Part shown: in pieces, positions 1 through 64,000 of the stretch | Numbering within the stretch: position 1 is the first letter of the stretch | Layout: every line of letters starts with the position of its first letter | DNA from: Candidatus Hermodarchaeum yapensis | GTDB taxonomy: Archaea > Asgardarchaeota > Hermodarchaeia > Hermodarchaeales > Hermodarchaeaceae | Assembly: GCA_016840405.1 (NCBI GenBank) | Contig: JAEOSK010000001.1 | Span: forward strand, 40,952 to 104,951 | Length of the DNA: 64,000 nucleotides | Direction: 5' to 3' | Made by a program: the position numbers and the translations under genes | Notes under the pieces: model-generated | What the model was told of the DNA's origin: nothing | What the model saw: only the letters and a program-made list of their open reading frames with translations | Databases searched by the model: none

Positions 1-114
1 CAATGACTCGTCGGTTCATACTTACGCTACCTCCAGTGAGACGTTCAGAACTGCACTAGCGTTTAAAATGTTTTGTGTTAGGACGAGCTTTGCCTTATCT
101 TAGTGAAAAATGAG

Positions 115-870
115 CTAGAAACCTCGGAGAACTTCTTCAAAGATTTCGACTTGTTGACCAAGTATCTTTGAACGTTTCTCCATCTTATCTTTGCGAGATT
201 TGTAGTCTACGTCCTTCACTTCACCAACGGAGTGACGGGCATCTAAGAGAGATAATTCATTTCGAACGGCTTTATATTGGGCCTTGAGTAAGGAGAGCCA
301 CTCACGAGCCAAAATGACCTGCTCTTGATAGAGGGCGTCAGCTTCATCCAAATTCTTCTCATATTCTTCCTTTAGACGAATATAGACGCTCTCTCGAACC
401 TTTCCACTCTCTTTCAGTTCTTCGAGCTTATCAAGTCGCTCTTTTGACGCCGACCGTTCCTTCCCTGCCTTCTCAAAGGCATATTCCTTAACCTTTGACT
501 TAAGCTTCTTTTCTCGGGTTTTCAAAGCTTTAATCTGCTTTTGTAAAGGTTTGATTTCCTTTTCTAATTCTGCAATTGAACGATCGCCCTCTTCAAGCTC
601 TTTCTCAAGTGTTTCTAATTGTTTCAGCAGTTCCGTATCTTCCTCTTCCAAGCTCATCAGCTGCGAACGGGCTTCCAATTGAGCTAATACCTCTGCAGGA
701 ACTTCTGTCACCGGTGCTCGTTCCGGCACCCTTTCTGGCGCAACACGCCCTGTCGTAACTGGACGGGAAACTGGCGTGGAAACAGATGCACCCATTTTCG
801 TTCCACAATACTTACAAAATTTCGCTGTATCTTTAACGGATTGTCCGCAGTTCGGGCACACTCGTGGCAT
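115..870 (-). CDS. Zinc-ribbon (CPNCG...CKYCG) N-terminal domain followed by Pro/Val linker and long K/E-rich coiled coil; function unknown
   Basis: CxxC-x13-CxxC motif in first 25 aa; heptad-like KELEE repeats; long ORF divergent from SPFH gene. Confidence 0.55.
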   Translation of the reverse strand: MPRVCPNCGQSVKDTAKFCKYCGTKMGASVSTPVSRPVTTGRVAPERVPERAPVTEVPAEVLAQLEARSQLMSLEEEDTELLKQLETLEKELEEGDRSIAELEKEIKPLQKQIKALKTREKKLKSKVKEYAFEKAGKERSASKERLDKLEELKESGKVRESVYIRLKEEYEKNLDEADALYQEQVILAREWLSLLKAQYKAVRNELSLLDARHSVGEVKDVDYKSRKDKMEKRSKILGQQVEIFEEVLRGF

Positions 871-1014
871 ACACTCACCTGCCGAATCTCTTATAATTTC
901 AAACCTAAAATACTTCGCTAACTGTCTCTTTCGCTCTATAATTACTTGAAAATGTCCGTAAAGTATATTCCCCTGAAATAACCACCATTACATGAACAAA
1001 GAGGGACAGGCTCT

Positions 1015-1905
1015 ATGCAATTTGATCTGTTCAGTTTCCTCCTAACCTATTGGTGGATTGTCGTTATCCTCATCTTCATCATCATTCTACTCCTTATTGT
1101 CCCGTTCATCCGCGTCCTTAAAGAATACGAACGCGCAGTCATTTTCCGGTTGGGTCGTGCTGTTCCCGGGGTTAAAGGTCCCGGCGTCGTCTTCTTGCTA
1201 CCCATTCTTGATAAAATGGTCAAAGTTGACCTCCGCGAACAGTATTTCGAAATCGAACACCAACGCTGTATCACCAGCGACAACGCTCCCGTCGACATCG
1301 ACCTCCTCATTTACCACCGTGTCGTCAATGCTAGAGATAGCGTTCTCCGTATCCGTGGCTTTAGCGGCGCTGCCCTCGGCATCAGCCAAACCACACTCCG
1401 CGCCGTCGTTGGTGATATTACTCTCGACGATGTTCTGGCTAAACGCGAATACATCAACAGCGTGCTCCGCGAAAAACTCGACGAGAACACCGAACCATGG
1501 GGCGTCAAAGTCACCAAAGTGGAGATTCGTGAAATTCTGCCACCTACAAAGGTAAACGAGGCTATGATTATGCAGATGGAAGCAGAAAGGCGCCGTCGTG
1601 CAATGGTCACAGAAGCCGCTGGTAAACGCGAGTCTACCATTGCGGTTGCTGAAGGTGATAAACAGTCAGCCATCCTTCGGGCGGAAGGTGAGCGCCAATC
1701 TGCTATTCTTCGCGCCGAAGGTGAAGCGTTAGCCTTGCAGAAGATCTTTGATGTTGCTAAAGGCATCGATGAAAAAACCATGACCATCCAATACTTAGAA
1801 ACTCTACAAGCACTTGGTGCGAGTCCCAGTACGAAGTATGTGATTCCCATCGAGTTTACACAAATTATCACACCAATTCAGAAATTCTTGAAAGGCATCA
1901 AATAG
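1015..1905 (+). CDS. SPFH/band-7 family protein (stomatin/prohibitin-like) with N-terminal transmembrane helix
   Basis: N-terminal hydrophobic segment, conserved band-7 core (RVLKEYERAVIFRLGR..., EAERRRRA, AEGEALA coiled-coil tail). Confidence 0.8.
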   Translation: MQFDLFSFLLTYWWIVVILIFIIILLLIVPFIRVLKEYERAVIFRLGRAVPGVKGPGVVFLLPILDKMVKVDLREQYFEIEHQRCITSDNAPVDIDLLIYHRVVNARDSVLRIRGFSGAALGISQTTLRAVVGDITLDDVLAKREYINSVLREKLDENTEPWGVKVTKVEIREILPPTKVNEAMIMQMEAERRRRAMVTEAAGKRESTIAVAEGDKQSAILRAEGERQSAILRAEGEALALQKIFDVAKGIDEKTMTIQYLETLQALGASPSTKYVIPIEFTQIITPIQKFLKGIK

Positions 1906-1927
1906 TTAACTTATCGAGTGGGATGAA

Positions 1928-1949
1928 CCGGGTGGGTTCAGCTACCCGG
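1928..1949 (+). terminator. Stem-loop (ccgggt-N10-acccgg) 20 nt after the SPFH stop; possible terminator/structured 3' end
   Basis: 6-bp perfect inverted repeat read directly from sequence. Confidence 0.2.
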
Positions 1950-2041
1950 ATGCATTCTAATTCGAAATGCTATTTCACTATCTTCAAAAGCATGATTTTC
2001 GAAAATTTCGTGCGAATAAAACTACGTCGCGTTTTAGAGAT

Positions 2042-2353
2042 TTACTTAGCCGCAGCTTGTACTTTTTCCTTTACAGTTTCTCGGGTATCATTATCAAGGA
2101 CAGTAGTATAGGAGTCATAACCAGGAAGCCCTGTGGTGATTTCTTCAATTAACAGCATGAGGGCTTTTTCTGAGTCCATATCTCTCACTTCAAGACTAGC
2201 ATCATCAAAGATAAAACTAGCCTCCTTCCATTTGCCCTCTCCGACCTGATACATCATATAGAGATAATCATCGGTCATCAGAATAGCGGATTTAACCTTC
2301 CAGGCATCTTCCAAGATTTCAAGAGCTTTGTTTGCGTTCTCCTCTTTACTCAT
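2042..2353 (-). CDS. hypothetical protein (103 aa)
   Basis: compact ORF filling gap between SPFH and endA, no recognisable motif. Confidence 0.4.
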   Translation of the reverse strand: MSKEENANKALEILEDAWKVKSAILMTDDYLYMMYQVGEGKWKEASFIFDDASLEVRDMDSEKALMLLIEEITTGLPGYDSYTTVLDNDTRETVKEKVQAAAK

Positions 2354-2434
2354 GAGACATCACATCAGTGTAAGTGTACTCTCCATTGCCTCATAAAAAT
2401 ACGGTGGTAGAAAAATGGTAAACCTTCCCAGGTA

Positions 2435-2995
2435 TTAGGGTTTGATCCACGAAAATACGAAGTAGCGAACTTTCCTCGATTCTGTTGCAGTTGCCAACAC
2501 AAACCGTTTTCGTACAGAAGTTGCGAGTCGACCTGCGCGGACGACTTCAATGGCTGACACCTCATCGGATTTTGCAATGACTTCAACAATGAAGAGCGAA
2601 TGGTCAATACCTGGACCTTTACGATACACAGCAAAATCTGCCCCAAATTTCAAACCTGGACGAACTACGAATCCTCGCTTTCGAAGATCTTCATAGACTT
2701 GGTATTTCCGGCTGAATTCTTTATGTTGCTTCTCAGCAATCTCGATTAACTTCTTTTCTTTCAGGGGCGTTTTGGCATCTTCAGTGTAGACTTCAATAGT
2801 GCCTTTTCGTAGTAGATGAAGCGCCTCAAAAAAGGAAAGCTGTGAGGGGCGATCAAAATCAGAGGATTTGGGTTTTCGAATGCCAAGGGGCTTACCATAG
2901 AAACCCTTGCTGTAAAGAGTCGATCCATCTGCAGGGTTCCATACAACTACTTTGTTCTCAACAATTTGTGCAGAAATACGGGAAGTTTTTGGCAT
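2435..2995 (-). CDS. endA: tRNA-intron (splicing) endonuclease, short homotetramer-type
   Basis: C-terminal catalytic domain GFVVRPGLKFGADFAVY ... DHSLFIV ... SVRKRF (Tyr-His-Lys triad pattern), 186 aa like alpha4 enzymes. Confidence 0.75.
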   Translation of the reverse strand: MPKTSRISAQIVENKVVVWNPADGSTLYSKGFYGKPLGIRKPKSSDFDRPSQLSFFEALHLLRKGTIEVYTEDAKTPLKEKKLIEIAEKQHKEFSRKYQVYEDLRKRGFVVRPGLKFGADFAVYRKGPGIDHSLFIVEVIAKSDEVSAIEVVRAGRLATSVRKRFVLATATESRKVRYFVFSWIKP

Positions 2996-3056
2996 CGCAA
3001 CTCACAGTGGAATTCTTCTGGGTAATTTGAGATTACGGGATTTAAAAGGAGTCCGA

Positions 3057-3707
3057 TTAAACTCTGGCAATGGCAATTATTCGTACTGCGTCCGCTGCAT
3101 CCTCTGCTGCATCTGCTATTTCCTCGAGGTGTTGCCCTAAATCCTTTAGGCGCAACAGGACTTTGATATCGAGATTGGATGAGTACAAAAATTGGGTGAA
3201 TCCTCGATGAGCCGCATCTGCGTCACGTTCAGCTGCATCAACCTCAATCGCTAGCTCAACGGCTTTTTTAGAATTCTGTTCTAAGAACATAATTGATTGG
3301 CGCATCTTATACACTGCATCCATAAGAGCGTCGAGTAAGCCTTTGAAGTGTTCACGAATTTTTGCATCCGGTTGAAACTCTTCCAATCCTTGAAGATCCC
3401 ACGCAGATGCTTCACAAAGATCAGCGATATCATCAGTACGCATTACTAATCGGAAGTAATCGCTACGTCGAAGCATGGTTTCAACCACGGACAGTTCATC
3501 CAGAATAGTCCGTTTAACATTGTCAGCTTCTCGTTCAAGCATAGCTAGTTTGTTAAAGTGATCCTGCTGGCGTTCTTTTCTTCCATCCATCCAGTCTTCT
3601 ATCATAACACGAAGGGCTTTTGCAGCTCGTAGCACGATACCTGCATGATCCTGGGCTATAGCCATAGCTTTGTATTCTGCGCGATTATTAGATCGTTCCA
3701 AGGTCAC
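3057..3707 (-). CDS. DUF47/PhoU-like helical protein (TIGR00153-like)
   Basis: 216 aa all-helical, paired E-x-E-A-D and D-x-x-D motifs typical of PhoU/DUF47. Confidence 0.5.
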   Translation of the reverse strand: MTLERSNNRAEYKAMAIAQDHAGIVLRAAKALRVMIEDWMDGRKERQQDHFNKLAMLEREADNVKRTILDELSVVETMLRRSDYFRLVMRTDDIADLCEASAWDLQGLEEFQPDAKIREHFKGLLDALMDAVYKMRQSIMFLEQNSKKAVELAIEVDAAERDADAAHRGFTQFLYSSNLDIKVLLRLKDLGQHLEEIADAAEDAADAVRIIAIARV

Positions 3708-3771
3708 TTTCGTTCAACCTCTCGGCGTTGGTGGGTCAGGTAACCACCTATTAAAGCGTATCGAATCCGCT

Positions 3772-4635
3772 TCAAGACCCCCCAATTAAAATGAGAGGAA
3801 CTGTGAGCACCACTACAATGATTCCTAATGTTAAACAGAAAATCCACCAGGGTAGCTTCAGGGCATAATAACGAAATACAGCCAAGGCTCCTAATCCCGC
3901 AATAAAGGCCACCACCATCAATACAAGCAATATCGGAATCAAAGGCACAATCAGTAAGACATTTCCAAAGATAAGGTCAACGGCTACAACACCAAAAGCT
4001 GCGGGCACTCCTAATAGTAAGCTTAACCGGAGTGCTTCATCTCGCCTCACACCTCTAATTAAAAGCCATGTTAATGTCATTCCCGATCGGCTTATTCCGG
4101 GTAACACAGCTACACCTTGGAGTAGCCCTAATACAAAGGCCTCCCGAAGTGAGATACCTCCTAGTGTTAGGTCACCCTGTACGCCCGGCTGAAAATACAA
4201 GACAATACCAGTCACAATAAGGAGAATTCCAACAAGGAGGGTCACGAAGCTTCCCAGAAGAACCGTTACCAGGCTTCGTAGTAAGAAATACAAAGGCAAA
4301 GCGACTATCACGGTTCCAATAGTACCCGCGACAACAAAGGCAAATAGTGGACCAAATAATTTCCTTGATTCTTTCTCGGCAGTTGGGATTTCTTCTTTTG
4401 GAGGTCGGATTTGTATGACAAGGGGGCAAAAGATGTCATGACGATAAAAGGCAATCACGGTGAAGGCGGTTCCAAGGTGTAACCAGAAAATCACCGAGAG
4501 CGCGAATTCAGGGGTGAAATGATAGATGTTTGCGGCAACAAGCAATATCTGACCTTCACTGCTCACAGGCAGATATTCTAGCAATCCTTGTAATAGTGCT
4601 AAAATCAGTAACGGGATAATCATTAGCGCGTTCAC
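3772..4635 (-). CDS. uppP: undecaprenyl-diphosphatase (BacA/UppP family) polytopic membrane protein
   Basis: GISRSGMTLT motif (GxSRSGxT), 8 predicted TM helices. Confidence 0.75.
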   Translation of the reverse strand: MNALMIIPLLILALLQGLLEYLPVSSEGQILLVAANIYHFTPEFALSVIFWLHLGTAFTVIAFYRHDIFCPLVIQIRPPKEEIPTAEKESRKLFGPLFAFVVAGTIGTVIVALPLYFLLRSLVTVLLGSFVTLLVGILLIVTGIVLYFQPGVQGDLTLGGISLREAFVLGLLQGVAVLPGISRSGMTLTWLLIRGVRRDEALRLSLLLGVPAAFGVVAVDLIFGNVLLIVPLIPILLVLMVVAFIAGLGALAVFRYYALKLPWWIFCLTLGIIVVVLTVPLILIGGS

Positions 4636-4810
4636 CGTTATTGTCTCCGATGGTATGTCTCTCGCCTATAAGGATTACCTGAGAAAAGGCGCCCATTATC
4701 GAGTATCCATAAAAGACTTGAAGTTAGTTTCTAGAATCCCTAATTCGGCTTTCGCGAGCTGGCGAATCGCTTAAAGCCTCCCGTTGTAAGAAGCCTTTCG
4801 AGGACTAGCA

Positions 4811-5173
4811 GTGGATTCAGATCAGGACTTTCCATCCGTTGAAAGCGAGAAGTTAACGCTCCTCCGACAAATGGTTCAAGATGATACTGTAAAACGAGAG
4901 CTCTTACGCTGTCTCAGCGATGGAATATGGCATACTACCTCGGAGTTGGCACGGTTCGCGCGCGAAGCAAACCCTGTAATTGGTTTAGTGACTGTGGGTA
5001 CAATTCTAACTCGTATGCAAGAGCAATTGGGTGAACATTTTCTTGAGCAAATGGTGCAAAAAGCCGAAGAAGGCGTTTCCTCGTGGCGGATTGGTGTGGA
5101 ATGGTTAGATGTCGTGAATGAAGTGCTAAAACAGAAGGGGAAACCTACTAAACCCTCAATATTCGATGAATAG
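4811..5173 (+). CDS. hypothetical protein (120 aa), possible winged-helix
   Basis: ORF only. Confidence 0.4.
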   Translation: MDSDQDFPSVESEKLTLLRQMVQDDTVKRELLRCLSDGIWHTTSELARFAREANPVIGLVTVGTILTRMQEQLGEHFLEQMVQKAEEGVSSWRIGVEWLDVVNEVLKQKGKPTKPSIFDE

Positions 5174-5326
5174 CGCCAAACTTTCTGAAATTGACGATGA
5201 TTTTTCGTTCGATTTGTATAAAAACACGGTCTAAGAGAGCATTCATCAGGAATAGCCTTTTAATCGGTGGAAAACTTAAGTAGGAGCAGTGAGAACGGTT
5301 ATTTTAGTAAAATAACGGTGTGACCC

Positions 5327-5566
5327 ATGCCAAGAGAAAAAACGACACGCATAGTTCCCCTTGCCCCAATTGATCGCCTCATCCGCAAAGCTGGTGCAGA
5401 ACGAGTCAGTGAACACGCTGCCACGGAACTCGGCGAAGTCCTTGAGGAACTCGGAACCGAAATTGCCTCCATCGCCAAAGAACTCTCTGAATTTGCTGGA
5501 CGGAAAACCGTTACCCGCAAAGATATCCGACTGGCCTACAAGCAATGGAAAAAAACTCGCCGGTAA
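5327..5566 (+). CDS. archaeal histone (HMf-like histone fold) with short basic N- and C-terminal extensions
   Basis: LAPIDRLIRKAGAERVS...LEELGTEIASIAKELSEFAGRKTVTRKDIRLA matches HMfB almost position by position; extra MPREKTTRIV N-tail and KQWKKTRR C-tail. Confidence 0.8.
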   Translation: MPREKTTRIVPLAPIDRLIRKAGAERVSEHAATELGEVLEELGTEIASIAKELSEFAGRKTVTRKDIRLAYKQWKKTRR

Positions 5567-5658
5567 CATAGCCAGGACAACGAACAATCTCAAGGCTTAA
5601 AATAAGTTCCATGACACAATCATATTCTGTACCCTAATTTTTAGTAGGTGACAACATC

Positions 5659-6870
5659 ATGCCACGTCGTTCACTTCGAAACAACCTAATCACCGAGCGA
5701 ACAAAGACGATTCGTTATGCCATTCGCGATGTCGTCGTCACGGCCAAACACCTGGAGGCGAAGGGGAAAAAAATTACTTACCTCAACATCGGCGACCCAA
5801 TCGTCTATGACTTTGAAACACCCCCATTCTTAGTTGAAGCGTTTTGCGATGCTGCAAAACAAGGTCATAATGGGTATTCGGCTTCGGCTGGTATTCCAGA
5901 ATTTCGAGAAGCCGTGGTTGATAAGGAAAAACGCATTAACAAGATTTCAATTGGAGCTGCGGATGTTATTGCTACTGCAGGGATTTCTGAAGGCATTCAG
6001 ATGATGATGGCGGCACTTGTTAGTCCCGGCTCTGAGGTCTTAGTTCCTGGACCAACCTATCCTCCCTATTTGGCATTTGTCCGCTTCTTTGGTGGAACAG
6101 CACAAACCTATCGCTGTATCGAAGAAGAAGGTTGGCGACCAGATCTTGATGACATTCGTGCAAAAATCACCGAAAACACCGCTGCGATGGTCCTCATCAA
6201 TCCAAATAACCCCACAGGCGCTGTATATCCATCTAAGACGGTTCAAGCCCTAGTTGACATTGCTGGTGAATTTGGCATCCCCTTGATCTCGGATGAAGTC
6301 TATGATAGGCTTGTTTATGATTTGGTTCCAACAAGCACTGCAGCTCTCGCAAAGGATGTTCCCGTAATCGGTTTCAACGGACTTTCAAAGGTGTATCTGG
6401 TTCCTGGCTGGCGTATTGGTTACATGTATTTCCACCATCCAAACCAGGACCTCGCAGAACTCAAAGAACACATCCTCAAACAAGCCCGCATCCGTATTTG
6501 CACCAATGCCCCCGCTCAATACGCTGCCTCTATCGGTCTTCGCGAATCTGATACCTACCTTAAAGATGTCATATCCCGGTTACAAGACCGTAGAGATCTC
6601 GTTTGGAAACGACTTAACGAAATCGATGGAATATCAACATCAAAACCAGAAGGTTCCTTCTACATTTTTCCCAGCATTGATTTGCAGAACCGCTGGTCAA
6701 CCGATGAAGAATTTGTAATGGCGCTTCTTAAGGAAACAGGAGTACTTGTCGTTCACGGATCTGGCTTTGACCCAGTATTTGGTTCAGACCATTTTCGATT
6801 AGTCTTCCTTGCTCCCCCACCTATTCTCAATTCTGCCCTTGATGCAATACAAAAATTCGTTGAAAGCTAA
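5659..6870 (+). CDS. PLP-dependent aminotransferase class I/II (aspartate/alanine aminotransferase family)
   Basis: NPNNPTGAVY, SKVYLVPGWRIGY (PLP-lysine region), 403 aa. Confidence 0.8.
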   Translation: MPRRSLRNNLITERTKTIRYAIRDVVVTAKHLEAKGKKITYLNIGDPIVYDFETPPFLVEAFCDAAKQGHNGYSASAGIPEFREAVVDKEKRINKISIGAADVIATAGISEGIQMMMAALVSPGSEVLVPGPTYPPYLAFVRFFGGTAQTYRCIEEEGWRPDLDDIRAKITENTAAMVLINPNNPTGAVYPSKTVQALVDIAGEFGIPLISDEVYDRLVYDLVPTSTAALAKDVPVIGFNGLSKVYLVPGWRIGYMYFHHPNQDLAELKEHILKQARIRICTNAPAQYAASIGLRESDTYLKDVISRLQDRRDLVWKRLNEIDGISTSKPEGSFYIFPSIDLQNRWSTDEEFVMALLKETGVLVVHGSGFDPVFGSDHFRLVFLAPPPILNSALDAIQKFVES

Positions 6871-6899
6871 TACTCAATCTGCACAAAACTAAGTATCGG

Positions 6900-7235
6900 T
6901 TAGTCTTCCTCTTCGGGTTCTGGTGGTTCAGTAAATTCAGTTGGTTCTGTTGCTTCTGCTGGTCTAGCAATATTCATTCGTGCTTCTTGAACCATTCGCC
7001 CAATCGTCCCAAACATCCGCTCGGGGGAAAACATCGGCATCGATACGCTGTTTTGGATAGCATTGAAGATTTCATTATGATTCAAATCGGTCGTCAGGCG
7101 AGTAGTACCGATTTCAGTTGGACCACGAAAAATCCGAACGGCCCATTGATCTGCCACACGTCCGAGTTCTACTAAATATGACGTCATGGGGAGGAGGTAT
7201 TTTTGGGTGATGGGTTGATATTCTTGGGACATCAA
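6900..7235 (-). CDS. hypothetical protein with acidic Pro/Glu C-terminal tail; co-oriented downstream of coiled-coil gene
   Basis: ORF only. Confidence 0.45.
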   Translation of the reverse strand: MMSQEYQPITQKYLLPMTSYLVELGRVADQWAVRIFRGPTEIGTTRLTTDLNHNEIFNAIQNSVSMPMFSPERMFGTIGRMVQEARMNIARPAEATEPTEFTEPPEPEEED

Positions 7236-7317
7236 AAGCCGCCTCTATTTATCGTATCCATCGACATGAGCTAAAAAGCCTTTGTGCCCGGTTTTTCTAG
7301 CACTTCAGAGCTGAATC

Positions 7318-8547
7318 TTAAGCAAGAAGGGCTTGAACTTCGTCAGGGAACTCTATTTCGATATCATTGCGAACCAACTTGGAAATTCCAGATTCAAGGC
7401 GTTTTTGCAGGGTTTTTAACCGCGCAGTAATCCGGGTGACTTGTTCCTCTATATGCGCGATTTCAGATTTCACATCCCGATGCTCCCACTCAGCACGTTC
7501 CAAGGATTTCTCCAAATCTCGACGCTCATCCGACGACACCGCACTCTCTAGCTCATCTTTCCGAGACGCAAGGTTGGAAAACCGCAACCGATACTCATCT
7601 AAGTCCCCTTTCTCAACTACCCCGGTCTTCCGATCCAACACTTTTCGATTCAAACTCGCCTTAAAATTCATCTTACCATTTTGAATAGCCTCCGCCAACG
7701 CCATCAATCCTGCTTTCAACCGCTCAAGATCATCTGTATCACGCTGGAAAGCCGTCCACGGATCCTTCGAATATGCATCGGCCCCCTCGCCCGCTACTGA
7801 GGAGATCATTATCGACTGGCCTGCCGCCTGACTTACCTTCTTAAACGGTTTCTTGAGAAAATTCAACTGGTTCGTCACAATCATTCGAATACTATCAATT
7901 TCCTTGCGGATTCCATCGATCTCCGCCAAGCCAGAATCCATCCTGAACTGTTCAATCCCCTCCTGGTGTTCCTCGACCCTCCCCGCGGTCTGCTCCTTCT
8001 GTTCCCTTAACTTCGCCAATTGTTCAGATAATGCCAACACGTGTCGAGACCGCTCATCAATCTCCTCTACTTCCTCACCAACCAGTTCCACCTGCTTCGG
8101 TAATTTTTCCTTTTCCCAATTTTTCTTAATCTTCTGATATCCCTGTCCAATCGACCTAAATTGGTAATCCAACTCTTTGATAATCTTCTTATGCACACGC
8201 GGTAACCGCGGAATATACCGCCGCCCAGCATGCGTCGTATCCTGCAAATAATCCTCTAAATCATCCAGCAATTCCTCTACCGAAGAATAGGTAATCTCCT
8301 CTGGAAACACCATGTCCTTTGCACTACTTTTCAAACGGCTCGCTAACTTCTGAGCCGAACCGGGCACCGTCAACTCCCCATCAATCACTACCTCTTCCAA
8401 TAGCTCATCCGACGTCTCTACCGTTTTCACCAACGCCTCATCAATCCGGTCCAACTGCTTCTGAATATCCAACCGATAATTCGAAAGCAACTCACTGGTC
8501 CGCTCAGCAAACCACTCCGGCAACTCATGCACGCCAATCACAGTCAA
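7318..8547 (-). CDS. coiled-coil protein (409 aa), partner gene of longin-GTPase; strongly G/T-ending codon usage
   Basis: long heptad-rich K/E/L sequence; divergent from 8527 gene. Confidence 0.6.
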   Translation of the reverse strand: MTVIGVHELPEWFAERTSELLSNYRLDIQKQLDRIDEALVKTVETSDELLEEVVIDGELTVPGSAQKLASRLKSSAKDMVFPEEITYSSVEELLDDLEDYLQDTTHAGRRYIPRLPRVHKKIIKELDYQFRSIGQGYQKIKKNWEKEKLPKQVELVGEEVEEIDERSRHVLALSEQLAKLREQKEQTAGRVEEHQEGIEQFRMDSGLAEIDGIRKEIDSIRMIVTNQLNFLKKPFKKVSQAAGQSIMISSVAGEGADAYSKDPWTAFQRDTDDLERLKAGLMALAEAIQNGKMNFKASLNRKVLDRKTGVVEKGDLDEYRLRFSNLASRKDELESAVSSDERRDLEKSLERAEWEHRDVKSEIAHIEEQVTRITARLKTLQKRLESGISKLVRNDIEIEFPDEVQALLA

Positions 8548-9600
8548 TCTTCACAGCCTCGCTTCACAAAACAGAACCACCTACTAAAAAAACTACCTCA
8601 AGAGAATCCTAATCACCACCCCGCCCAAGCAGCTTGCACGAAAAGCTTATCAACGCTCTTCCATAGTCAAGAATGCAACGCTAAAATCTTATGCTGTGGT
8701 GAGCGGGCAATTATCCATAATGCAATTCTTTTCAACATCAGCCCCCGCAAAGACGAAGTCGGGCTCCAAGCCAACGTCATCTTCCACAAACAATACTGGC
8801 GCGTCCCCCTCAGCGACAACATGATCGGCGAATTCTTACGCGCCTACAAAGAATTCATGAGCCACGTCCAAAGCACCGACCTCCCCGCCCTCCCAATCCA
8901 CATCCAAGGCACCAAATTCATCTTCACCAACATCGAAGACCTCCTCCTCGTCTTCATCAGCCACATGCAAGACGACGACAGCCGCGTCAACGAAAAAGTC
9001 AAAACCGCCCTCCGCATGCTCGTCGGCAAATACGGCACCGAACACATCAAAGACATCGCCACCAACAACAACACCCAACCCATCGAAGACCTCATCGACA
9101 ACTACATCATGAGCAAACTCAAAGTCAGCCTCGTCGGCGAAGGCGGCGTCGGCAAAACCACCCTCCTCCGCCTCCTCAAAGGCACCGCCCCACCCACCGA
9201 ATACGTCCCCACCATCGCCCTCAGCATCGAACAAATCGAAGCCACCCGCTACGGCACCTACCAAATCATCCTTTGGGACTTCGCCGGCCAAGAACGCTTC
9301 CGCCGCCTCTGGACCATCTACTTCCGCGGCTCAGATATTGTATTTATTATTACGGACTCCACCCTCAACAACGTCATCGCCACCAAAGAAATCCTCGACG
9401 TCATCCGCAAAGACGCCCCCGGCGTCCCCGTCTGGGCCATCGCCAACAAACAAGACCTCGAAGGCGCCCTCTCCCCCGAACTCGTAGAACGAATTTTAGG
9501 TATTCCAGCATTTGGTATGGTCGCCATCGACCAAGCCCGCAAAGAAGAGATGCTCCAAATTTTGCTGGATGCAGTCGATCGCTACATCGGGACGGAGTAA
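8527..9600 (+). CDS. small Ras/Arf-like GTPase fused to N-terminal longin/roadblock-like domain; first ~60 aa low-complexity, true start uncertain
   Basis: G1 GEGGVGKTT, G3 WDFAGQERF, G4 ANKQDL; N-domain aligns with paralog at 32828; extreme C-ending codon usage. Confidence 0.75.
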   Translation: MHANHSQSSQPRFTKQNHLLKKLPQENPNHHPAQAACTKSLSTLFHSQECNAKILCCGERAIIHNAILFNISPRKDEVGLQANVIFHKQYWRVPLSDNMIGEFLRAYKEFMSHVQSTDLPALPIHIQGTKFIFTNIEDLLLVFISHMQDDDSRVNEKVKTALRMLVGKYGTEHIKDIATNNNTQPIEDLIDNYIMSKLKVSLVGEGGVGKTTLLRLLKGTAPPTEYVPTIALSIEQIEATRYGTYQIILWDFAGQERFRRLWTIYFRGSDIVFIITDSTLNNVIATKEILDVIRKDAPGVPVWAIANKQDLEGALSPELVERILGIPAFGMVAIDQARKEEMLQILLDAVDRYIGTE

Positions 9601-9845
9601 AGAGCTACTACTTTTTTAATTATATTACTCAGTTGATCCACGAATTTCATCCAAATATTCCGATAAGAATTCAATTCGCATATCTTGATGGTTGCTGATG
9701 TCCTCCCAATAACCATTCGTGGACATTACCAAGCCGCTCTGAGTGAGTTTGGCGATTCTGGATGCAATAAATGTTACCGAAAAAACTGCATCATCAGAGG
9801 TGTGTATAAGTGTCAAATTTTTTCTGTTAGATACGGCCAGGTATC

Positions 9846-10412
9846 ATGACTTCTGCAGGAATTTTGATTTCTGGGGCGGTCCACATGCGGAGTCGGACGC
9901 CGATGATGAATTGTAAAATGATGGAGATGAGGGAAAGTAAGAAAATGAGGATGACCAGGATGAGGGCAAAGTTGAAGATCATATTAACGATTGCGAGACC
10001 GACGAGAAAGGTGCCGCTCTTCACAGTTTTACTGCTGTTCGTACCGCATGAATTCTCACTTAGTTATGTTGGAGGATGGATTGCGGTGCAATTCCTCTTT
10101 GTGCTCGTTTTGGCTATTCTTGGTGGGTGGCAGATTGCGCTTGGCGCTTCGGTCCTGCTCCTTTTGAAGTTGTTACTTCCAGTCACACTGTTAGTGTTAT
10201 TCCTTCCCTTACCGAATCCTTTGACTGTTGTATTCCTCTTTATGTCTGGTGTCATCGTTGGCATAATTATTCTCAGCAGTCTTAGCTGGAAATTGGCGTA
10301 CCGCTTCTGCGATTCGCACCTCATTCAAGGTGGCGCGGTCATAGGGATTATGGGGGGTACGATTTGGCTAATCGTTCTCGTTATCCTGTGGTTCTACATG
10401 AATACGCTCTAG
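9846..10412 (+). CDS. hypothetical polytopic membrane protein
   Basis: 4-5 hydrophobic helices. Confidence 0.45.
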   Translation: MTSAGILISGAVHMRSRTPMMNCKMMEMRESKKMRMTRMRAKLKIILTIARPTRKVPLFTVLLLFVPHEFSLSYVGGWIAVQFLFVLVLAILGGWQIALGASVLLLLKLLLPVTLLVLFLPLPNPLTVVFLFMSGVIVGIIILSSLSWKLAYRFCDSHLIQGGAVIGIMGGTIWLIVLVILWFYMNTL

Positions 10413-10421
10413 CCTAGTTAA

Positions 10422-10817
10422 CTATAAGTCGCCTTTAGTCGGTTCTTCAACAATGAGACCCGCGATGAGGGCGAGGAGACCAGGGAGAGAACCCAGGAAT
10501 ATGAGTCCGAGGATGCCGATGACGATGAGACCTGTCTTGTGAAGGTCTGGGGTGTGTCGCCAGCGTAAAGTGTAAATGGCGACGATAAGAGTGGGGATGC
10601 TACTGATGAGTGCGATTATGGGAATGAATAGGATAAGCCAATCAAAGATGGTGGTCAACATTGCTAGTGTTGCTGGATCAATTAAGGGGGCTAGGCTTGC
10701 CAGAAAGGTGGGTAAGAAGTACCATGCCCAGACAGCCACAACAATTTTGTTAACAAATTCGACAATAAATAAAATGCCAGCAACTAAAGTTAAAGTTCGA
10801 GCTGTTTTTGTGCTCAT
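10422..10817 (-). CDS. hypothetical membrane protein (4 TM)
   Basis: hydrophobic helices, convergent with previous. Confidence 0.5.
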   Translation of the reverse strand: MSTKTARTLTLVAGILFIVEFVNKIVVAVWAWYFLPTFLASLAPLIDPATLAMLTTIFDWLILFIPIIALISSIPTLIVAIYTLRWRHTPDLHKTGLIVIGILGLIFLGSLPGLLALIAGLIVEEPTKGDL

Positions 10818-10957
10818 TTTGTATGATTCACCTTTTCAGAATCTAGAGGCTGTAGTGTTGCCTGAGTGAGCTTATCGTTTCGGTGCTAAAAAGTTATACA
10901 ATTTTTATTCATAAGAATTGATGAAGGTATAATTAAAATTCAACGAGGTTTTGACAA

Positions 10958-11422
10958 ATGGATCGAAAGTATGTGTCTTATTGTGGAAATTATTATTGTG
11001 CCCTATGCGCCTATCATACTGGCAAATTAGTGGATGCGGCCTCGCGTTTACTTGAAATTGTGAAGCACTATGAATCGCTCAGGCTTATCGCTGAAAGCGA
11101 TGAGAGTGTGGATTTTGACGCATTTAATAAGGGTTTGGAGTGGTTAGCGTCGAAGGATCAAGCCTGTAAAGGTTGTCGGCTGGGGGGTGGTTGGTCCTGG
11201 TGGTCAGACTGTCCCGTTCGGACATGTTGTGTGGATAAGGGCGTCGAGTTCTGCTACCAGTGCACAGAATTTCCCTGTAAAACACTCACAGAGGGTCCAC
11301 TACAGGGTTATTTACAACGATTCATTGATGCGAATCAACATATTCAACAAATTGGTTTAGAACAATGGATAAAGAAACGGTATGGCCAGGAGCTGAGTAA
11401 CTCGACTCGTAGTAAGCTGTAA
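10958..11422 (+). CDS. Cys-rich putative metal-binding protein (DUF3795-like)
   Basis: CGNYYCALC...CKGC...CPVRTCC...CYQCTEFPC cysteine pattern. Confidence 0.5.
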   Translation: MDRKYVSYCGNYYCALCAYHTGKLVDAASRLLEIVKHYESLRLIAESDESVDFDAFNKGLEWLASKDQACKGCRLGGGWSWWSDCPVRTCCVDKGVEFCYQCTEFPCKTLTEGPLQGYLQRFIDANQHIQQIGLEQWIKKRYGQELSNSTRSKL

Positions 11423-11458
11423 GGAGTCGAGAATGAATGCACTGCCAATATAGTATTA

Positions 11459-13099
11459 TCATACAGTGTTTAGAATTGGAGTAAAGCGAATTTTTAGTTG
11501 CTTCCGCTCTTTTTTCAATATGACAGTTTTCCGCCAATTGGTATCATCACTTAATGGGTAATCAAGTCTAAAATGCGATCCTCGACTTTCTCTCCGTGCT
11601 AACACTGCTTCGAAAACCAGCTTGGCTAAAATCAGCATTGATCGCATTTCAAATGCTAGTACTAGTTGAGTGGGGGTTTGAGCTTGTATTTGTGGCAGTA
11701 TAGTTCCTTTGATTTGGTCTAATCGTTCGAGACCCAGCTGAAGCCCTTGTTGATTCCGAACAGGTCGACAGAACTTGGAGAGCGTGGCCTGAACCACGGA
11801 TTTCAAATACGTTGGGGATTGTACTTGACGCTTGGTTTTTTGTAATCCATAAATGAAGTCTTTCACATTTTGTGTGCTGGTTTGATCGATTTTGATGAAG
11901 GTGTGCTGTTGGGCATAGTGACTTGCTTGTTGCCCTGCCTGTTTACCGAAGACTATAATCTCGGTGAGTGCGTTTCCACCTAATCGGTTCGCTCCATGAA
12001 CACCGCCAGTGACTTCGCCTGCAGCAAATAAGCCGTTGATGGAGGTGGCACAAGCTGTATCGATTCGTAGCCCACCCATTGTATAATGGGCGGTTGAGGC
12101 AATGCGAAGTCGTTTTCTTGTTAGAATATCTATCAATGGATGAAGTGTGTTCTTCTGGATTTCGTGTTCGTAGATGTCTTCAAAATCGGCTTGTGAGAGG
12201 GTTGTTAGGTCAAGAAGAGCGTAATCCACGTTGGACTCTTCTTTGATGAGTTCCTGTTCCATGGCGACAATTAGATTGTCACGCAGAATGGGGGTCGTCA
12301 GTAAACCGTATATGGCTAGAATAGGTTTCCCTTGAGAATTGAGTACTGGCCCCTCAGAAACGAGATGTTTTGTGGCTTCAATTAGCCAATCCAAGATGAA
12401 TATGCGAGGGATGCCTGGATCAATAAACATTGGAAGAAACTGTATAAATTCTAAATCTTGGACTTCTGCTCCACTCTCATAGGCTAACACAAGGCCATCC
12501 CCGGTGATTCGGGGTGGATTATCATTTCGGGAAAACAGGTGTGAATAGCCTCCTGTGGCCAAAATGGTTGCTTTAGCTGAGATAATAAGAAGTTCTCCTG
12601 TTACCATATCAAGGGCAATAATTCCAAGGCACCGGTTGTCTTGAACAATTAATTCAAGTGCCATGGTACGCTCAAGAAGCTTTACTCCGGCATCCACCGC
12701 AAAGTTGGCCAAGGCTTGTGTTAGGTAAATGCCTGCAGGTGGCTTTTTGGCAACTGTTGTTCTACTTTGTCCGAATAATAGGGGCACTTTGAAGGATTGC
12801 AGTTCTTGAAGCGCGGAATGCGATTCTGAAACCAATAGATGAACCAGTTGGGAGTTGTTAAGAAATTGCCCTGATTCCAATGTAGCTTGGAAATGTTGGC
12901 GTTTTGTATCAGCATCATGTGCTGTACGGAAGGTTCCCACTGCCATGGCAGTACAGTTTGCTCGACCAACCAAGCTTTTAGTAATAAGCAGAATCGTGGC
13001 ATTTTGTCTACGTGCTTCAATTGCGGCGCGTAATCCTGCTCCACCAGAACCAATAATCAAGACATCCGCGGAATACTCCTTCACACTACCCTCTTCCAA
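11459..13099 (-). CDS. FAD-dependent flavoprotein of the fumarate reductase/succinate dehydrogenase/L-aspartate oxidase family
   Basis: N-term VLIIGSGGAGLRAA dinucleotide fold, HYTMGGL, C-term RESRGSHFRLDYP; no adjacent Fe-S subunit. Confidence 0.65.
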   Translation of the reverse strand: MEEGSVKEYSADVLIIGSGGAGLRAAIEARRQNATILLITKSLVGRANCTAMAVGTFRTAHDADTKRQHFQATLESGQFLNNSQLVHLLVSESHSALQELQSFKVPLLFGQSRTTVAKKPPAGIYLTQALANFAVDAGVKLLERTMALELIVQDNRCLGIIALDMVTGELLIISAKATILATGGYSHLFSRNDNPPRITGDGLVLAYESGAEVQDLEFIQFLPMFIDPGIPRIFILDWLIEATKHLVSEGPVLNSQGKPILAIYGLLTTPILRDNLIVAMEQELIKEESNVDYALLDLTTLSQADFEDIYEHEIQKNTLHPLIDILTRKRLRIASTAHYTMGGLRIDTACATSINGLFAAGEVTGGVHGANRLGGNALTEIIVFGKQAGQQASHYAQQHTFIKIDQTSTQNVKDFIYGLQKTKRQVQSPTYLKSVVQATLSKFCRPVRNQQGLQLGLERLDQIKGTILPQIQAQTPTQLVLAFEMRSMLILAKLVFEAVLARRESRGSHFRLDYPLSDDTNWRKTVILKKERKQLKIRFTPILNTV

Positions 13100-13195
13100 G
13101 CGACCGATTATGTTAATCTCAGTATTAAAGCTCTAAAGCTTTCAGAATCTCTTCTGTTCCTTTTCTTTCCATAAATAATCCATTGGGGTGAAAAT

Positions 13196-13816
13196 TCACT
13201 TTTTTAATTTAACTTGATTTTTTAACGTTTCAAGGTCAGTGGCAGATGTATAAATAATTGGTTTAAAACCAAGATGTTGCCAGAAGGCTTCAGCTTCTTT
13301 GTTCCCGAGAACATACCGTAGGCTGATATGACTAACATTTTCTACTTCAAAGTACTTGCAGAGTTTGTGTATCAGCTGAGTGCCTATTCCATGTCGTCTA
13401 TAGTTTTCCAATACAAAGATCATGCCGATTATCCCCGCTTCATTAGGTTCGTATTCAATTCGTTTAAGGATCTGTCCATAGGCAAAGCCCACGATGTTAT
13501 TATCCTGTTCGGCAACCAGAACAAGACTCGTGTCGTTGGTGAGCAAGTGGCTGACATCGTGGACCAATTTCTGCCGCCCAGCCTTGGTGATTCGCCATAT
13601 AAGTGGATTAGACTGCTCTACGTGCTGTTGTAATTTTATTCGTAAATTCAAAATTTTCTCCTGATCAGCAGTTGTCGCTCTTCGAACAAGCATTCCAAAT
13701 TCTCTCCTTATTTGTCCAAACCCTTGTTGTATACATCGGTTGGTGTGGACTCTCATTTCTGTTTCTTTGGGGTGGGATTCTGCCTTTCGCACCTTCAACG
13801 TGAATCTTCTTTTCAT
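13196..13816 (-). CDS. GNAT family N-acetyltransferase
   Basis: RRHGIGTQLI acetyl-CoA binding motif. Confidence 0.7.
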   Translation of the reverse strand: MKRRFTLKVRKAESHPKETEMRVHTNRCIQQGFGQIRREFGMLVRRATTADQEKILNLRIKLQQHVEQSNPLIWRITKAGRQKLVHDVSHLLTNDTSLVLVAEQDNNIVGFAYGQILKRIEYEPNEAGIIGMIFVLENYRRHGIGTQLIHKLCKYFEVENVSHISLRYVLGNKEAEAFWQHLGFKPIIYTSATDLETLKNQVKLKK

Positions 13817-15297
13817 ACATCTTCTATCCCCTCAATTCGCGCTAGAGTCCATCTTCCCTTATCTGTCAGATCATAATATTGTCTTTTGGATTTTCGATAG
13901 GTTTGAACGGAGCGTGTTCGTGTGATAAGACCAGTGCGTATCAGCTCGTTAAGGTGTTGATACACACTTGATACTGAAACCTTGACGCCTGTTTCTGCAA
14001 TTAGTGTCTTCCAAATAGCATAGCCATATGATTCATTTCTTTGGAGAATCTTAAGGATGTGGAGTTTAGTTCCGCCCAATTTTGTTGTATACTTTCGTTT
14101 CTCAACGCGACCAAGAAGATGTTCTATATTGGTATGGCCTTTTGCAATGGTTTGAGCAATTTCTGGGTATTTTAATCCCATCCCAGTAATTACACAGATG
14201 ATTTTATCTCCTGTGTCAATTGAACCTTCTCGAAGTATTTGATGTAAAGCTGCAATAGTTGCAGCTGATGCGGGTTCAGCAAAAACACCTTCTAAACTAG
14301 CTAATGAACTGACGGCATCCAAAATTGCACTATCTGAAACTGAAACAGTAAAGCCCTCCGATTCACGAATTGCATCTAAAGCAAGTTTTCCACAAGACGG
14401 GTTTTTCATTCCAATATCTATAGCTATCGTCGATGCCTTGGTTGATGGTTCAACGGATTTACTGCCCTTTTGAAAGGCAGTAACAATGGGGGCACATCCT
14501 TTTGCTTGTACGCCGATGAGTTTTGGTGGTTCCTTTTCCATCCATCCGAGCAATTGTAATTCTTTGATTGCTTTCCAAATCATTGAAAGATGACCACCAT
14601 TTCCCATGGGCACAAGAATCCAGTCTGGGGGAATCCAATCGAGTTGTTCACAAATCTCATAGCCTGTGGTTTTCACACCCTCAAGAAAGTAAGGGCTATG
14701 ACCAATTATTGTGTGTGCATTCGGGGCTCTTTCTATCGTTCGTGCTTCTCCCTCCTCGCGGTCTTTCACTATTTCTAATTCTGGTTGATAAGCGATTATT
14801 TGGTAGAGTTTGCCAATGTCGACTCTTTGTGGCACAAACACATGACTTTTCATTCCTGCTCTAGCAGCATAAGCAACTACCGAGGCTGCAAGGTTGCCTG
14901 ATGAGCCACATGAAACGGCTTTGAAACCAAGTTCTTTTGCTTTTGATATTTCAACACTTGTTCCGCGATCAATGAAAGCCCCTGTAGGATTGGTGGTTTC
15001 ATCCTTTAGGTAGAGCTGTCGTAAACCCAGTTTTTGGGCGAGGCGGTCGCATTCATGCAGAAATGTTCCTCCCTCTCCTAGAGAAACAATGTTCCGCCGA
15101 TCCTGTACTGGAAGCAGTTCAAAATACTTCCAAACACCTGGTTCTCTGTCAGCTAATGATGAAACATCAATCTGATTATGGATTGCTTCAAGATCATAAA
15201 CAACCTCGAACAAACCACCACATTGAGGGCACCCATGTATTGGAGGCGACGGGCGTTCCGTTTCGTAGGCGCATTCTGAACATCGGAGCTTTGACAT
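13813..15297 (-). CDS. Threonine-synthase-like PLP-fold domain (N-terminal Zn ribbon) lacking the PLP-lysine, fused to C-terminal PadR-type winged-helix DNA-binding domain
   Basis: CSEC...CPQCGG ribbon; YLKDETTNPTGAFIDRG where canonical SFKDRG lysine is Ile (codon ATT at 14971-14973 on minus strand); C-term LHILKILQRNESYGYAIWK...VYQHLNELIRTGLI = PadR HTH. Confidence 0.75.
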   Translation of the reverse strand: MSKLRCSECAYETERPSPPIHGCPQCGGLFEVVYDLEAIHNQIDVSSLADREPGVWKYFELLPVQDRRNIVSLGEGGTFLHECDRLAQKLGLRQLYLKDETTNPTGAFIDRGTSVEISKAKELGFKAVSCGSSGNLAASVVAYAARAGMKSHVFVPQRVDIGKLYQIIAYQPELEIVKDREEGEARTIERAPNAHTIIGHSPYFLEGVKTTGYEICEQLDWIPPDWILVPMGNGGHLSMIWKAIKELQLLGWMEKEPPKLIGVQAKGCAPIVTAFQKGSKSVEPSTKASTIAIDIGMKNPSCGKLALDAIRESEGFTVSVSDSAILDAVSSLASLEGVFAEPASAATIAALHQILREGSIDTGDKIICVITGMGLKYPEIAQTIAKGHTNIEHLLGRVEKRKYTTKLGGTKLHILKILQRNESYGYAIWKTLIAETGVKVSVSSVYQHLNELIRTGLITRTRSVQTYRKSKRQYYDLTDKGRWTLARIEGIEDV

Positions 15298-15324
15298 TGC
15301 AACTAATATTCTATTTGTTGCCTA

Positions 15325-15346
15325 TATATAAGTAATTACTTATATA
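15325..15346. promoter_or_regulatory. perfect 22-bp palindrome TATATAAGTAATTACTTATATA in divergent promoter region; candidate PadR operator and/or bidirectional TATA elements
   Basis: read directly; lies between starts at 15297 (-) and 15386 (+). Confidence 0.4.
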
Positions 15347-15385
15347 ATCCCTTTTTCTTTCTCAATTTTGAAGAGGTGGTCTTAA

Positions 15386-16018
15386 TTGACTGCGATACAT
15401 CTCAATTCATTATTCAATAAAAAAATCAAACTTCAACAAACCAGGGTTTTTTCTTCGACTTCGATTTTTGGTGTTAACAATCCTGTTTTTTCTCGTCCAT
15501 CCGTGTTTTTAGCACTCACTGCAATTTTCACAGCTCTGACGACGGTTACGACGCTTCTGATAGTTATCCCTTTCCCTGCAACCTCTGGGTACTTCAATCT
15601 AGGTGATTCAATGGTAATGATTAGTGGACTACTTTTGGGTCCACTGGGAGGGTTCATTGCAGGTGGAATGGGGTCCGCTCTTGCTGATATGGTTGGATAT
15701 CCTCATTTTGCTCCAATTACGTTCCTTGTCAAAGGATGTGAAGGATTGGTTGTGGGCCTCGTTACCCAGCAAAATCAAACTTCGTCTCGAATTTATTTCA
15801 GGGATATTCTCGGGTTACTTTTGGGTGCCTTCATCATGTTACTTGGGTATTTCATTGCAGAAGCTCTCCTTTTTGGTTTGGAGGCTGCCCTTCTGGAATT
15901 AGTCTGGGTCAACTCGATACAAATTACATTTGGAATTATTGTCGCCCTTCTTATTGGGTCTGTCACACGGAGATATGTGGCTTCAAATCTGATTTCTCAA
16001 CTGGATAGGGTAAAATAA
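15386..16018 (+). CDS. ECF-transporter S-component-like small membrane protein (true start probably internal)
   Basis: 6 TM, NLGDSMVMISGLLLGPLGGFIAGGMGSALAD motif typical of S components; stop overlaps rSAM start (TAATG). Confidence 0.45.
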   Translation: MTAIHLNSLFNKKIKLQQTRVFSSTSIFGVNNPVFSRPSVFLALTAIFTALTTVTTLLIVIPFPATSGYFNLGDSMVMISGLLLGPLGGFIAGGMGSALADMVGYPHFAPITFLVKGCEGLVVGLVTQQNQTSSRIYFRDILGLLLGAFIMLLGYFIAEALLFGLEAALLELVWVNSIQITFGIIVALLIGSVTRRYVASNLISQLDRVK

Positions 16019-17037
16019 TGCAGATCACCAGCGTAGATTTTCTAATCACTTTTCGATGCAATGCAAGTTGTAAGCATTGTGGTTACAGAGCAGGACCTTC
16101 CAATCACGGTTATATGAAAGTCGATGACGCAAAAAAGTGGTTATCTACACTAGCTTCAGCTCACCCACTTCAATCAATTACTATTCACGGAGGAGAACCG
16201 CTCCTCTTTTTTCCAAATTATTGTTTAGAGAGGATACTTCGATATGCCACAGAGTTGAACATTCCTAAACGAGGGATTATTACTAATGGATTTTGGGCAA
16301 CAGACAAGGAAACTGCCCGGCGAAAGCTTACGAAACTTAAATCCTGTGGGCTTACGAATATCACATTTAGTGTAGATGGATTTCATCAAGAACACATTCC
16401 AATCGAAACTGTTCGAATTTGTATAGAAGAAGCAGTTGCCTTGGGCTTTACAAAAGTTGGAATACTAAGCCATTATCTTATTTCCCCCAAGGCGGAGAAT
16501 ATCTATAACAAATTAACAAATCAGGCATTAGCCAAAATTGAAGATATTGATGGAATTCAAATTGCACGGTATAAAACTAGCCTATACGGACGAGCTGCAG
16601 AGACATTAGCTGAATTTATGGAAAAAGATTCAAAACTGCCTTCAGGGCCTTGTCGGCTTTCTTATTGGCTTGGTAGTGAAATTCAAAATCCTAAAGCCAT
16701 CGAAATTGACTTTGATGGGCATGTTACGTTATGTCCGGGTATTTGCATTGGGAATCTAAAAACTCAACCACTAACCGACGTATTAAGAGACTATGTTCCT
16801 CACAAGCATCCGATTCTGAGTATTCTCGCTCGTGATGGACCTATGGGGTTAGCCAAAGTAGTTGATGATTTAAAAATTTACTATGATCACCGGTTTGTCG
16901 ATGAATGCCATTTGTGCTATGAAATGCGGCGGCTTCTCCAAAGACACTTTCCACTACGCCTTGCCCCCTCCTCTTGCTATTTACCCGCAACTTCGAGACA
17001 GACTATGCCAATTCCATTTCTTTCAAGATGTTTATGA
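16018..17037 (+). CDS. radical SAM enzyme with C-terminal SPASM-like Cys-rich domain
   Basis: CNASCKHCGY (CxxxCxxC), later CRLSY...CPGICIGN...CHLCYE. Confidence 0.7.
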   Translation: MQITSVDFLITFRCNASCKHCGYRAGPSNHGYMKVDDAKKWLSTLASAHPLQSITIHGGEPLLFFPNYCLERILRYATELNIPKRGIITNGFWATDKETARRKLTKLKSCGLTNITFSVDGFHQEHIPIETVRICIEEAVALGFTKVGILSHYLISPKAENIYNKLTNQALAKIEDIDGIQIARYKTSLYGRAAETLAEFMEKDSKLPSGPCRLSYWLGSEIQNPKAIEIDFDGHVTLCPGICIGNLKTQPLTDVLRDYVPHKHPILSILARDGPMGLAKVVDDLKIYYDHRFVDECHLCYEMRRLLQRHFPLRLAPSSCYLPATSRQTMPIPFLSRCL

Positions 17038-17049
17038 CCAGAGTGGTGT

Positions 17050-17589
17050 ATGTCAGTGAAAGAAAGTCCACAGAGTAAACAGATGACTGCAATAAGAATT
17101 CGGAGTGCAAATGAAAACGATATACCTGGGATTCATATGGTAATCAGTAAAGGGTTTTGGGGTCTTCAAAGGCGAGGATATTCAAAGAAAGCAATTGAAG
17201 CAGCAATTCCCTCTCGAAGTGAAATTCAACAACGTTTACTTTTGCCTAAAACGGTTGTATTTGTAGCTGCAAATGAAGACCAAATTATTGGAACAGTTAC
17301 TGGAAGTGAGAAATTCGAACACTTTCATGTCCAGTCCTTTGCGGTTGATCCTAGGTTTCAAGGGCACCGAGTTGGGTATAGTCTTATGACTGAACTTGAA
17401 AAAAGCGCTCGACAATTTAATTGTAAGAAATTATTTGTGCAAACCGCCTGGGCAATGTTTGAAGCCATTAAACTGTATCTGAAGTTAGATTTTGAACTGG
17501 AGGGATATCATCCAAGACATTTTTTTGGAGAAGTATTGCTGTCGTTTGGCAAAATTCTGAAACCATCAAAAAATGGTAATCGAGTGTGA
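17050..17589 (+). CDS. GNAT family N-acetyltransferase
   Basis: FQGHRVGYSLM motif. Confidence 0.65.
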   Translation: MSVKESPQSKQMTAIRIRSANENDIPGIHMVISKGFWGLQRRGYSKKAIEAAIPSRSEIQQRLLLPKTVVFVAANEDQIIGTVTGSEKFEHFHVQSFAVDPRFQGHRVGYSLMTELEKSARQFNCKKLFVQTAWAMFEAIKLYLKLDFELEGYHPRHFFGEVLLSFGKILKPSKNGNRV

Positions 17590-17684
17590 TTATGTTCCTG
17601 CCAAGGTCCTTCTGTGTTGAATATGGAATTGGGGCATCAGCCAATGGACATTTTTTCACATAGTCACCAAAGGGAGATTTACTA

Positions 17685-18641
17685 TTGATCAACTCATCTA
17701 TCAAATACTATCTAAGCCTAATAATTGCATCAATTTGCTTTGGGAGCATTGCTGTTTTTGCGTTCTATCTGACCCTATTTGGTGTTTCTTCAACACAGCA
17801 GACATTCTTTCGAATACTCTTTACGGCATTTTACCTGTTTTGTGGTCTAGGTGTTTGGCTTCGCTTTCATGATATTTCCATTAGACCCGAGCACGTAACA
17901 CTTTTTGTCCTCTATGGACTGATAGGGGTGTGTGCACCCCTTTTTACTTACATAACTGCTATTGCAATAGGTACGCCAGTTATCGTTGCAGTTTCGCTAG
18001 CCTATCTTTATCCTGCTATTACACTTATCCTTGCCAGAATTTTTCTAAATGAATTGTTCAATTTGAAACGAATCATCGCTGTAGTTTGTTCTATAACTGG
18101 GGCAATCGTTATTTCAACACCAATAATTTCTGAATATTTCCCGATACCTGTTTTTGGCTTCATTCTATCAGCATTAACTGCTTTGTTTTTAGCCTGTTTC
18201 ATGGTGGTGGGACGAAAATTAGGTGGATATGAGGATTATAACCCACTTGTCACTACATTCTGGGGATATTTATTTGGGTCTTTATGGATGGGTGTTATTC
18301 TACTCGGTCTGCAGTTTCTAATCATTGATCCTCGTATTGTTGGGTTCCAATTGATATTACCAATACCTGTTTGGGTTTTACTTCTCGGGTTTGCCTTAAT
18401 TGCCACAGCAATTCCCTACACATTAACTAATTATGGAATGAAGCGAATTGATGCTTCCGTAACCTCAATCATTCTACTACTTGACCCACTAAGTAGTGTT
18501 ATCTTTGGAATCCTCTTGATGGGTCAAGTAGTGGTATTTTGGCAACTCAGTGGTGCATCGTTAATTCTTATTGCTACCATACTAACTGGCCTTGAACAAA
18601 AATCATCTAAAAAGAACAGTATAAGGCAAAAGGGGAGCTAA
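17685..18641 (+). CDS. EamA/DMT-superfamily transporter (10 TM)
   Basis: two 5-TM halves, hydrophobic profile. Confidence 0.65.
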   Translation: MINSSIKYYLSLIIASICFGSIAVFAFYLTLFGVSSTQQTFFRILFTAFYLFCGLGVWLRFHDISIRPEHVTLFVLYGLIGVCAPLFTYITAIAIGTPVIVAVSLAYLYPAITLILARIFLNELFNLKRIIAVVCSITGAIVISTPIISEYFPIPVFGFILSALTALFLACFMVVGRKLGGYEDYNPLVTTFWGYLFGSLWMGVILLGLQFLIIDPRIVGFQLILPIPVWVLLLGFALIATAIPYTLTNYGMKRIDASVTSIILLLDPLSSVIFGILLMGQVVVFWQLSGASLILIATILTGLEQKSSKKNSIRQKGS

Positions 18642-18660
18642 GAAATCATACCGGGCTGGG

Positions 18661-18713
18661 GTTGATGATGGTGCCGAGTTTTTTGCCGATGAGTATGAGG
18701 AAGAGGATGTCAC
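18661..18713. repeat. direct repeat copy A: remnant duplicate of helicase gene 3' end (33/33 identical then 15/20)
   Basis: gttgatgatggtgccgagttttttgccgatgag identical at 18661 and 19834. Confidence 0.6.
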
Positions 18714-18796
18714 TTAAAAAAATTAAATATTTATTTTTTCTTTTTAAGGAACATAATACTTAAACTGTCGGCTCATTCTCTTTTAGACATCGCATA

Positions 18797-19822
18797 TTGG
18801 TTGGAAGCTTCGGAGGGTTGTGTATGTTCCAGGTTACGCTTCGTGGTTCACATTATGAAATTGGCAGGCAATATGGAATGCTACTTAAAAACAAGGGGAT
18901 CAAATATCCAAGACCAACGGATGTGGCGATCCGATTTGCAGCAAAGGTTGAACAAGAAGTTGCTAATTTAGTCCCAGAACTGATTGAAGAAATCCAGGGA
19001 ATCACAGATGGAAGTGGATTTGATTTTGAGATTATACGAACCTTTGCGCTCACCGTGGGTAGGAGTCCAGCCTGTACAATACTCGCAATTCCTGGTCAAT
19101 ATACCGTAGATGGACACCCAATCTTTGCCCGAAACTATGATGCCACTCCTACATTTCAGGACTTCACTCTCTATCGGACTTATCCGAAGAAACACCTCGC
19201 CCATATGGGTTGTTGTTTTGATATGCTTGTAGGCCGAGAGGATGGATTAAATGAAGCGGGTGTTGCTATTGCCGTTGCAGGTGTCCATGGCCTTTACACA
19301 GACGCACCTGGTGTGTGGGATCATATCCCCCTCCGGGCGGTCCTGGATCATTGTACATCCGTTGACCAAGCTGTTGCACTGCTGAAACAATTTCCCCATT
19401 TTTGGACAAAGAATTTTCTTGTTGCAGATACTAAGGGACACATTGCCATCATTGAAGCTGCCCAACAACGAATCTCTGTTCATTACCCACAAAACGAGAT
19501 TGGCGCTATCACCAACCACTTCGTTTCCTCTTCAATGCAGCCTTTTAATGATTCCAATAGAACCATGCCTCAAACCCATCATCGCCTCCAAATCCTCAAA
19601 GATTGGTTTCAGCAGCAGACAAATGTCATTAAAATTAGTCAGATTAAGCGTATTCTAAAAAATCCTAAAACCGGCATCTGTTCAAACAATTTAGAAACAT
19701 CCACGCAAAAGGGATTTCTAACAATCTGGTCTTGGATAGCCAAACTTGGTAATCGGAGTTTCGAAATGGCAACAGGAACCCCAATCACCCTCTCTTCTAG
19801 ATACAAAAGCTACTCTTTCTAA
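18797..19822 (+). CDS. C45-family (acyl-CoA:6-aminopenicillanic acid acyltransferase/choloylglycine hydrolase-like) autoproteolytic Ntn hydrolase
   Basis: N-term GSHYEIGRQYG, internal S-P-A-C-T candidate nucleophile; 341 aa. Confidence 0.5.
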   Translation: MVGSFGGLCMFQVTLRGSHYEIGRQYGMLLKNKGIKYPRPTDVAIRFAAKVEQEVANLVPELIEEIQGITDGSGFDFEIIRTFALTVGRSPACTILAIPGQYTVDGHPIFARNYDATPTFQDFTLYRTYPKKHLAHMGCCFDMLVGREDGLNEAGVAIAVAGVHGLYTDAPGVWDHIPLRAVLDHCTSVDQAVALLKQFPHFWTKNFLVADTKGHIAIIEAAQQRISVHYPQNEIGAITNHFVSSSMQPFNDSNRTMPQTHHRLQILKDWFQQQTNVIKISQIKRILKNPKTGICSNNLETSTQKGFLTIWSWIAKLGNRSFEMATGTPITLSSRYKSYSF

Positions 19823-19827
19823 GAATG

Positions 19828-21573
19828 CTAGGTGTTGATGATGGTGCCGAGTTTTTTGCCGATGAGTTCGAGGAAGAGGGTATCGCGTTTGAGGGATTTT
19901 TCGTCTTCCACAGTTTGATTGTAGCTGATAGTGTAGAGGGTTTTGATGTGGTGAGTGGTACTGCGGATGCGTCCAAGGCTTTGTTCGTAGCGTTCGAGGG
20001 AGAGGGTGGTGCCGTAGTAGATGCCGGTGTCGGCTTCAGGGAGGTCAGTACCTTTTTCGATGAGCCGTTCGGAGGCGAAGAGGACTTTGGCATCGCCGGC
20101 TTTGAAGGCGCTGATGCGGGCATGTTGCATAGCTCCAGTCATCCCCCCATGCACGTTCGTGCTAGGAATGTTGTGATAGTTGGCGACTTGGGTCAAGTAT
20201 TTCGTGGTGTCAACAAAACGGCAGAGCACTAAGATTTGTTGTCCTTCCTTGGTTATACGATCTAGCCAGTAGAGGAGGCGTTCCTGTTTTTTATCGGGAG
20301 CTTGTTCTGCTTCACGAGCCGCGATTTTTTGCAGAATGGTTTCAAATTCGGAGTTGGCGGTCAGGATTTTGTTGGTAATGTTATGGATGAAGGTTCGAAA
20401 TGAGGGGAAGGTGCTTTCGAGGAGTCGTTGACGGGCAACCGTCATGAGGAGATATGCTCTGGCTGATGCGAGGATGCGATCAAGTTTTTGGTCATCTTCT
20501 GCGTATTCGTCTTTGAGTTTCTGTTGGAGTTCTTTTTTCGCAAGGAGGTCAGTGATGAAGAGCAGAATGCGGTCGTAGGGGATTTTGGGGCGTCCAGTGA
20601 GTGTCGAGTAGGCTTGGTTTAGGGGTGTGATGAGCAGGCGTTTGATGGTTGTGATTTTGCCATCGATTGTGCTGATCCAGTCGTCAAAGACGCGAATTCG
20701 TTGGAGGCGATAGGCAGGTTTATGATCTTCGAAGTCATCACCGACTGGGCGGATTTCGGCGACGCGTTGGTCGCCACCAAAAGTGGTTTTGAGTAGGTCG
20801 ATTTTTGCATCTTGGGAAAGGGCTGCCGTAAGACCAATGACAATACGATCTGAAGCGTGATTGAGCAAGTTCAAGAGGTTGAGGATGGGTTCGAATTTCT
20901 TATTCAATCGATAGTTGCGAGCCGAAAATTCGCGAATGACATGGTCTTCTAAGCGTTTTTTGTCAACTTCATAGTTCAGAGTCTCGGAGGCTTCGAGTTC
21001 TTGTTTGAGATCAGAGATGATTTGATTGAATGTACGACCATTACCAAACCTGCGTTCGATAAACTGGATAGTTTCGTTTCGAGGGCGTTTTTTACCATAG
21101 CTTTGCGCAAAAATGTCAAGAATTTCGTCAATTATTACCACCCGAACTTTTTCCAGAGTGCTTTTTTTAATTCGCCTGGTTCGTCCGGTTATTGCGTTCA
21201 GCAAAAGAATTGGTGTGGCAAAGATGAACTTGGCCATATCTGCATGTTGCTGAGTCATTTGGGCGGGTAGGGTTTTTTCTTCATCCAATAAGAAGAGGTA
21301 CCCCTGGTTGGCAAGTCCGTACGATTTTGCCATCGCATAGATTTGATACTTGAGTTTGCGATCTTGGACCAGAAAGAGTACTTTTTCATCGGGTTGAAGT
21401 AAGTTGCGTTCAATGAGCATCTCAACAATAAGGGTGGAAATGAAGGTTTTACCCATCCCTGTGGGAAGAAGTAACAAGAATACCTTCTGTTCGTTGTGTT
21501 CTAAGTAATTAATGACTTGATCTCGGGCGTTTAGCTGGTACAAACGAGGTTGGTACTCATTCTTATCTGCCAC
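19828..21573 (-). CDS. SF2 DEAD/DEAH-box-type helicase (Hef/RecQ-like core, 581 aa)
   Basis: motif I LLPTGMGKT, motif II IIDEILD, motif III LTAAL, C-terminal helicase domain with QSLGRIRS. Confidence 0.65.
   Translation of the reverse strand: MADKNEYQPRLYQLNARDQVINYLEHNEQKVFLLLLPTGMGKTFISTLIVEMLIERNLLQPDEKVLFLVQDRKLKYQIYAMAKSYGLANQGYLFLLDEEKTLPAQMTQQHADMAKFIFATPILLLNAITGRTRRIKKSTLEKVRVVIIDEILDIFAQSYGKKRPRNETIQFIERRFGNGRTFNQIISDLKQELEASETLNYEVDKKRLEDHVIREFSARNYRLNKKFEPILNLLNLLNHASDRIVIGLTAALSQDAKIDLLKTTFGGDQRVAEIRPVGDDFEDHKPAYRLQRIRVFDDWISTIDGKITTIKRLLITPLNQAYSTLTGRPKIPYDRILLFITDLLAKKELQQKLKDEYAEDDQKLDRILASARAYLLMTVARQRLLESTFPSFRTFIHNITNKILTANSEFETILQKIAAREAEQAPDKKQERLLYWLDRITKEGQQILVLCRFVDTTKYLTQVANYHNIPSTNVHGGMTGAMQHARISAFKAGDAKVLFASERLIEKGTDLPEADTGIYYGTTLSLERYEQSLGRIRSTTHHIKTLYTISYNQTVEDEKSLKRDTLFLELIGKKLGTIINT
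19834..19886. repeat. direct repeat copy B (authentic 3' end of helicase CDS)
   Basis: see copy A. Confidence 0.6.
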
Positions 21574-21682
21574 AAATAGCCCTCATCAACAATTTTCGAA
21601 TATCTGCCGATGAAAACAGACTTTATATAAATTTGGAAAATTGCTCTGATGGGTATCGACTGAAACTTGCTTTAAAAATGTC

Positions 21683-22513
21683 TTAGATTTGTTCCTCAAT
21701 ACGATTTAGCCATTCATGGACAAGTGTGTTGAATAATTGCTCTTGTTCCATTTGTAGGCAATGACCTGCTCGGTCAAGGACAGCAAAGGTGGCACGCGGA
21801 TAATTTTCCAAGATGTTCCAAGCGTCTTGATAGCCCACCCAATGGTCTTGACGACCTACGAGAATGAGCGTGGGCTTCTCAAATGCTTTTGGTGGGGTAT
21901 CTACATTGAAACTGTATTCATTCCCGTGTGTAACTAGTTGGTTTAGGAATGAATGGTTTGCTACTTTTACGCCAGGTAGAATTTCTGGTTCGTAGCGTTT
22001 CCAGTGCTCTGAAGTTTGAATCACTGCTACTTCAGTGAAACCTTCCTTTTCTGCAGGATTCATTGTTGATAAGAACGCGTCATCTCGGACCAGTACGTTT
22101 TTGGGAGGAAGTGTTCGATCTGCTCTTTCGGAGACCACTCGGGGCACAATTAGAAGCAATCCATCTACTGGTTCCATACGCTTGTAAAGCACTCCCCGAG
22201 CTAGATAGCCACCATAGGATAAACCGACAAGCAGGAATCGTTGATTCGGAATAATTGTGTCAATGAACTCTAGGACAACTTGTAGAATGTGGTCTTGATT
22301 CTTAATCCACTTAGGGGCTGGGGTTTGACCATGTCCCGGTAAATCGAGATAAAATCGCTGCCATCCAGAACGGGTTTTGAATACTGGTTCCATGCACCCC
22401 ACCATAGAGTGATGATCAAGCGTTGAACCATGTATAATCATCACAGGTTTCCCTTTACCATGCATCACGTAATGGACAGTGATATCCTTTAGTCTGCATT
22501 TCATGGTCTTCAC
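21683..22513 (-). CDS. alpha/beta-fold hydrolase
   Basis: GLSYGG nucleophile elbow, HG oxyanion motif. Confidence 0.6.
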   Translation of the reverse strand: MKTMKCRLKDITVHYVMHGKGKPVMIIHGSTLDHHSMVGCMEPVFKTRSGWQRFYLDLPGHGQTPAPKWIKNQDHILQVVLEFIDTIIPNQRFLLVGLSYGGYLARGVLYKRMEPVDGLLLIVPRVVSERADRTLPPKNVLVRDDAFLSTMNPAEKEGFTEVAVIQTSEHWKRYEPEILPGVKVANHSFLNQLVTHGNEYSFNVDTPPKAFEKPTLILVGRQDHWVGYQDAWNILENYPRATFAVLDRAGHCLQMEQEQLFNTLVHEWLNRIEEQI

Positions 22514-22562
22514 TGGAAACGTCTCGTCTTACCTATCTTAAAAAAGATGGGTGTAAAGGAAT

Positions 22563-23192
22563 ATGAGGGTGGAAGGTTTGTCCATCGAAAATATTAACGG
22601 ATTAATTCGTGACTGGCGACAGGGTAGAAAACGCGGGCTTAGAAGGGAGACCTTTGCAGCAAATCGGAAGGGCTATCAGCAACTCGTTGCGGCATTGGCT
22701 GGTGAGTATCTGCCAAGAATTCGGGAATTTGTGACTACAGAACAGACGCCACCGAAAAGAGCGTTAAAAGCTTGGAAACAACTGATGACCGACTTTGAAG
22801 AAGATATGCGGATGTTGGATGCCTTCGATCCCAGTGGAAAAGCCCTATTTACCGCAGCAGTCATCATTGCACGGGGTGCTTTTCGTGATAAGAAGGCTCA
22901 GAAAGCCTTCGAACAGTCAAAAAATGAACCTGTTGACATCTTTGGTAATCCAGAACTCATTAGCTGTATCGCTGCCTCATTAGATAATATCATTGATCAA
23001 ACATATCATGCCATGCGGGGGATGACAGGCAAGGATTTACGGAGTTCTTTAGTAAGGCGCGCCTCACAACGGCTTCATAATGCCTTAAACCAAGGTGTGA
23101 TTAGGGACCTTAATGAAGTCCAAACACTGCTCCTCCACCCATTAGCAGTAGTTGAAATGGAACGAGAGAAGTTCCTAATTGGAAAATCTTAA
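22563..23192 (+). CDS. hypothetical protein (209 aa)
   Basis: ORF only. Confidence 0.45.
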   Translation: MRVEGLSIENINGLIRDWRQGRKRGLRRETFAANRKGYQQLVAALAGEYLPRIREFVTTEQTPPKRALKAWKQLMTDFEEDMRMLDAFDPSGKALFTAAVIIARGAFRDKKAQKAFEQSKNEPVDIFGNPELISCIAASLDNIIDQTYHAMRGMTGKDLRSSLVRRASQRLHNALNQGVIRDLNEVQTLLLHPLAVVEMEREKFLIGKS

Positions 23193-23271
23193 TCCATGTA
23201 TTGGAATTTTGAACTTCATTGGCAGCTCTGATGTTGAATCGTGTATCTAGTTTATTGGTATCTGGTTTTTG

Positions 23272-23949
23272 TTAAATGGCGAAGTTTGGTGGGGCTCCAA
23301 GGGTAGTAAGAATGAAAAGAATTCCAACGAGCAAAGTGATGGAGAGAGGAATCTCAAAGTAGCCCAGACTTTTTAGAGGTAGCAGAAACGATGTGTTTTC
23401 CTTGTATTTTGTGTAGGTGGCATCAAAGGTTTTGGTAAGGTGGGATTCTTCGATGAGGGCAAGGGTGATATAGATTGCAAGTTGACCAAACCATAATGCA
23501 AGTGTGGCTTCGGGCGTGAGCCAGCCTATGCCAAACGTGTTCTTGAGGAGATTATAGCTTATTGAAGTTAAGCCTAGGGTTAGAAGAATAAAGCCCGCAT
23601 ATTGGGGGTGGCGAATAAACCGGTACGGACCAGTAGTGACAAGCCCTTCCTTTCGATGGGTATACAAGTAGATAATCGAATAAATTACAAGGATGAGCCC
23701 TGTAACAGCAACAATAGTTTCTAGAGGGTACATATGAATGCTCATTTGGATCCCTTCGAGGATTGCATTCGGGATGCTCCAAGGAAATTGTGATGCTAAA
23801 ACAAGCAGGTAGAGAAATACTGGCATAGTCATTAATACAGGATATACACCCAAAGGAGGAATCTGTTGGAGGAGCAGAACGAGGTAGCCACTGACATTCA
23901 AGAAACCAGTTTTAATCTTCTTTAGAAATGACATTTTACGTCCCTTCAA
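23272..23949 (-). CDS. isoprenylcysteine carboxyl methyltransferase (ICMT)/phospholipid methyltransferase-like membrane protein
   Basis: RFIRHPQYAGFIL motif, 5-6 TM. Confidence 0.5.
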   Translation of the reverse strand: MKGRKMSFLKKIKTGFLNVSGYLVLLLQQIPPLGVYPVLMTMPVFLYLLVLASQFPWSIPNAILEGIQMSIHMYPLETIVAVTGLILVIYSIIYLYTHRKEGLVTTGPYRFIRHPQYAGFILLTLGLTSISYNLLKNTFGIGWLTPEATLALWFGQLAIYITLALIEESHLTKTFDATYTKYKENTSFLLPLKSLGYFEIPLSITLLVGILFILTTLGAPPNFAI

Positions 23950-24035
23950 ACAGAAGTTCTCTTACCTACACGAACCTATAATCCTAAAGTTTAGAACACA
24001 CTGTTCAAGGGTTTAGCACAATTCGGAAAAAAGGA

Positions 24036-24569
24036 TCAAAATCTAAATTCCATGTGAATATCCTCTGGTTCCAATTCGAACAATTTCGGATCAATTACCT
24101 TGGCCAGTTGGAATCCACAACTCAAATAGAACTCGACAGTTTTCTTTGATGGCGTTGCAGAAACATAGAGATTTTTTGCTCCCAGTGTTTTCGCGTTCTT
24201 TTTAACCAATTCAACTAGGTGTCTGCCAACACCTCGGTCTCGAAATGGTTGGCTGACCCAGAGAGCAGCGAGATTAAGACGATCCTTATTGCTCCCGAAG
24301 AACTCATGGTCAAGGGCAATAATTCCTGCAATTTTCGAACCCTTGAAGGCACCAATCACAGTGCCACCCCGGTGGTGGATGTCCAGTAATCGTTGGTGGT
24401 ATTCTTGTTTCTGTTCTGTTGACCATTCAGGGATGTCCCAGTGTTCTTTTTCGAGTTCTAACTTGCTGTCCCGAAAATAGTAGATGTGTTCGATGACTTC
24501 GCGGCGATTGAGCTCTGCTACGCGGTGTAGCTCATCTTTGTGCATTTGTCGGTATTTCATTTCAGCCAA
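24036..24569 (-). CDS. GNAT family N-acetyltransferase
   Basis: FRDRGVGRHLV motif. Confidence 0.65.
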   Translation of the reverse strand: MAEMKYRQMHKDELHRVAELNRREVIEHIYYFRDSKLELEKEHWDIPEWSTEQKQEYHQRLLDIHHRGGTVIGAFKGSKIAGIIALDHEFFGSNKDRLNLAALWVSQPFRDRGVGRHLVELVKKNAKTLGAKNLYVSATPSKKTVEFYLSCGFQLAKVIDPKLFELEPEDIHMEFRF

Positions 24570-24766
24570 CTCAAAGGCTTCTTACTTCATCTAACTTAAA
24601 ACCCCGACCATGCGTAGTGTTTTGCTGAAGATTTCTGACTTTGTCGGTTCGAAAAACCACTCAGTTACGGGTTTTAGCCGCAGTTTTTCTCATTTTCCGG
24701 TTTCCATGTAAATAAAAGGGAGATTAAACTAACAAAAGAGTAACTTTCCCATCGTGGTGATCTGTC

Positions 24767-25726
24767 TTGTCCTGGTGGCTTTCTTGGAGGCGGAAACAAC
24801 ATTCCGCATATGTATGTCTCATTGTTCTGACTTTGTTTTTTGGGTCCCTAGTTTCTGTGCTACCAAGAACCGTTGTAGCCCAACCACCCACCGATTTGGA
24901 GGGTGTTAATGTAGCGGTATATGGCATTGAGGAATATCATAGTAGCATCGTCAATAATAACCCGAGTTACAATGCAATGTGGAATATGTATTCTTGGATG
25001 AACGCTACCGTAGAACTAGTCGAAGGGGCTGATATTATCGCGGGGGCGTTAGCAAATTATGATCTTCTCGTCTTCCCTGCATGGGGACCAAATCACTACA
25101 TTTGGGATGTAACCCAGGCTGGGATTATCCAAATACGCCAATATCTTGCTGCAGGTGGATCGTTGTTCAGTGTTTGTCGTGGCACAGAATTTGTGATACA
25201 AAATCTAGCCCTAATCGACGCCGAATTAGACTACATTACAGCCTACATGCCCCAATGTATGGATACACATACAGGGCCTCAATATCTAATGGAAATGACA
25301 GTCAACCGCGCCTCGACCGGTCCTGACCTCTCGGATGAACCCGAATCGTATCGCCTCTTCTGTTCAGGTTCAGCTGCCTTCGTAGGCGCTGGTGTAGCCG
25401 ATGCTATTCCAATCCTATCGTATCCGGATAATGGTGGATCTGGCATGATTGTATTTCATTTTGGAGCGGGAACTGTTTGTCTGTGTACGCCTCATCCAGA
25501 GTTTGAAGAAGGTAGTGATCGGGATGGGGCTGTGTTCCGTGAAAGGCTGAATGATACTGATTCCGAGTGGGATTTGGTGCGAAAAGTGTCAAGTTGGCTT
25601 GTTGAAGCCTCACCGGATGTTCCTCCAGTAATGGTCCATTTACCAATTATTGTGGCTGGAGTAATCGGGTTTGTTGTAGTAATTGGAGGCCTTTTCGTAT
25701 TTATAAGAGTGAAAAGAGGAAATTAA
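24767..25726 (+). CDS. extracytoplasmic class-I glutamine-amidotransferase-like (peptidase C26-like) protein with N-terminal signal/anchor and C-terminal TM anchor
   Basis: FSVCRG nucleophile-elbow-like Cys and downstream HPE motif; hydrophobic N- and C-termini. Confidence 0.45.
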   Translation: MSWWLSWRRKQHSAYVCLIVLTLFFGSLVSVLPRTVVAQPPTDLEGVNVAVYGIEEYHSSIVNNNPSYNAMWNMYSWMNATVELVEGADIIAGALANYDLLVFPAWGPNHYIWDVTQAGIIQIRQYLAAGGSLFSVCRGTEFVIQNLALIDAELDYITAYMPQCMDTHTGPQYLMEMTVNRASTGPDLSDEPESYRLFCSGSAAFVGAGVADAIPILSYPDNGGSGMIVFHFGAGTVCLCTPHPEFEEGSDRDGAVFRERLNDTDSEWDLVRKVSSWLVEASPDVPPVMVHLPIIVAGVIGFVVVIGGLFVFIRVKRGN

Positions 25727-25830
25727 TCGAACTATTCAGTTACCTTCATCAGCATTTCTTCCCTCTATAAGGAAGATTAATGAGTCCACAGAACTGGTTG
25801 GCGTTTATCCCTTCTCTTTGACAATGCTCT

Positions 25831-26643
25831 TTGTTATGGGTGATATTAGTGATAGAAAAAGGTCGAACCTTCCTCAAGGCTACAGACCATGAGAAACTCG
25901 TGAAATTAGAAGAGAAACATCCTGAACTTCTTCCCGATCAAATGAAAAAAATCCCTCCTCCTCCGTATCAGAAGAATTATCCCAAGGATGCAGAGCTCAT
26001 CGACTTGGTGGCACCCAAAGACTTCACCATTGGCCAAATCCCGTTAATTGATGCCATAAACCGTCGTAAAAGTCATCGAGGGTTCACGAAAGAATCCCTT
26101 ACAATCGAAGAATTGTCCTTCTTACTATGGGCCACGCAAGGTATTCGGGAAATCAAAGTAGATCATCGCCATGGTAAAGTTGAGACCACTAAACGCACCG
26201 TTCCTTCTGGTGGTTCACGACATCCCTATGAAACCTATCTTCTGGTGAATCGTGTCGATGGACTTCAACCCGGAATTTATCGTTATCTGGCTATTGAACA
26301 CAAACTTTACTGCGTGGCGCCTGGAGAACCTGACTTCTCGGATCGAATGACCAAAATCTGTGGGGGTCAAACGTTTGCAGGACGCGGAGCCGTCGTCTTT
26401 ATTTGGGCTATCATTCCGTATCGAATCGAATGGCGCTATAGCATTGCTGCACACAAAGGAGCAGCAATTGAAGCTGGGCACATTTGCCAAAATCTCTATT
26501 TGACCTGTGAAGCCATTGGAGCTGGAACATGTGCTATCGCGGCCTACAATCAAAAATCTGCGGATGCTTTCATCGGCGTTGACGGCAAAGACGAATTTAC
26601 TGTCTACATTTCGTCCGTGGGGAAAATTCCACAGCAAAAATGA
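25831..26643 (+). CDS. nitroreductase-fold (SagB-type dehydrogenase-like) flavoprotein
   Basis: RKSHRGF, PSGGSRHPYETYL motifs. Confidence 0.6.
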   Translation: MLWVILVIEKGRTFLKATDHEKLVKLEEKHPELLPDQMKKIPPPPYQKNYPKDAELIDLVAPKDFTIGQIPLIDAINRRKSHRGFTKESLTIEELSFLLWATQGIREIKVDHRHGKVETTKRTVPSGGSRHPYETYLLVNRVDGLQPGIYRYLAIEHKLYCVAPGEPDFSDRMTKICGGQTFAGRGAVVFIWAIIPYRIEWRYSIAAHKGAAIEAGHICQNLYLTCEAIGAGTCAIAAYNQKSADAFIGVDGKDEFTVYISSVGKIPQQK

Positions 26644-26704
26644 GTAATTTACCAAGCGGAACTGGTAGATACAAATTAACAGCTTTAAGAGAGATACCGG
26701 ATTA

Positions 26705-27094
26705 TTGGTTGATGTGGTTTCTATGCCGCGAGTTATTGATTTTGAAATTCCTGCAGATGATGTAGAACGAATTACAAAGTTCTACAAGACCGTGTTTGGA
26801 TGGAAGGTAAAAAAATGGAAGGGCCCGGTTGATCATTGGTTTCTGGTAACTGGTGACGACGCTGAGCCTGGAATAAACGGTTCCTTTGCTAAGCGAGAAG
26901 ACTTTCCTGAAGGAACCACAGTGAATGTTATAGGCGTTGACAATGTGGACAAATATGCTTTGCTGGTGAAAACGAATGGAGGGACGCTTGTCGGGGAAAA
27001 AATCACGATACCAAAGGTTGGCTATTATCAGTATTTTAAGGATACAGAAGGAAATCTCATGGGAATGATGCAATACGATACGCCAGTAAATTAA
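26705..27094 (+). CDS. VOC/glyoxalase-bleomycin-resistance-fold protein
   Basis: 129 aa, paired beta-alpha-beta-beta-beta modules. Confidence 0.55.
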   Translation: MVDVVSMPRVIDFEIPADDVERITKFYKTVFGWKVKKWKGPVDHWFLVTGDDAEPGINGSFAKREDFPEGTTVNVIGVDNVDKYALLVKTNGGTLVGEKITIPKVGYYQYFKDTEGNLMGMMQYDTPVN

Positions 27095-27106
27095 TCATCC
27101 AAATCG

Positions 27107-36436: not shown

Positions 36437-37282
36437 CTAAGGGTCGTGCGGCAACGCTCCAAGCAGACCTCCAACAACAGGGCTGCCGAGTGATCTTTTA
36501 CTTTGAACTTCGTCCGGCAGTTGTTGGCGACCTTCACCACGATCTATAGCTTCTGGATTCGATTCTGCCTTATCTTCTGCTACCGCTGCTTTTGCCCTCC
36601 TAGCACGACGGCGGATGATAATGCGGTAAAGAATGAAAACCACTAAGAAGACGATTAAAAGGACAAGGATTAGGGTTTCGAAAAGATCTATCATCTCTGC
36701 TAAATTTTGCCATCCTACCCCAATTACCCATCCTAAAAGACCAAGAATCAGATATCGAGGAAGCGCACCCAAGAAGGTGAAAAACGCAAACCGTTTTGCA
36801 TCCGCCCGCAGAGCTCCATAGAGCACTGAGACAACGGAAAGCGGGATAATGGGGACAGCTCGGGCCGTGAATAAGTAGATTTCATCACGGGAAGAAGCCT
36901 CCATGTTTTTGCGCATATACTCAATTTCTTCAATAGAAGTTCCTAGATATTTACCATACCGTTCGATGATTGGATAACCACCGAAGTAGGCAATGCCATA
37001 ACCGAAAAATGATCCGATGGTTGCCGCAAGAGCCCCAACTAGCATCACACTAAACAGGATTACAAAGATGGACTCCAGAGGCGTTAACTCAAAGGTTAGG
37101 ATGAATCCCGCTGCCATCGGAACAAGTGGCGATGGAATGGGAGCAATGAATGTTTCAATCATAACACCAAAGAACACGCCTACTGGGCCCAATGCAGTGA
37201 CCCATGAAATAAGAATCCAAATGATACTTTCTACCCACACATCAAACGCATGTAACCAGGCGATAATTACGTCAATAATCAA
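36437..37282 (-). CDS. DedA/VTT(TVP38)-family membrane protein with basic C-terminal tail
   Basis: LYGALRADAKRFAFFTFLGALPRYLILGLLGW motif region, 5-6 TM. Confidence 0.5.
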   Translation of the reverse strand: MIIDVIIAWLHAFDVWVESIIWILISWVTALGPVGVFFGVMIETFIAPIPSPLVPMAAGFILTFELTPLESIFVILFSVMLVGALAATIGSFFGYGIAYFGGYPIIERYGKYLGTSIEEIEYMRKNMEASSRDEIYLFTARAVPIIPLSVVSVLYGALRADAKRFAFFTFLGALPRYLILGLLGWVIGVGWQNLAEMIDLFETLILVLLIVFLVVFILYRIIIRRRARRAKAAVAEDKAESNPEAIDRGEGRQQLPDEVQSKRSLGSPVVGGLLGALPHDP

Positions 37283-37325
37283 TCTTAGCTCTCCTTAGAT
37301 ACGAGCGCTGGGTATTGTTTGGTTT

Positions 37326-37682
37326 TTATTCACCAGGATGCTTACTCATTATGTCTTCCCGAGACAGAAACTCGGGATCATCGACGATGGCAATACTACC
37401 ATAGCGTCCCGCGGAAAGTTCCATCTCGCCACGAAACGTTTTGATAAAACCATTTTCAACCTCGACGATTACACCTTCATCAACTTTGTCGATGTCATCA
37501 TTCCACAGGGACAATTTGATTGTACCTGTTTCATCTCCCGCTTGGGCCGTGGTAACACGTGCCTTTCCATATCGTGTTTGCACATCTCGAACCGGCTCTA
37601 ATGTCAAGATACGTAAACGAATGTCAACACGACGCGATGCAGACGTTAGTTCATGAACTTTCATTTTCTGAAAAACCTTCAT
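37326..37682 (-). CDS. OB-fold single-stranded nucleic-acid-binding protein (RPA/SSB-like)
   Basis: 118 aa, GDETGTIKLSLW...VENGFIK...GEMELSAGRYG beta-rich OB pattern. Confidence 0.5.
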   Translation of the reverse strand: MKVFQKMKVHELTSASRRVDIRLRILTLEPVRDVQTRYGKARVTTAQAGDETGTIKLSLWNDDIDKVDEGVIVEVENGFIKTFRGEMELSAGRYGSIAIVDDPEFLSREDIMSKHPGE

Positions 37683-37746
37683 AACAGGAATTTACCAAGG
37701 ATGTACTAATGCACACTTTTAAAAATTGTAGGGTAACAGGTTTTTC

Positions 37747-39489
37747 GTGAGACGAAGTGAATTTTGCATGCCTTCACCCACGCCGTTTAACAAACTTGCT
37801 GAAGTGTCTGAAAAAATCTTGGCGACTACAAAACGCCTGGAAAAAATGGATGCTGCAGGTTCCTTCCTCTCAAACGCTCATCCTGATGAGATAGAAGCCG
37901 CTTCGCTTCTTCTGATTGGCCGTCCATTTCCACGGACTAGTCAACGGACATTAGACCTTGATTGGTCAGCGCTATACAAGGTTCTTCAAGAGTTACTGCA
38001 ACCGTCTTCCGAATTAATCAGTGAGTTGTTTGCACAGTCAGGTGACATTGGTGAGGTGGTTCACCAATTGTTCCTGCGTTCAGGGAAAATTCGACAAACA
38101 ACACTTTTCACTGTGCCTTTATACGTTCAAGAGGTATATTCCATATTCACAGAAATCGCTGATGTTCAGGGTCCAGGGTCACGAAAACGAAAAACAGCAC
38201 TTCTACGGTCACTATTCACTCGCGCCACACCACTTGAAGCAAAGTATCTAGCCAAAATTTTGGTGGGTGACCAACGGATTGGGTTTAGTGAAGGGATGCT
38301 TGAAAGCACAATTGCGCGAAAGTTAGACCTCTCTCTCGATTTGGTCCGTCGGGCGAACATGCTGAGAGGTAACATTGGTGAGGTTGCACAAATTGCATTC
38401 ACCGAGGGTGTTGAAGGTCTTGAAAAGGTCGAATTACGCCCCTTTACTCCGCTCCTACCCATGCTTGCTTCTCAAGCTGAAAATGCTGAGAATGCCCTTC
38501 AAACACATGATGGAACATCTGCGTTTGAAACGAAAATTGATGGGGCTCGAGTTCAAATTCACATGCAACATCAAAATGACACACACCAGATACGGATTTA
38601 CAGCAAACGACTCACTGAAGTCACACCCAGCTTCCCTGATCTCGTTGAGCTTGTTGAACGAGAAGTGAAAACACAAAGCTGTATTCTTGAAGGTGAAGTT
38701 CTAGCGATGGATGCACAAGGACGACCTTATCCCTTTCAACACTTAATGCGACGATTCCGACGTGTACGTAATGTCGAAGAAATGATGGCTGAATTACCTG
38801 TAACCCTGTTTCTCTTCGATTTATTGATGATAGATGGTAAAGTGCTCATTGATACACTCTACACCAGTCGACGCGAAAAACTAGACAAAGTACGGGGGAC
38901 AATACCCTTAGTCGATCAATTGGTGTCCTCTAAAGTGGATGAAGTATCGGCTTTCTTTGACAAGGCCATTGAAGCTGGGCACGAGGGACTCGTAGCGAAA
39001 AGGCTCGACAGCACCTATCAGCCCGGTATCCGAGGTAAAGCTTGGCTGAAAATTAAACGGAGTATGGAAACCTTAGATTTAGTAATTATTGCTGCCGAGT
39101 GGGGAACCGGTCGGAGACATAAATGGCTCAGCGATTACCACCTAGCGGCTCAAGATCCAGAAACAGGCGAATATCATATGTTGGGAAAAACGTTCAAAGG
39201 TCTAACTGATGCTGAATTTGCAGAGATCACCCAACGGCTTTTAGAGCTGAAAATTGAACAAACGCGAGGAACCGTTAGGGTTCAACCACGAATTGTCGTT
39301 GAAGTCGAATATGATGAGATTCAACGAAGCCCAACGTATCAATCCGGTATGGCCCTTCGGTTCGCACGAATCAAACGCCTTCGCTACGATAAAGGTCCAG
39401 AGGACGCAGATACCATACACCGGGTTCAAGCATTATATGACTCCCAGTTCTCTAGGAAAGCCTCATCAGATCTCGTAGGCCGAAGCTAA
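37747..39489 (+). CDS. lig: ATP-dependent DNA ligase (start probably at Met8, ~37768)
   Basis: adenylation motif KIDGARVQIH (KxDG), 580 aa archaeal ligase architecture. Confidence 0.85.
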   Translation: MRRSEFCMPSPTPFNKLAEVSEKILATTKRLEKMDAAGSFLSNAHPDEIEAASLLLIGRPFPRTSQRTLDLDWSALYKVLQELLQPSSELISELFAQSGDIGEVVHQLFLRSGKIRQTTLFTVPLYVQEVYSIFTEIADVQGPGSRKRKTALLRSLFTRATPLEAKYLAKILVGDQRIGFSEGMLESTIARKLDLSLDLVRRANMLRGNIGEVAQIAFTEGVEGLEKVELRPFTPLLPMLASQAENAENALQTHDGTSAFETKIDGARVQIHMQHQNDTHQIRIYSKRLTEVTPSFPDLVELVEREVKTQSCILEGEVLAMDAQGRPYPFQHLMRRFRRVRNVEEMMAELPVTLFLFDLLMIDGKVLIDTLYTSRREKLDKVRGTIPLVDQLVSSKVDEVSAFFDKAIEAGHEGLVAKRLDSTYQPGIRGKAWLKIKRSMETLDLVIIAAEWGTGRRHKWLSDYHLAAQDPETGEYHMLGKTFKGLTDAEFAEITQRLLELKIEQTRGTVRVQPRIVVEVEYDEIQRSPTYQSGMALRFARIKRLRYDKGPEDADTIHRVQALYDSQFSRKASSDLVGRS

Positions 39490-39505
39490 ATTCCTCGATG
39501 ATGAT

Positions 39506-42500
39506 TTAGCTCCGAAGACGGATTTCTTGAGAAGCCGAAATCCATCGAGGTCCAAGCGTTCGGTTAAAGAGTGAAATGTAACTAGCTTGATCACTAACCA
39601 CGGCAACAATTTCACCCTGGTCCACTGCTGTTGGAGCAATAAGGACTTCTTCACCATCACGTGATCCTCCATAAAATTTCATTACAGGATTATCCCAAAT
39701 TCGGATATTCCCTTGTTGGAGGAGTTTCTTCGCGCTTGTCTTATGTTTATCACCATCAAGAGTAGTAATTATATGAACACGACTTTGGGGCTTGACCTTA
39801 CTCAGTTCATCGATTGGCACTTCCTCAAAGGAAGGATACACCAACGTGACTGTCTCGTTGACACGTCGAAACATTTCCAACAGATGGTTCTGAACACCCT
39901 CACAGGTTACTACTATGCCAGTTCGTTCGACCTCAGCGAGTTGAAGAGTAGAAAGCGTTTCCCATAAACCAGCTAGGATTTGTTCAGTACCAGTGGCTTG
40001 GTTCCGGAGGCGCTCTAGGATGGGCTCTGTTTTCATCGAAAAGAGCTGCAATGTATTAACTGATGTGGTTTCTGCTGATTTTGCTTTAGATGTAATTTCT
40101 TTGGCAAGAGTTTGGTATTCGGTTTTCAGAGTTTGTCGCTCTTTGCTCAATGTCCGGCTTATCCTTCTCCCCGTTTGTTGTGTCTGAGCAACCAATCCTT
40201 CTTCTGCGGTTTCTGTGATTTGTTGTACCGCCGCTAGAATATTACTACTCCTTTGATTAATATCGGTCAATGCGGTCTCTTCGAATTGTTGCATCACCTC
40301 ATTCGTATGACGAATATTATCTTGGGTGGCACGAGCCAACCGGGTCTTAATCAAATCGAGGGATTTTGCATGGCTTTGAAGGCTTTGTTCAATATCCTGG
40401 CCAAATGCTGTTTTGAGTTTCTCATTGTCTTCATCGATAGCTTGACTTGTATCAGAAATAATTTTGCTTAGCTCTCTTTGAGAGCCAGAAAGTGTCGATG
40501 TGCTCAACTCAATAAGCTGATCTAGGGTTGCATTTACGCTATTACCTAAAGCGGATAACTTCTCTCGTAGCTGGTCTGACAGAGTGTTGGTGTGTGTAGT
40601 CAAACTACTCTGTTGAGCCTGAATTATCTCCGCACCTTTTGATACGGTTTGATTTTTGGTTTCTTCTAACACCATTTCAATTTGTTCGCTTGTAAGAACA
40701 GATCCTTCCTTTCCTTCTTCAGCAATTTGTGTCAGTTGATCGATTAATTGAGTTTGAATCGTATTAAGCTCTTCAACAAAGGATTGAAACACAGATGAAC
40801 TCTCTTTACTAAGTGATGCTTGTTGGTCATCAATAGCAGTTAGCAAATTCACTTTATTCATTTCAAGCAGTTTACTTGATTCTGTGTTAATCGTTTCACT
40901 AGTGCTTCCAATTGCCTCAACCAGTTTGGAAGCAACAGTTTGTAATTGTACAAGCTCCTGCTGGAGAGTAGACACATAGTCTTCAGTTTCATCCAAAAGT
41001 GCAGTAGCAAAGGTTCCTAAGTGTTTATCAATTGCATTTCGTTGCTCATCAATTTTCGAAGCACAAGTTTGCCCAATATTCTCAATTATGTCCTGGGTAC
41101 TAGTAATTTGGTTTTGATCAAAATTCTTTAGTTGGGTTTGAATTTCAGAAATTGTCGCAGTCACAGTCGCACTTTGTTCACGGATTAGGTCTCGCATGTG
41201 ATCAACTATGTCTTCTGCGCGTTTGGTTTGTGATTCTGATTCGTTTTGAACGCTTTCCACAAATTTGTCAGCTGTTTGACGAATTGCAGAAAGGTTGGAG
41301 TCAGTTGCTGTTTCAATCTCGTCTGACATTGTCTCCATTTTTTGCGTCAAGATGGTTTCTTGAGCGCTAATATCCTCGACTAATCCTTCCAGTAGAGTTT
41401 CTGTTTCATTAAGCTGGGCAAGGCAATCTTCTTGCATTTCATTGATTCCCTGAGTAAGTTGTTCATTGAATCCTGTTTTCTCGCGTTCAAAGGCTTGAGC
41501 TGTGGCTGTCAGTAAATTCCCTGCATCATCTCCAAAATTCGCGAGCGTCGTGGAAACATTCACCGTTGCTTGATCAACAGCCGAACCAATAGCTGTATTA
41601 AGGGCATTAAGATTCGCTGCGATATTAGACGAATAGTCATCCATTATCTTGGTAATGGGCAGCCAATAACGATCAACTCGTGTTTTCACACGCGTATCAT
41701 ACTTTTCAAGAGCCTCACCTAGCTTAGTTTCAAGGGCTTGAATTGTGGAGCTTACAGGAGGCGCCTGAGTATCTTGATATTCTCGGAGTTTTTCTGACAA
41801 TTGAGTTCGAAGACGTTTATCTAAGCTATTTTGAAACGCAGTATTTGCTTGAACTTCCAGATCTGCATAACTGTTTGTGAGGGTTGTTTGATAGTTTTCT
41901 ACTGCTGTGCTGGAACCTTTCTTCACAAGGTTGGTAAGTGTAATTTTCAAGTCATTGCTGTAATTAGCATAGAGTAGCTGTTCATGAAGGGATCTGAGTT
42001 TGGTTGCGATGTTTTTCGCATAGTCTTTTTGTTGTTTTTCAAGAATAGATTGATAATCAACGAAGATTGACTGGGGAGTAATGACCTGGCTGTGAAGATG
42101 CTGTTCAGCTAATCCTGGGAGTAGTTCTTGAGGGAGTTGTTGCAGGGTCGAAAGTGTTTCTTCAAATATTGTTGAAATTTGTGATTCCCGGTCAGTTTGA
42201 TTGCGGAGTTTCTCTCGAAATTCATCCAAAATGACAGTTAATTCGTTTGTGAGTTTATCACGAACCATCTTCTTCTCTTTTGGTAAAAGGGTCTTTGGAA
42301 GGGCAAGAACTCGGTTCACGGTTTTTTGGAATAGGGTGTCTATTTGTTTTTCTCGCTTAATCTGCCGTGATACTTTCGTTTTACAATTACGAAGATTGGC
42401 AGTTATCTGAGTTGAGAATTCTTCGTTTATTAACTCGATGAGCTTTTGGGTTTGCTCATCTTGTATTGTATTGAATTCTTCACGGGTCTTTTTGAAAATT

Positions 42501-44893
42501 GTATCAGATTGTTTGTTGAAAGCTGCGTATTGTTTTGCAGTAAAGTCTTGAAATGCTGTCAAGAGTGTATCAAGTTGTGTTTTTATGCTCAAGATGATTT
42601 TCTTGTTAATTCTCTTGAGTGCAGCTTTTGTTACTTGCTTTCTTCCAGCTAATTGGGCGGTTTTGGCTGCTTGCTTTTCCAAGGTTGTTTGTTTGTTTTT
42701 CAGTGTGGTCTTGTAACCATCTAAGGCTGCTAGGGCATTTGGAGGTATTATTTCTGAAAGAGAGGTAGTTAGACCATTGATTACTTTTAGATCTCTGTTG
42801 GTTAACTGAGTTGAATGGGATTGAACGGCCTTAGCAATCGCTGCTTCTCGTTTATCTTGAATTTCAATAATTGAGGGCTGAAACTCTGCAATTGCGGTTT
42901 CAACTTTGGCAATCTGTTCCTGTCTTAAACGGGTTGCAGTGGTTTCAACACCATCAGAGTATTGTTTCACAATATTTTCAAGTTGGGAAAATTCCCTTTG
43001 CAACTCTGAGGTTGATGTGTTCGTGATTTTATTCAAGGCTGCTTTAAATGTACGCAGCTGTTTATCTACAATTTGTTGAGTCTTGGTGGCTTTAGTGATA
43101 TTTTCTGCTGCTGCCTGTTTAACTGCCTTCTGGGTTTGTCTAATCCTGTCTTGAGCATATTGACCGATTTGATCCTTAGTTGTTTTTAGGCTAACAAGCA
43201 CAACGTTTCTTTCTTGGTTTACCAGTTTTTGGACCCGTTTACTAAGAGTACGACTCTGTTCTTCTTGTAATGCAATTTTCGATTGGAAATCGGTGAGAAA
43301 CGATTCAGTAGTTTTTTGGGCAGTTGTCAACCGTCGTTTTAGCCGTTTTCCAATCTGGCCTCCCATGGATTTGAAATTCTTTTGCAGAGTGGTTTGTGTT
43401 GCAGCAAAATTCTTGATTATTGATTGGAGGAGAGTGCGTACTTCAAGAAGGTGGGAAAGGTAAGCATCCCTCATTTCGATACCTAAACCTTCACTGGCGG
43501 CCTCAAGGATTTGTTCATGTTCTAATTTCACTTGTTCTGTAAGCGCGGCTAAATCAAATTTGATTTTTGAGAACTGATTAAACGTGAGTGCAGAAGGTGG
43601 CCATTGAGCAATAGTTGTGCTCGCTTCTTTATGCAACCCTTGGAATCCCCGGCTAGTGGTTTCAAATGACTTCTGCAACTCTTGAAAGAGGGAATTAGTG
43701 ATTTGAACAGAAGTTTTTCGGGAGGTATTTATTGTAGTTTCCATTTCAGTTGCGGTTTTATTTGCTCTCTGTGTTAAACGGCGGCCATCTTTCTTCAGCG
43801 CCTTCTCCATTTGTACTACAGTTTCATTCAATGCCTGGGTTCGTCGCGTCCAAACATCAAAAACTTGAGTGTTGATATCTTGAATGCTCTTTGAGAGGGT
43901 TTTTTCAATGCCTGCTTGAAAAGTTTTGAGGGCTTGTTGTGATTCTTGACTATAGGTGTCGATTTTGCTTGTAAGATCAATAGCAGTTTCGTCTGTAATT
44001 TCTGATGTACCTTCTTTTTGTGTCGTAATTCCTGCTGATAATGTCTTGAGGGTGGAATCAACACTTCTCTGGTAAACGGAGTCGGCGTCTTCAAGGTGTG
44101 ATTTCACTTGTTGGGTACAGGTATCCGCTTGATTGAGTACACGGTCTGCAATTGTTGTGGTCCATTGTTCTGTTTCCTCTCTGTGAGTTTCCATCGCCTT
44201 GTTGGCATCGTCCAAAGCTAGTTTCTGGGTGTCCTCGAATTGCTTTTTTCCCTCTCCTATTGTTTGTTTAAGAGATTGTTGCAGAGCAATTGTTTGATTT
44301 GATAGTTCATCGGTGCTTGAAGCAGAAAGATTGGTCAAAGCTTTTTGAAGGTTTTCAGAAACATTGCTCAAAACAATATTTGTGGTCATCGCGGCTTCAT
44401 TCAATGCAATTCCCTGTCGCTCATTCAGATGTTCCAAGGATGAACGGATCTGTCTGGTCATGGACTGTAATTCGCTGTGTATCTCGTCTGTGGTTTTGTT
44501 TTGAAGTTTTTGTAATTCTTTCCATGACGCCCGAGTTTCCTTAGAAAATGCTTGAACTTCATTAGCTAGTTCCTTATAGGGTGCAAAAGCTCGGTAACGA
44601 GCAACCACGCCGGGGAGCGGTTTGACCAACTGTTTCTTCACGAGTGCGGCGATTGTACTCTCGACTTTGACTAGAGGAACGCCTGAATAGAGACTTATTT
44701 CTCCGGGTGTTAGTCGGCCCATAATTAGCAAAGCCGTGTATACTCGGCTCTGTGGCTCAGAAAGTTTAAATTGGACCTGCAATGCTAAAAGCAAGTCCGG
44801 AGAAATCTCAATTGGTGCTGGGCACTGTGGAGAACTTGCCTTCTCCCTTTCTGGGGCTGGAGGGGGGTTAGAATTACCTTCTTGTGGCGTCAT
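39506..44893 (-). CDS. giant (1795 aa) coiled-coil protein with N-terminal TrmB-like winged-helix domain and ~130-aa C-terminal globular domain
   Basis: N-term LSEPQSRVYTALLIMGRLTPGEISLYSGVPLVKVESTIAALVKKQLV = TrmB-type HTH; ~1500 aa of Q/T/E/K-rich heptads; no Walker motifs. Confidence 0.8.
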   Translation of the reverse strand: MTPQEGNSNPPPAPEREKASSPQCPAPIEISPDLLLALQVQFKLSEPQSRVYTALLIMGRLTPGEISLYSGVPLVKVESTIAALVKKQLVKPLPGVVARYRAFAPYKELANEVQAFSKETRASWKELQKLQNKTTDEIHSELQSMTRQIRSSLEHLNERQGIALNEAAMTTNIVLSNVSENLQKALTNLSASSTDELSNQTIALQQSLKQTIGEGKKQFEDTQKLALDDANKAMETHREETEQWTTTIADRVLNQADTCTQQVKSHLEDADSVYQRSVDSTLKTLSAGITTQKEGTSEITDETAIDLTSKIDTYSQESQQALKTFQAGIEKTLSKSIQDINTQVFDVWTRRTQALNETVVQMEKALKKDGRRLTQRANKTATEMETTINTSRKTSVQITNSLFQELQKSFETTSRGFQGLHKEASTTIAQWPPSALTFNQFSKIKFDLAALTEQVKLEHEQILEAASEGLGIEMRDAYLSHLLEVRTLLQSIIKNFAATQTTLQKNFKSMGGQIGKRLKRRLTTAQKTTESFLTDFQSKIALQEEQSRTLSKRVQKLVNQERNVVLVSLKTTKDQIGQYAQDRIRQTQKAVKQAAAENITKATKTQQIVDKQLRTFKAALNKITNTSTSELQREFSQLENIVKQYSDGVETTATRLRQEQIAKVETAIAEFQPSIIEIQDKREAAIAKAVQSHSTQLTNRDLKVINGLTTSLSEIIPPNALAALDGYKTTLKNKQTTLEKQAAKTAQLAGRKQVTKAALKRINKKIILSIKTQLDTLLTAFQDFTAKQYAAFNKQSDTIFKKTREEFNTIQDEQTQKLIELINEEFSTQITANLRNCKTKVSRQIKREKQIDTLFQKTVNRVLALPKTLLPKEKKMVRDKLTNELTVILDEFREKLRNQTDRESQISTIFEETLSTLQQLPQELLPGLAEQHLHSQVITPQSIFVDYQSILEKQQKDYAKNIATKLRSLHEQLLYANYSNDLKITLTNLVKKGSSTAVENYQTTLTNSYADLEVQANTAFQNSLDKRLRTQLSEKLREYQDTQAPPVSSTIQALETKLGEALEKYDTRVKTRVDRYWLPITKIMDDYSSNIAANLNALNTAIGSAVDQATVNVSTTLANFGDDAGNLLTATAQAFEREKTGFNEQLTQGINEMQEDCLAQLNETETLLEGLVEDISAQETILTQKMETMSDEIETATDSNLSAIRQTADKFVESVQNESESQTKRAEDIVDHMRDLIREQSATVTATISEIQTQLKNFDQNQITSTQDIIENIGQTCASKIDEQRNAIDKHLGTFATALLDETEDYVSTLQQELVQLQTVASKLVEAIGSTSETINTESSKLLEMNKVNLLTAIDDQQASLSKESSSVFQSFVEELNTIQTQLIDQLTQIAEEGKEGSVLTSEQIEMVLEETKNQTVSKGAEIIQAQQSSLTTHTNTLSDQLREKLSALGNSVNATLDQLIELSTSTLSGSQRELSKIISDTSQAIDEDNEKLKTAFGQDIEQSLQSHAKSLDLIKTRLARATQDNIRHTNEVMQQFEETALTDINQRSSNILAAVQQITETAEEGLVAQTQQTGRRISRTLSKERQTLKTEYQTLAKEITSKAKSAETTSVNTLQLFSMKTEPILERLRNQATGTEQILAGLWETLSTLQLAEVERTGIVVTCEGVQNHLLEMFRRVNETVTLVYPSFEEVPIDELSKVKPQSRVHIITTLDGDKHKTSAKKLLQQGNIRIWDNPVMKFYGGSRDGEEVLIAPTAVDQGEIVAVVSDQASYISLFNRTLGPRWISASQEIRLRS

Positions 44894-45012
44894 ATCTTAT
44901 CACCAAATCAATTCCACGGTTGCTTACGTAAGAGGTGGATGGAATCGACTGCTGCGATAGTACTTGTTTCTCGTACCCCTCTATAAGGATGCCGCGCCTT
45001 TGATGTTAAAAT

Positions 45013-46188
45013 TTAGTAACTTTCTTTGAGCATTTGTTCTTGAGCTGCTAAAACTCCAGAACCAATGGGTACATCATAGCCAAGACGTTTCAGTACTACC
45101 TCAATGATAGCGATTGTTGCTAACACGTCTCGTTCAGTACAGATGTTCATGTGGTTAGTTCGCCAAATCTTTCCTTTGACTGGACCTTGACCACCTGCAA
45201 TGAGAATTCCCAGATTACGAACTTGATTCCGAAATTCCTTGTCAGTAATGCCGCCTGGATATCTGACGGCTGTTACAGTGTTAGAATAAAAGGCGGGGTC
45301 AGCAAGGAGGTCAAGACCCATCCCAAGGTATCCTGCCCGAGTAATTCTTCCTAAACGGCGATGACGTTCAATTCGCTGTTCATAGCCTTCCTCAAACATT
45401 AAGGTCAGAGACTCGTGGAGTCCGTACATGAGGGTGACTGCCGAGGTGAAAGGTGAATCGCCAAAACTGTCATAGCGCTTCTTCGCCTTTACCAAATCAA
45501 GGTAGTAAGTGGGGTTCGGCTGTTTTCGAGTATCAATCTTTTTCCAGGCACGTGAACCCACCCAGATAACTCCAAGGCCCGGTGGCACACCAAGGCATTT
45601 CTGGCTTCCTGTAACCAAAATGTCAAAATTCCACTTATCTGGATAAACGTAATCTCCACCAACAGATGTGATACCATCAACAATGAGGAGGCGGTCATAA
45701 TCACGCACAATCTGGCCGATTTCTTTGGCTGGATTAAGAACACCTGTTGACGTTTCGTTGTGACAAATCGTTACTGCCCTAATTGAAGCATCTGAAGCTA
45801 ACGCTTCGCGTACAGCCTCGGGGCTAGCTGCTTGACCGTAAGTAACCTCCTGTAGTTCAGATTTTGCACCAAATGCTGTAGTAATTTCTTGCCAGCGTTC
45901 ACTAAATTTTCCGTTGATCACGTTTAGAACTTTTTCGCCGGGTTCAATCGCATTTGCAATAGCCGCTTCCATCGCAGCCGTTCCCGATCCCGCAAACAAT
46001 AACACGTCTTGTTCTGTCTGAAGTAACCGTTGTAGGAGTCCAACTGTCTCTTTGTAGGTGGTCTGGTACTCTTTTGTTCGATGACCATATATGACTCGTG
46101 ACATCGCCCGATAAACACGTGGGTGAATCGGTACAGGTCCAGGAATCATCAGGGTGGTAAGCTCTTCATCATACATGTTAATACACAC
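45013..46188 (-). CDS. class V aminotransferase (serine/alanine-glyoxylate aminotransferase family)
   Basis: PLP-lysine region GSQKCLGVPPGLG, 391 aa. Confidence 0.7.
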   Translation of the reverse strand: MCINMYDEELTTLMIPGPVPIHPRVYRAMSRVIYGHRTKEYQTTYKETVGLLQRLLQTEQDVLLFAGSGTAAMEAAIANAIEPGEKVLNVINGKFSERWQEITTAFGAKSELQEVTYGQAASPEAVREALASDASIRAVTICHNETSTGVLNPAKEIGQIVRDYDRLLIVDGITSVGGDYVYPDKWNFDILVTGSQKCLGVPPGLGVIWVGSRAWKKIDTRKQPNPTYYLDLVKAKKRYDSFGDSPFTSAVTLMYGLHESLTLMFEEGYEQRIERHRRLGRITRAGYLGMGLDLLADPAFYSNTVTAVRYPGGITDKEFRNQVRNLGILIAGGQGPVKGKIWRTNHMNICTERDVLATIAIIEVVLKRLGYDVPIGSGVLAAQEQMLKESY

Positions 46189-46281
46189 CTGTCAACACTC
46201 ATGCCCCCGCTGAACATTTTCCGTTATAAGCCTTTGTGTTAGGATTGAGTCTCAATTTTTCCTCTAATTATAAGAACTGAG

Positions 46282-47940
46282 TTATGCAGGAAAGTGACGG
46301 TATTTCAGGTAAGTTAATGCTTCGTAGAAGTATTTTCCACCAAACACACCACTCGTTTTCAGGCCACCGAGGTGTGGGAAGAACGTGTCGAAGTGAAGAT
46401 GATCAGAGTTAATGGCTACTCCTGGTGCTTCAATTTCGTCGAAGAAACGTTGCCAAATTGTTGGATCTTCGCTGTACACCGAAGTTCGAATACCGTATGG
46501 TGTATTATTCGCCTGATTCATTGCCTCTTCAAAAGTGCGAATCTTCATGATAGGCAACACAGGCCCAAAGGTCTCTTGATACCATATCTGACACTCGAGG
46601 GGCACATCACTAAGAATAGTAGGCTTGTAAAAAAGGCCCGCCTCATCACGTTCTCCGGAGACGTTAATTCGATAGCCACCTACTTCTAATTTAGCTCCTT
46701 TTTTCAAAGCCTCTTGGGTCATATCAATCACTTGATACAATGCCCTACTCCCAACGATGGGTAAATCGGTTTTAGGATCTGCTGGAATGCCTGGCTGCAA
46801 TTGTTCACTTTCCTCGACTAGAGCTTTGATGAATTCATCATAGATGGCTTCGTGGAGAAAGAGCCGTTTGGCAGCAAGACAAATTTGTCCTGAACCAAAG
46901 AACCTCGCTTGTGTCACAAAGTTGGCTACTTTATCAATGTCAACATCTTTCCATACGAGGCTGGCTCCACTTCCAGCAAGTTCAGGTACAAAATGTATTC
47001 CTCGCTTAATCGCCTGCCCCATTAACTGTAATCCAATTTGTGAATCACCATAGTAGACCATTGCATTCAGTGGTGCTTCGTTCACCATATACTGGGCTAT
47101 TGGTCTAGCAGGTCCAATAACGGCTTGAAATGCGCTAACTGGAAAGTCTAGCGTTTTCATGGCATCACGGAGAACATAGGCAAGTTCCATATTCGTCAAT
47201 GGCATCCGGGCAGGAGTTCGGGTCACATTTGCGTTCCCAGCATAGTAGGAACTTACAATCGCCGTAAATCCAAGGCCTAATGCTGCGTTGTAAGGTGGGA
47301 AAATACCGACTGCACCGAAGGGATACCTTGTTAGAATGGTCCTCTCTCCCTCGATGGAACAGGGGATTTCTTTTGGGCCTAATCGTTCAGTTATGAACTC
47401 TGCTTTTTCTTTGCAAAGCGTTTTGAAGACTTTTGTTGTCTGCCAGTCAAATAATTTGACAGGTGTCCCCTCAGCAATTCCAATTTTCTTAAACTCTTCA
47501 TAATGTTTCCACATGAAATCATGTAATGAGAGGATGCTTTCCATTCGGTCCTGAAGGCTCAATCCTTTCCCGTTTTCTTCGAGTTCACGGTGCATTAATC
47601 CACGAATTTGGGCTGCTTCTTCACAAGCCTCAGCTGTTTCTTTCACTCCCCCAATGGCATACTCAGCAAAAATAATCTCATCAATTTCTTCTTTCTTTGC
47701 TTTGGGGTACCCATGGACACGAATGTGATCTTTGAGCAAACGAATTTCAGGAACTTTTTCTGGTAGCATTCCAGTGAAGTATCGTGCCGCAAATTGATTC
47801 AGAGAACTCTGATCCCGTAAAGCCATTGCAAAGAGAATTCGGGGATCACCAATCGCCTTATTCATATCAGGAAATTTTCCAATACGTCCCTCATCGGGTT
47901 GGGATATTTCACCCTTTATCAGGTGCCCAAAGAATTGCAT
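46282..47940 (-). CDS. aldehyde dehydrogenase family protein with N-terminal extension
   Basis: catalytic Cys motif GQICLAAKR, E-L-A-G-S, 552 aa. Confidence 0.75.
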   Translation of the reverse strand: MQFFGHLIKGEISQPDEGRIGKFPDMNKAIGDPRILFAMALRDQSSLNQFAARYFTGMLPEKVPEIRLLKDHIRVHGYPKAKKEEIDEIIFAEYAIGGVKETAEACEEAAQIRGLMHRELEENGKGLSLQDRMESILSLHDFMWKHYEEFKKIGIAEGTPVKLFDWQTTKVFKTLCKEKAEFITERLGPKEIPCSIEGERTILTRYPFGAVGIFPPYNAALGLGFTAIVSSYYAGNANVTRTPARMPLTNMELAYVLRDAMKTLDFPVSAFQAVIGPARPIAQYMVNEAPLNAMVYYGDSQIGLQLMGQAIKRGIHFVPELAGSGASLVWKDVDIDKVANFVTQARFFGSGQICLAAKRLFLHEAIYDEFIKALVEESEQLQPGIPADPKTDLPIVGSRALYQVIDMTQEALKKGAKLEVGGYRINVSGERDEAGLFYKPTILSDVPLECQIWYQETFGPVLPIMKIRTFEEAMNQANNTPYGIRTSVYSEDPTIWQRFFDEIEAPGVAINSDHLHFDTFFPHLGGLKTSGVFGGKYFYEALTYLKYRHFPA

Positions 47941-48085
47941 GATAAAACGCCTTCTAGTTGTTGGTGGAATGTTGCGAGTTTGATAGAAGCTCGAAAGTAC
48001 CTGTTCTTATGCATATCACTTACTCAAGAATTCTGCTTTCATCAGAACAGCTTTAATTGTTGAAAAAGGTAATCCTAACAGTTCC

Positions 48086-50152
48086 TTGAAAAACCCTAAC
48101 TTGACAGGTGGAATTCGTGAAATGACGCTCACCAACGATGATGAATTAATTTACACGTCTGACGAACTTGAATTTCGTTCACATGTGCGTGAATTTGTAA
48201 ATCGTGAAATCAAGCCCTTGGTCAAGCAGATTGAAGAAAGGAATTTCGATTATCGTGGGTTTTTCAAAAAAATCGCTGACGCTGGGTTTTCAGGGTTGTT
48301 ACTTCCCGAAAAGTATGGTGGGTCCAACAAGTCCTTGATGTATCAACTTATTGCAGGGGAAGAAATCTCAGCTGTATCGCCATCTGCCTTGATGATGTTC
48401 GGAGCAAGTTGCATGTTGAGTGCAGTTCCTATACTCCGATTTGGCTCAGATGAGCTAAAACAGCGATACCTTGTTCCCTTAGCCAAAGGTGAATCGATTG
48501 GGGCTTTAGCAGTAACAGAACCTGCTGTGGGAAGTGATACTGCTGGAATGGAGACTCGCGCTGTTTGGAGTGAAAAGGAGAACTGTTGGATTCTCAATGG
48601 TGAAAAACGCTATATCACTAATGGGAGCATCGCTGACCAAATCATAGTCTTCGCAATTACTGATCCCAAAGTTGACAGCAAAAGTGGAATGTCTGCATTC
48701 ATCATCGAATCAGCATGGAAAGGATTCTCTGTGGAAAGAGATTATTCACTGATGGGACGGGGAGGAAGTTACGCATCACATATCCGATTTGAAAACCTGA
48801 AAGTGCCCAAAGAAAATCTACTCGGTAAGCTCAACCAAGGCTTTCTCATCCTTATGGATGAATTAGATACAGAAAGGATCGGTATTGCCGCTGAAGCACT
48901 CGGTTGTATGCGAACTCCCTTCGAAATCGCTGTCACTTATTCACAAGAACGTGTTCAATTTGACCGACCCATCTCTCGATTCGAAGGAATATCTTTCAAA
49001 GTTGCAGACATGGCCACCAAAATGCGTGCGGCCCGGCTCCTAATCGTGGCTGCAGCCCGAATGGTTGATCAAGGACTCCCCTGCACTAAAGAAGCCACCA
49101 TGGCAAAACTCTTTGCTACCGAAGCAGCCGTCGAAGTGTGTGATCTCGCCATCCAAATCTGTGGTGGCGCAGGGTATGTCAAAGACTACTTCCCCTTGGA
49201 GCAGTTCTACCGCGATGCTCGTCTTGGAACCATTGGTGGTGGCACATCCGAAATCATGCGGTTTCTCATTCAACGAGAAGTGTATATTGAAGACAAACGC
49301 AGTAAAGCCCGGGCACAGGTCATGCCAGAGGTAGAAGAACTTGACTTCGATACACTCATGACAGCAATTCCGAATGGCTTTCGTTCTGAACGCGCCGAAG
49401 GTGTAACCGCTAAAATTCAGTTCCTTTTTCCTGATCAAACCCCTTGGCTGATATCAATCAAGGATCAAGAGTGCAGTATCAAAAAGAAACAAATCAAAAA
49501 TCCAACAATGACCGTGAAAACCGATTCTAATACGTGGAGAAGTATCCTTCTTGGGAAGCTTGATGCCATGCAAGCGATGACGACAAGCAAAATCGTCATT
49601 GACACTGATGATATGGATTTATTATTGAAATTTGCCCGCATGTTTCGGTTCACACCCGAAATCCTTCAAGATATCACTGCTAAATCCATACGCCCTCCGA
49701 AAACACCAGATAGAAGCGAATCAGAATTTAAGCTAGGTAAGAGCCTGAATGAAATCAAAATCGGCGAGAAGGCACAAGGATCAATGAAGGTTACAGCCGA
49801 GCATATTGAATGGTACGCCAAACTATCAGGTGACTATAATCCTCTCCATTTCAACGACGATTATGCCGCTACGACTATCTTTGGTCGACGAATCGCACAT
49901 GGTCCAATTGGAGGCGCCCTAGTCGCTCAAATTCTTGGCATGCAATTACCGGGCTTGGGCACACTGGCTTACAATATGAAGGTGAATTTCACTGCTCCTG
50001 TTTTTCCGGGGGATGAAATCACTGCCATAGTCGAAGCCACAGAAAAAGTGCCAAAGAAAAACCTGCTCCGACTTAGCTTCAATGTAGTAAATCAAAATGG
50101 ACTCGAAGTGATGAACGGCTACGCTAATGTTCTCCCACCACTCAAAGAGTAG
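48086..50152 (+). CDS. tri-domain fusion: acyl-CoA dehydrogenase + SCP2 sterol-carrier domain + MaoC-like (R)-hydratase hot-dog domain
   Basis: ACAD motifs IQICGGAGY and GTSEIMR; SCP2-like KIQFLFPDQ...KIVIDTDDMDLLLKF; MaoC motif YNPLHFNDDYAATTIFGRRIAHG. Confidence 0.7.
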   Translation: MKNPNLTGGIREMTLTNDDELIYTSDELEFRSHVREFVNREIKPLVKQIEERNFDYRGFFKKIADAGFSGLLLPEKYGGSNKSLMYQLIAGEEISAVSPSALMMFGASCMLSAVPILRFGSDELKQRYLVPLAKGESIGALAVTEPAVGSDTAGMETRAVWSEKENCWILNGEKRYITNGSIADQIIVFAITDPKVDSKSGMSAFIIESAWKGFSVERDYSLMGRGGSYASHIRFENLKVPKENLLGKLNQGFLILMDELDTERIGIAAEALGCMRTPFEIAVTYSQERVQFDRPISRFEGISFKVADMATKMRAARLLIVAAARMVDQGLPCTKEATMAKLFATEAAVEVCDLAIQICGGAGYVKDYFPLEQFYRDARLGTIGGGTSEIMRFLIQREVYIEDKRSKARAQVMPEVEELDFDTLMTAIPNGFRSERAEGVTAKIQFLFPDQTPWLISIKDQECSIKKKQIKNPTMTVKTDSNTWRSILLGKLDAMQAMTTSKIVIDTDDMDLLLKFARMFRFTPEILQDITAKSIRPPKTPDRSESEFKLGKSLNEIKIGEKAQGSMKVTAEHIEWYAKLSGDYNPLHFNDDYAATTIFGRRIAHGPIGGALVAQILGMQLPGLGTLAYNMKVNFTAPVFPGDEITAIVEATEKVPKKNLLRLSFNVVNQNGLEVMNGYANVLPPLKE

Positions 50153-50210
50153 AATCGGTTTTTAACGAAATCTACACACAAAAGACATTGGTTCTCTTCT
50201 GAAAATTTAG

Positions 50211-52124
50211 CTATGATGGAAGTACTCCTTGGGATTTCAAATCCTTTGCAATATCCTCGAGTCCTAACGTTTGAAGTGTATTATAAGTAGGAATTCCCGT
50301 CTTAACATCCCAATCATAGAGTGTATAGTATTCATCGAGCATAGGCTCCAAATCAACCGTCTGTCCTTTGCTAGGACCACTGGGAAATGGTTCATGTGTA
50401 AAACGACGGGGTAAACGATCATCTTTACGACTAATGCCTTCACGAACGTTAAAGCATCGTTTCAATGTCACTAGGCGTGCTCCAATATGCATCATTTCCT
50501 CGATACTATCAAAGGCAGGTTCACCTGTCACCGCGGCTAGAAGTGGAGCGAAATCTTCAACCCAAAATATGGGTGGCCATGAACAGGTATACCAACACAC
50601 AATTAGGCTATCGCGAATGGCGTACACTTTTTCAGTTACTACGGTGGCTAGGGCTTTGTGGGTTTCGACGTATGGATCACAGATTTCTGGGAGTTTGTCC
50701 TCTCCAAAACGTTCTGCTGCGACTTCTTTGTAGGCCAGCTGATCCATCGTCACAAGGTTTCGTAAATGATCAGCACCTCGAGCTGAAACGGCATGGCCTA
50801 ACGCCATGGATCGATGGGCTCGTCCATCTTGTCCGGAAATCTCCATACCCTTGACCGTCATATCATAAGGTTCAGCTGTGGCACCCTTTTTCTTTGCAAT
50901 TCGATGGCTCCCTTCAGCTGCAAGATCACCCAAACCTTTTCGTTCTGCTATTGCCTGAATCAGCTGAACAAGGCCCTCCTTATTGCCCCATTGAATATCC
51001 AATTCTCTTCGTTCTTCTTCGGATAGAAGTCCATGTTCTGCCAATTCCATAAGAAATGCAGCTGTACAGCCTGCGCTGATAACATCTAATCCATATTCAT
51101 TGCACAAGTGCTGTGTTTGCAAAATAGTTGGAATATCATCAATTCCCACATTACTCCCCATTGCCATAATACCCTCATATTCCGGTCCCTCAGTAATGAG
51201 TCCCTTATAGGGGCCTTCCTCTACTTTGAATGCCTTCTTACAAGCTAACCGACACGTAGCACAGGCTCGTGTGGTGTGATAATAGTTGTCGTGAAAGGTT
51301 TCGGCGGAAATCCGGTCCCATCCCTCATAGACTCCTTCTCGGTGGTTATAGGTTGGTAATTCTCCGATACTTTGTTTGGTTGCTACCAGAATAGGTGTAC
51401 CATATTTTCGCATTTCCAAGGCTTGGGGATTTTCTTGGACTCGCTGGTGTCCTTCTTCCCATAGCGCTTTGAATCGTTGGGGATCTGCCACGTCAACACT
51501 CCCGGTTCCCCGCACCACGATGGCTTTCAGCTTCTTACTTCCCATCACCGCTCCCAGTCCTGTACGCCCTGCCGCGCGAGCTCCATCCACCATAATCGCT
51601 GAATATTTTACCAGGTTTTCTCCACCCGGACCAATTAGGGCCACATGACCATGCTGCTGTTTTAGATCTTTTCGCAGTCCTTTTGAAGCTTTGAGTGTTT
51701 TTTGCCCCCAGTAGGGGATTCCAGAATGAAACTCAACCTTTTCATCTACAATAGAGAGTACTGTAGGCTTCTCAGCTTGTCCCCCAATAATGATGAAATC
51801 ATACCCCGCATATTTGATTTCAGGTCCTAGATGGCCCCCGACATGACTTTCCGCCCAAATACCCGTAAGCGGCGATTTACTCACCACCGCCATGCGACCC
51901 GCAGTCGGCCACACCGTGCCAGTAGCTGGACCCGTACAGAAATACAACTTATTCTCAGGGCCCAACGGATCAACGCCCTTTGGAATCTCATGGTAAAGGA
52001 GGTGCCCAGCATAACCCGTTCCTCCAATGAACCGACGTGCGAGATCCTGAGAGGTAGACTCGGTGGTAACCTTCTGACTAGTCAAATCGATGCGAAGAAT
52101 CTTACCCGCGTAGCCTTTGTACAT
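50211..52124 (-). CDS. aor: tungsten-type aldehyde:ferredoxin oxidoreductase
   Basis: N-term MYKGYAGKILRIDLT, 637 aa AOR architecture. Confidence 0.85.
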   Translation of the reverse strand: MYKGYAGKILRIDLTSQKVTTESTSQDLARRFIGGTGYAGHLLYHEIPKGVDPLGPENKLYFCTGPATGTVWPTAGRMAVVSKSPLTGIWAESHVGGHLGPEIKYAGYDFIIIGGQAEKPTVLSIVDEKVEFHSGIPYWGQKTLKASKGLRKDLKQQHGHVALIGPGGENLVKYSAIMVDGARAAGRTGLGAVMGSKKLKAIVVRGTGSVDVADPQRFKALWEEGHQRVQENPQALEMRKYGTPILVATKQSIGELPTYNHREGVYEGWDRISAETFHDNYYHTTRACATCRLACKKAFKVEEGPYKGLITEGPEYEGIMAMGSNVGIDDIPTILQTQHLCNEYGLDVISAGCTAAFLMELAEHGLLSEEERRELDIQWGNKEGLVQLIQAIAERKGLGDLAAEGSHRIAKKKGATAEPYDMTVKGMEISGQDGRAHRSMALGHAVSARGADHLRNLVTMDQLAYKEVAAERFGEDKLPEICDPYVETHKALATVVTEKVYAIRDSLIVCWYTCSWPPIFWVEDFAPLLAAVTGEPAFDSIEEMMHIGARLVTLKRCFNVREGISRKDDRLPRRFTHEPFPSGPSKGQTVDLEPMLDEYYTLYDWDVKTGIPTYNTLQTLGLEDIAKDLKSQGVLPS

Positions 52125-52125
52125 C

Positions 52126-52656
52126 CTACTTACCTCCCTGCCGATCTAGCGGCAGCTCCTTTTGTTGAAGAAAGAATTCCAAGGCCTCCATCATCTCCCC
52201 TACACCGAATTCGCCTTCAACCAGATTATCAGTGTACACTAGCGCTTCCGTAGGGCAGAACTTGACACATTGTGGGTCTCCACCACAAAGGTCACATTTC
52301 AAGGGAAACTGCGTATCCTCATCCAGGCGAATCGCCAGCTTCTGTTCTGAAGCCACTGCATCCAGTCCTATGACACAAGCACTCACACATGAGCCACACT
52401 GAATGCACAAGTCCTGATCAACTACGACAGCATTTGTCTCCGCATCACGGGAAATGGCTTCTTCTGGACATGCTTCAAGACATGGGGCATCAGCACACTG
52501 CTGACAAACCACGGGCACATCCTGAACCGTCTCATCAAAAGACAGAACGTGAATGCGTGCCTTACTGGGCTGAAATCGCTCTTCATGTTGCTCACTACAT
52601 GTCAATTCACAAACACGGCATCCAGAACATCGATTGGGAATCACAGCAACCCGCAA
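52126..52656 (-). CDS. poly-[4Fe-4S] ferredoxin-domain protein, co-transcribed with aor
   Basis: several CxxCxxCxxxCP motifs; start/stop adjacent to aor. Confidence 0.75.
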   Translation of the reverse strand: MRVAVIPNRCSGCRVCELTCSEQHEERFQPSKARIHVLSFDETVQDVPVVCQQCADAPCLEACPEEAISRDAETNAVVVDQDLCIQCGSCVSACVIGLDAVASEQKLAIRLDEDTQFPLKCDLCGGDPQCVKFCPTEALVYTDNLVEGEFGVGEMMEALEFFLQQKELPLDRQGGK

Positions 52657-53002
52657 AATCCATCACAAACCAGGTAAAATCCTCACCTAGAGGGCTCTGA
52701 TGTGTCAAAAAAAGCTTATGAATCAACCTCGCTAATTGGTTTTTACCCCCGTCTCTTCTTTTTTATACAAGAAAATAGACTTGGTGCATTTCAGTCAAAG
52801 CGGAATACCTCAATGAATCTACAAGAAAAAGAGCCGCTAAACCTATCCAAAACTAAACGGAACCGTCTAAAATTCCAATAAATGATATGACTCGTTAACC
52901 ACAAATTTTAGGAAATCTCATCTCTGCCACCGAACAGTTTTTTAGAGTCCGACCGTAAACCCAAGAATAGAACAGAGCAAGTACAGCGGGAAGCGCGCAA
53001 CC

Positions 53003-53548
53003 GTGGAAGACGAAGGCATCATGCTCAAACTCGTCATCGCAGGCGAAGGCGGTGTGGGCAAAACCACAATGGTCCGACGATACGTCGAAGGCACATACCA
53101 CGATTCAATTCTTACCGTAGGCGCTGCTTTTGCGGCAAAGCGATTAATTGTGAATAATAGTAGGGAGCAGACGGGTGTTAAATTACAGATTTGGGATTTT
53201 GGTGGGGAGAAGCGGTTTCGGTTTTTATTGCCGAAGTTTTGCCTTGGGGCGCGTGGGGCGATGCTTGCCTTTGATTTGAATCGGTTTAGTACGTTTTTGA
53301 AGCTTGATCAGTGGCTTGAGCTTATCCGGGATAACACCGAAGAGATTCCCGTCGTGTTAATCGGGATGAAGGCGGATTTGCAGCGGGCGATTGAACAAAA
53401 GGAAGTTGTCAATTTCGCGAAGACCCATAACTTGAAAGCATATTTTGAGACGAGTTCAAAGGATGATTTGAATGTCACTCCTGCCTTTGAGTATATTGCA
53501 AAAGAAATGCTGGAGTATGTCCAGCAACGCGTCAATAAATCCGCATAG
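53003..53548 (+). CDS. stand-alone small Ras/Rab-like GTPase with divergent G3 (DFGGE) and G4 (MKAD) motifs
   Basis: G1 GEGGVGKTT, G3 WDFGGEKRF (Gln replaced by Glu), G4 GMKADL (Asn replaced by Met). Confidence 0.7.
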   Translation: MEDEGIMLKLVIAGEGGVGKTTMVRRYVEGTYHDSILTVGAAFAAKRLIVNNSREQTGVKLQIWDFGGEKRFRFLLPKFCLGARGAMLAFDLNRFSTFLKLDQWLELIRDNTEEIPVVLIGMKADLQRAIEQKEVVNFAKTHNLKAYFETSSKDDLNVTPAFEYIAKEMLEYVQQRVNKSA

Positions 53549-53694
53549 GATAACAATGATGTTGGGAGAAAGCCCTTGACTTCAGTCGTGGAATGAACTC
53601 CTCCGCAACCCGTGATATACAACACTTCTCTCCACCCCCCAACGGTTTAAATCCCCTCACCATGAAATCCCCCTTCACATGACTGAACAGGTGA

Positions 53695-54888
53695 ACCGGG
53701 CTCCGTCGCACCAACACAGTAACCCTCACACCCTCCGCCTCCCAACACCTACACCTCCTGCAGCTGGCCGAAGAGTGCGCCAGACTCTGGAACGAACTCA
53801 CCTACTGACGCCGCCAAGCATTTTTCCGTGGAAAAATCACCTGGGAGTGGCAGGACCTCTACGACGCCTACAAAGGTGATGTGGGCTCGGCCACCGCCCA
53901 ACAGATTGAACGCAAGAACAGTGAGGCCTGGCGTTCATTCTTCGCCCTCCTCTGATTAAAAACGAAGGGACGACTTCCATCCCATATCAACTGCGTAGGT
54001 CCACCGGGCTACTGGAAGTATCGTCGCACCAATACACGGAAGCTCATCATTATCTTTCGCTGTGATTCCTATCGATTTGACGAGGGCATATTATATCTCC
54101 CCAAAAAATTGACTGTTAAATGGCAGGGGAAGCCCAAATGGGTGGGTTGGACCAAACAGGGTCAGCTAACCATCCACTATGATAATGTTACTGGCAAGTG
54201 GTATGCCCGTCAACCAGTGGAGGTTGAACCTCCCCATCAACCGCTCTCGCATCGGAGAGCCTTTGTTGGCCTGGGCGTGATTAATTTGCTGACCGTTGCC
54301 CTGGATGGTGCGTGGCAAACGTTGGTCTACAGTGGGCGTTCGGTCTTGGCGGATTGGTGGTATCTCTCTCATCGGATTGATCGGTTGAAGTCTCTAGCAA
54401 AGACGATAAACCATCGGAAATCAACGCATCGGATCCGTCGGTTATTTCGTCGTCGTCTGCGGTTACGCCAGTATGTGAATACGGTGGTTCGTCGGGCGGT
54501 AGCTGATTTGTGGGCGCACGGTGTGTCGCAGCTGGTGGTAGGGGATCTCACTGGGATTCTGGCGGTAAAAAGTGGTGGGCGGAAGGCTCATGCGATGACA
54601 CATAATTGCTGGAGTCATCGGTATCTTATGCAACGGATCACGGAGGTGGCAGAAGAATATGGTATTGTGGTGGAACGGGTGGATGAGCGGGGCACTTCAA
54701 GTAAGTGTCCACGCTGTCGGTCGAAGCGAGTAACACGACTAGGTCGCCTGTTCAAATGCCAGGAGTGTAGATTAGAAGCTCATCGAGATGGTGTGGGCGT
54801 AGTCAACATAGGGCTTGCTCAAGGCGCAGCGTTCCCTGGGGAAGTCGTTAACGGGGCAGTGGCATGCCCTTTGGAGGTCAGTGGATGA
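53695..54888 (+). pseudogene. tnpB: TnpB (IS200/IS605 OrfB)-like gene interrupted by in-frame TGA codons (53806, 53953) with degenerate RuvC motifs
   Basis: LAEECARLWNELTY*RRQAFF...EAWRSFFALL*LKTKG...PPGYWK... C-term CPRCRSK...CQECRLEAHRDGVGVVNI zinc finger/RuvC-III; ORF track only calls 54109-54888 from TTG. Confidence 0.55.
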
Positions 54889-55280
54889 CATCCAAGAATC
54901 TCCCGGCTTTAGCCGTGGAGAGTGTCAAATTGTGACATCCTTTCCTTCCTTTTAGAAGGAGTTTCGGACTGTTCCTTGCTGTTACACTCGTCGCCGAGGC
55001 CCGTTTAGCCCAAAAATTATCAGGTTCTGATGTTGCTCCGCCCCGCACCTGCCCCTTGTTCAGGGGAATTTCTTGCACATGCCGGAGGGGGCATCATGTA
55101 CGGAGATGCAGCCCTGCCACATAATGACTGGGGCAATAGTATTCCAGTCGGGCATATTTTGAGCTGTAGCAAAAAATTCTATAAACCCCGTGATTCATCC
55201 CCAAGTACAGGTGGAGGGCTTCTCGCCGACAAGGTTAAATCAATTCTGCTTTTATTCCCTCCTTGTAATTGGTGACTTCA
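54889..55280 (+). ncRNA. candidate omega-RNA/right-end region of the TnpB element (several short hairpins)
   Basis: hairpins at ~54923-54937, 55052-55066, 55079-55094; position 3' of tnpB as in characterised TnpB guide RNAs. Confidence 0.25.
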
Positions 55281-55282
55281 CC

Positions 55283-56596
55283 TTGAAAGATAAAGTGCTC
55301 AAAACGTTTGGAAAGACCCATTACGTATCAGAACTGGGTCCCTCAATGAAAGATCAATCAGTCACACTTACCGGATGGGTTCACCGTAAACGTGAACATG
55401 GCGGTGTCATTTTCATTATTGTGCGTGATTCCACAGGTATTGTTCAGGTGGCAGGGCATCGTGGGCAAATGCCTGATGTGGTCTTTGATGCTATGCAGCA
55501 AGTGACTGTTGAATCGTCCATTGTTGTTACGGGAACTATTACAATTGATAAGCGAGCTCCAACGGGTATTGAGTTGAAGGTCACCGATTTTCAAATCATC
55601 AATCTCGCGGATTCAGAGTGGCCTTTGGAAAAGGATGCGGGTGAAGCGTTTCTGTATGATAAGCGCCACCTCTATCTTCGCAGTCCTAGTCAAACGTCGA
55701 TAATGCAAATCAAAGCAGGGATTAGTCGCGCGGCTCATCAATTCTTTGATGGAGAGGGGTTCACAGAGATTTTTCCTCCGGTCATGGTAGGAGCTAGTGT
55801 AGAGGGTGGAGCTACGCTTTTTCCTTTCAAGTACTTTGGAAGTACGGCTTATTTGAGTCAGAGTGCGCAGTTGTATGAAGAGGCGGCTATTTGTGGCCTA
55901 GAAAAGGTGTATTTGTTATCGCCGAGTTTTCGTGCTGAAAAACATAGGACTCGTCGGCATCTCACGGAATATTGGCATTTAGAATCTGAGATTCTCTTTG
56001 GCACTCATGATGATATTATGGGTGTGGAAGAACGCTTAGTTCACGCGATGGTCTCCTATGTAGAAAAACACTACCAAAGCCAATTGAAAATTCTCGATGT
56101 AAAGGTGCGAGTGCCCAAACTACCCTTCAAACGGATAACTTACGATGAGGCTGTGGAAATTGCTGGTCAGCAAGGGTTCACAGTTCGGTGGGGTGAAGAT
56201 TTGGGGACCGAAGCTGAACGTGCAGTATCGAAACAATTCAAAGATCCCTTTTTCATCATGGGATATCCGACTGCAGCCCGGTCATTTTATCATATGCCTG
56301 ACCCTGCACGTCCTGAGGTTACCTTAAGCAGCGACCTCGTTGCGCCAGAAGGATATGGTGAATTGACAAGCGGAGGTCAGCGTATCCACGATTTAGACCT
56401 TCTGTTAGAACGGATTAAGAATGAAAAACTGGATCCGTCTGCTTACGATTGGTATCTCGAGTTGCGGAAATTTGGATTACCCCCGCATTCAGGGTTCGGG
56501 ATGGGGCTAGAACGGTTTTTAGTTTGGCTTTTGCGCCTTAAACACATTCGCGAGGCTTGCCTGTTCCCCAGGACACCCAGCCGGATACAACCTTAG
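55283..56596 (+). CDS. class IIb aminoacyl-tRNA synthetase, asparaginyl-tRNA synthetase-like (AspRS alternative); likely TTG/GTG start, ORF track extends to 55190 into IS remnant
   Basis: LTGWVHRKREHGGVIFI anticodon-binding N-domain, motif 2 FRAEKHRTRRHLTEYWHLE (AsnRS-like), motif 3 GFGMGLERFLVWL, FPRTP. Confidence 0.65.
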   Translation: MKDKVLKTFGKTHYVSELGPSMKDQSVTLTGWVHRKREHGGVIFIIVRDSTGIVQVAGHRGQMPDVVFDAMQQVTVESSIVVTGTITIDKRAPTGIELKVTDFQIINLADSEWPLEKDAGEAFLYDKRHLYLRSPSQTSIMQIKAGISRAAHQFFDGEGFTEIFPPVMVGASVEGGATLFPFKYFGSTAYLSQSAQLYEEAAICGLEKVYLLSPSFRAEKHRTRRHLTEYWHLESEILFGTHDDIMGVEERLVHAMVSYVEKHYQSQLKILDVKVRVPKLPFKRITYDEAVEIAGQQGFTVRWGEDLGTEAERAVSKQFKDPFFIMGYPTAARSFYHMPDPARPEVTLSSDLVAPEGYGELTSGGQRIHDLDLLLERIKNEKLDPSAYDWYLELRKFGLPPHSGFGMGLERFLVWLLRLKHIREACLFPRTPSRIQP

Positions 56597-56689
56597 ATTG
56601 TCGTAAAGTAAAGTTTTTTCACTATCATTCTGAGGTCGGGGCAAGCTTAAAGATGAGTGTCCGTTCTAGTAACCAGCTCGGATATCTAG

Positions 56690-57385
56690 GTGCCTTGTAT
56701 GGTAGTACATGCAGTGTGGATAATCGATACTAGTGGAATCCCACTTTACCATAAGGCATATTCTCCCCTCGAGTTTGATCCAACGCTATTTAGTAGTTTT
56801 TTCTCTTCTCTAGTGCATTTCCAAAGCGAAATGATGGGACGCCAATTACAGGATATCACCTTCGAAGATCTCTCCTTTAGTTACATTGTGGATGCTGGCC
56901 TCGTATTTCTAGCAAGTGTGAAAAAAGATGCTTCTACTGGGAAGCTGCTAGAGTCCCTCCGAGACGTTTTCTTCAAGTTCTTCAAAGACGATTTAATTCT
57001 CCTTAGTACAATGCTGCGAACGAGTCCAAGGGCTCGCGAACTGCTCCAAAACTTTGAGCTGGAAGTCGACACACTCGTCGGGTATACTCCTCAAAAGGAG
57101 CCTGTTCCTGTTCGGGTTACGGCCATTCCACGGCTTTTACATAAAGACTCACCAATTCGGCAAGATCTGTTGCGACGCTTTGGTATGAAGGCGATTTTGA
57201 TAGTGATGTTAGCGGATGGAACTTATCGTATAAATGACATTTCAACGGCTTTGGATATTCCAGCAAAAGAAGTTGAAGAAATTGTAGGGCATGCACAACG
57301 ACGTGGCTACTTGAAAGTCGTTTCTGCCTATCAATCTGAAGAACTTGCACAACCTGAACCCGGGGAACAACTTCCTGAACCCTAG
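56690..57385 (+). CDS. longin/roadblock-like N-terminal domain protein with C-terminal winged-helix-like domain
   Basis: AVWIIDTSGIPLYHKAY...LVFLASV pattern shared with the other longin-like domains in this window. Confidence 0.4.
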   Translation: MPCMVVHAVWIIDTSGIPLYHKAYSPLEFDPTLFSSFFSSLVHFQSEMMGRQLQDITFEDLSFSYIVDAGLVFLASVKKDASTGKLLESLRDVFFKFFKDDLILLSTMLRTSPRARELLQNFELEVDTLVGYTPQKEPVPVRVTAIPRLLHKDSPIRQDLLRRFGMKAILIVMLADGTYRINDISTALDIPAKEVEEIVGHAQRRGYLKVVSAYQSEELAQPEPGEQLPEP

Positions 57386-57386
57386 T

Positions 57387-58214
57387 CTAATCGCTCTTCT
57401 CTATGCTCCGACGAGGGTCTTCAGCCTTAAATTTCGAGAGACAGGTTTTTTCAAAACATTGGGAGCACGTTAAATCGCTTTGTTCCCAACGATTACGGAA
57501 AATGTCGAGATACAATCCGCGCACCCATTGGGATGTTGAATATTCCACCATATCATCAAGACCACCTAATCCTCTATCCGTAAGTGGTGCGGTTCCCCGC
57601 CAAACACCACTATCATCAACTAAGATCCCATTGAAGTGGAGATGAGAGCAAAGACGAAACTCGACGCCTTCATTTTCCAAGGTTCGTAGGGCATCTGCCT
57701 GTTTCCATCGTTCGACTCCCTGAATAAGGGCGGGCGGAGTAGTGATAATGCGGATTTTCACACCAGCTTCATGTAATTCCTTCAGCAACGTGAGGAGATT
57801 CACAACTGGTTTCTGCTCTTCTGGATCAACTAAATCGATGCCATGGAGCTGGTGAGTTAAAATCAGAACTCGATATTGTGCTGATTGCAGCATGCGCAGA
57901 AGCTGTTGAACAACCTGTGGTCCACGAAGTAACTGTACTTCGCCCCTCCCTTCTTGGTCCGCTAGAGATTCTGCTTCTGCCTCGGGAGTAAGATGCGAAC
58001 GCTTCAATTGGGTTGCATTATTGGCGTATTCTAAACTTCGTTGCATGAGTACTCCTCGTAACGAAGAAGTATTCGCTCGATCGGCTAATTCCCGTAATTC
58101 TTGAGAAAGTTGGGTAAGAAGCTCAACAGCTTCGTCGATTTTTCCCTCTTCCTCAAGGCGCTTTGCTTCACTTGTGCGAATTCCAATTTCACGAAGTTCT
58201 TTGTCCAACGCCAA
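57387..58214 (-). CDS. coiled-coil N-terminus plus PLD/NucT-like domain with HxN(x4)D variant motif
   Basis: HFNGILVDDSGVWRGTAPLT aligns to HxK(x4)D(x6)GSxN with Lys replaced by Asn. Confidence 0.35.
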   Translation of the reverse strand: MALDKELREIGIRTSEAKRLEEEGKIDEAVELLTQLSQELRELADRANTSSLRGVLMQRSLEYANNATQLKRSHLTPEAEAESLADQEGRGEVQLLRGPQVVQQLLRMLQSAQYRVLILTHQLHGIDLVDPEEQKPVVNLLTLLKELHEAGVKIRIITTPPALIQGVERWKQADALRTLENEGVEFRLCSHLHFNGILVDDSGVWRGTAPLTDRGLGGLDDMVEYSTSQWVRGLYLDIFRNRWEQSDLTCSQCFEKTCLSKFKAEDPRRSIEKSD

Positions 58215-58370
58215 AACGGGTGCCTCCCAGCGTCAAGCCTAAGATTCGCTAGGCGCCCTTACATTTAACGCTTTTCTTAGATGGTCTGAAGAAGTTGCCG
58301 ATGAACTTTAAGCCCACTCTGTCGATAAACCCATGAATGAAACGCGCATTGAAATTCAAGTCAAAGGGGG

Positions 58371-60020
58371 TTGCTTCCAATCTCTAAGGTTCTTCGAAAA
58401 AGCTCTCCATATTTTGAGGTCACTGAAGCAGATGACAATACCATTAAACGCCTAGGTCAAGTCGCAGAACATCTTGCGCCTACTGAGAATACGAAGCCGA
58501 CGCGGTTCAAATTTCAAATTGAAAAAGCCGTTTTACAGCCTCTGGACGATTTGAATAAACTTTTTGCTCAGGTTAATTACACTCTGTCGCCAAACCTACA
58601 GAAAACCATACTCAAGAAACAAGCAATCAGTAGATACGCTGAGCTCAGGCTCCGGAAGAGCGATCTGGTCCTAAAACCCACTGGATTTCTAGACCTTACT
58701 GGAATCAAATCCTTACTTACATATAACTCGAAAGAAAAAATCTTCCACGCACGAATAATGGACTATTATACCATTCATCGGTTTTTAGAAAATAAAGGCT
58801 ATCCGGTAATCGTCCACTTCGTCTTGGATTTCCAATTACCAGAAGAGGTTAGGAGTCAACTTGAATTAGATATGGTGCTGCGAGAATACCAAGAAGAGGC
58901 ACTTCGACGCTGGGAGGGGGCACGCGGTCGTGGCGTAGTTGTTCTCCCAACAGGTGGAGGGAAGACAATACTTGCTTTGGAAGCCATTCGGAAATTTGCT
59001 GTAAAGACGCTTATTGTTGTTCCTACGCTAGATCTTCTCAGTCAATGGAAAGAAGCTCTCGAAGTCCTGCTTCACGTTCCTGAAGTTGGTATCCTTGGTG
59101 GAGGCAAAAAGACAGTTCACCATATTACGGTTGCGACTTATGACTCTGCATCGCTGTTGGCACATCAACTAGTCAATAAGTTTGGATTACTCGTGTTTGA
59201 CGAAGTACATCATCTCCCCAGCCCTACTTACCGTTTAGCTGCTGAATTCTCATTAGCTCCTCACCGTCTAGGACTTACAGCAACCCCCAAACGATATGAT
59301 GAACTCCATCACGACCTCGATCTGCTCGTAGGTCCAACAGTATATCGCATAGCACCTCGTCTTCTAGAAAAAAATGGTTATCTTGCACCCTATCAAATTC
59401 AGCGGATTCAAGTATCTCTCAAACCAGAGGAACAGACTCGTTACGAATCCCATATTCGCATTTTTCGGAATTATACGCGTCGATTGGACGATATTGAACC
59501 TGGCTGGCAGTTTGATACCATTGTGAAACGGACTGTCTTTGATCCCGATGCACGAGAAGCGCTTTCTAATCTTGAAAAGGCTCGACGTGTGGCCCTCGAA
59601 GCCTCAGGGAAAATTGAACATATAGAAAAGCTTCTTCAACAGTATCGCGATGAAAAGGTTATCATATTTTCGCGATACACTCGAGTTGTGGAGAAAGTAT
59701 CTAACCTTTTTGGTCTGCCTCTTATTACTCATAAAACCAAAGTCTCGGAACGCGAACGCATATTATCGCAGTTCAAGACAGGAGGCTTATCAAAAGTTGT
59801 GACGGGACAGGTGCTTGATGAAGGCGTGGATGTGCCTGATGCATCTATAGGAATTATTGTTTCGGGGACAGGTAGCAAACGCGAGTTCATTCAGCGTCTT
59901 GGTCGGCTTCTCCGACCACAAAAAGAGCAGGCTATCTTGTATGAACTCGTAACTGAATCAACGTTGGAAGATGGTCTTTCACGTCGTAGGCAGTTTGATG
60001 AAGAAGACGGTGGAAGCTAG
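58371..60020 (+). CDS. xpb: XPB/Rad25-type SF2 DNA helicase
   Basis: LREYQEEAL Q-motif, VLPTGGGKT, DEVHH, LTATPKR, C-term QRLGRLLR. Confidence 0.7.
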   Translation: MLPISKVLRKSSPYFEVTEADDNTIKRLGQVAEHLAPTENTKPTRFKFQIEKAVLQPLDDLNKLFAQVNYTLSPNLQKTILKKQAISRYAELRLRKSDLVLKPTGFLDLTGIKSLLTYNSKEKIFHARIMDYYTIHRFLENKGYPVIVHFVLDFQLPEEVRSQLELDMVLREYQEEALRRWEGARGRGVVVLPTGGGKTILALEAIRKFAVKTLIVVPTLDLLSQWKEALEVLLHVPEVGILGGGKKTVHHITVATYDSASLLAHQLVNKFGLLVFDEVHHLPSPTYRLAAEFSLAPHRLGLTATPKRYDELHHDLDLLVGPTVYRIAPRLLEKNGYLAPYQIQRIQVSLKPEEQTRYESHIRIFRNYTRRLDDIEPGWQFDTIVKRTVFDPDAREALSNLEKARRVALEASGKIEHIEKLLQQYRDEKVIIFSRYTRVVEKVSNLFGLPLITHKTKVSERERILSQFKTGGLSKVVTGQVLDEGVDVPDASIGIIVSGTGSKREFIQRLGRLLRPQKEQAILYELVTESTLEDGLSRRRQFDEEDGGS

Positions 60021-60042
60021 TTGATTCTTGGTGTTCGTCGAG

Positions 60043-60393
60043 TTAATAGCCTTTACTGGCACCGCCCATGATGAAGACAAGGCCAACAAGGATTAGGAAA
60101 CCAGCACCAAGAGAGAGTAGCGCGGGAATCAGGAGTGTTGAATCGATCAAGTAGAACCATCCAACAAATCCTACTGATACAGCAATACAGATTCCACCAA
60201 TTGCTAATTCAGCATAATGGGCTTGGTCGCCAAGAGTCCCTGCAAGGAATAATCCGGCAATGAAGAAGAGACCTGGAATTACAGCTAACTGCCAAGTTAC
60301 GGGAGTCAGAAAGAAAATGACAAAGACTTCTAACCAAGCAGCTGCGCCAATCATGATACCGCCAAATAGGGCTGGACCTGCCATAAGCATCAC
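60043..60393 (-). CDS. small hydrophobic membrane protein (3-4 TM)
   Basis: ORF, hydrophobic. Confidence 0.4.
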   Translation of the reverse strand: MMLMAGPALFGGIMIGAAAWLEVFVIFFLTPVTWQLAVIPGLFFIAGLFLAGTLGDQAHYAELAIGGICIAVSVGFVGWFYLIDSTLLIPALLSLGAGFLILVGLVFIMGGASKGY

Positions 60394-60486
60394 CGTTTAT
60401 ATTAAGTGAACTAGACACACAAATCTGACTATTTATCTTTTCAGGTATAAAGTGTAATAGTATGTAGATATCAAGGAGTTCGGGCT

Positions 60487-62427
60487 GTGTCGAAAACTAC
60501 GTCCTCTGACCGTTCATCAAAGGTTGCGAAAAAAGCTAAACCTGCACCTCTTCCAGAGGAAGGGCGTCCTGCTAAGTCTTGGTCACGTGTAGCTGTCGAT
60601 GCTAATTTCTTCATTTTAGCCTTTGCTCAAGATATTCAGTCACTAAATCGGTTTAAAGAGATTGCTGACCGAGTGGCTTTCAAACTTTATACATCTAGTC
60701 AGATTTTACAGGAATTACGGGGAAGGCTACGCCGACAAGTACGAAAAGTTGTCCAAGTTATTGATGTTACTCAAGACGAATTGGATGCTTACATCGACAA
60801 AGCCCGGGATATTGTCGATCGGATTCCACAAGCTCCGGACCTTTCCCTACTCATTGTGCTGAACAAATTAAATGAAAAAAGGCTAATCAGTTCCGATTTT
60901 CAGCTATTACAATCACTCCGAAATCTTGAACCAGAAATTGAAGGATTGATGGGCAGCGCCTTTCTGTTACACCTTCTCGAGAGAAGTCACGAAAACGCTG
61001 AGGATACTGCCTTCCTTGAGACTCTCCGAGAACGAGTGTTACACACAGAAATCAAGTACAGCATTACTCGGCGGAGTGTTTATGATCCTACTACTCGAAT
61101 CAAGCTAATTGAAAACCAAGCCTTCCAAGTCGTCCGTTCTTTACGAGGACCACGCATTGCTGAAGAAGATCTTATTGGCATGACTGATCAAGAAGCGCTT
61201 GGGCTGCTTACGTTCCTCCAGGAGCTCCGTCGGAATTATGCCAGTTATGTGAATAAAATACAGGAACAAAACTATCGAGAAGCGCTCGAGGATATTGGCG
61301 TTGACCGTGAAGAACTCTACAATCACCTGGTCCTCCTCTCGTGGGAACTGTCAGCAACTGCACACCGTAGACTTCTCAGGCAGATCACGCCTGATATGGT
61401 GCTCTTAAACTATCTAACTGCGCTCTGTTACCTGTATCTTGGCGAACAAGACGATTTGGAGAAAGCCAAAGAGGCTATTGAGGAATGCAATCGAATCCTC
61501 CTGAGTGTTCGACCTGATGCGACCACCTATCGGCGTTTAATGGTAATGACTCACATGCTCCGCATTACCATCAATCTACTCTTAGAGGATTTTGAATCAG
61601 CAACTATGTACTTCACCATATTCGCCAGGAAAACACAGGAATGGGGCTTTGTAAATGAACAGGCGACCGCTCAGGCCCTCTATCTAGCCCTCCTCGTCAT
61701 CCGTGGAGAAATTACCTCGAAGGAATTCCCGTCTATAACGGATCCGGAAGAGGTGATTCGGTTTCTAATTGACCTTTCTTCTATCTATTTTGCACTCAGG
61801 AGATTTTCTGAAGCCTGGAATCTTCTCTATCAAGTCCTGTTAATTATTCAGTATTTTGAATTGTTCGAGATTCTTGAGCCGATGGTCCAGCGATTAATCC
61901 TTGTTTATTATGCAGAGGGTCGACGAAGGACAGACGAATTTGATGTTATTTCAAAGAATTTACGCTCTTGGCTTCAAGAGTATAATCAACCAACAACTCT
62001 TGTGGACGATTTGGATGCTGAACTTGCAGAAACAGTAATGCCAACATCTGATTATTTCACAGAACAAAGCCTGCCATCTGATAAGCTCCATCCTGATTTA
62101 CAAGAATGGCTGACAGTCATCGACCGAGTGGACACAGTACTCCTTCAAGGTAGCATTCTCATATGTCGAAGCCGAAAACTCATGTGGAACATCGCTCTCC
62201 TTATTCAAGGTGTACTTCAAGAAGAAAGAGCAAAAGGTGGGGAACAAGTGCGGCTTGGTGAAGGAAAATTCAAAGTCGATGATCCCCCACCCAGCCTTAA
62301 GGACCGATATCACATTCTAGCCCTGATTCATTCCGATCCCACCGGAAGTAGCCGCATTTACGTTCGTGGAGGAGAAGGACTTCGACTTCTCCAATTGGGT
62401 ACCCTCTTAGATGAACGCATCTCATAA
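60487..62427 (+). CDS. hypothetical 646-aa protein, possible PIN-like N-terminal domain followed by all-helical (TPR-like) region
   Basis: VAVDANFFILAF start of PIN-like strand; remainder helical; located between xpb and bax1-like genes. Confidence 0.5.
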   Translation: MSKTTSSDRSSKVAKKAKPAPLPEEGRPAKSWSRVAVDANFFILAFAQDIQSLNRFKEIADRVAFKLYTSSQILQELRGRLRRQVRKVVQVIDVTQDELDAYIDKARDIVDRIPQAPDLSLLIVLNKLNEKRLISSDFQLLQSLRNLEPEIEGLMGSAFLLHLLERSHENAEDTAFLETLRERVLHTEIKYSITRRSVYDPTTRIKLIENQAFQVVRSLRGPRIAEEDLIGMTDQEALGLLTFLQELRRNYASYVNKIQEQNYREALEDIGVDREELYNHLVLLSWELSATAHRRLLRQITPDMVLLNYLTALCYLYLGEQDDLEKAKEAIEECNRILLSVRPDATTYRRLMVMTHMLRITINLLLEDFESATMYFTIFARKTQEWGFVNEQATAQALYLALLVIRGEITSKEFPSITDPEEVIRFLIDLSSIYFALRRFSEAWNLLYQVLLIIQYFELFEILEPMVQRLILVYYAEGRRRTDEFDVISKNLRSWLQEYNQPTTLVDDLDAELAETVMPTSDYFTEQSLPSDKLHPDLQEWLTVIDRVDTVLLQGSILICRSRKLMWNIALLIQGVLQEERAKGGEQVRLGEGKFKVDDPPPSLKDRYHILALIHSDPTGSSRIYVRGGEGLRLLQLGTLLDERIS

Positions 62428-62438
62428 CAATAAAAGTA

Positions 62439-63734
62439 ATGGGGATTGCAGCAATGGTGTTGCGACTGCAATATCTCAAATATCAAATCAGAGGAAACCA
62501 TCTGCTTCCCTTTTTTCTTGCGCACCCAATGGATCAAGCACTGCCTCAACGGTTGATAGATCATTTCGAAGCCCATATCGGAAAAAACCGCGGTTCCATT
62601 GATTTTGATACATCTCTTACGTGGGCTCCTGACAGTCGAGTGGTTCGCGCGTTGATAGCGACATTACTGAGTCGGTTTTACGCATTTTCACCCAACCAAC
62701 TTGAGGATCTTCTTGATGCAACGGAACTCGCTGGATTACGTGGTCAAGGGATTTCGTCTCTTGAGGATTTTCGGCTATGGTTTTGGCAATTTGTGCAAAG
62801 TGAGTCCGGAGGCTTTTTTCTACGTGACCAACGAAATGAGTTTTTCCAAAAGGTTGCCCACACTCTCCAACTCCCGCCCCAAAGTATTGAACCGTTACTC
62901 ACTGCTCATCGAGAAGATGTTATGCAACTTCACCGAAAAAATCACAGTCCCTCAGCAAAAGATGTAATCGGTGCTTATAACTACGAAGTGTTAGAAACTC
63001 TCCTTTTCAACAGTGACACTGTTGTCATTTCCATTACAGGGAGTAGCTTGGGAGCTACCGCGCGCTCTCTTCTAAAATATACGAAACGCTTTGGAGTGTT
63101 AGTAGATTTAGAATCATCCGATGAAACTCTTCGTGCCACCATTGCTGGACCACGAGTCTTTTTCGGTCGGGCCTCCTCCTTCGGATGGAATATTGCCCAA
63201 GTAATAACTAGTCTACTTGAGGAAGCACCGGGTCTTGGTATTTCGGTGGACAAGGTTTCAATTGATGTTATCCTACGAGATCGGCACTATATGGTTCAGT
63301 TGGACGCTGATTCTATCCCATTAATTATTCCACGAAAGCAAGTTCGTGAAGACGAAGCTTTTCTTGATTCCAAGGTAGAGAAACAATTCTTTTGGAGTTG
63401 GCATAACAACAAATTTCGGGGCTGGGACATCATCCGTGAACCGGAGGCAATCATCTTAGGATCCCAGTTAATCATCCCCGATTTTGCCCTCGTGAAAGGG
63501 GACCATAGCGTTCTTCTTGAAATCATTGGGTACTGGCGAGAAGAATATACCCAAAAGAAACTCGCACAACTTGAAATGCTCAAGCAACAAGGTTTGAAAC
63601 ACATGATCCTCCTTGTTGATACCAAACACCGTCGCTATTTTTCCAAATCCACCTATCCTGTGGTTTTCTACCGGTCACGAGGAAAACGTTACGAAATTCC
63701 TTATGGAAAAATCTTGAAAGTTCTCCCCGAATAA
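62439..63734 (+). CDS. DUF790/Bax1-like nuclease (XPB-associated)
   Basis: 431 aa; N-term LQYLKYQIRGNHLLPFFL...LIDHFEAHIGKNRG and C-term IIPDFALVKGDHSVLLEIIGYWREEY resemble Bax1; proximity to xpb. Confidence 0.5.
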   Translation: MGIAAMVLRLQYLKYQIRGNHLLPFFLAHPMDQALPQRLIDHFEAHIGKNRGSIDFDTSLTWAPDSRVVRALIATLLSRFYAFSPNQLEDLLDATELAGLRGQGISSLEDFRLWFWQFVQSESGGFFLRDQRNEFFQKVAHTLQLPPQSIEPLLTAHREDVMQLHRKNHSPSAKDVIGAYNYEVLETLLFNSDTVVISITGSSLGATARSLLKYTKRFGVLVDLESSDETLRATIAGPRVFFGRASSFGWNIAQVITSLLEEAPGLGISVDKVSIDVILRDRHYMVQLDADSIPLIIPRKQVREDEAFLDSKVEKQFFWSWHNNKFRGWDIIREPEAIILGSQLIIPDFALVKGDHSVLLEIIGYWREEYTQKKLAQLEMLKQQGLKHMILLVDTKHRRYFSKSTYPVVFYRSRGKRYEIPYGKILKVLPE

Positions 63735-64000
63735 TTCGTCAAGCCGTTTAACGGATGGTTTAAATAGATGAACCTGGAAGTTGTTGCTCCAGAGTGTACG
63801 GATGGGCTGATGCCTTGGAATTTCAACAATCATGAACAATCACTGCTCATTCTTCATCCCCCCTATTTTGTGCCATCAGTCCCTCGAGCCAATTATTCTC
63901 TTCTTAGGACGTGAGTTGTGTGAAGTACAGGTTATCTGAAAAAGCTCGACAAATTCTTAACCATCTCAGTACAATGAAGAGACCCCTATCTGCTTCATCC

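Follow-up and report, generated by a model that had tools for sequence, protein, structure and literature searches.

The conserved pairing of the longin-GTPase analyzed here is with a longin protein of the family represented by B1 and B3, and not with coiled coils. The window is a 64,000-nt stretch of contig JAEOSK010000001.1 of Candidatus Hermodarchaeum yapensis. In it, the first-pass annotation had described two loci, each with a GTPase fused to a longin/roadblock-like domain and a neighboring coiled-coil protein, and had proposed that this partnership recurs. An ORF check found the ORFs of both loci at the coordinates that it gave. The features are listed below, with A3 and B1 given both as mechanical ORFs and as the genes that we consider real.

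6900-7235, minus strand: A1, a 111-aa protein whose tail is acidic (Pro/Glu); always after A2 in the same Hermod-like clade
7318-8547, minus strand: A2, a conserved 409-aa helical protein, divergent from A3
8527-9600, plus strand: A3 as mechanical ORF, 357 aa
8698-8702, plus strand: Shine-Dalgarno-like GGTGA, 7 nt before the ATT at 8710
about 8710-9600, plus strand: A3 as real gene, a 296-aa longin-GTPase with a probable ATT start at 8710
8710-9108, plus strand: A3 longin domain, aa 1-133 (AF2 topology and profile matches)
9112-9597, plus strand: A3 G domain, aa 135-296 (Pfam Arf/Roc/Ras and motif columns)
9601-31786: intervening ~22 kb of unrelated genes, separating A3 from B1-B2-B3
31889-32806, plus strand: B1 as mechanical ORF
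about 31787-32806, plus strand: B1 as real gene, 339 aa, with a probable ATC start at 31787
32828-33697, plus strand: B2, a paralogous longin-GTPase, 289 aa
33895-35493, plus strand: B3, whole gene, 532 aa
33895-34266, plus strand: B3 longin domain, aa 1-124 (AF2, Foldseek, and motif conservation)
34267-35004, plus strand: B3 helical/winged-helix region, aa 125-370 (AF2 and weak profile matches)
35005-35493, plus strand: B3 tail rich in Glu and Lys, aa 371-532, with imperfect tandem repeats of 21/66 nt as its coding sequence

The limits of A3 differ from those of its ORF. Residue 62 of the ORF, at nt 8710, is the first one homologous to the paralog B2 and to all orthologs. The 61 codons before it overlap the start of the divergent A2, and orthologs carry in-frame stops across the region upstream of nt 8710. 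Because homology starts at 8710 and stops interrupt the upstream extension in orthologs, we placed the gene at about 8710-9600 and discarded the ATG at 8527 as its start. The GGTGA motif is conserved in the A3 orthologs of L003, L008, and L009 as well. A downstream ATG at 8821, which has been called as the start of many 259-aa database orthologs, was also rejected, since the preceding 39 codons, which specify strands β1-β2 of the A3 model, are conserved and show many synonymous changes. Judged from sequence, A3 and B1 appear to use AUU/AUC start codons. Such starts are relevant to annotation because gene callers cut these genes short or extend them in error; the first two longin strands are missing from several database orthologs.

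An adaptor-type longin domain fused to an Arf-like G domain

A3 and B2 each contain a complete Ras-superfamily G domain that is closest to Arf. The small GTPase annotated at 8527-9600 was confirmed by Pfam matches over aa 196-327 of the ORF (Arf 2e-18, Roc 2e-17, and Ras 1e-14) and by its paralog at 32828-33697, B2, which is 43% identical over both domains (E 1e-84) and likewise matches Roc, Arf, and Ras. A3 has the motifs of a Ras-superfamily small GTPase, namely G1 (GEGGVGKT), the switch-I Thr in PT(I)A, G3 (WDFAGQE), G4 (NKQD), and G5 (VA(I)D), all of which are invariant among 53 family members. Its Pfam Arf/Roc/Ras matches are above cutoffs, and its AF2 model (pLDDT 85 for longin plus G domain) shows the G-domain fold. 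The P-loop and G3 motifs (GxGGVGKT and WDFAGQE) we take to be Ras/Rab-like by family signatures. The best PDB sequence matches of A3 are Arf2, Arf3, Arf1, and Arl8 (6e-16 to 4e-15), with Rac and Rab slightly weaker, and its best Foldseek match is the Asgard protein GerdArfR1 (8oum), with TM scores to the Foldseek targets of 0.75 to 0.82. MglA, the prokaryotic alternative raised in the earlier annotation, was found neither in the 60 best PDB sequence matches nor in the 50 best structural matches, where Arf-family proteins lead.

We compared this architecture with those of related GTPases. ArfR proteins are recognized by an amphipathic N-terminal helix, which packs against the G domain until the interswitch toggle releases it (10.1101/2024.02.28.582541). 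The AF2 model of A3 has no such Arf/ArfR helix and shows the 133-aa longin domain instead. The C-terminal roadblock domain of Rag GTPases is absent too; A3 ends ~20 residues past G5, and its extra domain is N-terminal. The Pfam Gtr1_RagA profile (gathering threshold 22 bits) gave 26.8 bits for B2 and 18.7 bits for A3, both of which score far higher on Arf and Roc. The longin-GTPase resembles the MglA-MglB system in being a prokaryotic small GTPase with a putative partner of the roadblock/longin superfamily encoded adjacently. It differs in that the putative partner has a longin rather than a roadblock fold, that G3 retains both its Asp and its Gln (WDFAGQE), and that the best matches are to the Arf family.

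The class of the A3 N-domain was judged from AF2 topology together with profile searches. The model contains E2-12, E19-28, H36-52, E63-75, E78-84, H90-108, H110-118, and H123-133, and its order is β-β-α-β-β-β-α-α without an N-terminal helix, which is the longin arrangement as described in PMC10933270. The N-domain profile matched the AP-3 mu1 longin with an E-value of 0.004 (1-109 to 1-104) and AP sigma subunits at 0.08 to 0.3. Pfam matches of longin-GTPase N-domains were all weak and all to longin families (Clat_adaptor_s, and Fuz_longin_1 in some members), including a weak Clat_adaptor_s match for B2 aa 1-94. Foldseek with the whole A3 model returned G-domain matches only and none for the N-domain. 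The N-terminal longin domains of A3 and B2 are of the adaptor sigma/mu type. Of the longin/roadblock-like domain first proposed, the longin part was upheld and the roadblock part was not: the N-terminal helix of the roadblock/LC7 order α-β-β-α-β-β-β(-α) is absent from the N-domains of both A3 and B3, in which a strand begins at residue 2-4. Grouping the GTPase longin with the B-type longin in one subfamily was rejected as well (hhalign probability 0.2%).

Longin folds also meet Arf-like G domains in SR-alpha SRX/SR-beta and in AP sigma/mu-Arf1. The A3 G domain has weak SRPRB matches, and the N-domain profile matches AP-3 mu/sigma longins as noted. In contrast to both systems, the longin and G domains of A3 are covalently fused, the similarity is weak, and neither an SRP GTPase nor an adaptor trunk context is found at A3.

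The 891 homologs of the longin-GTPase all come from Asgard MAGs, in agreement with the earlier view of the fusion as an Asgard feature. Reports of longin-fused small GTPases in Asgard archaea go back to 2016 (Klinger et al., cited in PMC4917890) and include Liu et al. 2021 (10.1101/2020.10.19.343400) and Tran et al. 2024 (PMC10933270). A3 and B2 share with these Arf-like/Rag-like proteins the taxon, an affinity that is ambiguous between Arf and Rag, and the 'ADP-ribosylation factor-like protein' label of NCBI. They add two members to this known class and differ from it in nothing essential. No conserved neighbor gene of longin-fused GTPases is described in the available text of PMC4917890, 10.1101/2020.10.19.343400, and PMC10933270.

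Longin proteins beside the longin-GTPases

Comparison of gene order showed that loci A and B derive from a single ancestral cluster, A3-B1-B2-B3, whose two halves are ~22 kb apart here. In L007 and L037 the four genes are contiguous and the flanks are unchanged, with histone, aminotransferase, A1, and A2 genes at one end of the cluster and RNase HII at the opposite end. The two halves lie 4.8 kb apart in L003, and in Hermodarchaeota YT1_014 B1 follows the A3 ortholog after 71 nt. In the window, the intervening stretch encodes a flavoprotein, a PALP enzyme, a radical SAM protein, EamA, a helicase, and three beta-lactamase-family paralogs. Since A3 is 22 kb from B1 here and the two are also apart in L001, tight linkage is dispensable.

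A gene of the B family was found within 2 kb of the longin-GTPase in 29 of 57 evaluable loci, from MAGs labeled Thor-, Hermod-, Hod-, and Promethearchaeota and Promethearchaeia, and was lacking within that distance in the other 28. It is also adjacent in L005 (Asgardarchaeia) and L042 (Baldr), both outside the 57-locus count. The pairing is seen with four or more GTPase subfamilies and in three arrangements of the genes (co-directional with 0-16 nt between the genes, about 470 nt upstream, and convergent at about 60-100 nt), and in the Thor long-GTPase subfamily every evaluable locus has a B gene. A reciprocal scan of metagenome contigs from B3, which used a narrow alignment and reached mainly B3-like and P0219-like members, placed a GTPase immediately upstream in all close relatives and in the 43%-identical L099, and found none near members of the P0219-like subfamily (~600 aa).

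Proteins of the B family are ~370 aa long. They begin with an NPRL2/FLCN-type longin domain, behind which lie winged-helix parts in B3 and TFIIB-like parts in B1. The B3 longin domain was modeled by AF2 as E4-11, E15-22, H30-43, E48-53, E59-69, E73-82, H87-103, and H110-124 with a pLDDT of about 85, within a whole model of moderate quality (pLDDT 72 and pTM 0.38) that was built from a 20-sequence alignment. Its top Foldseek matches are led by Npr2/NPRL2 chains, whose identity was checked, and also comprise NPRL3, DENND10, Lst4, and C9orf72-SMCR8; they are weak even at the best E-value of 2.7e-3. Further matches include Sec22b, Ykt6, and a Loki RB-longin protein. HMMER found no similarity of the family to NPRL2/FLCN at the sequence level. 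The B3 longin family carries the signature MPxGL..RWDDKxG...YP. In 36 sequences, W10 is conserved in 35, D/N11 in 36, G15 in 31, and P23 in 36, so that the W-D pair stands four residues before the conserved G15 in a near-invariant W-D-x3-G loop. B1 has a longin domain of the same type, related to that of B3 (BLASTP 1e-8; hhalign 98%, E 2e-13). This domain is followed by a segment rich in Cys and by a region that weakly matches TFIIB-repeat/HTH models (Pfam 0.0018; NCBIfam TFIIB 4e-5). B1 is a third longin-type protein, overlooked in the first-pass annotation.

The B3 region at aa 125-370 was modeled as helices with a beta hairpin at 303-323, and weak ArsR/SmtB/MarR/TFIIE winged-helix matches are the only sequence-level matches of its C-terminal region; Foldseek also returned ArsR/MarR. 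The tail at aa 371-532 is 67% Glu plus Lys, of low complexity and without heptad signal, and it is missing from relatives in L005 (365 aa) and Thor (about 385-400 aa). The tail is lineage-specific and not a heptad coiled coil. The second locus had been described as a longin-GTPase next to a longin-like coiled-coil protein; the paralog B2 does stand beside a longin-type protein, B3, and it is the coiled coil that falls away.

Readings of the pairing

We slightly favor the view that the B-type longin protein is a cognate regulator or effector of the adjacent longin-GTPase. The B longin domain would pair with the longin domain fused to the GTPase, and its W-D...G loop would contact the G domain, for which the two-longin platforms NPRL2-NPRL3, FLCN-FNIP, and C9orf72-SMCR8 offer a precedent. 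The contact may set or read the GTP/GDP state, through GAP-like regulation or effector binding, and that state could be passed on to a winged-helix output. A further proposal, which we regard as possible but doubtful, is that the longin-GTPase and its NPRL2-like longin/winged-helix neighbor form an archaeal two-longin GTPase-regulatory module, with one longin fused to the switch and the second supplied by the neighbor, and that this module was a forerunner of Rag-GATOR1, FLCN-FNIP, and C9orf72-SMCR8.

In GATOR1, the NPRL2-NPRL3 longin heterodimer is the GAP for RagA. B3 resembles NPRL2 in its longin and winged-helix-like C-terminal parts and in size (370 vs 380 aa), and here too two longin domains would be available as a platform next to a G domain. 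The W-D-x3-G spacing of the B family matches W33-D34...G38 of C9orf72 (PMC12290439). Unlike in GATOR1, FLCN-FNIP, and C9orf72-SMCR8, the GTPase itself carries one of the longins, and no DEPDC5, DENN, or WDR41 component is present. A GP motif at the start of strand β2 marks the longin-type GAP subunits NPRL2, FLCN, SMCR8, and C9orf72 (PMC12290439), whereas in 36 sequences of the B family the residue after G15 is Leu, Thr, Ala, or Val and never Pro. An Arg in the β4-β5 loop occurs in B3 (R70 and R72), in L005, in Thor, and in B1-type members, where its equivalence to NPRL2 R78 is an alignment by eye; L047-type members have a shortened loop without Arg, and an Arg at this place is not conserved family-wide. 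Liu et al. 2021 (Fig. 5c; 10.1101/2020.10.19.343400) reported NPRL2-like Asgard longins from most Thor MAGs and from some of Loki, and FLCN/SMCR8-type ones are described in PMC12290439. By published description these share with the B family an NPRL2/FLCN-like longin and a small C-terminal domain, but the published Heimdall longins have the GP motif, which the B family lacks, and an Arg finger (PMC12290439), which the B family does not conserve throughout.

Because the winged helices resemble DNA-binding regulators, a transcription-factor reading fits equally well with that part of the data. According to it, B1 and B3 are DNA-binding transcription regulators, the longin is a sensor or docking domain, and the GTPase would act either as a switch upstream of them or as a target under regulation, without a membrane link. 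The ArsR/SmtB/MarR/TFIIE and TFIIB-repeat/HTH matches agree with this, as do a TrmB-family protein with a similar N-terminus beside the GTPase-B pair in L005 and the fusion of Asgard NPRL2-like longins to two-component signaling domains (Liu et al., 10.1101/2020.10.19.343400). Still, all DNA-binding-type matches are below family thresholds, and the conservation peak of the B family is in the longin β1-β2 loop, not in the helix-turn-helix. The C-terminal winged-helix-like domains of NPRL2 and NPRL3, moreover, are not known to bind DNA. We consider this reading rather unlikely; it agrees with the regulator/effector view on the partnership itself and differs only on the output.

The first-pass annotation had favored a tether: A2, with the small acidic-tailed A1 correctly noted beside it, would be an effector or tether of A3, and the B3 coiled-coil tail would serve B2 likewise, in a golgin/Rab or Arl-like manner. 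A long heptad coiled coil as the bulk of the protein was found in neither A2 nor B3. The coiled-coil label holds for a single A2 segment, aa 339-399 (crude heptad score; 0 of 100 shuffles reach it), and does not apply to the B3 tail. A2 is otherwise a well-conserved helical protein with many invariant non-heptad motifs, and A1 has no family match. BLASTP found no similarity between A2 and B3, and a common origin of the two was rejected. A2 and A1 stand beside the GTPase in only 12 loci, all of one Hermod-like clade, in which the A1-A2/A3 order is kept even though A2 identity falls to about 50%. However, these loci are syntenic more widely (histone, aminotransferase, BacA, and PhoU), so the A2-A3 adjacency indicates no more than shared ancestry. 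The A2 family is Asgard-wide (~410-aa proteins, 174 representatives), and at five of five distant homologs examined no GTPase was adjacent and the neighbors were housekeeping genes; the other longin-GTPase loci, roughly 70 in number, have no A2 homolog within 10 kb. One observation on the side of the tether is that in Helarchaeota L092 an A2 homolog follows, at a distance of 42 nt, the gene of a protein that combines a B-type longin domain with a coiled coil. We infer that A2 and A1 are lineage-specific neighbors outside the conserved module. The recurring pairing with long coiled-coil proteins and the conserved neighborhood expected for locus A were not borne out, and a tethering role appears improbable.

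That no functional link exists, and that abundant longins and GTPases adjoin by chance and local duplication, is similarly improbable: Asgard genomes do encode scores of longin/roadblock proteins and about 100 GTPases (PMC4917890; 10.1101/2020.10.19.343400), MK-D1 GTPases are generally outside operons with longin genes (Tran et al., PMC10933270), and the pairing is missing at about half of the loci, but the neighbor is always of the same specific longin family rather than any longin, the pairing spans four GTPase subfamilies, several phylum- or class-level lineages, and three arrangements, and the genes are often 0-16 nt apart or overlap at stop and start.

Matching Asgard GTPases to their regulators is difficult because the two rarely share operons (PMC10933270), and the GTPase partners of GAP-type Asgard longins have been posed as an open question (PMC12290439). 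What the present analysis yields is a specific NPRL2-like longin/winged-helix family that adjoins longin-GTPases in several Asgard lineages. The candidate pairs for binding and GTPase assays are B2-B3, B2-B1, and A3-B1, together with their relatives in Thor, Baldr, and Asgardarchaeia. If the two-longin module is true, these would be concrete GTPase/longin pairs with which to address the question of the GAP-type Asgard longins.

Reading frames and start codons at the two loci

All of the reading frames that the first-pass annotation had described at the two loci are present in the window, as follows.

6900-7235, minus strand: A1, 111-aa ORF, locus A
7318-8547, minus strand: A2, 409-aa ORF, locus A
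8527-9600 as an ORF, placed start 8710, plus strand: A3, 357-aa ORF (longin-GTPase), locus A
31889-32806 as listed, corrected start 31787: B1 (NPRL2-like longin protein), locus B
32828-33697: B2 (longin-GTPase), locus B
33895-35493: B3 (NPRL2-like longin protein), locus B

Two of these genes required a new N-terminus. A3 can be aligned with B2 and with all of its orthologs only from residue 62 (nt 8710, IIHNAI...) onward. The 61 codons before this point overlap the start of the divergent A2, and in-frame stops break the stretch in the orthologs from three fetched Asgard loci (L003, L008, and L009); in L003, the stop lies two codons upstream of the ATT. Between 8527 and 8821 of the window, the A3 frame contains no ATG, GTG, or TTG. 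The 39 codons at 8710-8826, which encode strands b1-b2 in the AlphaFold2 model, are conserved, with synonymous and non-synonymous differences between orthologs about equal in number. A Shine-Dalgarno-like GGTGA motif is found at 8698-8702, 7 nt 5' of the ATT, and recurs in L003, L008, and L009. Based on the homology to orthologs, the upstream stops, the conserved codons, and this motif, we placed the predicted start of A3 at ATT 8710. Other A3 orthologs have GTG at the site of a GAG in the window.

Similarly, the conserved N-terminus of B1 (IPRGLVLSHWD..., compare MPHGLSVCRWD... in B3) first appears at ATC 31787 with AAGGTG ahead of it, and B1 orthologs in L024, L025, and L044 carry a stop three codons ahead of ATT or ATC. 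The five B1-group sequences in our alignment with a complete N-terminus read IPRGL, as opposed to MPxGL in B3-type proteins. Judging from these sequences, A3 and B1 appear to use the Ile codons ATT and ATC as start codons, 7 nt after a GGTGA or AAGGTG Shine-Dalgarno-like motif (31774-31789 for B1). No ATG, GTG, or TTG start is available in several A3 and B1 orthologs with in-frame stops 2-3 codons upstream. As a result of these apparent Ile starts, gene callers have cut A3 orthologs to 259 aa or lengthened them to 357 aa.

The longin-GTPases

Both A3 and B2 encode small GTPases, with hits to Pfam Arf, Roc, and Ras (1e-14 to 1e-21) and to NCBIfam small_GTP. They are paralogous along the N-terminal as well as the G domain (43% identity, E 1e-84), and each of the five G motifs is complete and does not vary within the family. 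The 891 relatives of A3 all come from MAGs labeled Promethearchaeota, Hermod-, Thor-, or Lokiarchaeota, the closest genomes being 'Promethearchaeota' isolates (89% identity) and Hermodarchaeota YT1_014 (71%). This homolog list, together with a histone gene at 5327-5566, marks the window as Asgard archaeal.

The AlphaFold2 model of A3 (53-sequence alignment; pLDDT 85, pTM 0.68) predicts that residues 1-133 run strand-strand-helix-strand-strand-strand-helix-helix ahead of the G domain. By the published fold definitions (PMC10933270), this order is that of a longin domain; a roadblock domain would begin with a helix, which the model lacks. A profile limited to the N-domain aligns end to end with the AP-3 mu1 longin domain (E 0.004) and also picks up AP sigma subunits (0.08-0.3); some family members weakly match Pfam Clat_adaptor_s and Fuz_longin_1. 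These matches are weak, yet they are to longin families without exception. The proposed GTPase fusion is real, and its N-domain is of longin rather than roadblock type. Such fusions have been known in Asgard archaea since 2016 (Klinger et al., as cited in PMC4917890; Liu et al., 10.1101/2020.10.19.343400) and also feature in AlphaFold2 surveys (PMC10933270).

By sequence, the closest solved relatives of A3 are Arf1/2/3 and Arl8 (6e-16 and weaker); by structure, the closest is the Asgard GerdArfR1, with Rac and Rab not far behind. A3 lacks the N-terminal amphipathic helix of Arf and ArfR as well as the C-terminal roadblock domain of Rag, and Pfam Gtr1_RagA (cutoff 22 bits) is marginal, at 26.8 bits for B2 and 18.7 bits for A3. 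We consequently filed the protein as an Arf-like/Rag-like Asgard GTPase, at no finer subgroup level. Two Thorarchaeota loci (L006 6001-7948 and L033 1523-3692) each hold two paralogous longin-GTPases in tandem with no B-family neighbor; tandem duplication of longin-GTPases is recurrent.

Genes adjoining the longin-GTPases

The first-pass annotation had paired the GTPases at both loci with coiled-coil proteins. At locus A, the candidate is A2, which is helical and conserved, carries numerous invariant motifs and one heptad-like segment (aa 339-399), and shows no similarity to B3. A word-indexed search returned 64 relatives, each at least 50% identical, and an exhaustive profile search returned 174 representatives of about 400-430 aa that are collinear over the full length. 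Since these representatives span MAGs labeled Hod-, Hel-, and Promethearchaeota, A2 belongs to an Asgard-wide family. When all ORFs of 89 fetched loci were searched with local iterative HMMs, A2 and A1 turned up in 12 loci, always next to an A3 ortholog, and nowhere else; the synteny of these 12 loci also covers histone, aminotransferase, BacA, PhoU, and tRNA endonuclease genes. None of the five loci with distant A2 homologs (L090-L093 and L110) has an adjacent GTPase; the neighbors are housekeeping genes, for example, deoxyhypusine synthase, tRNA methyltransferases, and D-tyrosyl-tRNA deacylase. One exception is Helarchaeota L092 (5018-7224), where the A2 homolog is preceded, at a distance of 42 nt, by a gene for a 313-aa protein that joins a B-type longin domain (E 1e-20) to a coiled coil. 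It is the sole sign that the A2 family and B-type longins may be connected beyond the window's clade. Overall, the A2-A3 pairing is lineage-specific, and the coiled-coil partnership proposed for locus A is not supported.

At locus B, the GTPase paralog does adjoin a longin-type protein, B3, as had been claimed. The coiled coil is not borne out: the Glu/Lys-rich C-terminal tail of B3 gives no heptad signal and is encoded by imperfect tandem repeats with periods of 21 and 66 nt (35195-35466). The tail is missing from relatives in other lineages and differs in length among close orthologs (totals of 415-553 aa). Once the B1 start is corrected, the first ∼165 residues of B1 and B3 prove homologous (BLASTP 1e-8; hhalign 98%, E 2e-13). 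Past this region, the two differ: B1 has a Cys-rich stretch and a weak TFIIB-repeat/HTH match, and B3 continues into helical and winged-helix regions that weakly match ArsR/MarR/TFIIE. The conserved partner is a longin/winged-helix family, which the first-pass annotation had half recognized at locus B.

The B3 model (pLDDT 72 overall, about 85 for residues 1-124) has longin order. Its best Foldseek matches are Npr2/NPRL2 chains of SEAC/GATOR1 (2.7e-3; 8adl_S was confirmed as Npr2), followed by NPRL3-sized chains, DENND10, Lst4, and C9orf72-SMCR8, and also a Lokiarchaeal roadblock-longin protein, Sec22b, Ykt6, and ArsR/MarR winged helices. The B family is recognized by the signature MPxGL..[RK]W[DN]x[KR]xG...[YF]P, ASYYTG, and DEDPxxYE. 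The W-D-x3-G spacing equals that of W33-D34...G38 in C9orf72 (PMC12290439). The B family does not have the GP motif seen in GAP-type longins, and only some members keep an Arg in the b4-b5 loop. Relatedness between the B-type longin and the GTPase's own longin was not detectable (hhalign 0.2%). The B family is probably the 'NPRL2-like' longin family of Liu et al. (10.1101/2020.10.19.343400), or a near relative; the proteins of that family end in a small C-terminal domain and were reported from most MAGs of Thor and some of Loki.

We sampled 80 loci with the GTPase profile, one genome per species, 78 of which contain a longin-GTPase. A B-family gene lies within 2 kb in 29 of the 78; 28 have none despite both flanks being present, and 21 have a short flank. 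The Hermod-like clade has the order B1-B2-B3 with 0-200 nt gaps. In Asgardarchaeia L005 and metagenome locus L099, the GTPase precedes the B gene by 4 nt, and in Baldrarchaeota L042 the two overlap. In L005, a 445-aa TrmB-family protein whose N-terminus is longin-like by eye follows the pair immediately (8051-9388, minus strand). In Thorarchaeota, a B gene lies ∼470 nt upstream of a ∼600-aa acidic-tailed GTPase at every evaluable locus of that subfamily. L086 holds, 460 nt upstream of a ∼600-aa GTPase, a 2664-codon open frame ending in a B-family domain (1166-9157), a giant B-module fusion. A ∼345-aa longin-GTPase subfamily, whose N-domain matches the A3 longin (hhalign 91%), has one convergent B gene 50-100 nt downstream and further B genes nearby. 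No pairing was found for the 306-aa tandem GTPases of Thorarchaeota (L006 and L033) or for the B subfamily of ∼600-aa P0219-like proteins (L101-L107). That one specific longin family is found with four GTPase subfamilies, across several lineages and in three arrangements, argues for a functional link. The roughly half of loci without the pairing, and the 22 kb between A3 and B1 in the window, show that tight linkage is dispensable.

Loci A and B are one cluster, split in the window. In Hermodarchaeota YT1_014 (L007 = L037), the genes run A1, A2 / A3, B1, B2, B3, RNase HII, with at most 71 nt between A3 and B1 and between B1 and B2. The A3-B1 distance is 4.8 kb in L003; in the window, the intervening 22 kb carry ordinary enzymes and transporters, and the outer flanks are as in YT1_014 (RNase HII at 35513-36178). 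This segment includes three tandem beta-lactamase/transpeptidase-like paralogs directly upstream of B1 (27758-31630, plus strand; 403, 397, and 391 aa; Pfam Beta-lactamase 1e-25 to 1e-29). An enzyme-regulator fusion, a PLP-dependent enzyme (PALP, 1.7e-66) with a C-terminal PadR winged-helix domain (3.5e-14), is encoded at 13813-15297 on the minus strand.

Elsewhere in the window, a 231-aa protein (56690-57385, plus strand) has a longin-like domain at its N-terminus, akin to the GTPase N-domain (hhalign 83%, E 1e-5), and a helix-turn-helix-like stretch at its C-terminus. A separate Rab/Ras-like GTPase (53003-53548, plus strand; Pfam Ras 6.5e-35) lies 3 kb upstream, and the 231-aa protein may be a further longin and winged-helix protein near a GTPase. 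A truncated TnpB-like gene at 54109-54888 (plus strand; Pfam OrfB_IS605 3e-13, Cas12f1-like TNB 1.3e-16) is a remnant of an IS200/IS605-type element.

A possible mechanism for the GTPase-longin pairs

Dimers of longin or roadblock domains serve as platforms to which small GTPases bind, with the dimers acting as GEFs or GAPs (PMC10933270), and in each of the three eukaryotic longin GAP complexes two subunits supply the two longin domains (PMC12290439). One longin is here fused to the GTPase, and the second, of NPRL2 type, is encoded next door. The GTPase-fused longin and that of the B protein could form a heterodimeric platform, with the B protein's conserved W-D...G loop facing the nucleotide pocket, where the loop would either speed hydrolysis or read the GTP state. 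Output might then pass through the winged-helix or TFIIB-like parts, possibly by DNA binding. We lean modestly toward a physical partnership between the GTPase and the B protein; GAP-like catalysis by the B protein is a more tentative proposal and, in our estimation, less likely than not. The value of these findings is moderate and rests on the candidate GTPase/longin pairs and the apparent non-canonical start codons.

Follow-up and report, generated by a model that had tools for sequence, protein, structure and literature searches.

A candidate vitamin B6-sensing regulator of Asgard and TACK archaea that joins a threonine synthase-like domain to a PadR winged helix

Among archaeal regulators of vitamin supply, ThiR, which carries a ThiN-like domain, and RbkR, in which riboflavin kinase is joined to a winged helix, are derived from enzymes. 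Classical PadR proteins are small (approximately 110–180 residues) and bind their ligands at the dimer interface, while proteins of the MocR family are sensors that keep the PLP lysine, in contrast with the ThrC-PadR regulator described here, from which this residue has been lost. In bacteria, both synthesis and uptake of vitamin B6 are regulated via PdxR, a member of the MocR family, and PdxR regulons contain pdxST, pdxU and genes for RimI-type acetyltransferases (PMC5320631). The MocR family is reported to be lacking in Archaea (PMC5320631), and as late as 2025 a preprint referred to control of the PdxS/PdxT pathway as poorly characterized (10.1101/2025.11.07.685452). Searches of the literature gave no B6 counterpart of ThiR and RbkR and no earlier account of a regulator of the ThrC-PadR or fold-type II PLP kind, in agreement with a preliminary description of this DNA, which knew of no ThrC-PadR one-component regulator.

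The present locus, which lies in an analyzed stretch of 64 kb (the window), encodes a protein that is labeled 'threonine synthase' in public records and is referred to below as the regulator. Compared with threonine synthase of the type that bears a Zn ribbon (ThrC; EC 4.2.3.1; NF006050/PRK08197), the regulator was 36–41% identical to solved relatives (2zsj, 6cgq and 1uim), with target-normalized TM-scores of 0.83–0.86. Features of this type that the regulator also has are its N-terminal Zn ribbon, the loop for the phosphate of PLP, the Asn to O3' and the Thr to N1. It differed from ThrC in the presence of Ile for the lysine, Phe for the phosphate Arg, a PadR domain of approximately 90 residues and neighboring B6 genes. 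The winged helix and terminal helix were those of the PadR family (PadR of Bacillus subtilis, LmrR), and the candidate target is a palindrome, which suits a dimer, but the winged helix, unlike that of classical PadR proteins, was at the C-terminus of a 400-residue enzyme-derived sensor. Likeness to PdxR and other MocR proteins was evident in the combination of a PLP-enzyme-derived sensor with a winged helix, in the divergence of the regulator gene from pdxST or pdxU with a shared intergenic region, and in the content of the candidate regulon, which matched that of PdxR for pdxST, pdxU and a RimI-type acetyltransferase (PMC5320631). In contrast with MocR and PdxR, which are of fold type I with an N-terminal winged helix of the GntR type, the regulator was of fold type II with a PadR domain in reversed domain order; no GntR or aminotransferase domain was matched in a Pfam search of the protein, which instead gave PALP, of fold type II, and then PadR. 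The regulator would thus be comparable to bacterial PdxR in function but not homologous to it, and it falls outside the MocR/PdxR family. With ThiR and RbkR it would share the principle of a cofactor or vitamin enzyme fold acting as a one-component sensor over synthesis and uptake of that vitamin, although it would differ from both in vitamin, sensor fold and DNA-binding domain.

Domain architecture of the regulator

The regulator gene was identified on the minus strand at 13813..15297 (stop codon 13813..13815) as a single open reading frame of 494 codons, and its assignment was based on this reading frame, on Pfam matches to PALP and PadR, on an AF2 model (pLDDT 88) and on Foldseek. The N-terminal Zn ribbon (residues 1–35; 15193..15297, minus strand) was of the form CxxC...CxxC, with C6, C9, C23 and C26 invariant in 76 homologues, and was common to the regulator and the closest unfused ThrCs, the alignment to NF006050 beginning at residue 2. 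The fold-type II PLP domain (residues 71–372; 14182..15087, minus strand) was delimited by Pfam (PF00291, E=1.7e-66) and by alignments, and retained both the YLKDETTNPTG motif and the Gly-rich loop PMGNGGH. Two threonine synthase models of NCBIfam matched above their cutoffs (NF006050, 337.8 bits vs 303; TIGR00260, 201 bits vs 167), the best PDB sequence match was 2zsj (E=4.4e-65), and the top Foldseek matches of the model were all ThrC structures.

The C-terminal PadR-type winged helix-turn-helix and its following helix (residues 409–494; 13816..14073, minus strand) were matched by PF03551 over residues 414–486 (E=3.5e-14, 53 bits vs a cutoff of 27), in an alignment that spanned positions 1–74 of the 75 in the model, and weak PDB matches of this domain to the PadR proteins 3l7w, 4ejo and 5dym were noted. 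The predicted elements in the AF2 model (helices 409–420, 425–436 and 442–454, strands 458–465 and 471–477, helix 479–493) gave a topology in which three helices are followed by a beta-hairpin wing and then by the terminal helix; pLDDT values were 86–94 over residues 411–480. The preliminary description, which had read this frame as a complete threonine synthase fold with a Zn ribbon, the two motifs and some 90 C-terminal residues of the PadR type, was borne out in each of these respects, including the matches to PF00291 and PF03551 that it had proposed as a check. A frameshift or assembly join, raised there as another origin of the fusion, was ruled out by the single uninterrupted reading frame and by the presence of the same architecture in over 180 independent homologues that belong to many phyla.

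Schiff-base lysine, cofactor pocket and substrate site

In alignments with the solved ThrCs 2zsj, 6cgq and 1uim, Ile109 of the regulator was placed opposite the Schiff-base lysine (K61 of Thermus ThrC), the sequence nptgAFIDRG corresponding to nptgSFKDRG. The codon for this residue (14971..14973, minus strand) is ATT on the coding strand, two substitutions away from AAR. Both this codon and the exchange of Lys for Ile were as first reported from the sequence, and the question raised at that time of whether the exchange is conserved was answered from a survey of 268 relatives, 184 with the winged helix and 84 unfused. The lysine was kept by only 2 of the 184 fused proteins, P0166 from Bathyarchaeota and P0202 from Lokiarchaeota, as opposed to 80 of the 84 unfused ones, and the remaining fused proteins, where aligned, had I, L, V, M, R, T, N, A, S or F at this position. 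Loss of the lysine is therefore tightly coupled to fusion with the winged helix across the family. The fused proteins formed essentially one clade when compared by the PLP domain alone, and at least 134 genomes at the species level, from Asgard and TACK archaea, were found to encode members of the ThrC-PadR family, so that the search for the same fusion in other archaea, also suggested at the outset, was positive. A second subfamily of approximately 470 residues had K or R at the lysine position and occurred in different gene contexts.

The possibility that another lysine has taken over the PLP site, which had been named as an objection to the pseudoenzyme reading, was rejected. The conserved lysines of the regulator (K98, K163, K209 and K376) were likewise conserved in genuine ThrCs, and none was specific to the family. 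Residues in contact with the cofactor in ThrC were present, namely F108 (the stacking Phe), N135 (the Asn to O3'), G232-N-G234-G-H (with G232-x-G234 as the phosphate loop) and T371 (the Thr to N1), and each was at least 96% conserved in fused relatives. Retention of these contacts is a feature of the aligned sequences from which binding of PLP by the regulator is predicted. The equivalents of N154, S155 and R160 of Thermus ThrC, reported by Omi et al. (2003) to contact the phosphate group of O-phosphohomoserine, were I, G and F204 in the regulator. Among 178 fused proteins, position 204 was Phe in 135, Leu in 16, Tyr in 9 and Ile in 6, while Arg was present at this position in 41 of 80 unfused ThrCs. 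Several pocket residues beside the cofactor (L136, F204, H236, M239, D294 and C302) were strongly conserved in the family and unlike those of real ThrCs. Because both the Schiff-base lysine and the Arg for the substrate phosphate have been lost, binding of PLP would be non-covalent only and catalysis of the ThrC reaction would not be expected.

Divergent transporter gene, shared promoter and candidate regulon

The gene divergent from that of the regulator (15386..16018, plus strand) encodes an ECF-type S component (PF07155, E=1.2e-36) that resembles PdxU and HmpT and is a candidate transporter of B6 vitamers. An S component of this family was divergent from the regulator gene in 64 of the 79 species-level loci with upstream flank. 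PF07155 includes PdxU and PdxU2 (PMC9997740), and the closest known relatives of the archaeal protein were HmpT/PdxU2 (4hzu chain S) and PdxU, from the same Pfam family. The sole PDB sequence match was 4hzu_S, HmpT (E=4.5e-18), with no other match even at E<=10, and NCBIfam gave only weak matches below threshold (TIGR04002, FolT family, RibU) and no call of substrate. HmpT binds pyridoxamine, although it was first predicted and annotated as a transporter of hydroxymethylpyrimidine (HMP), a thiamine precursor, and has six conserved pocket residues, E41, H84, Q87, Y120, N140 and Q143 (PMC4860826). Three of these six (Y120, N140 and Q143) were identical in the archaeal S component and the position of E41 was occupied by D or E, whereas H84 was replaced by K, Q87 by E and, in addition, S136 by E, each replacement being near-invariant in the archaeal proteins, as were their pocket residues in general. 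Since only three of the six residues are identical, a pyridine or pyrimidine of another kind may be the substrate.

The promoter region common to the regulator and the divergent gene contained a conserved element of the form ATATATAA-N7-CCTATATATAGG at 15321..15347 of the window. In this element the candidate operator core (15321..15332), 23 nt upstream of the regulator ATG, reads CTTATATATAGG in gene orientation (the same stretch is also written CCTATATATAAG) and has the palindromic family consensus (G)CCTATATATAGG(C), while the TATA-like box (15340..15347), with the family consensus ATATATAA, reads TTATATAA in gene orientation. Positions of the element were near-invariant across 64 loci from many phyla, conservation in the TATA-like box was 0.91–0.98 per position, and the spacing between box and core was fixed at 7 nt. 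From the geometry of archaeal promoters, TTATATAA is probably the TATA box shared by the two divergent promoters. A conserved palindrome of 12–14 bp beside the gene is compatible, as judged from sequence, with binding of a dimeric PadR domain to an inverted repeat. The palindrome at 15325..15346 that had been proposed earlier as a binding site was present and overlapped this candidate regulatory element. The window itself gave a single match, with no further copies of the operator in its 64 kb.

A blind scan of metagenomes with the element returned 102 contigs, of which approximately 10 looked like chance matches, the operator being AT-rich and TATA-like. The regulator gene was beside the motif on 84 of these contigs, an S component was present on 83 and pdxS on 5, and on two of these last (L173 and L189) the operator was carried by pdxS-pdxT with no regulator gene nearby. 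Association with genes for PLP synthase was also noted among the species-level loci, as pdxS-pdxT adjoined the regulator gene in 6 of the 79 with upstream flank; neither an S component nor pdxS-pdxT was found in 9 of the 79. Independent loci in which pdxS-pdxT was either the direct partner or a target with the operator numbered 11. Adjacency of regulator and B6 genes spanned both Asgard and TACK archaea, while in the 64-kb window no pdxS was found.

Downstream of the S component gene, on the plus strand, were genes for a radical SAM protein (16018..17037; Pfam and NCBIfam), the start of which overlaps the stop of the S component gene, a RimI-like GNAT acetyltransferase (17050..17589; Pfam and NCBIfam) and an EamA-family transporter (17685..18641; Pfam), the last gene of the probable operon. 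The first two are probable members of the regulon. Homologues of the radical SAM gene were directly preceded by extra copies of the operator in two loci (L035 and L077). A copy was noted upstream of a GNAT homologue in another (L025), a GNAT homologue followed pdxS-pdxT behind the operator in L105, and GNAT homologues were located between the S component and the regulator in approximately 9 loci of Thorarchaeota. A GNAT-EamA pair was divergent in L005 and L009, and EamA genes were present in L024 and L035. In 33 loci the S component was followed by a protein of 431 residues, which matched nothing in Pfam, NCBIfam or the PDB sequences.

Other neighbors were considered as partners and rejected. 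The GNAT gene downstream of the regulator (13196..13816) had no counterpart in other loci, and the gene for an FAD protein (11459..13099) recurred only in Hodarchaeota and in one Thor/Bathy locus, from which it appears to reflect lineage synteny. Desulfoferrodoxin, rubrerythrin and other recurring neighbors (approximately 30 loci) were without the operator and were treated in the same way.

Proposed function, alternatives and significance

The reading that we favor, with a probability of roughly 70%, is that the protein is a one-component transcription factor that senses vitamin B6, as PLP or another B6 vitamer, regulates its own gene and controls uptake and synthesis of the vitamin. The earlier suggestion of a ligand-sensing regulator rather than an enzyme is supported by the coupling of lysine loss to fusion and by the conserved candidate operator and conserved predicted regulon of the family. 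In the proposed mechanism, the ThrC-derived fold-type II domain would bind PLP (or PMP or PNP) non-covalently and the PadR winged helix would act as a dimer, probably on the palindrome 7 nt downstream of the TATA-like box. A regulator bound to the operator would obstruct its own promoter, since this sequence separates the TATA box from the start site, and would in addition govern the divergent operon for B6 supply, consisting here of the genes for the S component, radical SAM protein, GNAT and EamA transporter and in other lineages of pdxS-pdxT. From promoter geometry and the precedents of PadR and PdxR, we favor a model in which the apo protein would be bound to DNA, activating the supply genes and repressing itself, and would be released upon binding of PLP.

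Of the ligands suggested in the preliminary description, PLP fared better than threonine and homoserine phosphate. Because the Arg for the substrate phosphate has been lost and the regulated genes appear to be B6 genes rather than threonine genes, PLP or another B6 vitamer is the more likely effector. Descent of the PLP domain from ThrC and the presence in the window operon of GNAT and EamA genes, the latter from a family that includes exporters of amino acids and metabolites, would agree with a sensor that binds O-phosphohomoserine, homoserine or threonine and regulates amino-acid transport or efflux. Replacement of Thermus R160 by Phe204 (F, L, Y or I in the family) together with that of N154 and S155, the occurrence of EamA in only a few loci, and conserved partners that are the PdxU/HmpT-like S component and pdxS-pdxT instead of thr genes make such a sensor improbable. 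Somewhat less improbable, yet still unlikely, is a dual sensor in the manner of GabR (PMC5320631), in which non-covalently bound PLP would react with an amino compound to form an external aldimine and thereby integrate B6 and amino-acid status. The aldehyde of PLP would be free to react when no internal aldimine is formed, and the six conserved pocket residues that depart from ThrC (L136 to C302, above) suggest a specific second ligand; however, PLP alone is the simplest effector for the B6-supply genes seen in the regulon, and no pathway for the breakdown or synthesis of an amino compound was conserved beside the regulator gene.

The history of HmpT as a presumed HMP transporter (PMC4860826) raises the matter of thiamine, as the S component might import HMP and the regulator control the supply of thiamine precursors. 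One copy of the motif was indeed located 21 nt upstream of thi4 (L144), and thiC, beside an S component, was 313 nt from an operator (L168), but these were single contigs among matches that include chance ones. The PLP fold of the sensor and the 11 independent loci with pdxS-pdxT as partner or operator-bearing target render this reading very improbable. We give least credence, and very little of it, to continued enzymatic activity, either of a bifunctional ThrC-repressor or of a lyase acting through another residue, with the fused domain as an accessory only. The well-conserved remainder of the fold and the two fused relatives that keep the lysine would fit such an enzyme, but the variety of residues that replace lysine in the regulator and its other aligned fused relatives, the lack of a replacement lysine specific to the family and the disappearance of the substrate-phosphate site all speak against it.

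The B6-sensing reading provides a concrete candidate for an archaeal B6 regulator, with a putative operator sequence and a first regulon, and the latter suggests a candidate for a B6 transporter of archaea as well as uncharacterized enzymes linked with B6. Hundreds of database entries for 'threonine synthase' are probably misannotated and can distort metabolic reconstructions of Asgard archaea. A wider and much more speculative view, which we regard as possible but doubtful, is that the family acts as a master switch of B6 metabolism in Asgard and TACK archaea and that the uncharacterized genes found in company with its operator, those for the radical SAM protein, RimI-like GNAT, EamA transporter and 431-residue protein, would form an oxygen-independent route of B6 salvage or repair, filling the gap left in anaerobes by the O2-dependent PNP/PMP oxidase; occupancy by PLP would then be read out reversibly because the pocket is without lysine. 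The family also presents a case of an enzyme turned into a probable sensor, in which the cofactor pocket has outlasted the catalytic lysine and the substrate site, and the disappearance of these is linked with the gain of a DNA-binding domain. If the B6-sensing reading is true, the regulator would be a second, independent PLP-fold transcription factor, built from fold type II and PadR as opposed to fold type I and GntR.

Predicted regulator protein and its ThrC-like pocket

The regulator gene (window 13813..15297, minus strand) consisted of a single uninterrupted ORF of 494 aa in which Pfam identified a full-length PALP domain (PF00291; residues 71-372, E=1.7e-66) and a full-length PadR domain (PF03551; residues 414-486, 53 bits against a cutoff of 27). 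Threonine synthase (ThrC) models of NCBIfam scored above their cutoffs, ThrC structures ranked first in Foldseek, and the AlphaFold2 model (pLDDT 88, pTM 0.77) contained the ThrC fold, a low-confidence linker (residues ~373-408) and a C-terminus of three helices, a beta-hairpin and a terminal helix, typical of the PadR module. In alignments to the ThrCs 2zsj, 6cgq and 1uim, the last of which recovered K61, R160 and T317 of Thermus ThrC by numbering, Ile109 (codon ATT, window 14971..14973) was exactly opposite the Schiff-base lysine (nptgAFIDRG compared with nptgSFKDRG), and all four Zn-ribbon cysteines were invariant among homologues. These results bear out the complete ThrC fold, N-terminal Zn ribbon, C-terminal winged helix and K to I replacement at the PLP site recognized in the preliminary description. 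The 442-position NCBIfam equivalog NF004170 / PRK05638, named "threonine synthase", aligned with query residues 4-486, winged helix included; fused proteins thus seem to underlie this curated model, despite its enzyme name.

When 178 fused proteins without the lysine were compared column by column with 80 unfused ThrCs, a dead catalytic site and a preserved cofactor site were apparent in the former. Retained cofactor contacts were F108 (stacking Phe), N135 (Asn to O3'), the G232-x-G234 phosphate loop and T371 (Thr to N1), and E206/G207, K209/T210 and E341/P342 were also kept. The position of Thermus R160, which reportedly binds the phosphate of O-phosphohomoserine (Omi et al. 2003), was Arg in 41 of the 80 unfused ThrCs as opposed to F (135 proteins), L, Y or I in the 178 fused ones; the equivalents of Thermus N154 and S155 were I and G in the query, and new family-specific residues (L136, H236, M239, D294 and C302) surrounded the site. 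With cofactor contacts kept and substrate-site residues replaced, the pocket looks, at the level of sequence, to be built for holding the cofactor and not for binding or converting the ThrC substrate. Because the lysine is absent, any PLP binding would necessarily be non-covalent and reversible, which would suit a sensor.

The best 120 matches in a search of 5.8 billion proteins all contained PF00291 and PF03551, were 50-94% identical to the query and came from Hod-, Thor-, Loki-, Odin-, Sif- and Bathyarchaeia, mostly under the name "threonine synthase" where the source gave one. NPTG[AS]F[IL]DR was present in 116 of these 120 proteins and K in none. More distant relatives were reached by exhaustive HMMER searching among 1.84 billion cluster representatives, and 268 collected proteins were scored with a C-terminal-domain HMM, the lysine column being taken from a joint alignment. 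K occupied the Schiff-base position in 2 of 184 proteins with the winged helix and in 80 of 84 without it, the four exceptions among the latter being fragments or aberrant proteins. The non-K fused proteins had I (120) or L (33), else V, R, M, T, N, A, F or S; four were gapped. A rough, unbootstrapped neighbour-joining tree built from the PLP domain only united 67 of 68 fused proteins, including the two that retained K, in one clade. The fusion thus seems to have had a single origin, and across the family loss of the lysine goes together with it.

The same fusion was found in other Asgard and archaeal genomes, the lysine being lost in nearly all 184 proteins. Relatives were also noted in 134 genomes on a scan of one genome per species, performed with a pattern that had [IL] at the lysine position and was blind to K-bearing forms. 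These included Asgard (Thor, Hod, Hermod, Loki/Prometh, Sif, Borr, Baldr and Njord) and TACK lineages (Bathyarchaeia, Methanomethylicia, Aigarchaeota-like Terraquivivens, Brockarchaeota, Nitrososphaerota, Culexarchaeia and Thermoprotei). ThrC-PadR proteins are a large, old family and not an artefact. A second fused subfamily of ~470 aa (P0152, P0155, P0166, P0202, P0214 and relatives; loci L190-L193), with Arg or Lys at the Schiff-base position (NPT[NSQ]SF[RK]DR), occurred in Odin-, Baldr-, Loki- and Bathyarchaeia in gene contexts that differed from those of the main family, and its function may differ. In its Loki locus, a further PF07155 S component was encoded 0.6 kb downstream and a PfkB-family kinase close by, and its Odin/Baldr locus adjoined MCM and hydrogenase genes.

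Vitamin B6 genes and the shared promoter element

ORFs within 5 kb of the regulator gene were clustered for 82 non-redundant loci. The dominant partner was an ECF-type S component (PF07155; 15386..16018, plus strand, in the window) on the opposite strand immediately upstream, at a median gap of 77 bp, with a GNAT gene in between in some Thorarchaeota. Even at E<=10, its sole match in a PDB sequence search was 4hzu chain S (E=4.5e-18), which is HmpT/PdxU2 of Lactobacillus brevis. HmpT carries pyridoxamine according to mass spectrometry and simulation (PMC4860826), and PdxU and PdxU2/HmpT, both PF07155, are among only three characterised prokaryotic B6 transporters in a 2023 survey (PMC9997740). 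HmpT pocket residues Y120, N140 and Q143 were identical in the archaeal S component, E41 was D or E, and H84, Q87 and S136 were replaced by K, E and E; these positions were near-invariant among 65 archaeal orthologues. The archaeal pocket is therefore related but not identical to that of HmpT, and a B6 vitamer is the candidate substrate. In six loci that lacked the S component, pdxS-pdxT adjoined the regulator instead, divergently in Borrarchaeum (L053) and Bathyarchaeota (L063, L066, L067 and L068) and, in Baldrarchaeum (L074), downstream in the same orientation; Pfam confirmed PdxS (PF01680, 321-327 bits) and PdxT (PF01174). A gene for B6 uptake or synthesis adjoined the regulator in 70 of 79 loci (89%) with an upstream flank.

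The intergenic regions contained a common element, ATATATAA-N7-CCTATATATAGG, of fixed spacing and per-position conservation of 0.9-1.0 (64 unique sequences, many phyla), which usually ended 3-13 nt ahead of the regulator ATG and was flanked by unconserved sequence save an A-rich BRE-like stretch upstream of the first box. The window copy is TTATATAA-GTAATTA-CTTATATATAGG (coding strand, 15347 down to 15321), so that the 22-bp palindrome of the preliminary description (15325..15346) proved to be the Hodarchaeal form of this element; pdxS-linked loci had the variant TCATATATGA-N7-CCCATATATGG. Where the S-component gene was 2.3 kb from the regulator (L055), the element stayed with the S component.

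In an independent test, a metagenome collection was scanned with the 20 specified bases of the element alone. Among the 102 contigs found, a ThrC-like gene was beside the motif on the expected side in 84, an S component on the other side in 83 and both in 78, these counts being based on wider distance limits than the initial classification; pdxS was present in 5. About 10 contigs, of phage-like or bacterial context, look like chance, as would be anticipated from the AT-rich search pattern. On two contigs without a regulator gene (L173 and L189, the latter reaching 12 kb past the element), the element was 6-25 bp upstream of pdxS-pdxT, and operons behind it elsewhere were pdxS-pdxT-GNAT (L105; GNAT homologous to window 17050..17589) and pdxS-pdxT-S component (L136). 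Within the regulator loci themselves, extra exact copies preceded homologues of the window radical SAM and GNAT genes (L025, L035 and L077). Both protein and element are tied to pdxS-pdxT and to the PdxU/HmpT-like transporter.

The PadR domain, as a dimer, would bind the palindrome (G)CCTATATATAGG(C), with PLP or another B6 vitamer as putative effector. In loci such as L062 and L085, where 3-4 nt separated the palindrome from the ATG, the ATATATAA box was centred ~27 nt before this codon, as is usual for TATA box and start in archaeal leaderless mRNAs; the box thus probably acts as TATA box for the regulator's own promoter. The palindrome would then lie between TATA box and start site, a repressing position, and this geometry supports the predicted binding. 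For the divergent gene, the palindrome would occupy the BRE-distal side of the box, a common site of activation by archaeal factors. Ligand-induced release is usual for PadR proteins. In bacteria, apo-PdxR is reported to occupy the shared region, where it activates pdxST and keeps its own gene repressed until removed by PLP (PMC5320631). Placement of the palindrome at both promoters suggests a similar logic, in which apo regulator would activate B6 genes and repress itself and PLP would release it. Alternatively, holo protein may compete with TBP at the TATA-like core and repress both genes.

Other genes near the regulator

The window S-component gene formed one tight operon with genes at 16018..18641 (plus strand) for a radical SAM protein (weakly YydG-like), a RimI-like GNAT and an EamA transporter, homologues of which (L025, L035, L077 and L105) had their own operator copy or were within a pdxS-pdxT operon. 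RimI-type acetyltransferases also occur in bacterial PdxR regulons (PMC5320631). In 33 loci, mostly of Thorarchaeota and Lokiarchaeota, the S-component gene was followed directly, on the same strand, by a gene (e.g., L013:5311-6606, minus strand, and L006:5893-7170) for a ~430-aa protein without matches in Pfam, NCBIfam or PDB sequence searches; this gene is probably co-transcribed behind the operator, and its product is thus a candidate B6-linked enzyme.

An SdhA/NadB-like FAD flavoprotein gene (window 11459..13099, minus strand) was near the regulator in Hodarchaeal loci, and a Thor/Bathy-type locus (L005:9578-12134) encoded such a flavoprotein with a 4Fe-4S protein; this proximity may be only synteny. 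In 30 loci, a desulfoferrodoxin (superoxide reductase) gene followed the regulator on the same strand after ~90 bp (for instance L006:9591-9965 and L041:2323-2715), and in 28 rubrerythrin was encoded ~2 kb upstream. Given a 2025 preprint in which pdxS-pdxT of an Asgard lineage is reported to be under oxygen-dependent control (10.1101/2025.11.07.685452), a possible link between B6 and oxygen stress is perhaps worth attention. The GNAT ORF downstream of the regulator (window 13196..13816, minus strand), listed as 206 aa and overlapping the regulator stop, was called as 163 aa in 94%-identical contigs, with its start shifted 117 bp downstream; the 206-aa version probably reflects overextension in ORF calling, and the gene was not conserved beside the regulator in other lineages.

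Ligand and relationship to known regulators

The preliminary description proposed a ligand-sensing regulator responding to an amino acid or PLP adduct. Lysine loss, fusion and operator uphold the regulatory part, and we put at about 0.9 the probability that the protein regulates the divergent operon by binding DNA. A threonine-type ligand fared otherwise, as a sensor of the threonine pathway conflicts with loss of the phosphate site and with a regulon of B6 genes; the proposal is thereby refined to vitamin B6, with which the system is probably concerned, PLP itself being the somewhat favoured effector. A GabR-like dual sensor of PLP and an amino compound is possible and would account for the strongly conserved non-cofactor residues of the pocket.

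A role in thiamine or HMP metabolism may be considered from the early annotation of HmpT and from two single contigs, one with the exact operator pattern (L144, motif 1250-1276) 21 nt upstream of thi4 (thiazole synthase) and the other with operator (L168, motif 816-842), S component and, 313 nt away, thiC. These may reflect a link to thiamine or chance, and eleven pdxS-linked loci oppose such a role. Residual enzyme activity is unlikely for the window protein itself but may persist in fused P0166 and P0202, which keep K, and perhaps in the ~470-aa subfamily (Arg or Lys at this position), whose contexts differ.

The regulator is homologous to ThrC but lacks two features that define ThrC function, and thus ought not to be annotated as threonine synthase. 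It belongs to the PadR family through its DNA-binding domain and conceptually joins ThiR and RbkR, archaeal vitamin regulators derived from enzymes. It would work like PdxR/MocR proteins but differs from them in PLP fold, winged-helix family and domain order, and so is not a member of that group, which is reportedly absent from Archaea (PMC5320631). No paper describing a ThrC-PadR regulator was found in literature searches. ThrC-PadR proteins are an undescribed, widespread family of archaeal transcription factors, for which an operator is now defined and a first regulon available.

Follow-up and report, generated by a model that had tools for sequence, protein, structure and literature searches.

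In Bacteria, PdxR, of the MocR subfamily of GntR regulators, combines a winged helix with an effector domain derived from a PLP enzyme (PMC5320631). Its gene is divergent from pdxST or lies beside pdxU. From the intergenic region that the two share, the bound protein represses its own gene and governs the synthesis and uptake of B6, PLP being the effector; the MocR family has been reported absent from Archaea (PMC5320631). The archaeal regulator RbkR, discovered by comparative genomics, joins a riboflavin kinase to a winged helix-turn-helix (wHTH) domain. Its operators are palindromes of 16-20 bp that are lineage-specific and occur singly or in pairs, and it regulates its own gene along with genes for biosynthesis and for vitamin transporters of the ECF type (PMC5397151). 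A search of the literature for ThrC-PadR proteins or an archaeal B6 regulator turned up nothing relevant.

We analyzed a 64-kb stretch of DNA (the window) from an Asgard archaeon, so that archaeal TATA logic applies. As the preliminary description had it, the gene for a fusion of a threonine synthase (ThrC)-like PALP domain with a PadR domain here faces an operon of an ECF transporter S-component gene followed by a radical SAM gene. Like the gene of PdxR, the fusion gene faces a divergent pdxS gene or a PdxU-family S-component gene across a shared operator region. The two regulators are nevertheless non-homologous: PdxR has an N-terminal GntR wHTH and a fold-type-I aminotransferase-like domain, whereas the fusion has a fold-type-II ThrC-like domain and a C-terminal PadR wHTH, in the opposite order, and it does not belong to the MocR/PdxR family. 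Most members of the ThrC-PadR family have, unlike PdxR, lost the PLP lysine, and the ligand and the sign of regulation are here predicted. With RbkR, of whose kind ThiR is a further archaeal vitamin regulator, the fusion shares the predicted role of a vitamin regulator made from an enzyme domain and a winged helix, but the enzyme domain (still catalytically active in RbkR), the wHTH family and the vitamin are different. The genes and protein parts of the locus are as follows, in window coordinates.

13196..13816, minus strand: GNAT acetyltransferase gene, its start overlapping the regulator stop by 4 nt (gene calls, Pfam).
13813..15297, minus strand: ThrC-like/PadR fusion gene, 494 aa (Pfam PALP 225 bits; PadR, PF03551, 53 bits against a cut-off of 27), encoding, from the N-terminus, a Cys4 ribbon, a PLP domain of fold type II, a flexible linker (residues 401-406) and the PadR domain.
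13816-14085, minus strand: PadR winged helix, residues ~405-494 (PF03551 match, AF2 topology).
13951-13968, minus strand: recognition helix SVYQHL of the PadR domain.
14971-14973, minus strand: codon of Ile109, in place of the Schiff-base lysine (alignment to solved ThrCs).
15373..15379, plus strand: Shine-Dalgarno-like GAGGTGG of the ECF-S gene (sequence; conserved in orthologues).
15386..16018, plus strand: ECF transporter S-component gene, PdxU/PdxU2 (HmpT) family, first of the divergent operon (PF07155, 126.8 against 26.7 bits).
16018-17037, plus strand: radical SAM/SPASM-like gene, which with the next three genes forms the rest of the divergent string.
17050-17589, plus strand: GNAT gene.
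17685-18641, plus strand: EamA transporter gene.
18797-19822, plus strand: C45 autoproteolytic acyltransferase/hydrolase gene.

The C-terminal part of the fusion protein resembles the PadR family (B. subtilis PadR (BsPadR), LmrR, Halobacterium RosR) in passing the Pfam threshold, in its PDB matches, which include RosR and BsPadR, and in its topology. The PF03551 match covers residues 414-486 and profile positions 1-74 of 75. For the last 95 residues 37 PDB chains were found at E ≤1, mainly of the PadR family (3l7w, 4ejo, 4esb, 5dym, AphA, RosR, 5x11), with Fur, RTP and a ribosomal protein among the weaker matches. The AF2 model (mean pLDDT 86.6; about 80-92 in the PadR domain) gives the PadR topology a1-a2-a3-wing-a4, with helices at 409-420, 425-436 and 442-454, strands at 458-465 and 471-477 and a last helix at 479-493. 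The Pfam match, the PDB sequence matches and this predicted topology together confirm a PadR fold. Canonical PadR proteins stand alone, have 100-190 aa and sense their ligand in the dimer interface or a C-terminal domain, whereas here the wHTH is appended to an enzyme-derived domain of 400 aa. PadR proteins bind inverted repeats as dimers and commonly autoregulate.

The N-terminal part resembles threonine synthase (EC 4.2.3.1) in its fold-type-II PLP domain, in keeping the PLP phosphate loop and the TGxGLK motif, and in scores above the cut-offs (TIGR00260, 201 against 167.1 bits; NF006050, 337.8 against 303 bits; PALP, 225 bits), and every database source names the protein threonine synthase. 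The label "ThrC" of the preliminary description should, however, not be read as a working threonine synthase: where the solved ThrCs 2zsj, 6cgq and 1uim have NPTGSFKDRG the window has NPTGAFIDRG, with Ile109 for the Schiff-base lysine. The additional C-terminal DNA-binding domain and the neighbourhood of B6 genes, not thr genes, also set it apart from ThrC. At this lysine position the 31 members of alignment A2 all have I or L. Of 74 fused homologues, 63 have R, I, L, M, V, N, A or S there and 9 have K, with 2 unscored; K is retained in all six unfused ThrCs. The unfused lysine-bearing paralogues make up 6 of the 80 archaeal MAG loci sampled; assembly CAZWAU01 has both a fused copy without the lysine (L026) and an unfused ThrC with it (L092), and no second ThrC paralogue was found in the 64-kb window. 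Because the catalytic PLP lysine is absent, the ThrC domain is probably a sensor and not an enzyme, and it is predicted to lack the conversion of O-phosphohomoserine to threonine. The overlapping GNAT gene (13196..13816) is probably co-transcribed with the regulator gene. Members of the ThrC-PadR family were found in Asgard archaea, Bathyarchaeia, Nitrososphaerota, Thermoplasmata and Hadarchaeota.

The divergent partner links this regulator to vitamin B6. PF07155 is the family of PdxU and PdxU2 (PMC9997740), and the sole PDB match of the S-component is 4hzu_S (HmpT/PdxU2; E 4.5e-18, residues 44-195). HmpT binds pyridoxamine (PMC4860826), and of the pocket residues named for it there Y120 and N140 are identical in the window protein, while E41 is replaced by D and H84 by K. 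A PF07155 S-component gene or pdxS adjoins 65 of the 74 fused genes, as opposed to none of the 6 unfused ones. The divergent partner is pdxS in L027, L028, L031, L032, L115, L168 and L186, and in L119 pdxS faces the promoter module described below, there without the fusion gene; no pdxS was found in the 64-kb window. The S-component substrate would be a B6 vitamer, given this homology and the use of pdxS as a replacement partner in other lineages. B6 is thus the most likely ligand of the regulator by neighbourhood and by homology to one characterised transporter, with other PF07155 members having other substrates. The position of the regulator beside a PdxU-type S-component gene or pdxS suggests an archaeal counterpart of bacterial PdxR that is not homologous to it. 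The same divergent gene order was observed in L001-L008 and L011, with conservation of the Shine-Dalgarno-like sequence and of the start position of the ECF-S gene in orthologues (TTG/TTG/GTG), and the spacing suggests that the string 15386-19822 is co-transcribed. In L108, L124, L159, L177 and L184 the module has a homologue of the window GNAT gene (17050-17589) as its divergent partner.

Between the two genes lie the elements listed here, where unstranded features carry no strand.

15320..15346, unstranded: 27-nt invariant block, GCCTATATATAAGTAATTACTTATATA on the plus strand, in all Hodarchaeota-like orthologous loci (alignment A1 and L213).
15321..15332, unstranded: 12-bp dyad, CCTATATATAAG (plus) or CTTATATATAGG (minus), with one mismatch to the family consensus CCTATATATAGG; predicted binding site of a PadR-domain dimer.
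15325..15346, unstranded: perfect 22-bp palindrome, 8-6-8, TATATAAG-TAATTA-CTTATATA (sequence; same in L007, L009/L010, L011/L012, L213/L214).
15333..15338, unstranded: 6-nt spacer TAATTA between TATA box and dyad, with low-information columns and constant length.
15339..15346, minus strand: TATA box predicted for the regulator gene, TATATAAG in minus-strand reading, aligned with the invariant TATATAA of the module.
15347..15354, minus strand: purine-rich BRE-like stretch AAAGGGAT, directly upstream of the TATA box toward the regulator gene, by consensus resemblance.

The sequence TATATAAGTAATTACTTATATA at 15325-15346 is identical to its own reverse complement, which confirms the perfect 22-bp inverted repeat of the preliminary description, and the symmetry ends there, the outer bases 15324 and 15347 both being an unpaired A. 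The distances that had been given also hold: 28 nt separate 15325 from the A of the minus-strand regulator ATG (15297), and 40 nt separate 15346 from the TTG of the plus-strand ECF-S gene (15386). The 22-mer is the longest perfect palindrome of the 64-kb window, where the runners-up have 16 and 14 bp. Of 200 shuffles of the window under a first-order Markov model, 3 contained a palindrome of at least 22 bp. No second 22-mer site was found in the 64 kb at ≤3 mismatches. Since the two occurrences of the arm octamer TATATAAG in 64 kb are the two palindrome arms themselves, the 22-mer is not the generic AT-rich sequence that it might have turned out to be; the shuffles, the lack of further arm copies in the window and the conservation rule out chance or such an origin. 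Conservation is a stronger argument than the shuffle and uniqueness statistics. Beside orthologous fusion genes the 22-mer extends to a 27-nt block, the 22-mer plus TAGGC, that is exact in five distinct orthologous lineages, while the rest of the intergenic region has diverged on both sides; the fusion proteins of the lineages with this block are 94, 84, 81 and 81 % identical.

The element that is conserved across lineages is not the 22-mer itself but rather a module of TATATAAS, six bases and the 12-bp dyad CCTATATATAGG, which we found upstream of the fused ThrC-PadR gene in Asgard archaea, Bathyarchaeia, Nitrososphaerota and Thermoplasmata. In the window the far arm of the 22-mer is the predicted regulator-gene TATA box and the near arm is half of the 12-bp dyad. 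The 22-mer is accordingly made up of TATA box, spacer and the distal half of the dyad, which reaches 4 nt outside 15325-15346, and the 27-nt block is the union of TATA box, spacer and 12-bp dyad plus one base. Perfect symmetry over 22 bp is a feature specific to the Hodarchaeota-like lineage; it arises because the TATA box and the distal dyad half are mutually reverse-complementary and the spacer TAATTA is symmetric in this lineage. The spacer has the same length in all lineages and differs in sequence between them. Information content is high only in the TATATAA and CCTATATATAGG elements, and the 12-mer is the highest-information stretch of an unbiased profile.

With loci anchored on the protein and not on the DNA, and one genome taken per species, CCTATATATAGG was present at ≤2 mismatches within 150 nt upstream of 22 of the 26 fusion genes that have a divergent partner, and TATATAA stood 6-7 nt before it. 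The same 12-mer occurs at the same spacing upstream of fusion genes in Asgard archaea, Bathyarchaeia and Nitrososphaerota, and two copies of it follow the TATA box in L027, L028 and L029, which makes the 12-mer the repeated unit. In the 64-kb window 15321-15332 is the sole match to CCTATATATAGG at ≤2 mismatches. Because a regulon search of the window found no further dyad copies, a regulon is not definable for this genome; two dyad sites were present in 4 of 212 loci, and none of these had a clear extra target. In lineages whose start codon comes 3-5 nt after the dyad (Nitrososphaerota and some Bathyarchaeia), 25-27 nt separate the centre of the TATA box from that codon, so that the dyad would fall in the interval from TATA box to transcription start site (TSS). 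This distance is that expected of leaderless archaeal mRNAs, as these are presumed to be. Purine-rich sequence occupies the same place in most module-bearing loci, and in the window a box-A type AT-rich 8-mer, TATATAAG, follows the purine-rich AAAGGGAT, in line with the archaeal BRE/TATA arrangement by consensus resemblance. The likeness of each half of the palindrome to an archaeal TATA box was correctly described, as both arms match box-A type sequence.

A metagenome scan yielded 92 matches to the CC-type module. The fusion gene lay directly downstream in 76 of these and an ECF-S gene upstream in 4 more; one of the remaining 12, L119, with pdxS and an ECF-S-like gene, was informative. Of 28 CT-type matches none had the fusion gene directly downstream, and among the matches listed (12) these were mostly in AT-rich sequence. 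Together with the module before the fusion gene in ~30 protein-anchored loci of several phyla, the 76 of 92 matches bear out the view that the cis-element is tied to this gene pair. One further CC-type match, L106, is probably a truncated fusion locus, and the other leftover matches, beside a Thi4 gene and an HTH gene (L182), small ORFs or phage-like proteins, either have no relation to the system or defy interpretation. The perfect 30-bp palindrome of L101, two inverted units in AT-rich DNA without credible ORFs, was set aside as probably unrelated.

The operator variant tracks the start of the recognition helix. The helix starts IPS and LPS go with CCTATATATAGG, DISS with CCCATATATGG and SLVS with CYTATRYATAGG, while the YQHL.EL core is invariant across the operator variants. 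The helix start MTRAA goes with a different 22-bp palindrome, TAGTATAGTTnnAACTATACTA, which precedes the ECF-S gene at 33 of the 36 loci with co-directional genes. Where Bathyarchaeia have this co-directional arrangement, no common dyad was found upstream of the fusion gene, and the conserved palindrome sits in the gap before the ECF-S gene. This 22-bp operator of clade B (the Bathyarchaeia branch) has the same 8-6-8 geometry as the window 22-mer. In the Hodarchaeota-like lineage the recognition helix starts with SVSS, SVTS or SVPS, as against KIPS.

Taken together, we think it rather probable that the palindrome represents the core element of a compact archaeal promoter/operator for divergent transcription, set between the gene of a lysine-less ThrC-like/PadR transcription factor and a PdxU/PdxU2-type operon, with a dimer on the dyad and a B6 signal. 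Toward the regulator gene the order would be the BRE-like stretch, the TATA box TATATAAG (15346-15339), the 6-nt spacer and the 12-bp dyad CTTATATATAGG (15332-15321). A PadR-domain dimer would bind this dyad between the TATA box and the TSS of its own gene, and occupancy would block RNA polymerase recruitment, resulting in autorepression. A site between TATA box and TSS is the classic one for blocking RNA polymerase recruitment without displacing TBP/TFB, and archaeal repressors such as MDR1, LrpA, Phr and those of the TrmB type bind there. The predicted dyad, which counted from the inferred TSS would span about -16 to -5, resembles their sites in coming right after the TATA box, with the difference that its position derives from start-codon distances only and that the same site would serve a divergent second promoter. 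RbkR sites, in contrast, lie upstream of promoter elements, which suggests activation, whereas the location of the ThrC-PadR dyad downstream of the regulator TATA box suggests repression.

For the divergent operon, the same dyad would lie on the BRE side of the regulator TATA box (15339-15346), which may be common to the operon too, or would overlap an alternative TATA box. In either case the operon would be co-regulated. The proposal of autoregulation combined with control of the divergent operon has therefore received comparative support, with the amendment that the conserved operator is offset from the 22-mer. The signal would most likely be PLP or another B6 vitamer, held non-covalently by the ThrC-derived domain, and the system would be an archaeal functional analogue of bacterial PdxR. 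Some observations do not fit the dyad model smoothly. The BsPadR and LmrR operators are of the ATGT-N8-ACAT type, and the 12-bp dyad is shorter; its length is small for a winged-helix dimer, except where the dimer reads nothing but the outer CCT/AGG triplets. The conservation of TATATAA across phyla exceeds what a generic TATA box needs, and this element could belong to the site of the protein. L025 has no AT-rich element upstream other than the dyad, which may thus itself act as the TATA box.

In the window the one mismatch of the dyad, CTT for CCT, breaks its symmetry, and the same change perfects the 22-mer; together with the symmetric spacer, this suggests that selection in this lineage may act on a 22-bp dyad. 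The whole palindrome (8-6-8) would then be the operator of one PadR dimer here, both arms would be TATA boxes occluded by it, and the 12-mer would be an ancestral version that has been replaced. We judge this unlikely, even though several observations agree with it: the symmetry is perfect including the palindromic spacer, the sole local deviation from the consensus (C to T) is the one that perfects it, and the 22-mer is invariant in five lineages. Likewise, the Bathyarchaeia branch of the family has a 22-bp 8-6-8 palindrome, and the start of the recognition helix differs here (SVSS/SVTS/SVPS against KIPS). Known PadR operators (BsPadR, LmrR) are inverted repeats of ~16-24 bp, which also counts in its favour. 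The invariant block, however, is 5 nt longer on the regulator side, and this TAGGC is exactly the rest of the 12/14-bp dyad, which a 22-bp operator would render superfluous. Spacing and sequence of the module are otherwise as in lineages without 22-bp symmetry, and with >100 distinct module sequences the chance of a symmetric spacer and matching arms in one lineage is, by rough estimate, ~0.2.

The symmetry could also reflect nothing but two good TATA boxes placed back to back, that is, a purely basal bidirectional promoter served by TBP/TFB without a specific regulator. Each arm indeed matches the archaeal box-A YTTATATA, the start-codon distances fit either arm as TATA box, and strong TA-repeat TATA elements are otherwise rare upstream of window genes. 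This explanation is quite improbable, as it accounts neither for the base-level conservation of a CC...GG-flanked CCTATATATAGG at fixed spacing beside one transcription factor family across phyla, nor for the duplicated 12-mers downstream of the TATA box, nor for the co-variation of element and recognition helix. We regard as highly improbable a role in nucleic-acid structure (5' UTR RNA hairpin, attenuator or cruciform) or as the site of an unrelated transcription factor. Although the fold computed for a 33-nt RNA is a hairpin of 9 bp (z-scores -3.9 and -3.0), this hairpin is weak (-6.3 kcal/mol, all A-U/G-U-poor pairs), and 0 Rfam families matched 15150-15550 at E ≤1. If either arm is a TATA box the palindrome would lie upstream of both TSSs and stay untranscribed, and the 22-bp symmetry, hence the hairpin, is missing in other lineages while the module persists. 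An unrelated factor is opposed by the element tracking the PadR fusion gene and no other factor. That the ECF-gene leader holds a riboswitch or other known RNA was rejected on the same Rfam result (15150-15550, E ≤1) and the weakness of the hairpin. The reading that we favor remains the TATA box with the adjoining 12-bp dyad as the operator.

Extended to the whole family, the evidence is evenly balanced on whether "threonine synthases" with a C-terminal PadR domain are pan-archaeal B6 (PLP)-sensing transcription factors. These would be built on a catalytically dead fold-type-II enzyme and would bind lineage-specific palindromes (CCTATATATAGG by the TATA box, or TAGTATAGTTnnAACTATACTA) to control their own gene, PdxU-type transporters and pdxS, as a non-homologous counterpart of PdxR. 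That the window palindrome is the operator/promoter of this system in a Hodarchaeota-like genome is part of the same joint reading, which we hold to be as open to being right as to being wrong. If it is true, the operator motif would be directly usable for regulon reconstruction and EMSA. The locus itself is a compact and easily tested archaeal bidirectional promoter, with one TATA box and one dyad in ~30 bp, useful for studying the effect of one bound repressor on two divergent pre-initiation complexes. The missing B6 regulator of Archaea would be identified, and a second, independent case of a PLP enzyme fold turned into the sensor of a transcription factor would be at hand. A widespread annotation error would also be corrected, most "threonine synthases" of this kind being without the catalytic lysine: metabolic reconstructions of Asgard archaea that score thrC as present may be mistaken where the fusion is the only homologue, and the error affects predictions of amino-acid auxotrophy for Asgard and other uncultured archaea.

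The intergenic region between the ThrC-like (PALP)-PadR fusion gene and the divergent ECF-S gene contains TATATAAGTAATTACTTATATA, a perfect palindrome that is also the longest of the window. In first-order Markov shuffles, a palindrome of at least 22 bp was reached in just 3 of 200 cases. The arm octamer TATATAAG occurs in the window only as the two arms of this 22-mer, and no second site with up to three mismatches to the 22-mer was found elsewhere in the window. The distances to the two gene starts that had been reported in the preliminary description, 28 and 40 nt, proved correct. The second-longest perfect palindrome of the window (AAATCAAATTTGATTT, 16 bp, 43551-43566) is probably due to chance, because such a length is common in shuffled sequence. 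The features of the locus are as follows.

13813-15297, minus strand: fusion (regulator) gene, ATG at 15297, product of 494 aa
14971-14973, minus strand: codon of Ile109, which replaces the PLP Schiff-base lysine of ThrCs
15321-15332: 12-bp dyad, CCTATATATAAG on the plus strand, one mismatch to the consensus
15325-15346: 22-mer, between the fusion gene and the ECF-S gene
15325-15332: arm proximal to the regulator gene, equal to the distal two-thirds of the conserved 12-bp dyad
15339-15346: arm distal to the regulator gene, corresponding to the conserved TATATAA
15386-16018, plus strand: ECF-S gene (PF07155), TTG start, GAGGTGG upstream at 15373-79

The fusion protein matches PALP with 225 bits and, at its C-terminus, PadR with 53 bits (cut-off 27). 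An identical protein is encoded by 19 contigs, GCA_030587465.1 (NCBI assembly) among them, and its nearest named relative is from a Candidatus Hodarchaeota MAG (81 % identity). The right-hand gene string comprises the ECF S-component, a radical-SAM/SPASM-like protein, a GNAT, an EamA transporter and a C45 acyltransferase/hydrolase. For the radical-SAM gene (16018-17037, plus strand) the top NCBIfam match is a sub-threshold one to YydG-type peptide epimerase, and the SPASM match is weak; the window-type loci L001-L008, L011 and L012 have the gene, and L009 and more distant loci lack it. As the host is an Asgard archaeon, archaeal promoter logic applies. A small GTPase with Arf/Ras/Roc Pfam matches (8526-9600, plus strand; equivalent at 10698-11485 in the related loci L003/L005) is consistent with an Asgard origin of the window. 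Elsewhere, three tandem paralogous plus-strand genes of ~400 aa (starts at 27757, 29107 and 30454) are preceded by the near-identical element GTTGAAAATCGTACCTGCCGGTTCCCGTTCATAAAAATA (~27690-27756, ~29040-29106 and ~30390-30453), which suggests a duplicated promoter/operator unit.

We compared the region with close relatives at fusion protein identities of 94 % (locus L007), 84 % (L213) and 81 % (L009/L010 and L011/L012). The divergent ECF-S gene is kept in every one of these loci, and the 27-nt block TATATAAGTAATTACTTATATATAGGC (read toward the regulator gene; window 15320-15346), which consists of the 22-mer and five extra bases on the regulator side, is exact in all of them, while both its flanks diverge freely. 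Conservation of the 22-mer beside orthologous fusions was thus borne out in these relatives, but the 22-bp symmetry is absent in other module-bearing lineages.

A protein-profile scan with one genome per species gave 80 loci, of which 74 are fused and 6 are not. By record titles they belong to Asgard, Bathyarchaeia, Nitrososphaerota, Thermoplasmata, Hadarchaeota and Methanomethylicota, and L063 bears the title of a Limnocylindrales bacterium MAG. Fusion genes with a divergent partner share an upstream module, TATATAA(S) followed by six variable bases and CCTATATATAGG, usually then C, at constant spacing. In an unbiased positional profile the information was confined to TATATAA(S) and CCTATATATAGG, and a purine-rich stretch lies 5' of TATATAA. 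The window carries this module with the same spacing, as TATATAAG-TAATTA-CTTATATATAGG-C. In the Hodarchaeota-like lineage the 22-mer is perfectly palindromic because of a dyad mismatch (CCT to CTT) combined with a spacer that is itself symmetric.

Scanning a metagenome collection for ATATATAA-N7-CYTAHATATAGG returned 120 loci, 92 of the CC form and 28 of the CT form. The fusion gene lay immediately downstream in the correct orientation in 76 of the 92 CC-form loci, with an ECF-S gene upstream in 4 more, whereas it was directly downstream in none of the 28 CT-form loci, which were mostly AT-rich sequence (12 listed). The module is thus essentially private to the ThrC-PadR fusion family. One contig, L101, contains a perfect 30-bp palindrome, CCTATATATAAGATATATCTTATATATAGG (1016-1045), built from two 12-mer units in inverted orientation with 6 nt between them; this palindrome, in an AT-rich contig with no credible ORF close to it, probably has nothing to do with the archaeal system.

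The dyad is separated from the fusion gene's start codon by 3-5 nt in Nitrososphaerota and some Bathyarchaeia, by ~11 nt in Thor/Hermod-type loci and by 18-23 nt in the Hodarchaeota-like lineage. In the loci with a gap of 3-5 nt, the start codon follows the centre of TATATAAS by 25-27 nt, as is standard between TATA box and TSS in leaderless archaeal mRNAs. This makes TATATAAS the predicted TATA box of the fusion gene and would place the dyad at about -16 to -5, the classic site for archaeal repressors that keep polymerase from being recruited. The 12-mer acts as the repeated unit: 3' of the TATA box, two copies stand in direct orientation in L027 and L029 and in inverted orientation in L028. 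In the Terraquivivens loci L030 and L033 the start codon of the divergent ECF-S gene is likewise ~26-28 nt away from the TATA box, so that one TATA box may serve both directions; for the divergent gene, the dyad would then be on the BRE side. In the window, two candidate TATA assignments would give a regulator leader of ~19-22 nt or ~4 nt and an ECF-S leader, SD included, of ~18 nt or ~31-34 nt, all of which are plausible.

Alignments revealed that the NPTGSFKDRG motif of solved threonine synthases, whose K is the established PLP Schiff-base lysine in 1uim and relatives, reads NPTGAFIDRG in the window protein. The residue found here in the 74 fused homologues is R in 33, I in 14, L in 12, K in 9, M in 3, V in 2 and N, A or S in 1 each, with 2 unscored, whereas K is kept in all six unfused archaeal ThrCs of the same scan. 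All database names ('threonine synthase') are therefore probably wrong for the fusion family. Assembly CAZWAU01, a Nitrososphaerota MAG (isolate SRP231805_co4_130), encodes both a fused Lys-less copy (L026, CAZWAU010000147.1; 491 aa, Leu at the lysine position) and an unfused Lys-bearing ThrC (L092, CAZWAU010000018.1; 403 aa, NPTGSFKDR); since they share one MAG, they are paralogues, presumably with different roles. The PLP phosphate loop (PMGNGGH) and a TGMGLK motif are still present in the window protein, so that it may bind the phosphate of a B6 vitamer non-covalently, and the domain is probably a sensor.

The PadR part offers good comparative evidence that the fused wHTH reads the palindromes. 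The recognition-helix core YQHL.EL is invariant across the family, and the residues right before it co-vary with the DNA element: IPS/LPS with CCTATATATAGG, DISS with CCCATATATGG(G) and SLVS with CYTATRYATAGG. In a large Bathyarchaeia branch the recognition helix begins MTRAA, the ECF-S gene is downstream and co-directional, and the CCTATATATAGG module is absent; here, in 33 of 36 loci, the gap 5' of the ECF-S gene holds a distinct 22-bp palindrome, TAGTATAGTTnnAACTATACTA, and a second, degenerate copy often comes after it. The Bathyarchaeia palindrome (loci L039-L091, e.g. L041, L045, L053 and L073; ~150-200-nt gap 3' of the fusion gene) is strongly conserved just upstream of the ECF-S gene as TAGTATAGTT(A/G)(C/T)AACTATACTA and co-occurs with the MTRAA start and Arg at the lysine position. 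An AlphaFold model (mean pLDDT 86.6) gives the C-terminal domain a PadR topology with a low-confidence linker to the enzyme domain, and its PDB matches are mainly PadR-family chains. Taken as a whole, these observations also indicate that the conserved target is the partner gene's promoter. We consider it likely that the PadR domain binds the region.

An ECF-S relative or pdxS adjoins the fusion gene in 65 of the 74 fused loci (ECF-S co-directional in 36 and divergent in 22; pdxS divergent in 4 and downstream in 1; other positions in 2) and none of the 6 unfused genes. The S-component of the window belongs to PF07155, the family of the B6 transporters PdxU and PdxU2/HmpT (PMC9997740). Its only solved relative is 4hzu_S (HmpT/PdxU2; E 4.5e-18), from which the extracted ligand was identified as pyridoxamine (PMC4860826). 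In L119 the module (1151-1178) stands without a fusion gene, with pdxS (PF01680, 85 bits) as divergent partner and a weak ECF-S-like gene on the other side. pdxS, encoding a PLP synthase subunit, replaces ECF-S as divergent partner of the fusion gene in L186, L115, L168, L031, L032, L027 and L028, and is its same-strand neighbour in L057 and L063. Other divergent module partners are a GNAT homologous to the product of window 17050-17589 (L108, L124, L159, L177, L184) and an uncharacterised multi-pass membrane protein of ~300-320 aa (L105, L106, L113, L120, L130, L147, L148, L161, L180, L183, L190, L199); these recurrent genes are candidate regulon members. The arrangement shares the genomic logic of bacterial PdxR, which binds the pdxR-pdxST intergenic region and has a regulon including pdxST, pdxK and pdxU, and whose MocR family is reported absent from Archaea (PMC5320631). 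A B6 vitamer is predicted as the signal, at chances slightly better than even.

The palindrome region is very probably a functional cis-element of the fusion/ECF-S gene pair. A purely basal bidirectional promoter would leave the gene-specific, cross-phylum conservation unaccounted for, and a role of the palindrome at the RNA level is unlikely. The preliminary description had taken the full 22-mer as a PadR operator whose occupation would occlude both promoters. The perfect symmetry, spacer included, the asymmetry of the local 12-bp dyad and the 8-6-8 layout common to the Bathyarchaeia operator all speak for such a site. Against this, the invariant block reaches TAGGC, past the 22-mer, and the module spacing is identical in lineages without 22-bp symmetry, and we therefore lean towards the conserved 12-mer as the predicted site in the Hodarchaeota-like lineage.

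It is commonplace for a winged-helix factor to be autoregulated and to have a palindromic operator in a divergent promoter. ThiR is an enzyme-derived vitamin regulator in Archaea, and so is RbkR (PMC5397151). The fusion family itself was not found described in the searched literature, and its combination of a lysine-less fold-type-II PLP domain with PadR, conserved operators and B6-gene pairing across archaeal phyla appears to be undescribed. The palindrome would be the core of a promoter/operator shared by the gene of an enzyme-derived, autoregulated transcription factor and a transporter operon.

Follow-up and report, generated by a model that had tools for sequence, protein, structure and literature searches.

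A TrmBL2-like protein of an Asgard archaeon with a giant hendecad rod whose halves probably pack antiparallel

A giant gene between a DNA ligase and metabolic genes

The window, a stretch of 64,000 nucleotides from Candidatus Hermodarchaeum yapensis, carries on its minus strand one uninterrupted open reading frame (ORF; 39506..44893) that starts with ATG and codes for 1,795 amino acids, a giant ORF already recognized in the initial annotation (Table 1). A gene for an ATP-dependent DNA ligase adjoins it in convergent orientation, with the two stop codons 16 bp apart. On the other side are aminotransferase and aldehyde dehydrogenase genes, downstream of which the rod gene lies on the same strand, in agreement with its proposed placement between ligase and metabolic genes. 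A neighborhood with the ligase, an SSB-like protein, and RNase HII is conserved among related loci. It is missing around both more distant family members examined, which lie in unrelated contexts, and its conservation may reflect close relatedness and nothing more.

An identical copy of the product was found on contigs of 39 to 172 kb in three independent assemblies (ENA, JGI, NCBI). Homologues numbered 26, most of them 1,788 to 1,814 aa long and with identities down to 32%; 21 further full-length relatives in this size range are collinear with the 1,795-aa protein from end to end. Collinearity extends to orthologues of 32% identity with synteny kept, and M1 is invariant among the full-length orthologues. 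The identity of the protein in three assemblies rules out an assembly chimera, the concern raised when the ORF was first described, and the end-to-end relatives likewise argue for a genuine gene.

The GC3 of the rod gene is 0.346, compared with 0.347 to 0.418 in five neighboring genes, and its synonymous choice for each amino acid is essentially theirs. The A/T-ending codon usage reported to distinguish it from its neighbors was thus not found, and a foreign origin is not supported on this ground; the lower G+C content of the gene results from the amino acid composition of its product.

Table 1 Features of the rod gene and its product (coordinates refer to the window)
Feature	Residues	Coordinates	Strand	Basis
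Whole ORF, 1,795 aa plus stop codon (39506-39508)	1-1795	39506..44893	-	Same protein in three assemblies; orthologues of 1,788-1,814 aa
N-terminal Pro-rich leader	1-29	44807..44893	-	Pro content; orthologue length variation here
TrmB-type winged helix-turn-helix domain	30-105	44579..44806	-	Pfam PF01978, PDB matches
Putative N arm, hendecad coiled coil	106-869	42287..44578	-	Period 3.67; register; mirrors C arm
Invariant W431-P432-P433 break, N arm	431-433	43595..43603	-	Invariant columns; hendecad phase jump at 420-433
N-arm joint, conserved P673 and P717	673-717	42743..42877	-	Conserved prolines; AlphaFold helix break 713-715
Tip module, centered on mirror point ~874.5	844-902	42188..42364	-	AlphaFold breaks; paired residues
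Putative C arm, hendecad coiled coil	875-1643	39965..42271	-	Register aa ~1014-1640; mirrors N arm
C-arm joint, conserved P1034, P1045, W1077, and P1079	1034-1079	41657..41794	-	AlphaFold break 1041-1050; mirrors 673-717
C-terminal alpha/beta domain, probably first subdomain of TrmB effector domain (TrmBL2-like; transitive homology)	1644-1795	39509..39964	-	

A TrmB-type head and a probable TrmBL2-like tail

Fourteen prolines are found within aa 1 to 100, and length variation among the orthologues falls mostly at aa 9 to 18, i.e., in the leader. The winged helix that follows is of the TrmB type, as first proposed. Pfam PF01978 matched aa 38 to 105 with 36.6 bits when the whole protein was scanned and with 44 bits for the N terminus alone (cut-off, 25.6), and the best matches among solved structures were TrmBL2 (5bpd; E = 5e-7) and TrmB (3qph; E = 1.4e-3). 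These matches identify the N-terminal domain as HTH-like, on which the proposal depended. The wing, LPGVVxRYRAFAP, is almost invariant among the orthologues, including R99 and R101, and aa 30 to 110 have a pI of 9.8. In the recognition helix of TrmB, Tyr50-Asp51 are important for DNA recognition (PMC4158304). They align to E78-S79 in the present protein; column 78 of the orthologue alignment is variable (K6 E5 R3 Q2 P2 and others) and column 79 is mostly Ser, so that the TrmB motif is not conserved in the rod-protein orthologues.

The most conserved part of the protein, above the winged helix, is a globular domain of ~155 aa at the C terminus (aa ~1640 to 1795); the domain reported here initially is therefore present, its size being ~155 rather than ~130 aa. 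Direct Pfam and NCBIfam scans of this domain gave no match. The C-domain profile found 275 cluster representatives, with the domain almost always at the C terminus, and matched P0099, a relative from Thorarchaeota, at 2e-14. This protein and two others of its 90% cluster, P0187 and P0188, likewise from Thorarchaeota, scored 28.6 to 29.6 bits on PF11495 Regulator_TrmB (cut-off, 22.2) over profile positions 3 to 122 of 233, and NCBI names the latter two [quoted passage not shown] Three more relatives fell below the threshold, and the matches of the relatives reach position 122 (136) of 233. By this transitive homology, the C-terminal domain probably corresponds to the first half of the effector domain of TrmB, the half that TrmBL2 also has. 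As the match ends at position 122 and the protein ends there, stopping behind the first subdomain, the second effector subdomain is missing; in Pyrococcus furiosus TrmB that subdomain contributes the conserved sugar-binding Gly and Glu residues (G320/E326) (PMC4158304). Its absence makes the protein TrmBL2-like rather than TrmB-like, and the relationship of the tail to the first TrmB effector subdomain suggests that the protein is related to TrmB and TrmBL2 over its whole plan, its linker helix having been lengthened enormously.

An AF2 model of the C-terminal domain (pLDDT 60) has a beta-alpha-beta fold, for which Foldseek returned weak, non-significant matches to Zucchini, PLD3, TrmBL2, and TrmB (2f5t). 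PLD-type catalysis was rejected, since the HKD motif, HxK(x)4D, is found nowhere in the protein and the Zucchini and PLD3 matches are weak. A weak peroxiredoxin match in a PDB profile search (E = 0.003) was regarded as due to chance.

A hendecad rod of nearly constant length

Between head and tail lies a rod of ~1,540 residues, ~40 times the length of the TrmB linker helix. The predicted coiled-coil register begins at aa ~101 to 106, right behind the AFAPY sequence of the winged helix, where TrmB-family proteins have the amphipathic helix through which they dimerize. The protein is rich in T/L/Q/E/S/A/K, in keeping with the Q/T/E/K-rich composition first noted. Analysis of hydrophobic periodicity revealed a period of 3.67, i.e., 11/3, with a power of 7.8 compared with a shuffle maximum of 1.8 and with 0.19 at a period of 3.5; the family-averaged normalized power at 11/3 is 50. 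The rod is thus built of hendecads, not of the heptads described initially, and its hydrophobic core is a narrow stripe at positions a, d/e, and h, ~3 of every 11. It is not free of interruptions either: the register is coherent over aa 101 to 415, 431 to 715, and ~1014 to 1640, and is broken at W431-P432-P433, ~717 to 745, and ~950 to 1010. P1045, W1077, and P1079 are invariant among the orthologues, and the W431-P432-P433 motif recurs in two shorter relatives, P0033 (PP at 432-433) and P0036 (PP at 429-430). The N arm is basic (pI 9.4) and the C arm acidic (pI 4.6), with mean arm charges of +3 and -33 in the 1,795-aa clade; such a charge difference between the arms does not hold for the wider family as a whole.

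The rod sequence evolves rapidly while its pattern is kept. Over aa ~30 to 1759, the alignment of 22 sequences contains four single-residue indels, and one more inserted column is found at ~1760, within the C-terminal domain. For comparison, the adjacent DNA ligase, which is 62 to 75% identical in four related genomes, shows one or two indel events in 580 aa.

No Walker A motif (GxxxxGK[ST] or a relaxed form) and no Walker B motif (hhhhD[DE]) was detected anywhere in the protein, and no SMC family was matched in Pfam or NCBIfam. Membership in the SMC or Rad50 families is rejected on these grounds, as it had been initially. Cysteines are present at positions 24, 259, 837, 1157, 1277, and 1664, without a CxxC motif.

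Mirror symmetry of the two halves of the rod

Conservation at position i correlates with that at S - i only for S near 1748 to 1750 (smoothed r of 0.70 to 0.81). After high-pass filtering, the correlation was 0.50 (z = 3.6), higher than in all rotation controls. Compensatory charge covariation was strongest at S = 1751 of 700 values of S, with S = 1749 ranking third, and the top value recurred separately in blocks 300 to 430 and 434 to 600. Scans for covariation of volume and hydrophobicity gave no peak, and static charge complementarity no clear peak. Pairs of conserved residues peak at S = 1746 to 1757, with 26 to 28 pairs compared with a mean of 9.1 (standard deviation, 3.7), and conserved helix breakers are paired across the halves (P673/P1079, P717/P1034, G648/G1103, and G471/G1274).

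At the mirror point, exact pairs of invariant or nearly invariant residues, R847/R902 and Q850/Q899, add up to 1749. A Pro or Gly occurs within aa 864 to 876 in 20 of the 22 orthologues (background, 0.34); the other two have neither at the rod center. The tip also contains a direct repeat, REKQIDTLF...LP and RESQISTIF...LP, 55 aa apart, and the hendecad phase is unbroken across the rod center. The AlphaFold model of aa 560 to 1189 (pLDDT 72.7) has a helix break at 870 to 874 and mirrored breaks at 844-847/898-902 and 713-715/1041-1050; a further break in the tip module is at 864. Most of the solved structures nearest to this model are arms of antiparallel coiled coil (Rad50, condensin, MukB, the cohesin elbow, Smc5/6, JetC, and chemoreceptors). 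The Foldseek matches were not significant (best E = 2.5e-3, TM of ~0.13).

Differences in length point to the same center. Both P0033, a syntenic orthologue of 1,122 aa, and P0036, a relative of 1,408 aa, differ by a single central deletion across the mirror center. The best-scoring deletion boundaries are off perfect symmetry by 112 residues for P0033 and 48 residues for P0036, and the symmetric solutions score 18 to 20 units lower out of ~1,550. The deletions were mapped using HMMER, BLAST, and a custom alignment; a MAFFT alignment of P0033 was wrong and was not used for modeling.

The mirroring of the two rod halves about residue ~875 argues for their antiparallel packing, and mirror symmetry together with charge covariation indicates helix-helix contacts. 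We infer that the N half (aa ~106 to 869) packs antiparallel on the C half (aa ~875 to 1643), with residue i facing residue ~1749 - i, from statistics (z of ~3.5 to 5) on 22 related sequences and an AlphaFold model with a pTM of 0.32.

Length classes of the family

The head-rod-tail plan recurs with rods of 84 to 1,669 residues (~12 to ~250 nm), and every named member with a long rod comes from an Asgard archaeon. As judged from these sequences, the 1,795-aa protein is one length class of a large Asgard family. Mirror symmetry about the rod center was also detected in independent length classes, namely class "690" (r = 0.67, top of 637 values) and class "732" (r = 0.68, second of 683 values and beside the top one). 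It was weaker in class "846," where it ranked seventh of 795, behind a cluster near S = 845. Classes "1061," "580," and "520" gave no mirror signal, probably because they are heterogeneous and badly aligned.

No paper on such rods was found in the literature searched, and the family is apparently undescribed so far. JGI labels relatives "sugar-specific transcriptional regulator TrmB"; other current labels are "helix-turn-helix domain-containing protein" and "hypothetical," and all of these conceal the head-rod-tail architecture. A sequence search with P0033 as the query returned P0033 itself and nothing else, and a word-indexed search with the C-domain profile returned short fragments only.

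Proposed architecture and alternatives

The reading that we favor, with a probability of roughly 0.55, is that of a TrmB/TrmBL2 protein with an expanded antiparallel hendecad rod and a non-enzymatic, architectural role in DNA binding. The single amphipathic linker helix of a family member would have been expanded to a hendecad coiled coil of ~1,540 residues that connects the DNA-binding winged helix at the N terminus with the first effector subdomain. Mirror symmetry allows two arrangements, neither of which is the ~200-nm rod with head and tail at opposite ends that was originally envisaged. An intramolecular hairpin of ~113 nm is slightly favored and somewhat probable: the winged helix and the C-terminal domain would together form a TrmBL2-like head at the base, aa 870 to 874 would form a plain helical tip, and the topology would be that of SMC, Rad50, or MukB without the ATPase. 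The other arrangement, an antiparallel homodimer of ~228 nm, is proposed more tentatively. Each end would then consist of one winged helix and one C-terminal domain from different chains, as if the antiparallel coiled coils of the TrmB dimer and of Sso10a had been drawn out in length.

In either arrangement, the conserved basic wing would bind DNA with little sequence specificity, and the rigid, length-locked rod might serve as a spacer, arm, or bridge that holds DNA at a set distance from other DNA or from another structure. The role of the protein is likely that of an architectural DNA bridge or spacer. A structural, DNA-tethering function thus continues to be the most reasonable part of the initial suggestion of a chromosome tether or cytoskeletal scaffold, with the scaffold ranking as a minor alternative.

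A parallel homodimer would also form a rod of ~228 nm, with the pair of winged helices at one end and the pair of C-terminal domains at the other, and would connect DNA with a remote partner, essentially as pictured in the initial annotation. Members of the TrmB family bind DNA as dimers in which the two recognition helices lie next to each other (PMC4158304), an arrangement that would be kept, and both the continuous hendecad phase at the rod center and the two orthologues lacking Pro and Gly there are in line with a parallel pair. However, conservation that is mirror-symmetric about ~875, a charge covariation peak at i + j = 1749 to 1751, helix breakers paired between the halves, an AlphaFold break at 870 to 874, and the central position of both deletions (P0033 and P0036) are not expected of an in-register parallel dimer, the AlphaFold model resembles SMC-like arms, and the linker coiled coil of TrmB is itself antiparallel, as indicated by the pairs F81/I91' and F84/L88' in its dimer (PMC4158304). 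We consider a parallel dimer unlikely.

About equally unlikely is a cytoskeletal or scaffold filament resembling intermediate filaments, in which the winged helix and the C-terminal domain would mediate protein-protein assembly instead of DNA binding. Such a filament would fit a very long, regular rod that evolves rapidly with its pattern kept, the loss of the TrmB DNA-contact tyrosine, the stronger conservation of the C-terminal domain than of the winged helix, and the elaborate cytoskeletons of Asgard archaea (PMC10869688). It fits less well with a basic domain (pI 9.8) whose wing contains the almost invariant R99 and R101, with a head that among solved structures is closest to TrmBL2, a chromatin protein, and with a sequence that bears no sign of head-to-tail polymerization.

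Membership in the TrmB family, the JGI label of the relatives, and the position of the gene, which follows the aminotransferase and aldehyde dehydrogenase genes in the same orientation, might point to a conventional ligand-sensing regulator of the neighboring metabolic genes, with the rod as an incidental expansion. We regard this as quite improbable, as the protein, like TrmBL2, lacks the sugar-binding second subdomain (G320/E326), the tyrosine of the recognition helix has not been retained, and the more distant family members examined lie in unrelated contexts. Furthermore, an incidental expansion would not stay at four single-residue indels over aa ~30 to 1759 down to 32% identity.

Matches of PF01442 (Apolipoprotein A1/A4/E) to four stretches of the protein and to most relatives, together with the 11/3 periodicity, raised the idea of an amphipathic-helix protein of lipid or membrane surfaces like apolipoproteins, perilipins, or LEA proteins. 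The score of 47.3 bits is far under the Pfam cut-off of 90, and the narrow a, d/e, h stripe (~3/11), typical of hendecad coiled coils, offers no broad lipid-binding face. Prolines do not punctuate the sequence at intervals of 11 or 22 residues, and mirror symmetry and charge covariation point to packing between helices, which makes this explanation very unlikely. An assembly or gene-calling artefact, i.e., a chimera or fused ORF, found no support and is practically precluded by the identical product in three assemblies, the syntenic collinear orthologues, and the invariant start.

Implications

The cell biology and chromatin of Asgard archaea are still being worked out. If the rods do serve as DNA bridges or arms of fixed length, the closest prokaryotic relatives of eukaryotes would possess a chromosome-architectural protein of a new class. 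More speculatively, the whole family might consist of ATP-independent, length-locked "molecular rulers." Their heads would be of the TrmBL2 type, their antiparallel rods of hendecads would come in separate size classes (~12 to ~250 nm), and they would organize the nucleoid or tether it to other structures of the cell at set distances. Though doubtful at present, such rulers would amount to a passive version of SMC arms, derived from the stretched linker helix of a transcription factor. The family also provides a clean natural series for the study of long coiled coils, since the same head and tail are combined with rods of 84 to ~1,670 residues that are almost free of indels within a class. It bears on the folding of hendecad coiled coils, on register keeping in antiparallel arms, and on the evolution of a transcription factor linker into a structural element of 100 to 200 nm.

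Comparison with known systems

Among the closest known systems is TrmBL2 of the Thermococcales (TK0471/PF0496; PDB 5bpd), with which the rod protein probably shares the order of winged helix, amphipathic coiled-coil helix, and first effector subdomain, the sugar-binding subdomain being absent. TrmBL2 gives the best structure match of the head (E = 5e-7) and is one of the weak fold matches of the tail. It is a chromatin protein without sequence specificity, with a general DNA-architectural rather than a specific regulatory function (PMC4158304). TrmBL2 is 264 aa long and its linker helix comprises some tens of residues, whereas the linker of the rod protein comprises ~1,540 residues of hendecads. 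The two also differ in that the DNA-contact Tyr50 is not conserved in the rod protein, whose tail reaches no Pfam or NCBIfam threshold, and that the latter is from Asgard archaea.

Sso10a of Sulfolobus (PDB 1R7J) and the TrmB dimer appear similar in architecture, with winged helices joined by an antiparallel two-stranded coiled coil. In the Sso10a dimer, the winged helices are at opposite ends of this coiled coil, and Sso10a1 bends and bridges DNA with no apparent sequence specificity (PMC4941522). The coiled coils of Sso10a and TrmB span a few nanometers and keep the DNA-binding domains close, whereas the rod of the present protein would hold them ~228 nm apart in a dimer or would fold back on itself in a hairpin.

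The arms of SMC, Rad50, and MukB are long intramolecular antiparallel coiled coils that unite N- and C-terminal globular parts, as the hairpin model proposes for the rod protein, and they too have conserved interruptions ("elbows" or joints) opposite each other in the two strands. The length of SMC arms is under constraint. When the AlphaFold model for aa 560 to 1189 was compared with solved structures, these arms were the nearest matches, though not significant ones. The rod protein differs from them in having no Walker A/B head, no hinge domain, and no CxxC zinc hook, in its short helical tip, in the predicted length of its arm (~113 versus ~50 nm), and in its hendecads, their arms being mainly heptad based; there is no sequence homology.

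The cytoplasmic part of methyl-accepting chemotaxis proteins is also a long antiparallel helical hairpin, and chemoreceptors were among the weak fold matches. Chemoreceptor hairpins fall into distinct classes by length; indels are nearly absent among the members of one class, and the classes differ from one another by symmetric changes in length. They are heptad based, membrane anchored, and involved in signaling, unlike the rod protein, with which they share neither end domains nor sequence homology.

Finally, the 11/3 periodicity is shared with the 11-mer repeats of apolipoproteins and with the hendecad coiled coils of tetrabrachion and of rotary-ATPase peripheral stalks, the latter being described as such in part of the literature. 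Those structures measure tens of nanometers at most, whereas the rod protein combines a far greater predicted length with a narrow hydrophobic stripe.

A TrmB-type protein of 1795 residues is encoded by a single intact gene

The giant gene occupies a single minus-strand frame (39506..44893) that starts with ATG and, by ORF listing and translation, encodes 1795 residues without an internal stop. The residues T, L, Q, E, S, A and K are abundant in its product, and prolines are concentrated in residues 1-100. The possibility raised in the initial annotation that the ORF is an assembly chimera was ruled out: contigs of 39, 94 and 172 kb, each from an independent assembly (NCBI, ENA and JGI), all encode exactly the same protein, and a word-indexed search recovered 26 homologues, most of 1788 to 1814 aa and collinear end to end, at identities down to 32%. 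Codon usage, described earlier as A/T-ending and unlike that of the neighbours, is the same in the giant gene as in the genes around it. There is no second member of the family in the window.

The N-terminal head had been assigned to the TrmB-type winged helices, and both the Pfam profile and the matches among solved structures agree. Pfam TrmB (PF01978) matches aa 38-105 with 36.6 bits in the whole protein and 44 bits in the isolated N terminus (cut-off, 25.6), and the closest solved structures are TrmBL2 (5bpd; E = 5e-7) and TrmB (3qph; E = 1.4e-3). The head is basic (pI 9.8), and its wing, LPGVVxRYRAFAP, is near-invariant. In TrmB, the Tyr50-Asp51 pair matters for DNA recognition (PMC4158304); the aligned counterpart is E78-S79, and column 78 is variable across the family.

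A globular C-terminal domain of about 130 residues had also been proposed. A conserved domain is indeed present, but it is larger, comprising the final ~155 residues, the most conserved part of the protein. Direct scans of this tail against Pfam and NCBIfam gave no match. A profile of the tail searched against 1.84 billion cluster representatives collected 275 proteins, in nearly all of which the domain is C-terminal. Among them was the Thorarchaeota protein P0099 (E = 2e-14), which, like P0187 and P0188 from its 90% cluster, passes Pfam PF11495 (Regulator_TrmB) with 28.6 to 29.6 bits (cut-off, 22.2) over profile positions 3-122 of 233; NCBI labels P0187 and P0188 as 'TrmB family transcriptional regulator sugar-binding domain-containing'. 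By transitive homology, these matches indicate that the tail corresponds to the first subdomain of the TrmB effector domain; like TrmBL2 (PMC4158304), the giant protein lacks the sugar-binding second subdomain. An AlphaFold2 model of the tail has a beta-alpha-beta fold at only moderate confidence (pLDDT 60), and its Foldseek matches are weak, including Zucchini, PLD3, TrmBL2 and the TrmB sugar-binding domain; the giant protein has no HKD motif.

The rod is a hendecad coiled coil of nearly fixed length

The rod had been described as uninterrupted heptads. Its period is instead hendecad, as the hydrophobic power spectrum of aa 131-1640 shows one sharp peak at 3.67 residues (= 11/3) with a power of 7.8, versus 0.19 at a period of 3.5 and a maximum of 1.8 in 200 shuffles. 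All 150-residue windows from 101 to ~1600 peak within 3.61-3.82. Nor is the register unbroken: averaged over 22 orthologues, it is coherent over aa 101-415, 431-715 and ~1014-1640, drifts over residues 750-945, and is interrupted at three places: the invariant W431-P432-P433, ~717-745 and ~950-1010. Hydrophobic residues occupy three positions per hendecad (a, d/e and h) and form a narrow stripe. Such a stripe is typical of hendecad coiled coils, whereas lipid-binding helices show a broad face. A Pfam Apolipoprotein match of the rod was rejected, being sub-threshold (47 versus 90 bits) and reflecting only the 11-residue period. A motif scan of the giant protein found no Walker A/B motifs, in line with the initial annotation, and no CxxC motif.

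In an alignment of 22 sequences and 1820 columns, nearly all length variation among orthologues falls within the first ~18 residues. Between aa ~30 and 1759 the alignment contains four indels of one residue, each confined to one to three sequences; an extra column at ~1760, inside the C-terminal domain, stems from an insertion in one sequence. As a control, the adjacent DNA ligase, 62 to 75% identical among four related genomes (three of which carry giant-protein orthologues of 1792 to 1794 aa), has 1-2 indel events per 580 residues. So few indels despite identities down to 32%, together with this control, argue that the rod evolves fast in sequence while its length hardly changes.

Mirror symmetry between the N and C halves of the rod

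For residue pairs i and S-i, smoothed conservation correlates only near S = 1748-1750 (r = 0.70-0.81), which places the mirror centre at about residue 875. The correlation is 0.50 once trends longer than 100-200 residues are removed, and with a z-score of 3.6 the signal exceeds every rotation or parallel-orientation control. With ~700 residue pairs summed at each of 700 S values, charge covariation is most compensatory at S = 1751 (z = -3.5), with S = 1749 in third place (z = -3.1) and a smoothed minimum at 1748; blocks 300-430 and 434-600, each alone, give the same S. Pairs with both positions highly conserved peak at S = 1746-1757 (26-28, versus a mean of 9.1 and sd of 3.7), with sub-peaks one helical turn apart; R847/R902 and Q850/Q899 are among these pairs. 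Conserved helix breakers likewise face each other across the halves (P673/P1079, P717/P1034, G648/G1103 and G471/G1274). The winged helix ends at P105 and the tail begins at W1644; these positions add up to 1749, so the pairing extends over the full length of the rod. In the giant protein the two arms differ in charge, with a pI of 9.4 (basic) for the N arm (aa 106-869) and of 4.6 (acidic) for the C arm (aa 875-1643), an asymmetry that is not general across the wider family.

Relatives of other lengths were compared with the giant protein. P0033 (1122 aa) shares the gene neighbourhood and is on that ground a short-rod orthologue; next in closeness comes P0036 (1408 aa). One central deletion spanning the mirror centre sets each of them apart from the giant protein, placed by HMMER at ~482-1156 and ~656-1045, respectively. 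Because the rod is repetitive, the deletion boundary is a plateau: the best-scoring boundaries (scores of ~1,530-1,590) are off symmetry by 112 and 48 residues, and solutions with y1+y2 of ~1746-1761 score just 18-22 units lower. Both deletions therefore sit at the centre and are roughly symmetric, the pattern expected of a paired rod shortened from the middle.

Both winged helix and C-terminal domain are present in 105 of the 173 sequences collected. Their rods span 84 to 1669 residues, nearly all peaking at a period of 3.62-3.70, with length clusters at about 520, 580, 690, 732, 846, 1061 and 1515 residues. Well-aligned length classes again contain almost no indels (class '732', 0 gap columns at 44% identity; class '846', 4 gap and 7 insert columns at 29% identity). 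The mirror-conservation peak recurs at the rod centre in three classes. In class '732' it lies at S = 946-947 (expected, ~959; r = 0.68, z = 3.6), S 947 ranking second of 683 and the adjacent S 946 first; in class '690' it lies at S = 853-855 (expected, 864; r = 0.67), top of 637; and in class '846' at S = 1013 (expected, 1017; r = 0.42), seventh of 795, with a slightly stronger cluster near S 845. Three heterogeneous, badly aligned classes gave no mirror signal. Among ~30 clusters looked up, all organism-named long-rod members are Asgard (Hermod-, Hel-, Thor-, Frey-, Njord-, Sigyn-, Borr- and Promethearchaeota); one cluster member is additionally labelled Korarchaeota, and one 249-aa member Thermoproteota.

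The head-rod-tail plan has further domain variants, since the TrmB-like C-domain is not terminal in a few relatives, such as P0135 (508 aa; aa 128-281) and P0149 (879 aa; aa 398-557). Zinc-ribbon/C2H2-like motifs come after this domain in P0135.

Possible arrangements of the rod: a hairpin or an antiparallel dimer

Two topologies were considered for the paired rod. An intramolecular hairpin would measure ~113 nm, with head and tail together at its base and a plain helical tip, and an antiparallel dimer would span ~228 nm, with one head per end. AlphaFold2 modelling of aa 560-1189 with a 14-sequence alignment (pLDDT 72.7, pTM 0.32) gave a wholly helical model with breaks at 713-715, 752-755, 844-847, 864, 870-874, 898-902, 978 and 1041-1050 (protein numbering). 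One break coincides exactly with the mirror centre, and 844-847/898-902 and 713-715/1041-1050 are mirrored pairs. The best Foldseek matches of the model in the PDB are for the most part coiled-coil arms with antiparallel strands (Rad50, condensin Smc, MukB and its elbow, the cohesin elbow, Smc5/6, JetC and chemoreceptors); no match reaches significance (best E = 2.5e-3, TM ~0.13).

Of the 22 orthologues, 20 have a Pro or Gly somewhere in aa 864-876, its exact position differing between them (background, 0.34), and conserved breakers of this kind occur in only 16 rod stretches. These residues modestly favour a real turn at the centre, and hence a hairpin. Two observations speak against a turn: the hendecad phase runs on without a break through the rod centre, and two orthologues have no central breaker. 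We slightly favour the intramolecular hairpin, with a probability of roughly 0.55; the antiparallel dimer is the less probable alternative, and the remainder falls on other arrangements.

A direct repeat of ~55 residues, i.e., five hendecads ('REKQIDTLFQKTVNRVLALPKTLLP...' and 'RESQISTIFEETLSTLQQLPQELLP...'), spans the middle of the rod. The prediction folds its first copy alone into the tip, and the second carries the conserved P921.

Genomic neighbourhood

The conserved neighbours (see table) are constant in orthologue loci down to 32% identity and at the P0033 locus. As noted initially, the giant gene lies beside a DNA ligase gene; the two are convergent, and the ligase is kept in orthologue loci. 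Two more distant family members have unrelated gene contexts, so the link with replication and repair genes may reflect only the kinship of these genomes.

Features near the giant gene and elsewhere (window coordinates unless a locus is named)
Feature	Position	Strand	Remark
Protein of ~305 aa	31889-32806		no Pfam match; next to 289-aa GTPase gene
Arf-like GTPase (Arf/Ras/Roc-family), 289 aa	32828-33697	+	conserved neighbour
Protein of ~490-534 aa (532 aa in window)	33895-35493		conserved neighbour; no Pfam match; also next to 289-aa GTPase gene
Replication/repair gene cluster	35513-39489		adjoins giant gene; order conserved to 32% identity of giant protein
RNase HII	35513-36178	-	conserved neighbour
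VTT-domain (VTT/DedA-like) membrane protein	36437-37282	-	conserved neighbour
ORF of 94-96 aa (94 aa in window)		opposite to VTT gene	conserved neighbour; overlaps VTT gene
SSB-like OB-fold protein	37326-37682	-	conserved neighbour
ATP-dependent DNA ligase	37747-39489	+	conserved neighbour; convergent with giant gene
Direct repeat, aa 845-956	42188-42364	-	within giant gene
Class V aminotransferase		same as giant gene	conserved neighbour; upstream of giant gene
688-aa ORF	48086-50152	+	acyl-CoA dehydrogenase, SCP2 and MaoC-dehydratase domains
Second Arf/Ras/Roc-family small GTPase	53003-53548	+	
259-aa ORF	54109-54888	+	OrfB_IS605 and Cas12f1-like TNB domains
290-aa gene upstream of P0060	L023 7113-7985; L024 151-1023	same as P0060	no Pfam match

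The two genes for Arf/Ras/Roc small GTPases, eukaryote-like signature proteins typical of Asgard genomes, flank the region. The 259-aa ORF is predicted to encode a TnpB-type transposon-associated nuclease and is possibly truncated (same-position counterparts at loci L001 and L002 have about 250 aa). In the 688-aa ORF the acyl-CoA dehydrogenase domains are fused to the others, and their combination points to an unusual multi-domain beta-oxidation fusion; the counterpart at L006, the most distant syntenic locus, has 532 aa and lacks the MaoC part. The 290-aa gene lies 16 bp upstream of the gene for P0060, a 1307-aa relative, on two independent contigs, and may be an operon partner of that length class.

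A probable TrmBL2-type protein with a stretched linker

We interpret the giant protein as being of TrmBL2 type, with a linker helix that has grown about forty-fold in length and become a hendecad coiled coil of antiparallel design. The domains themselves are already known; what is new is their joining to a giant, length-locked, mirror-symmetric hendecad rod and the spread of its length classes across Asgard archaea. A full-text literature search found no description of the architecture or the family, whose members carry the public labels 'sugar-specific transcriptional regulator TrmB', 'helix-turn-helix domain-containing protein' or 'hypothetical'. From the family membership, the conserved basic wing and the strict length constraint, we infer an architectural, non-enzymatic role in DNA binding, in which the protein would serve as an arm of fixed length, a spacer or a bridge.

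An antiparallel design would be a natural elaboration, because the linker helices of the TrmB dimer already pair antiparallel, through F81/I91' and F84/L88' (PMC4158304), and Sso10a, which bends and bridges DNA, is an antiparallel coiled coil with two winged helices at opposite ends (PMC4941522). As a hairpin, the giant protein would share the topology of SMC and Rad50 but, unlike them, would have no ATPase.
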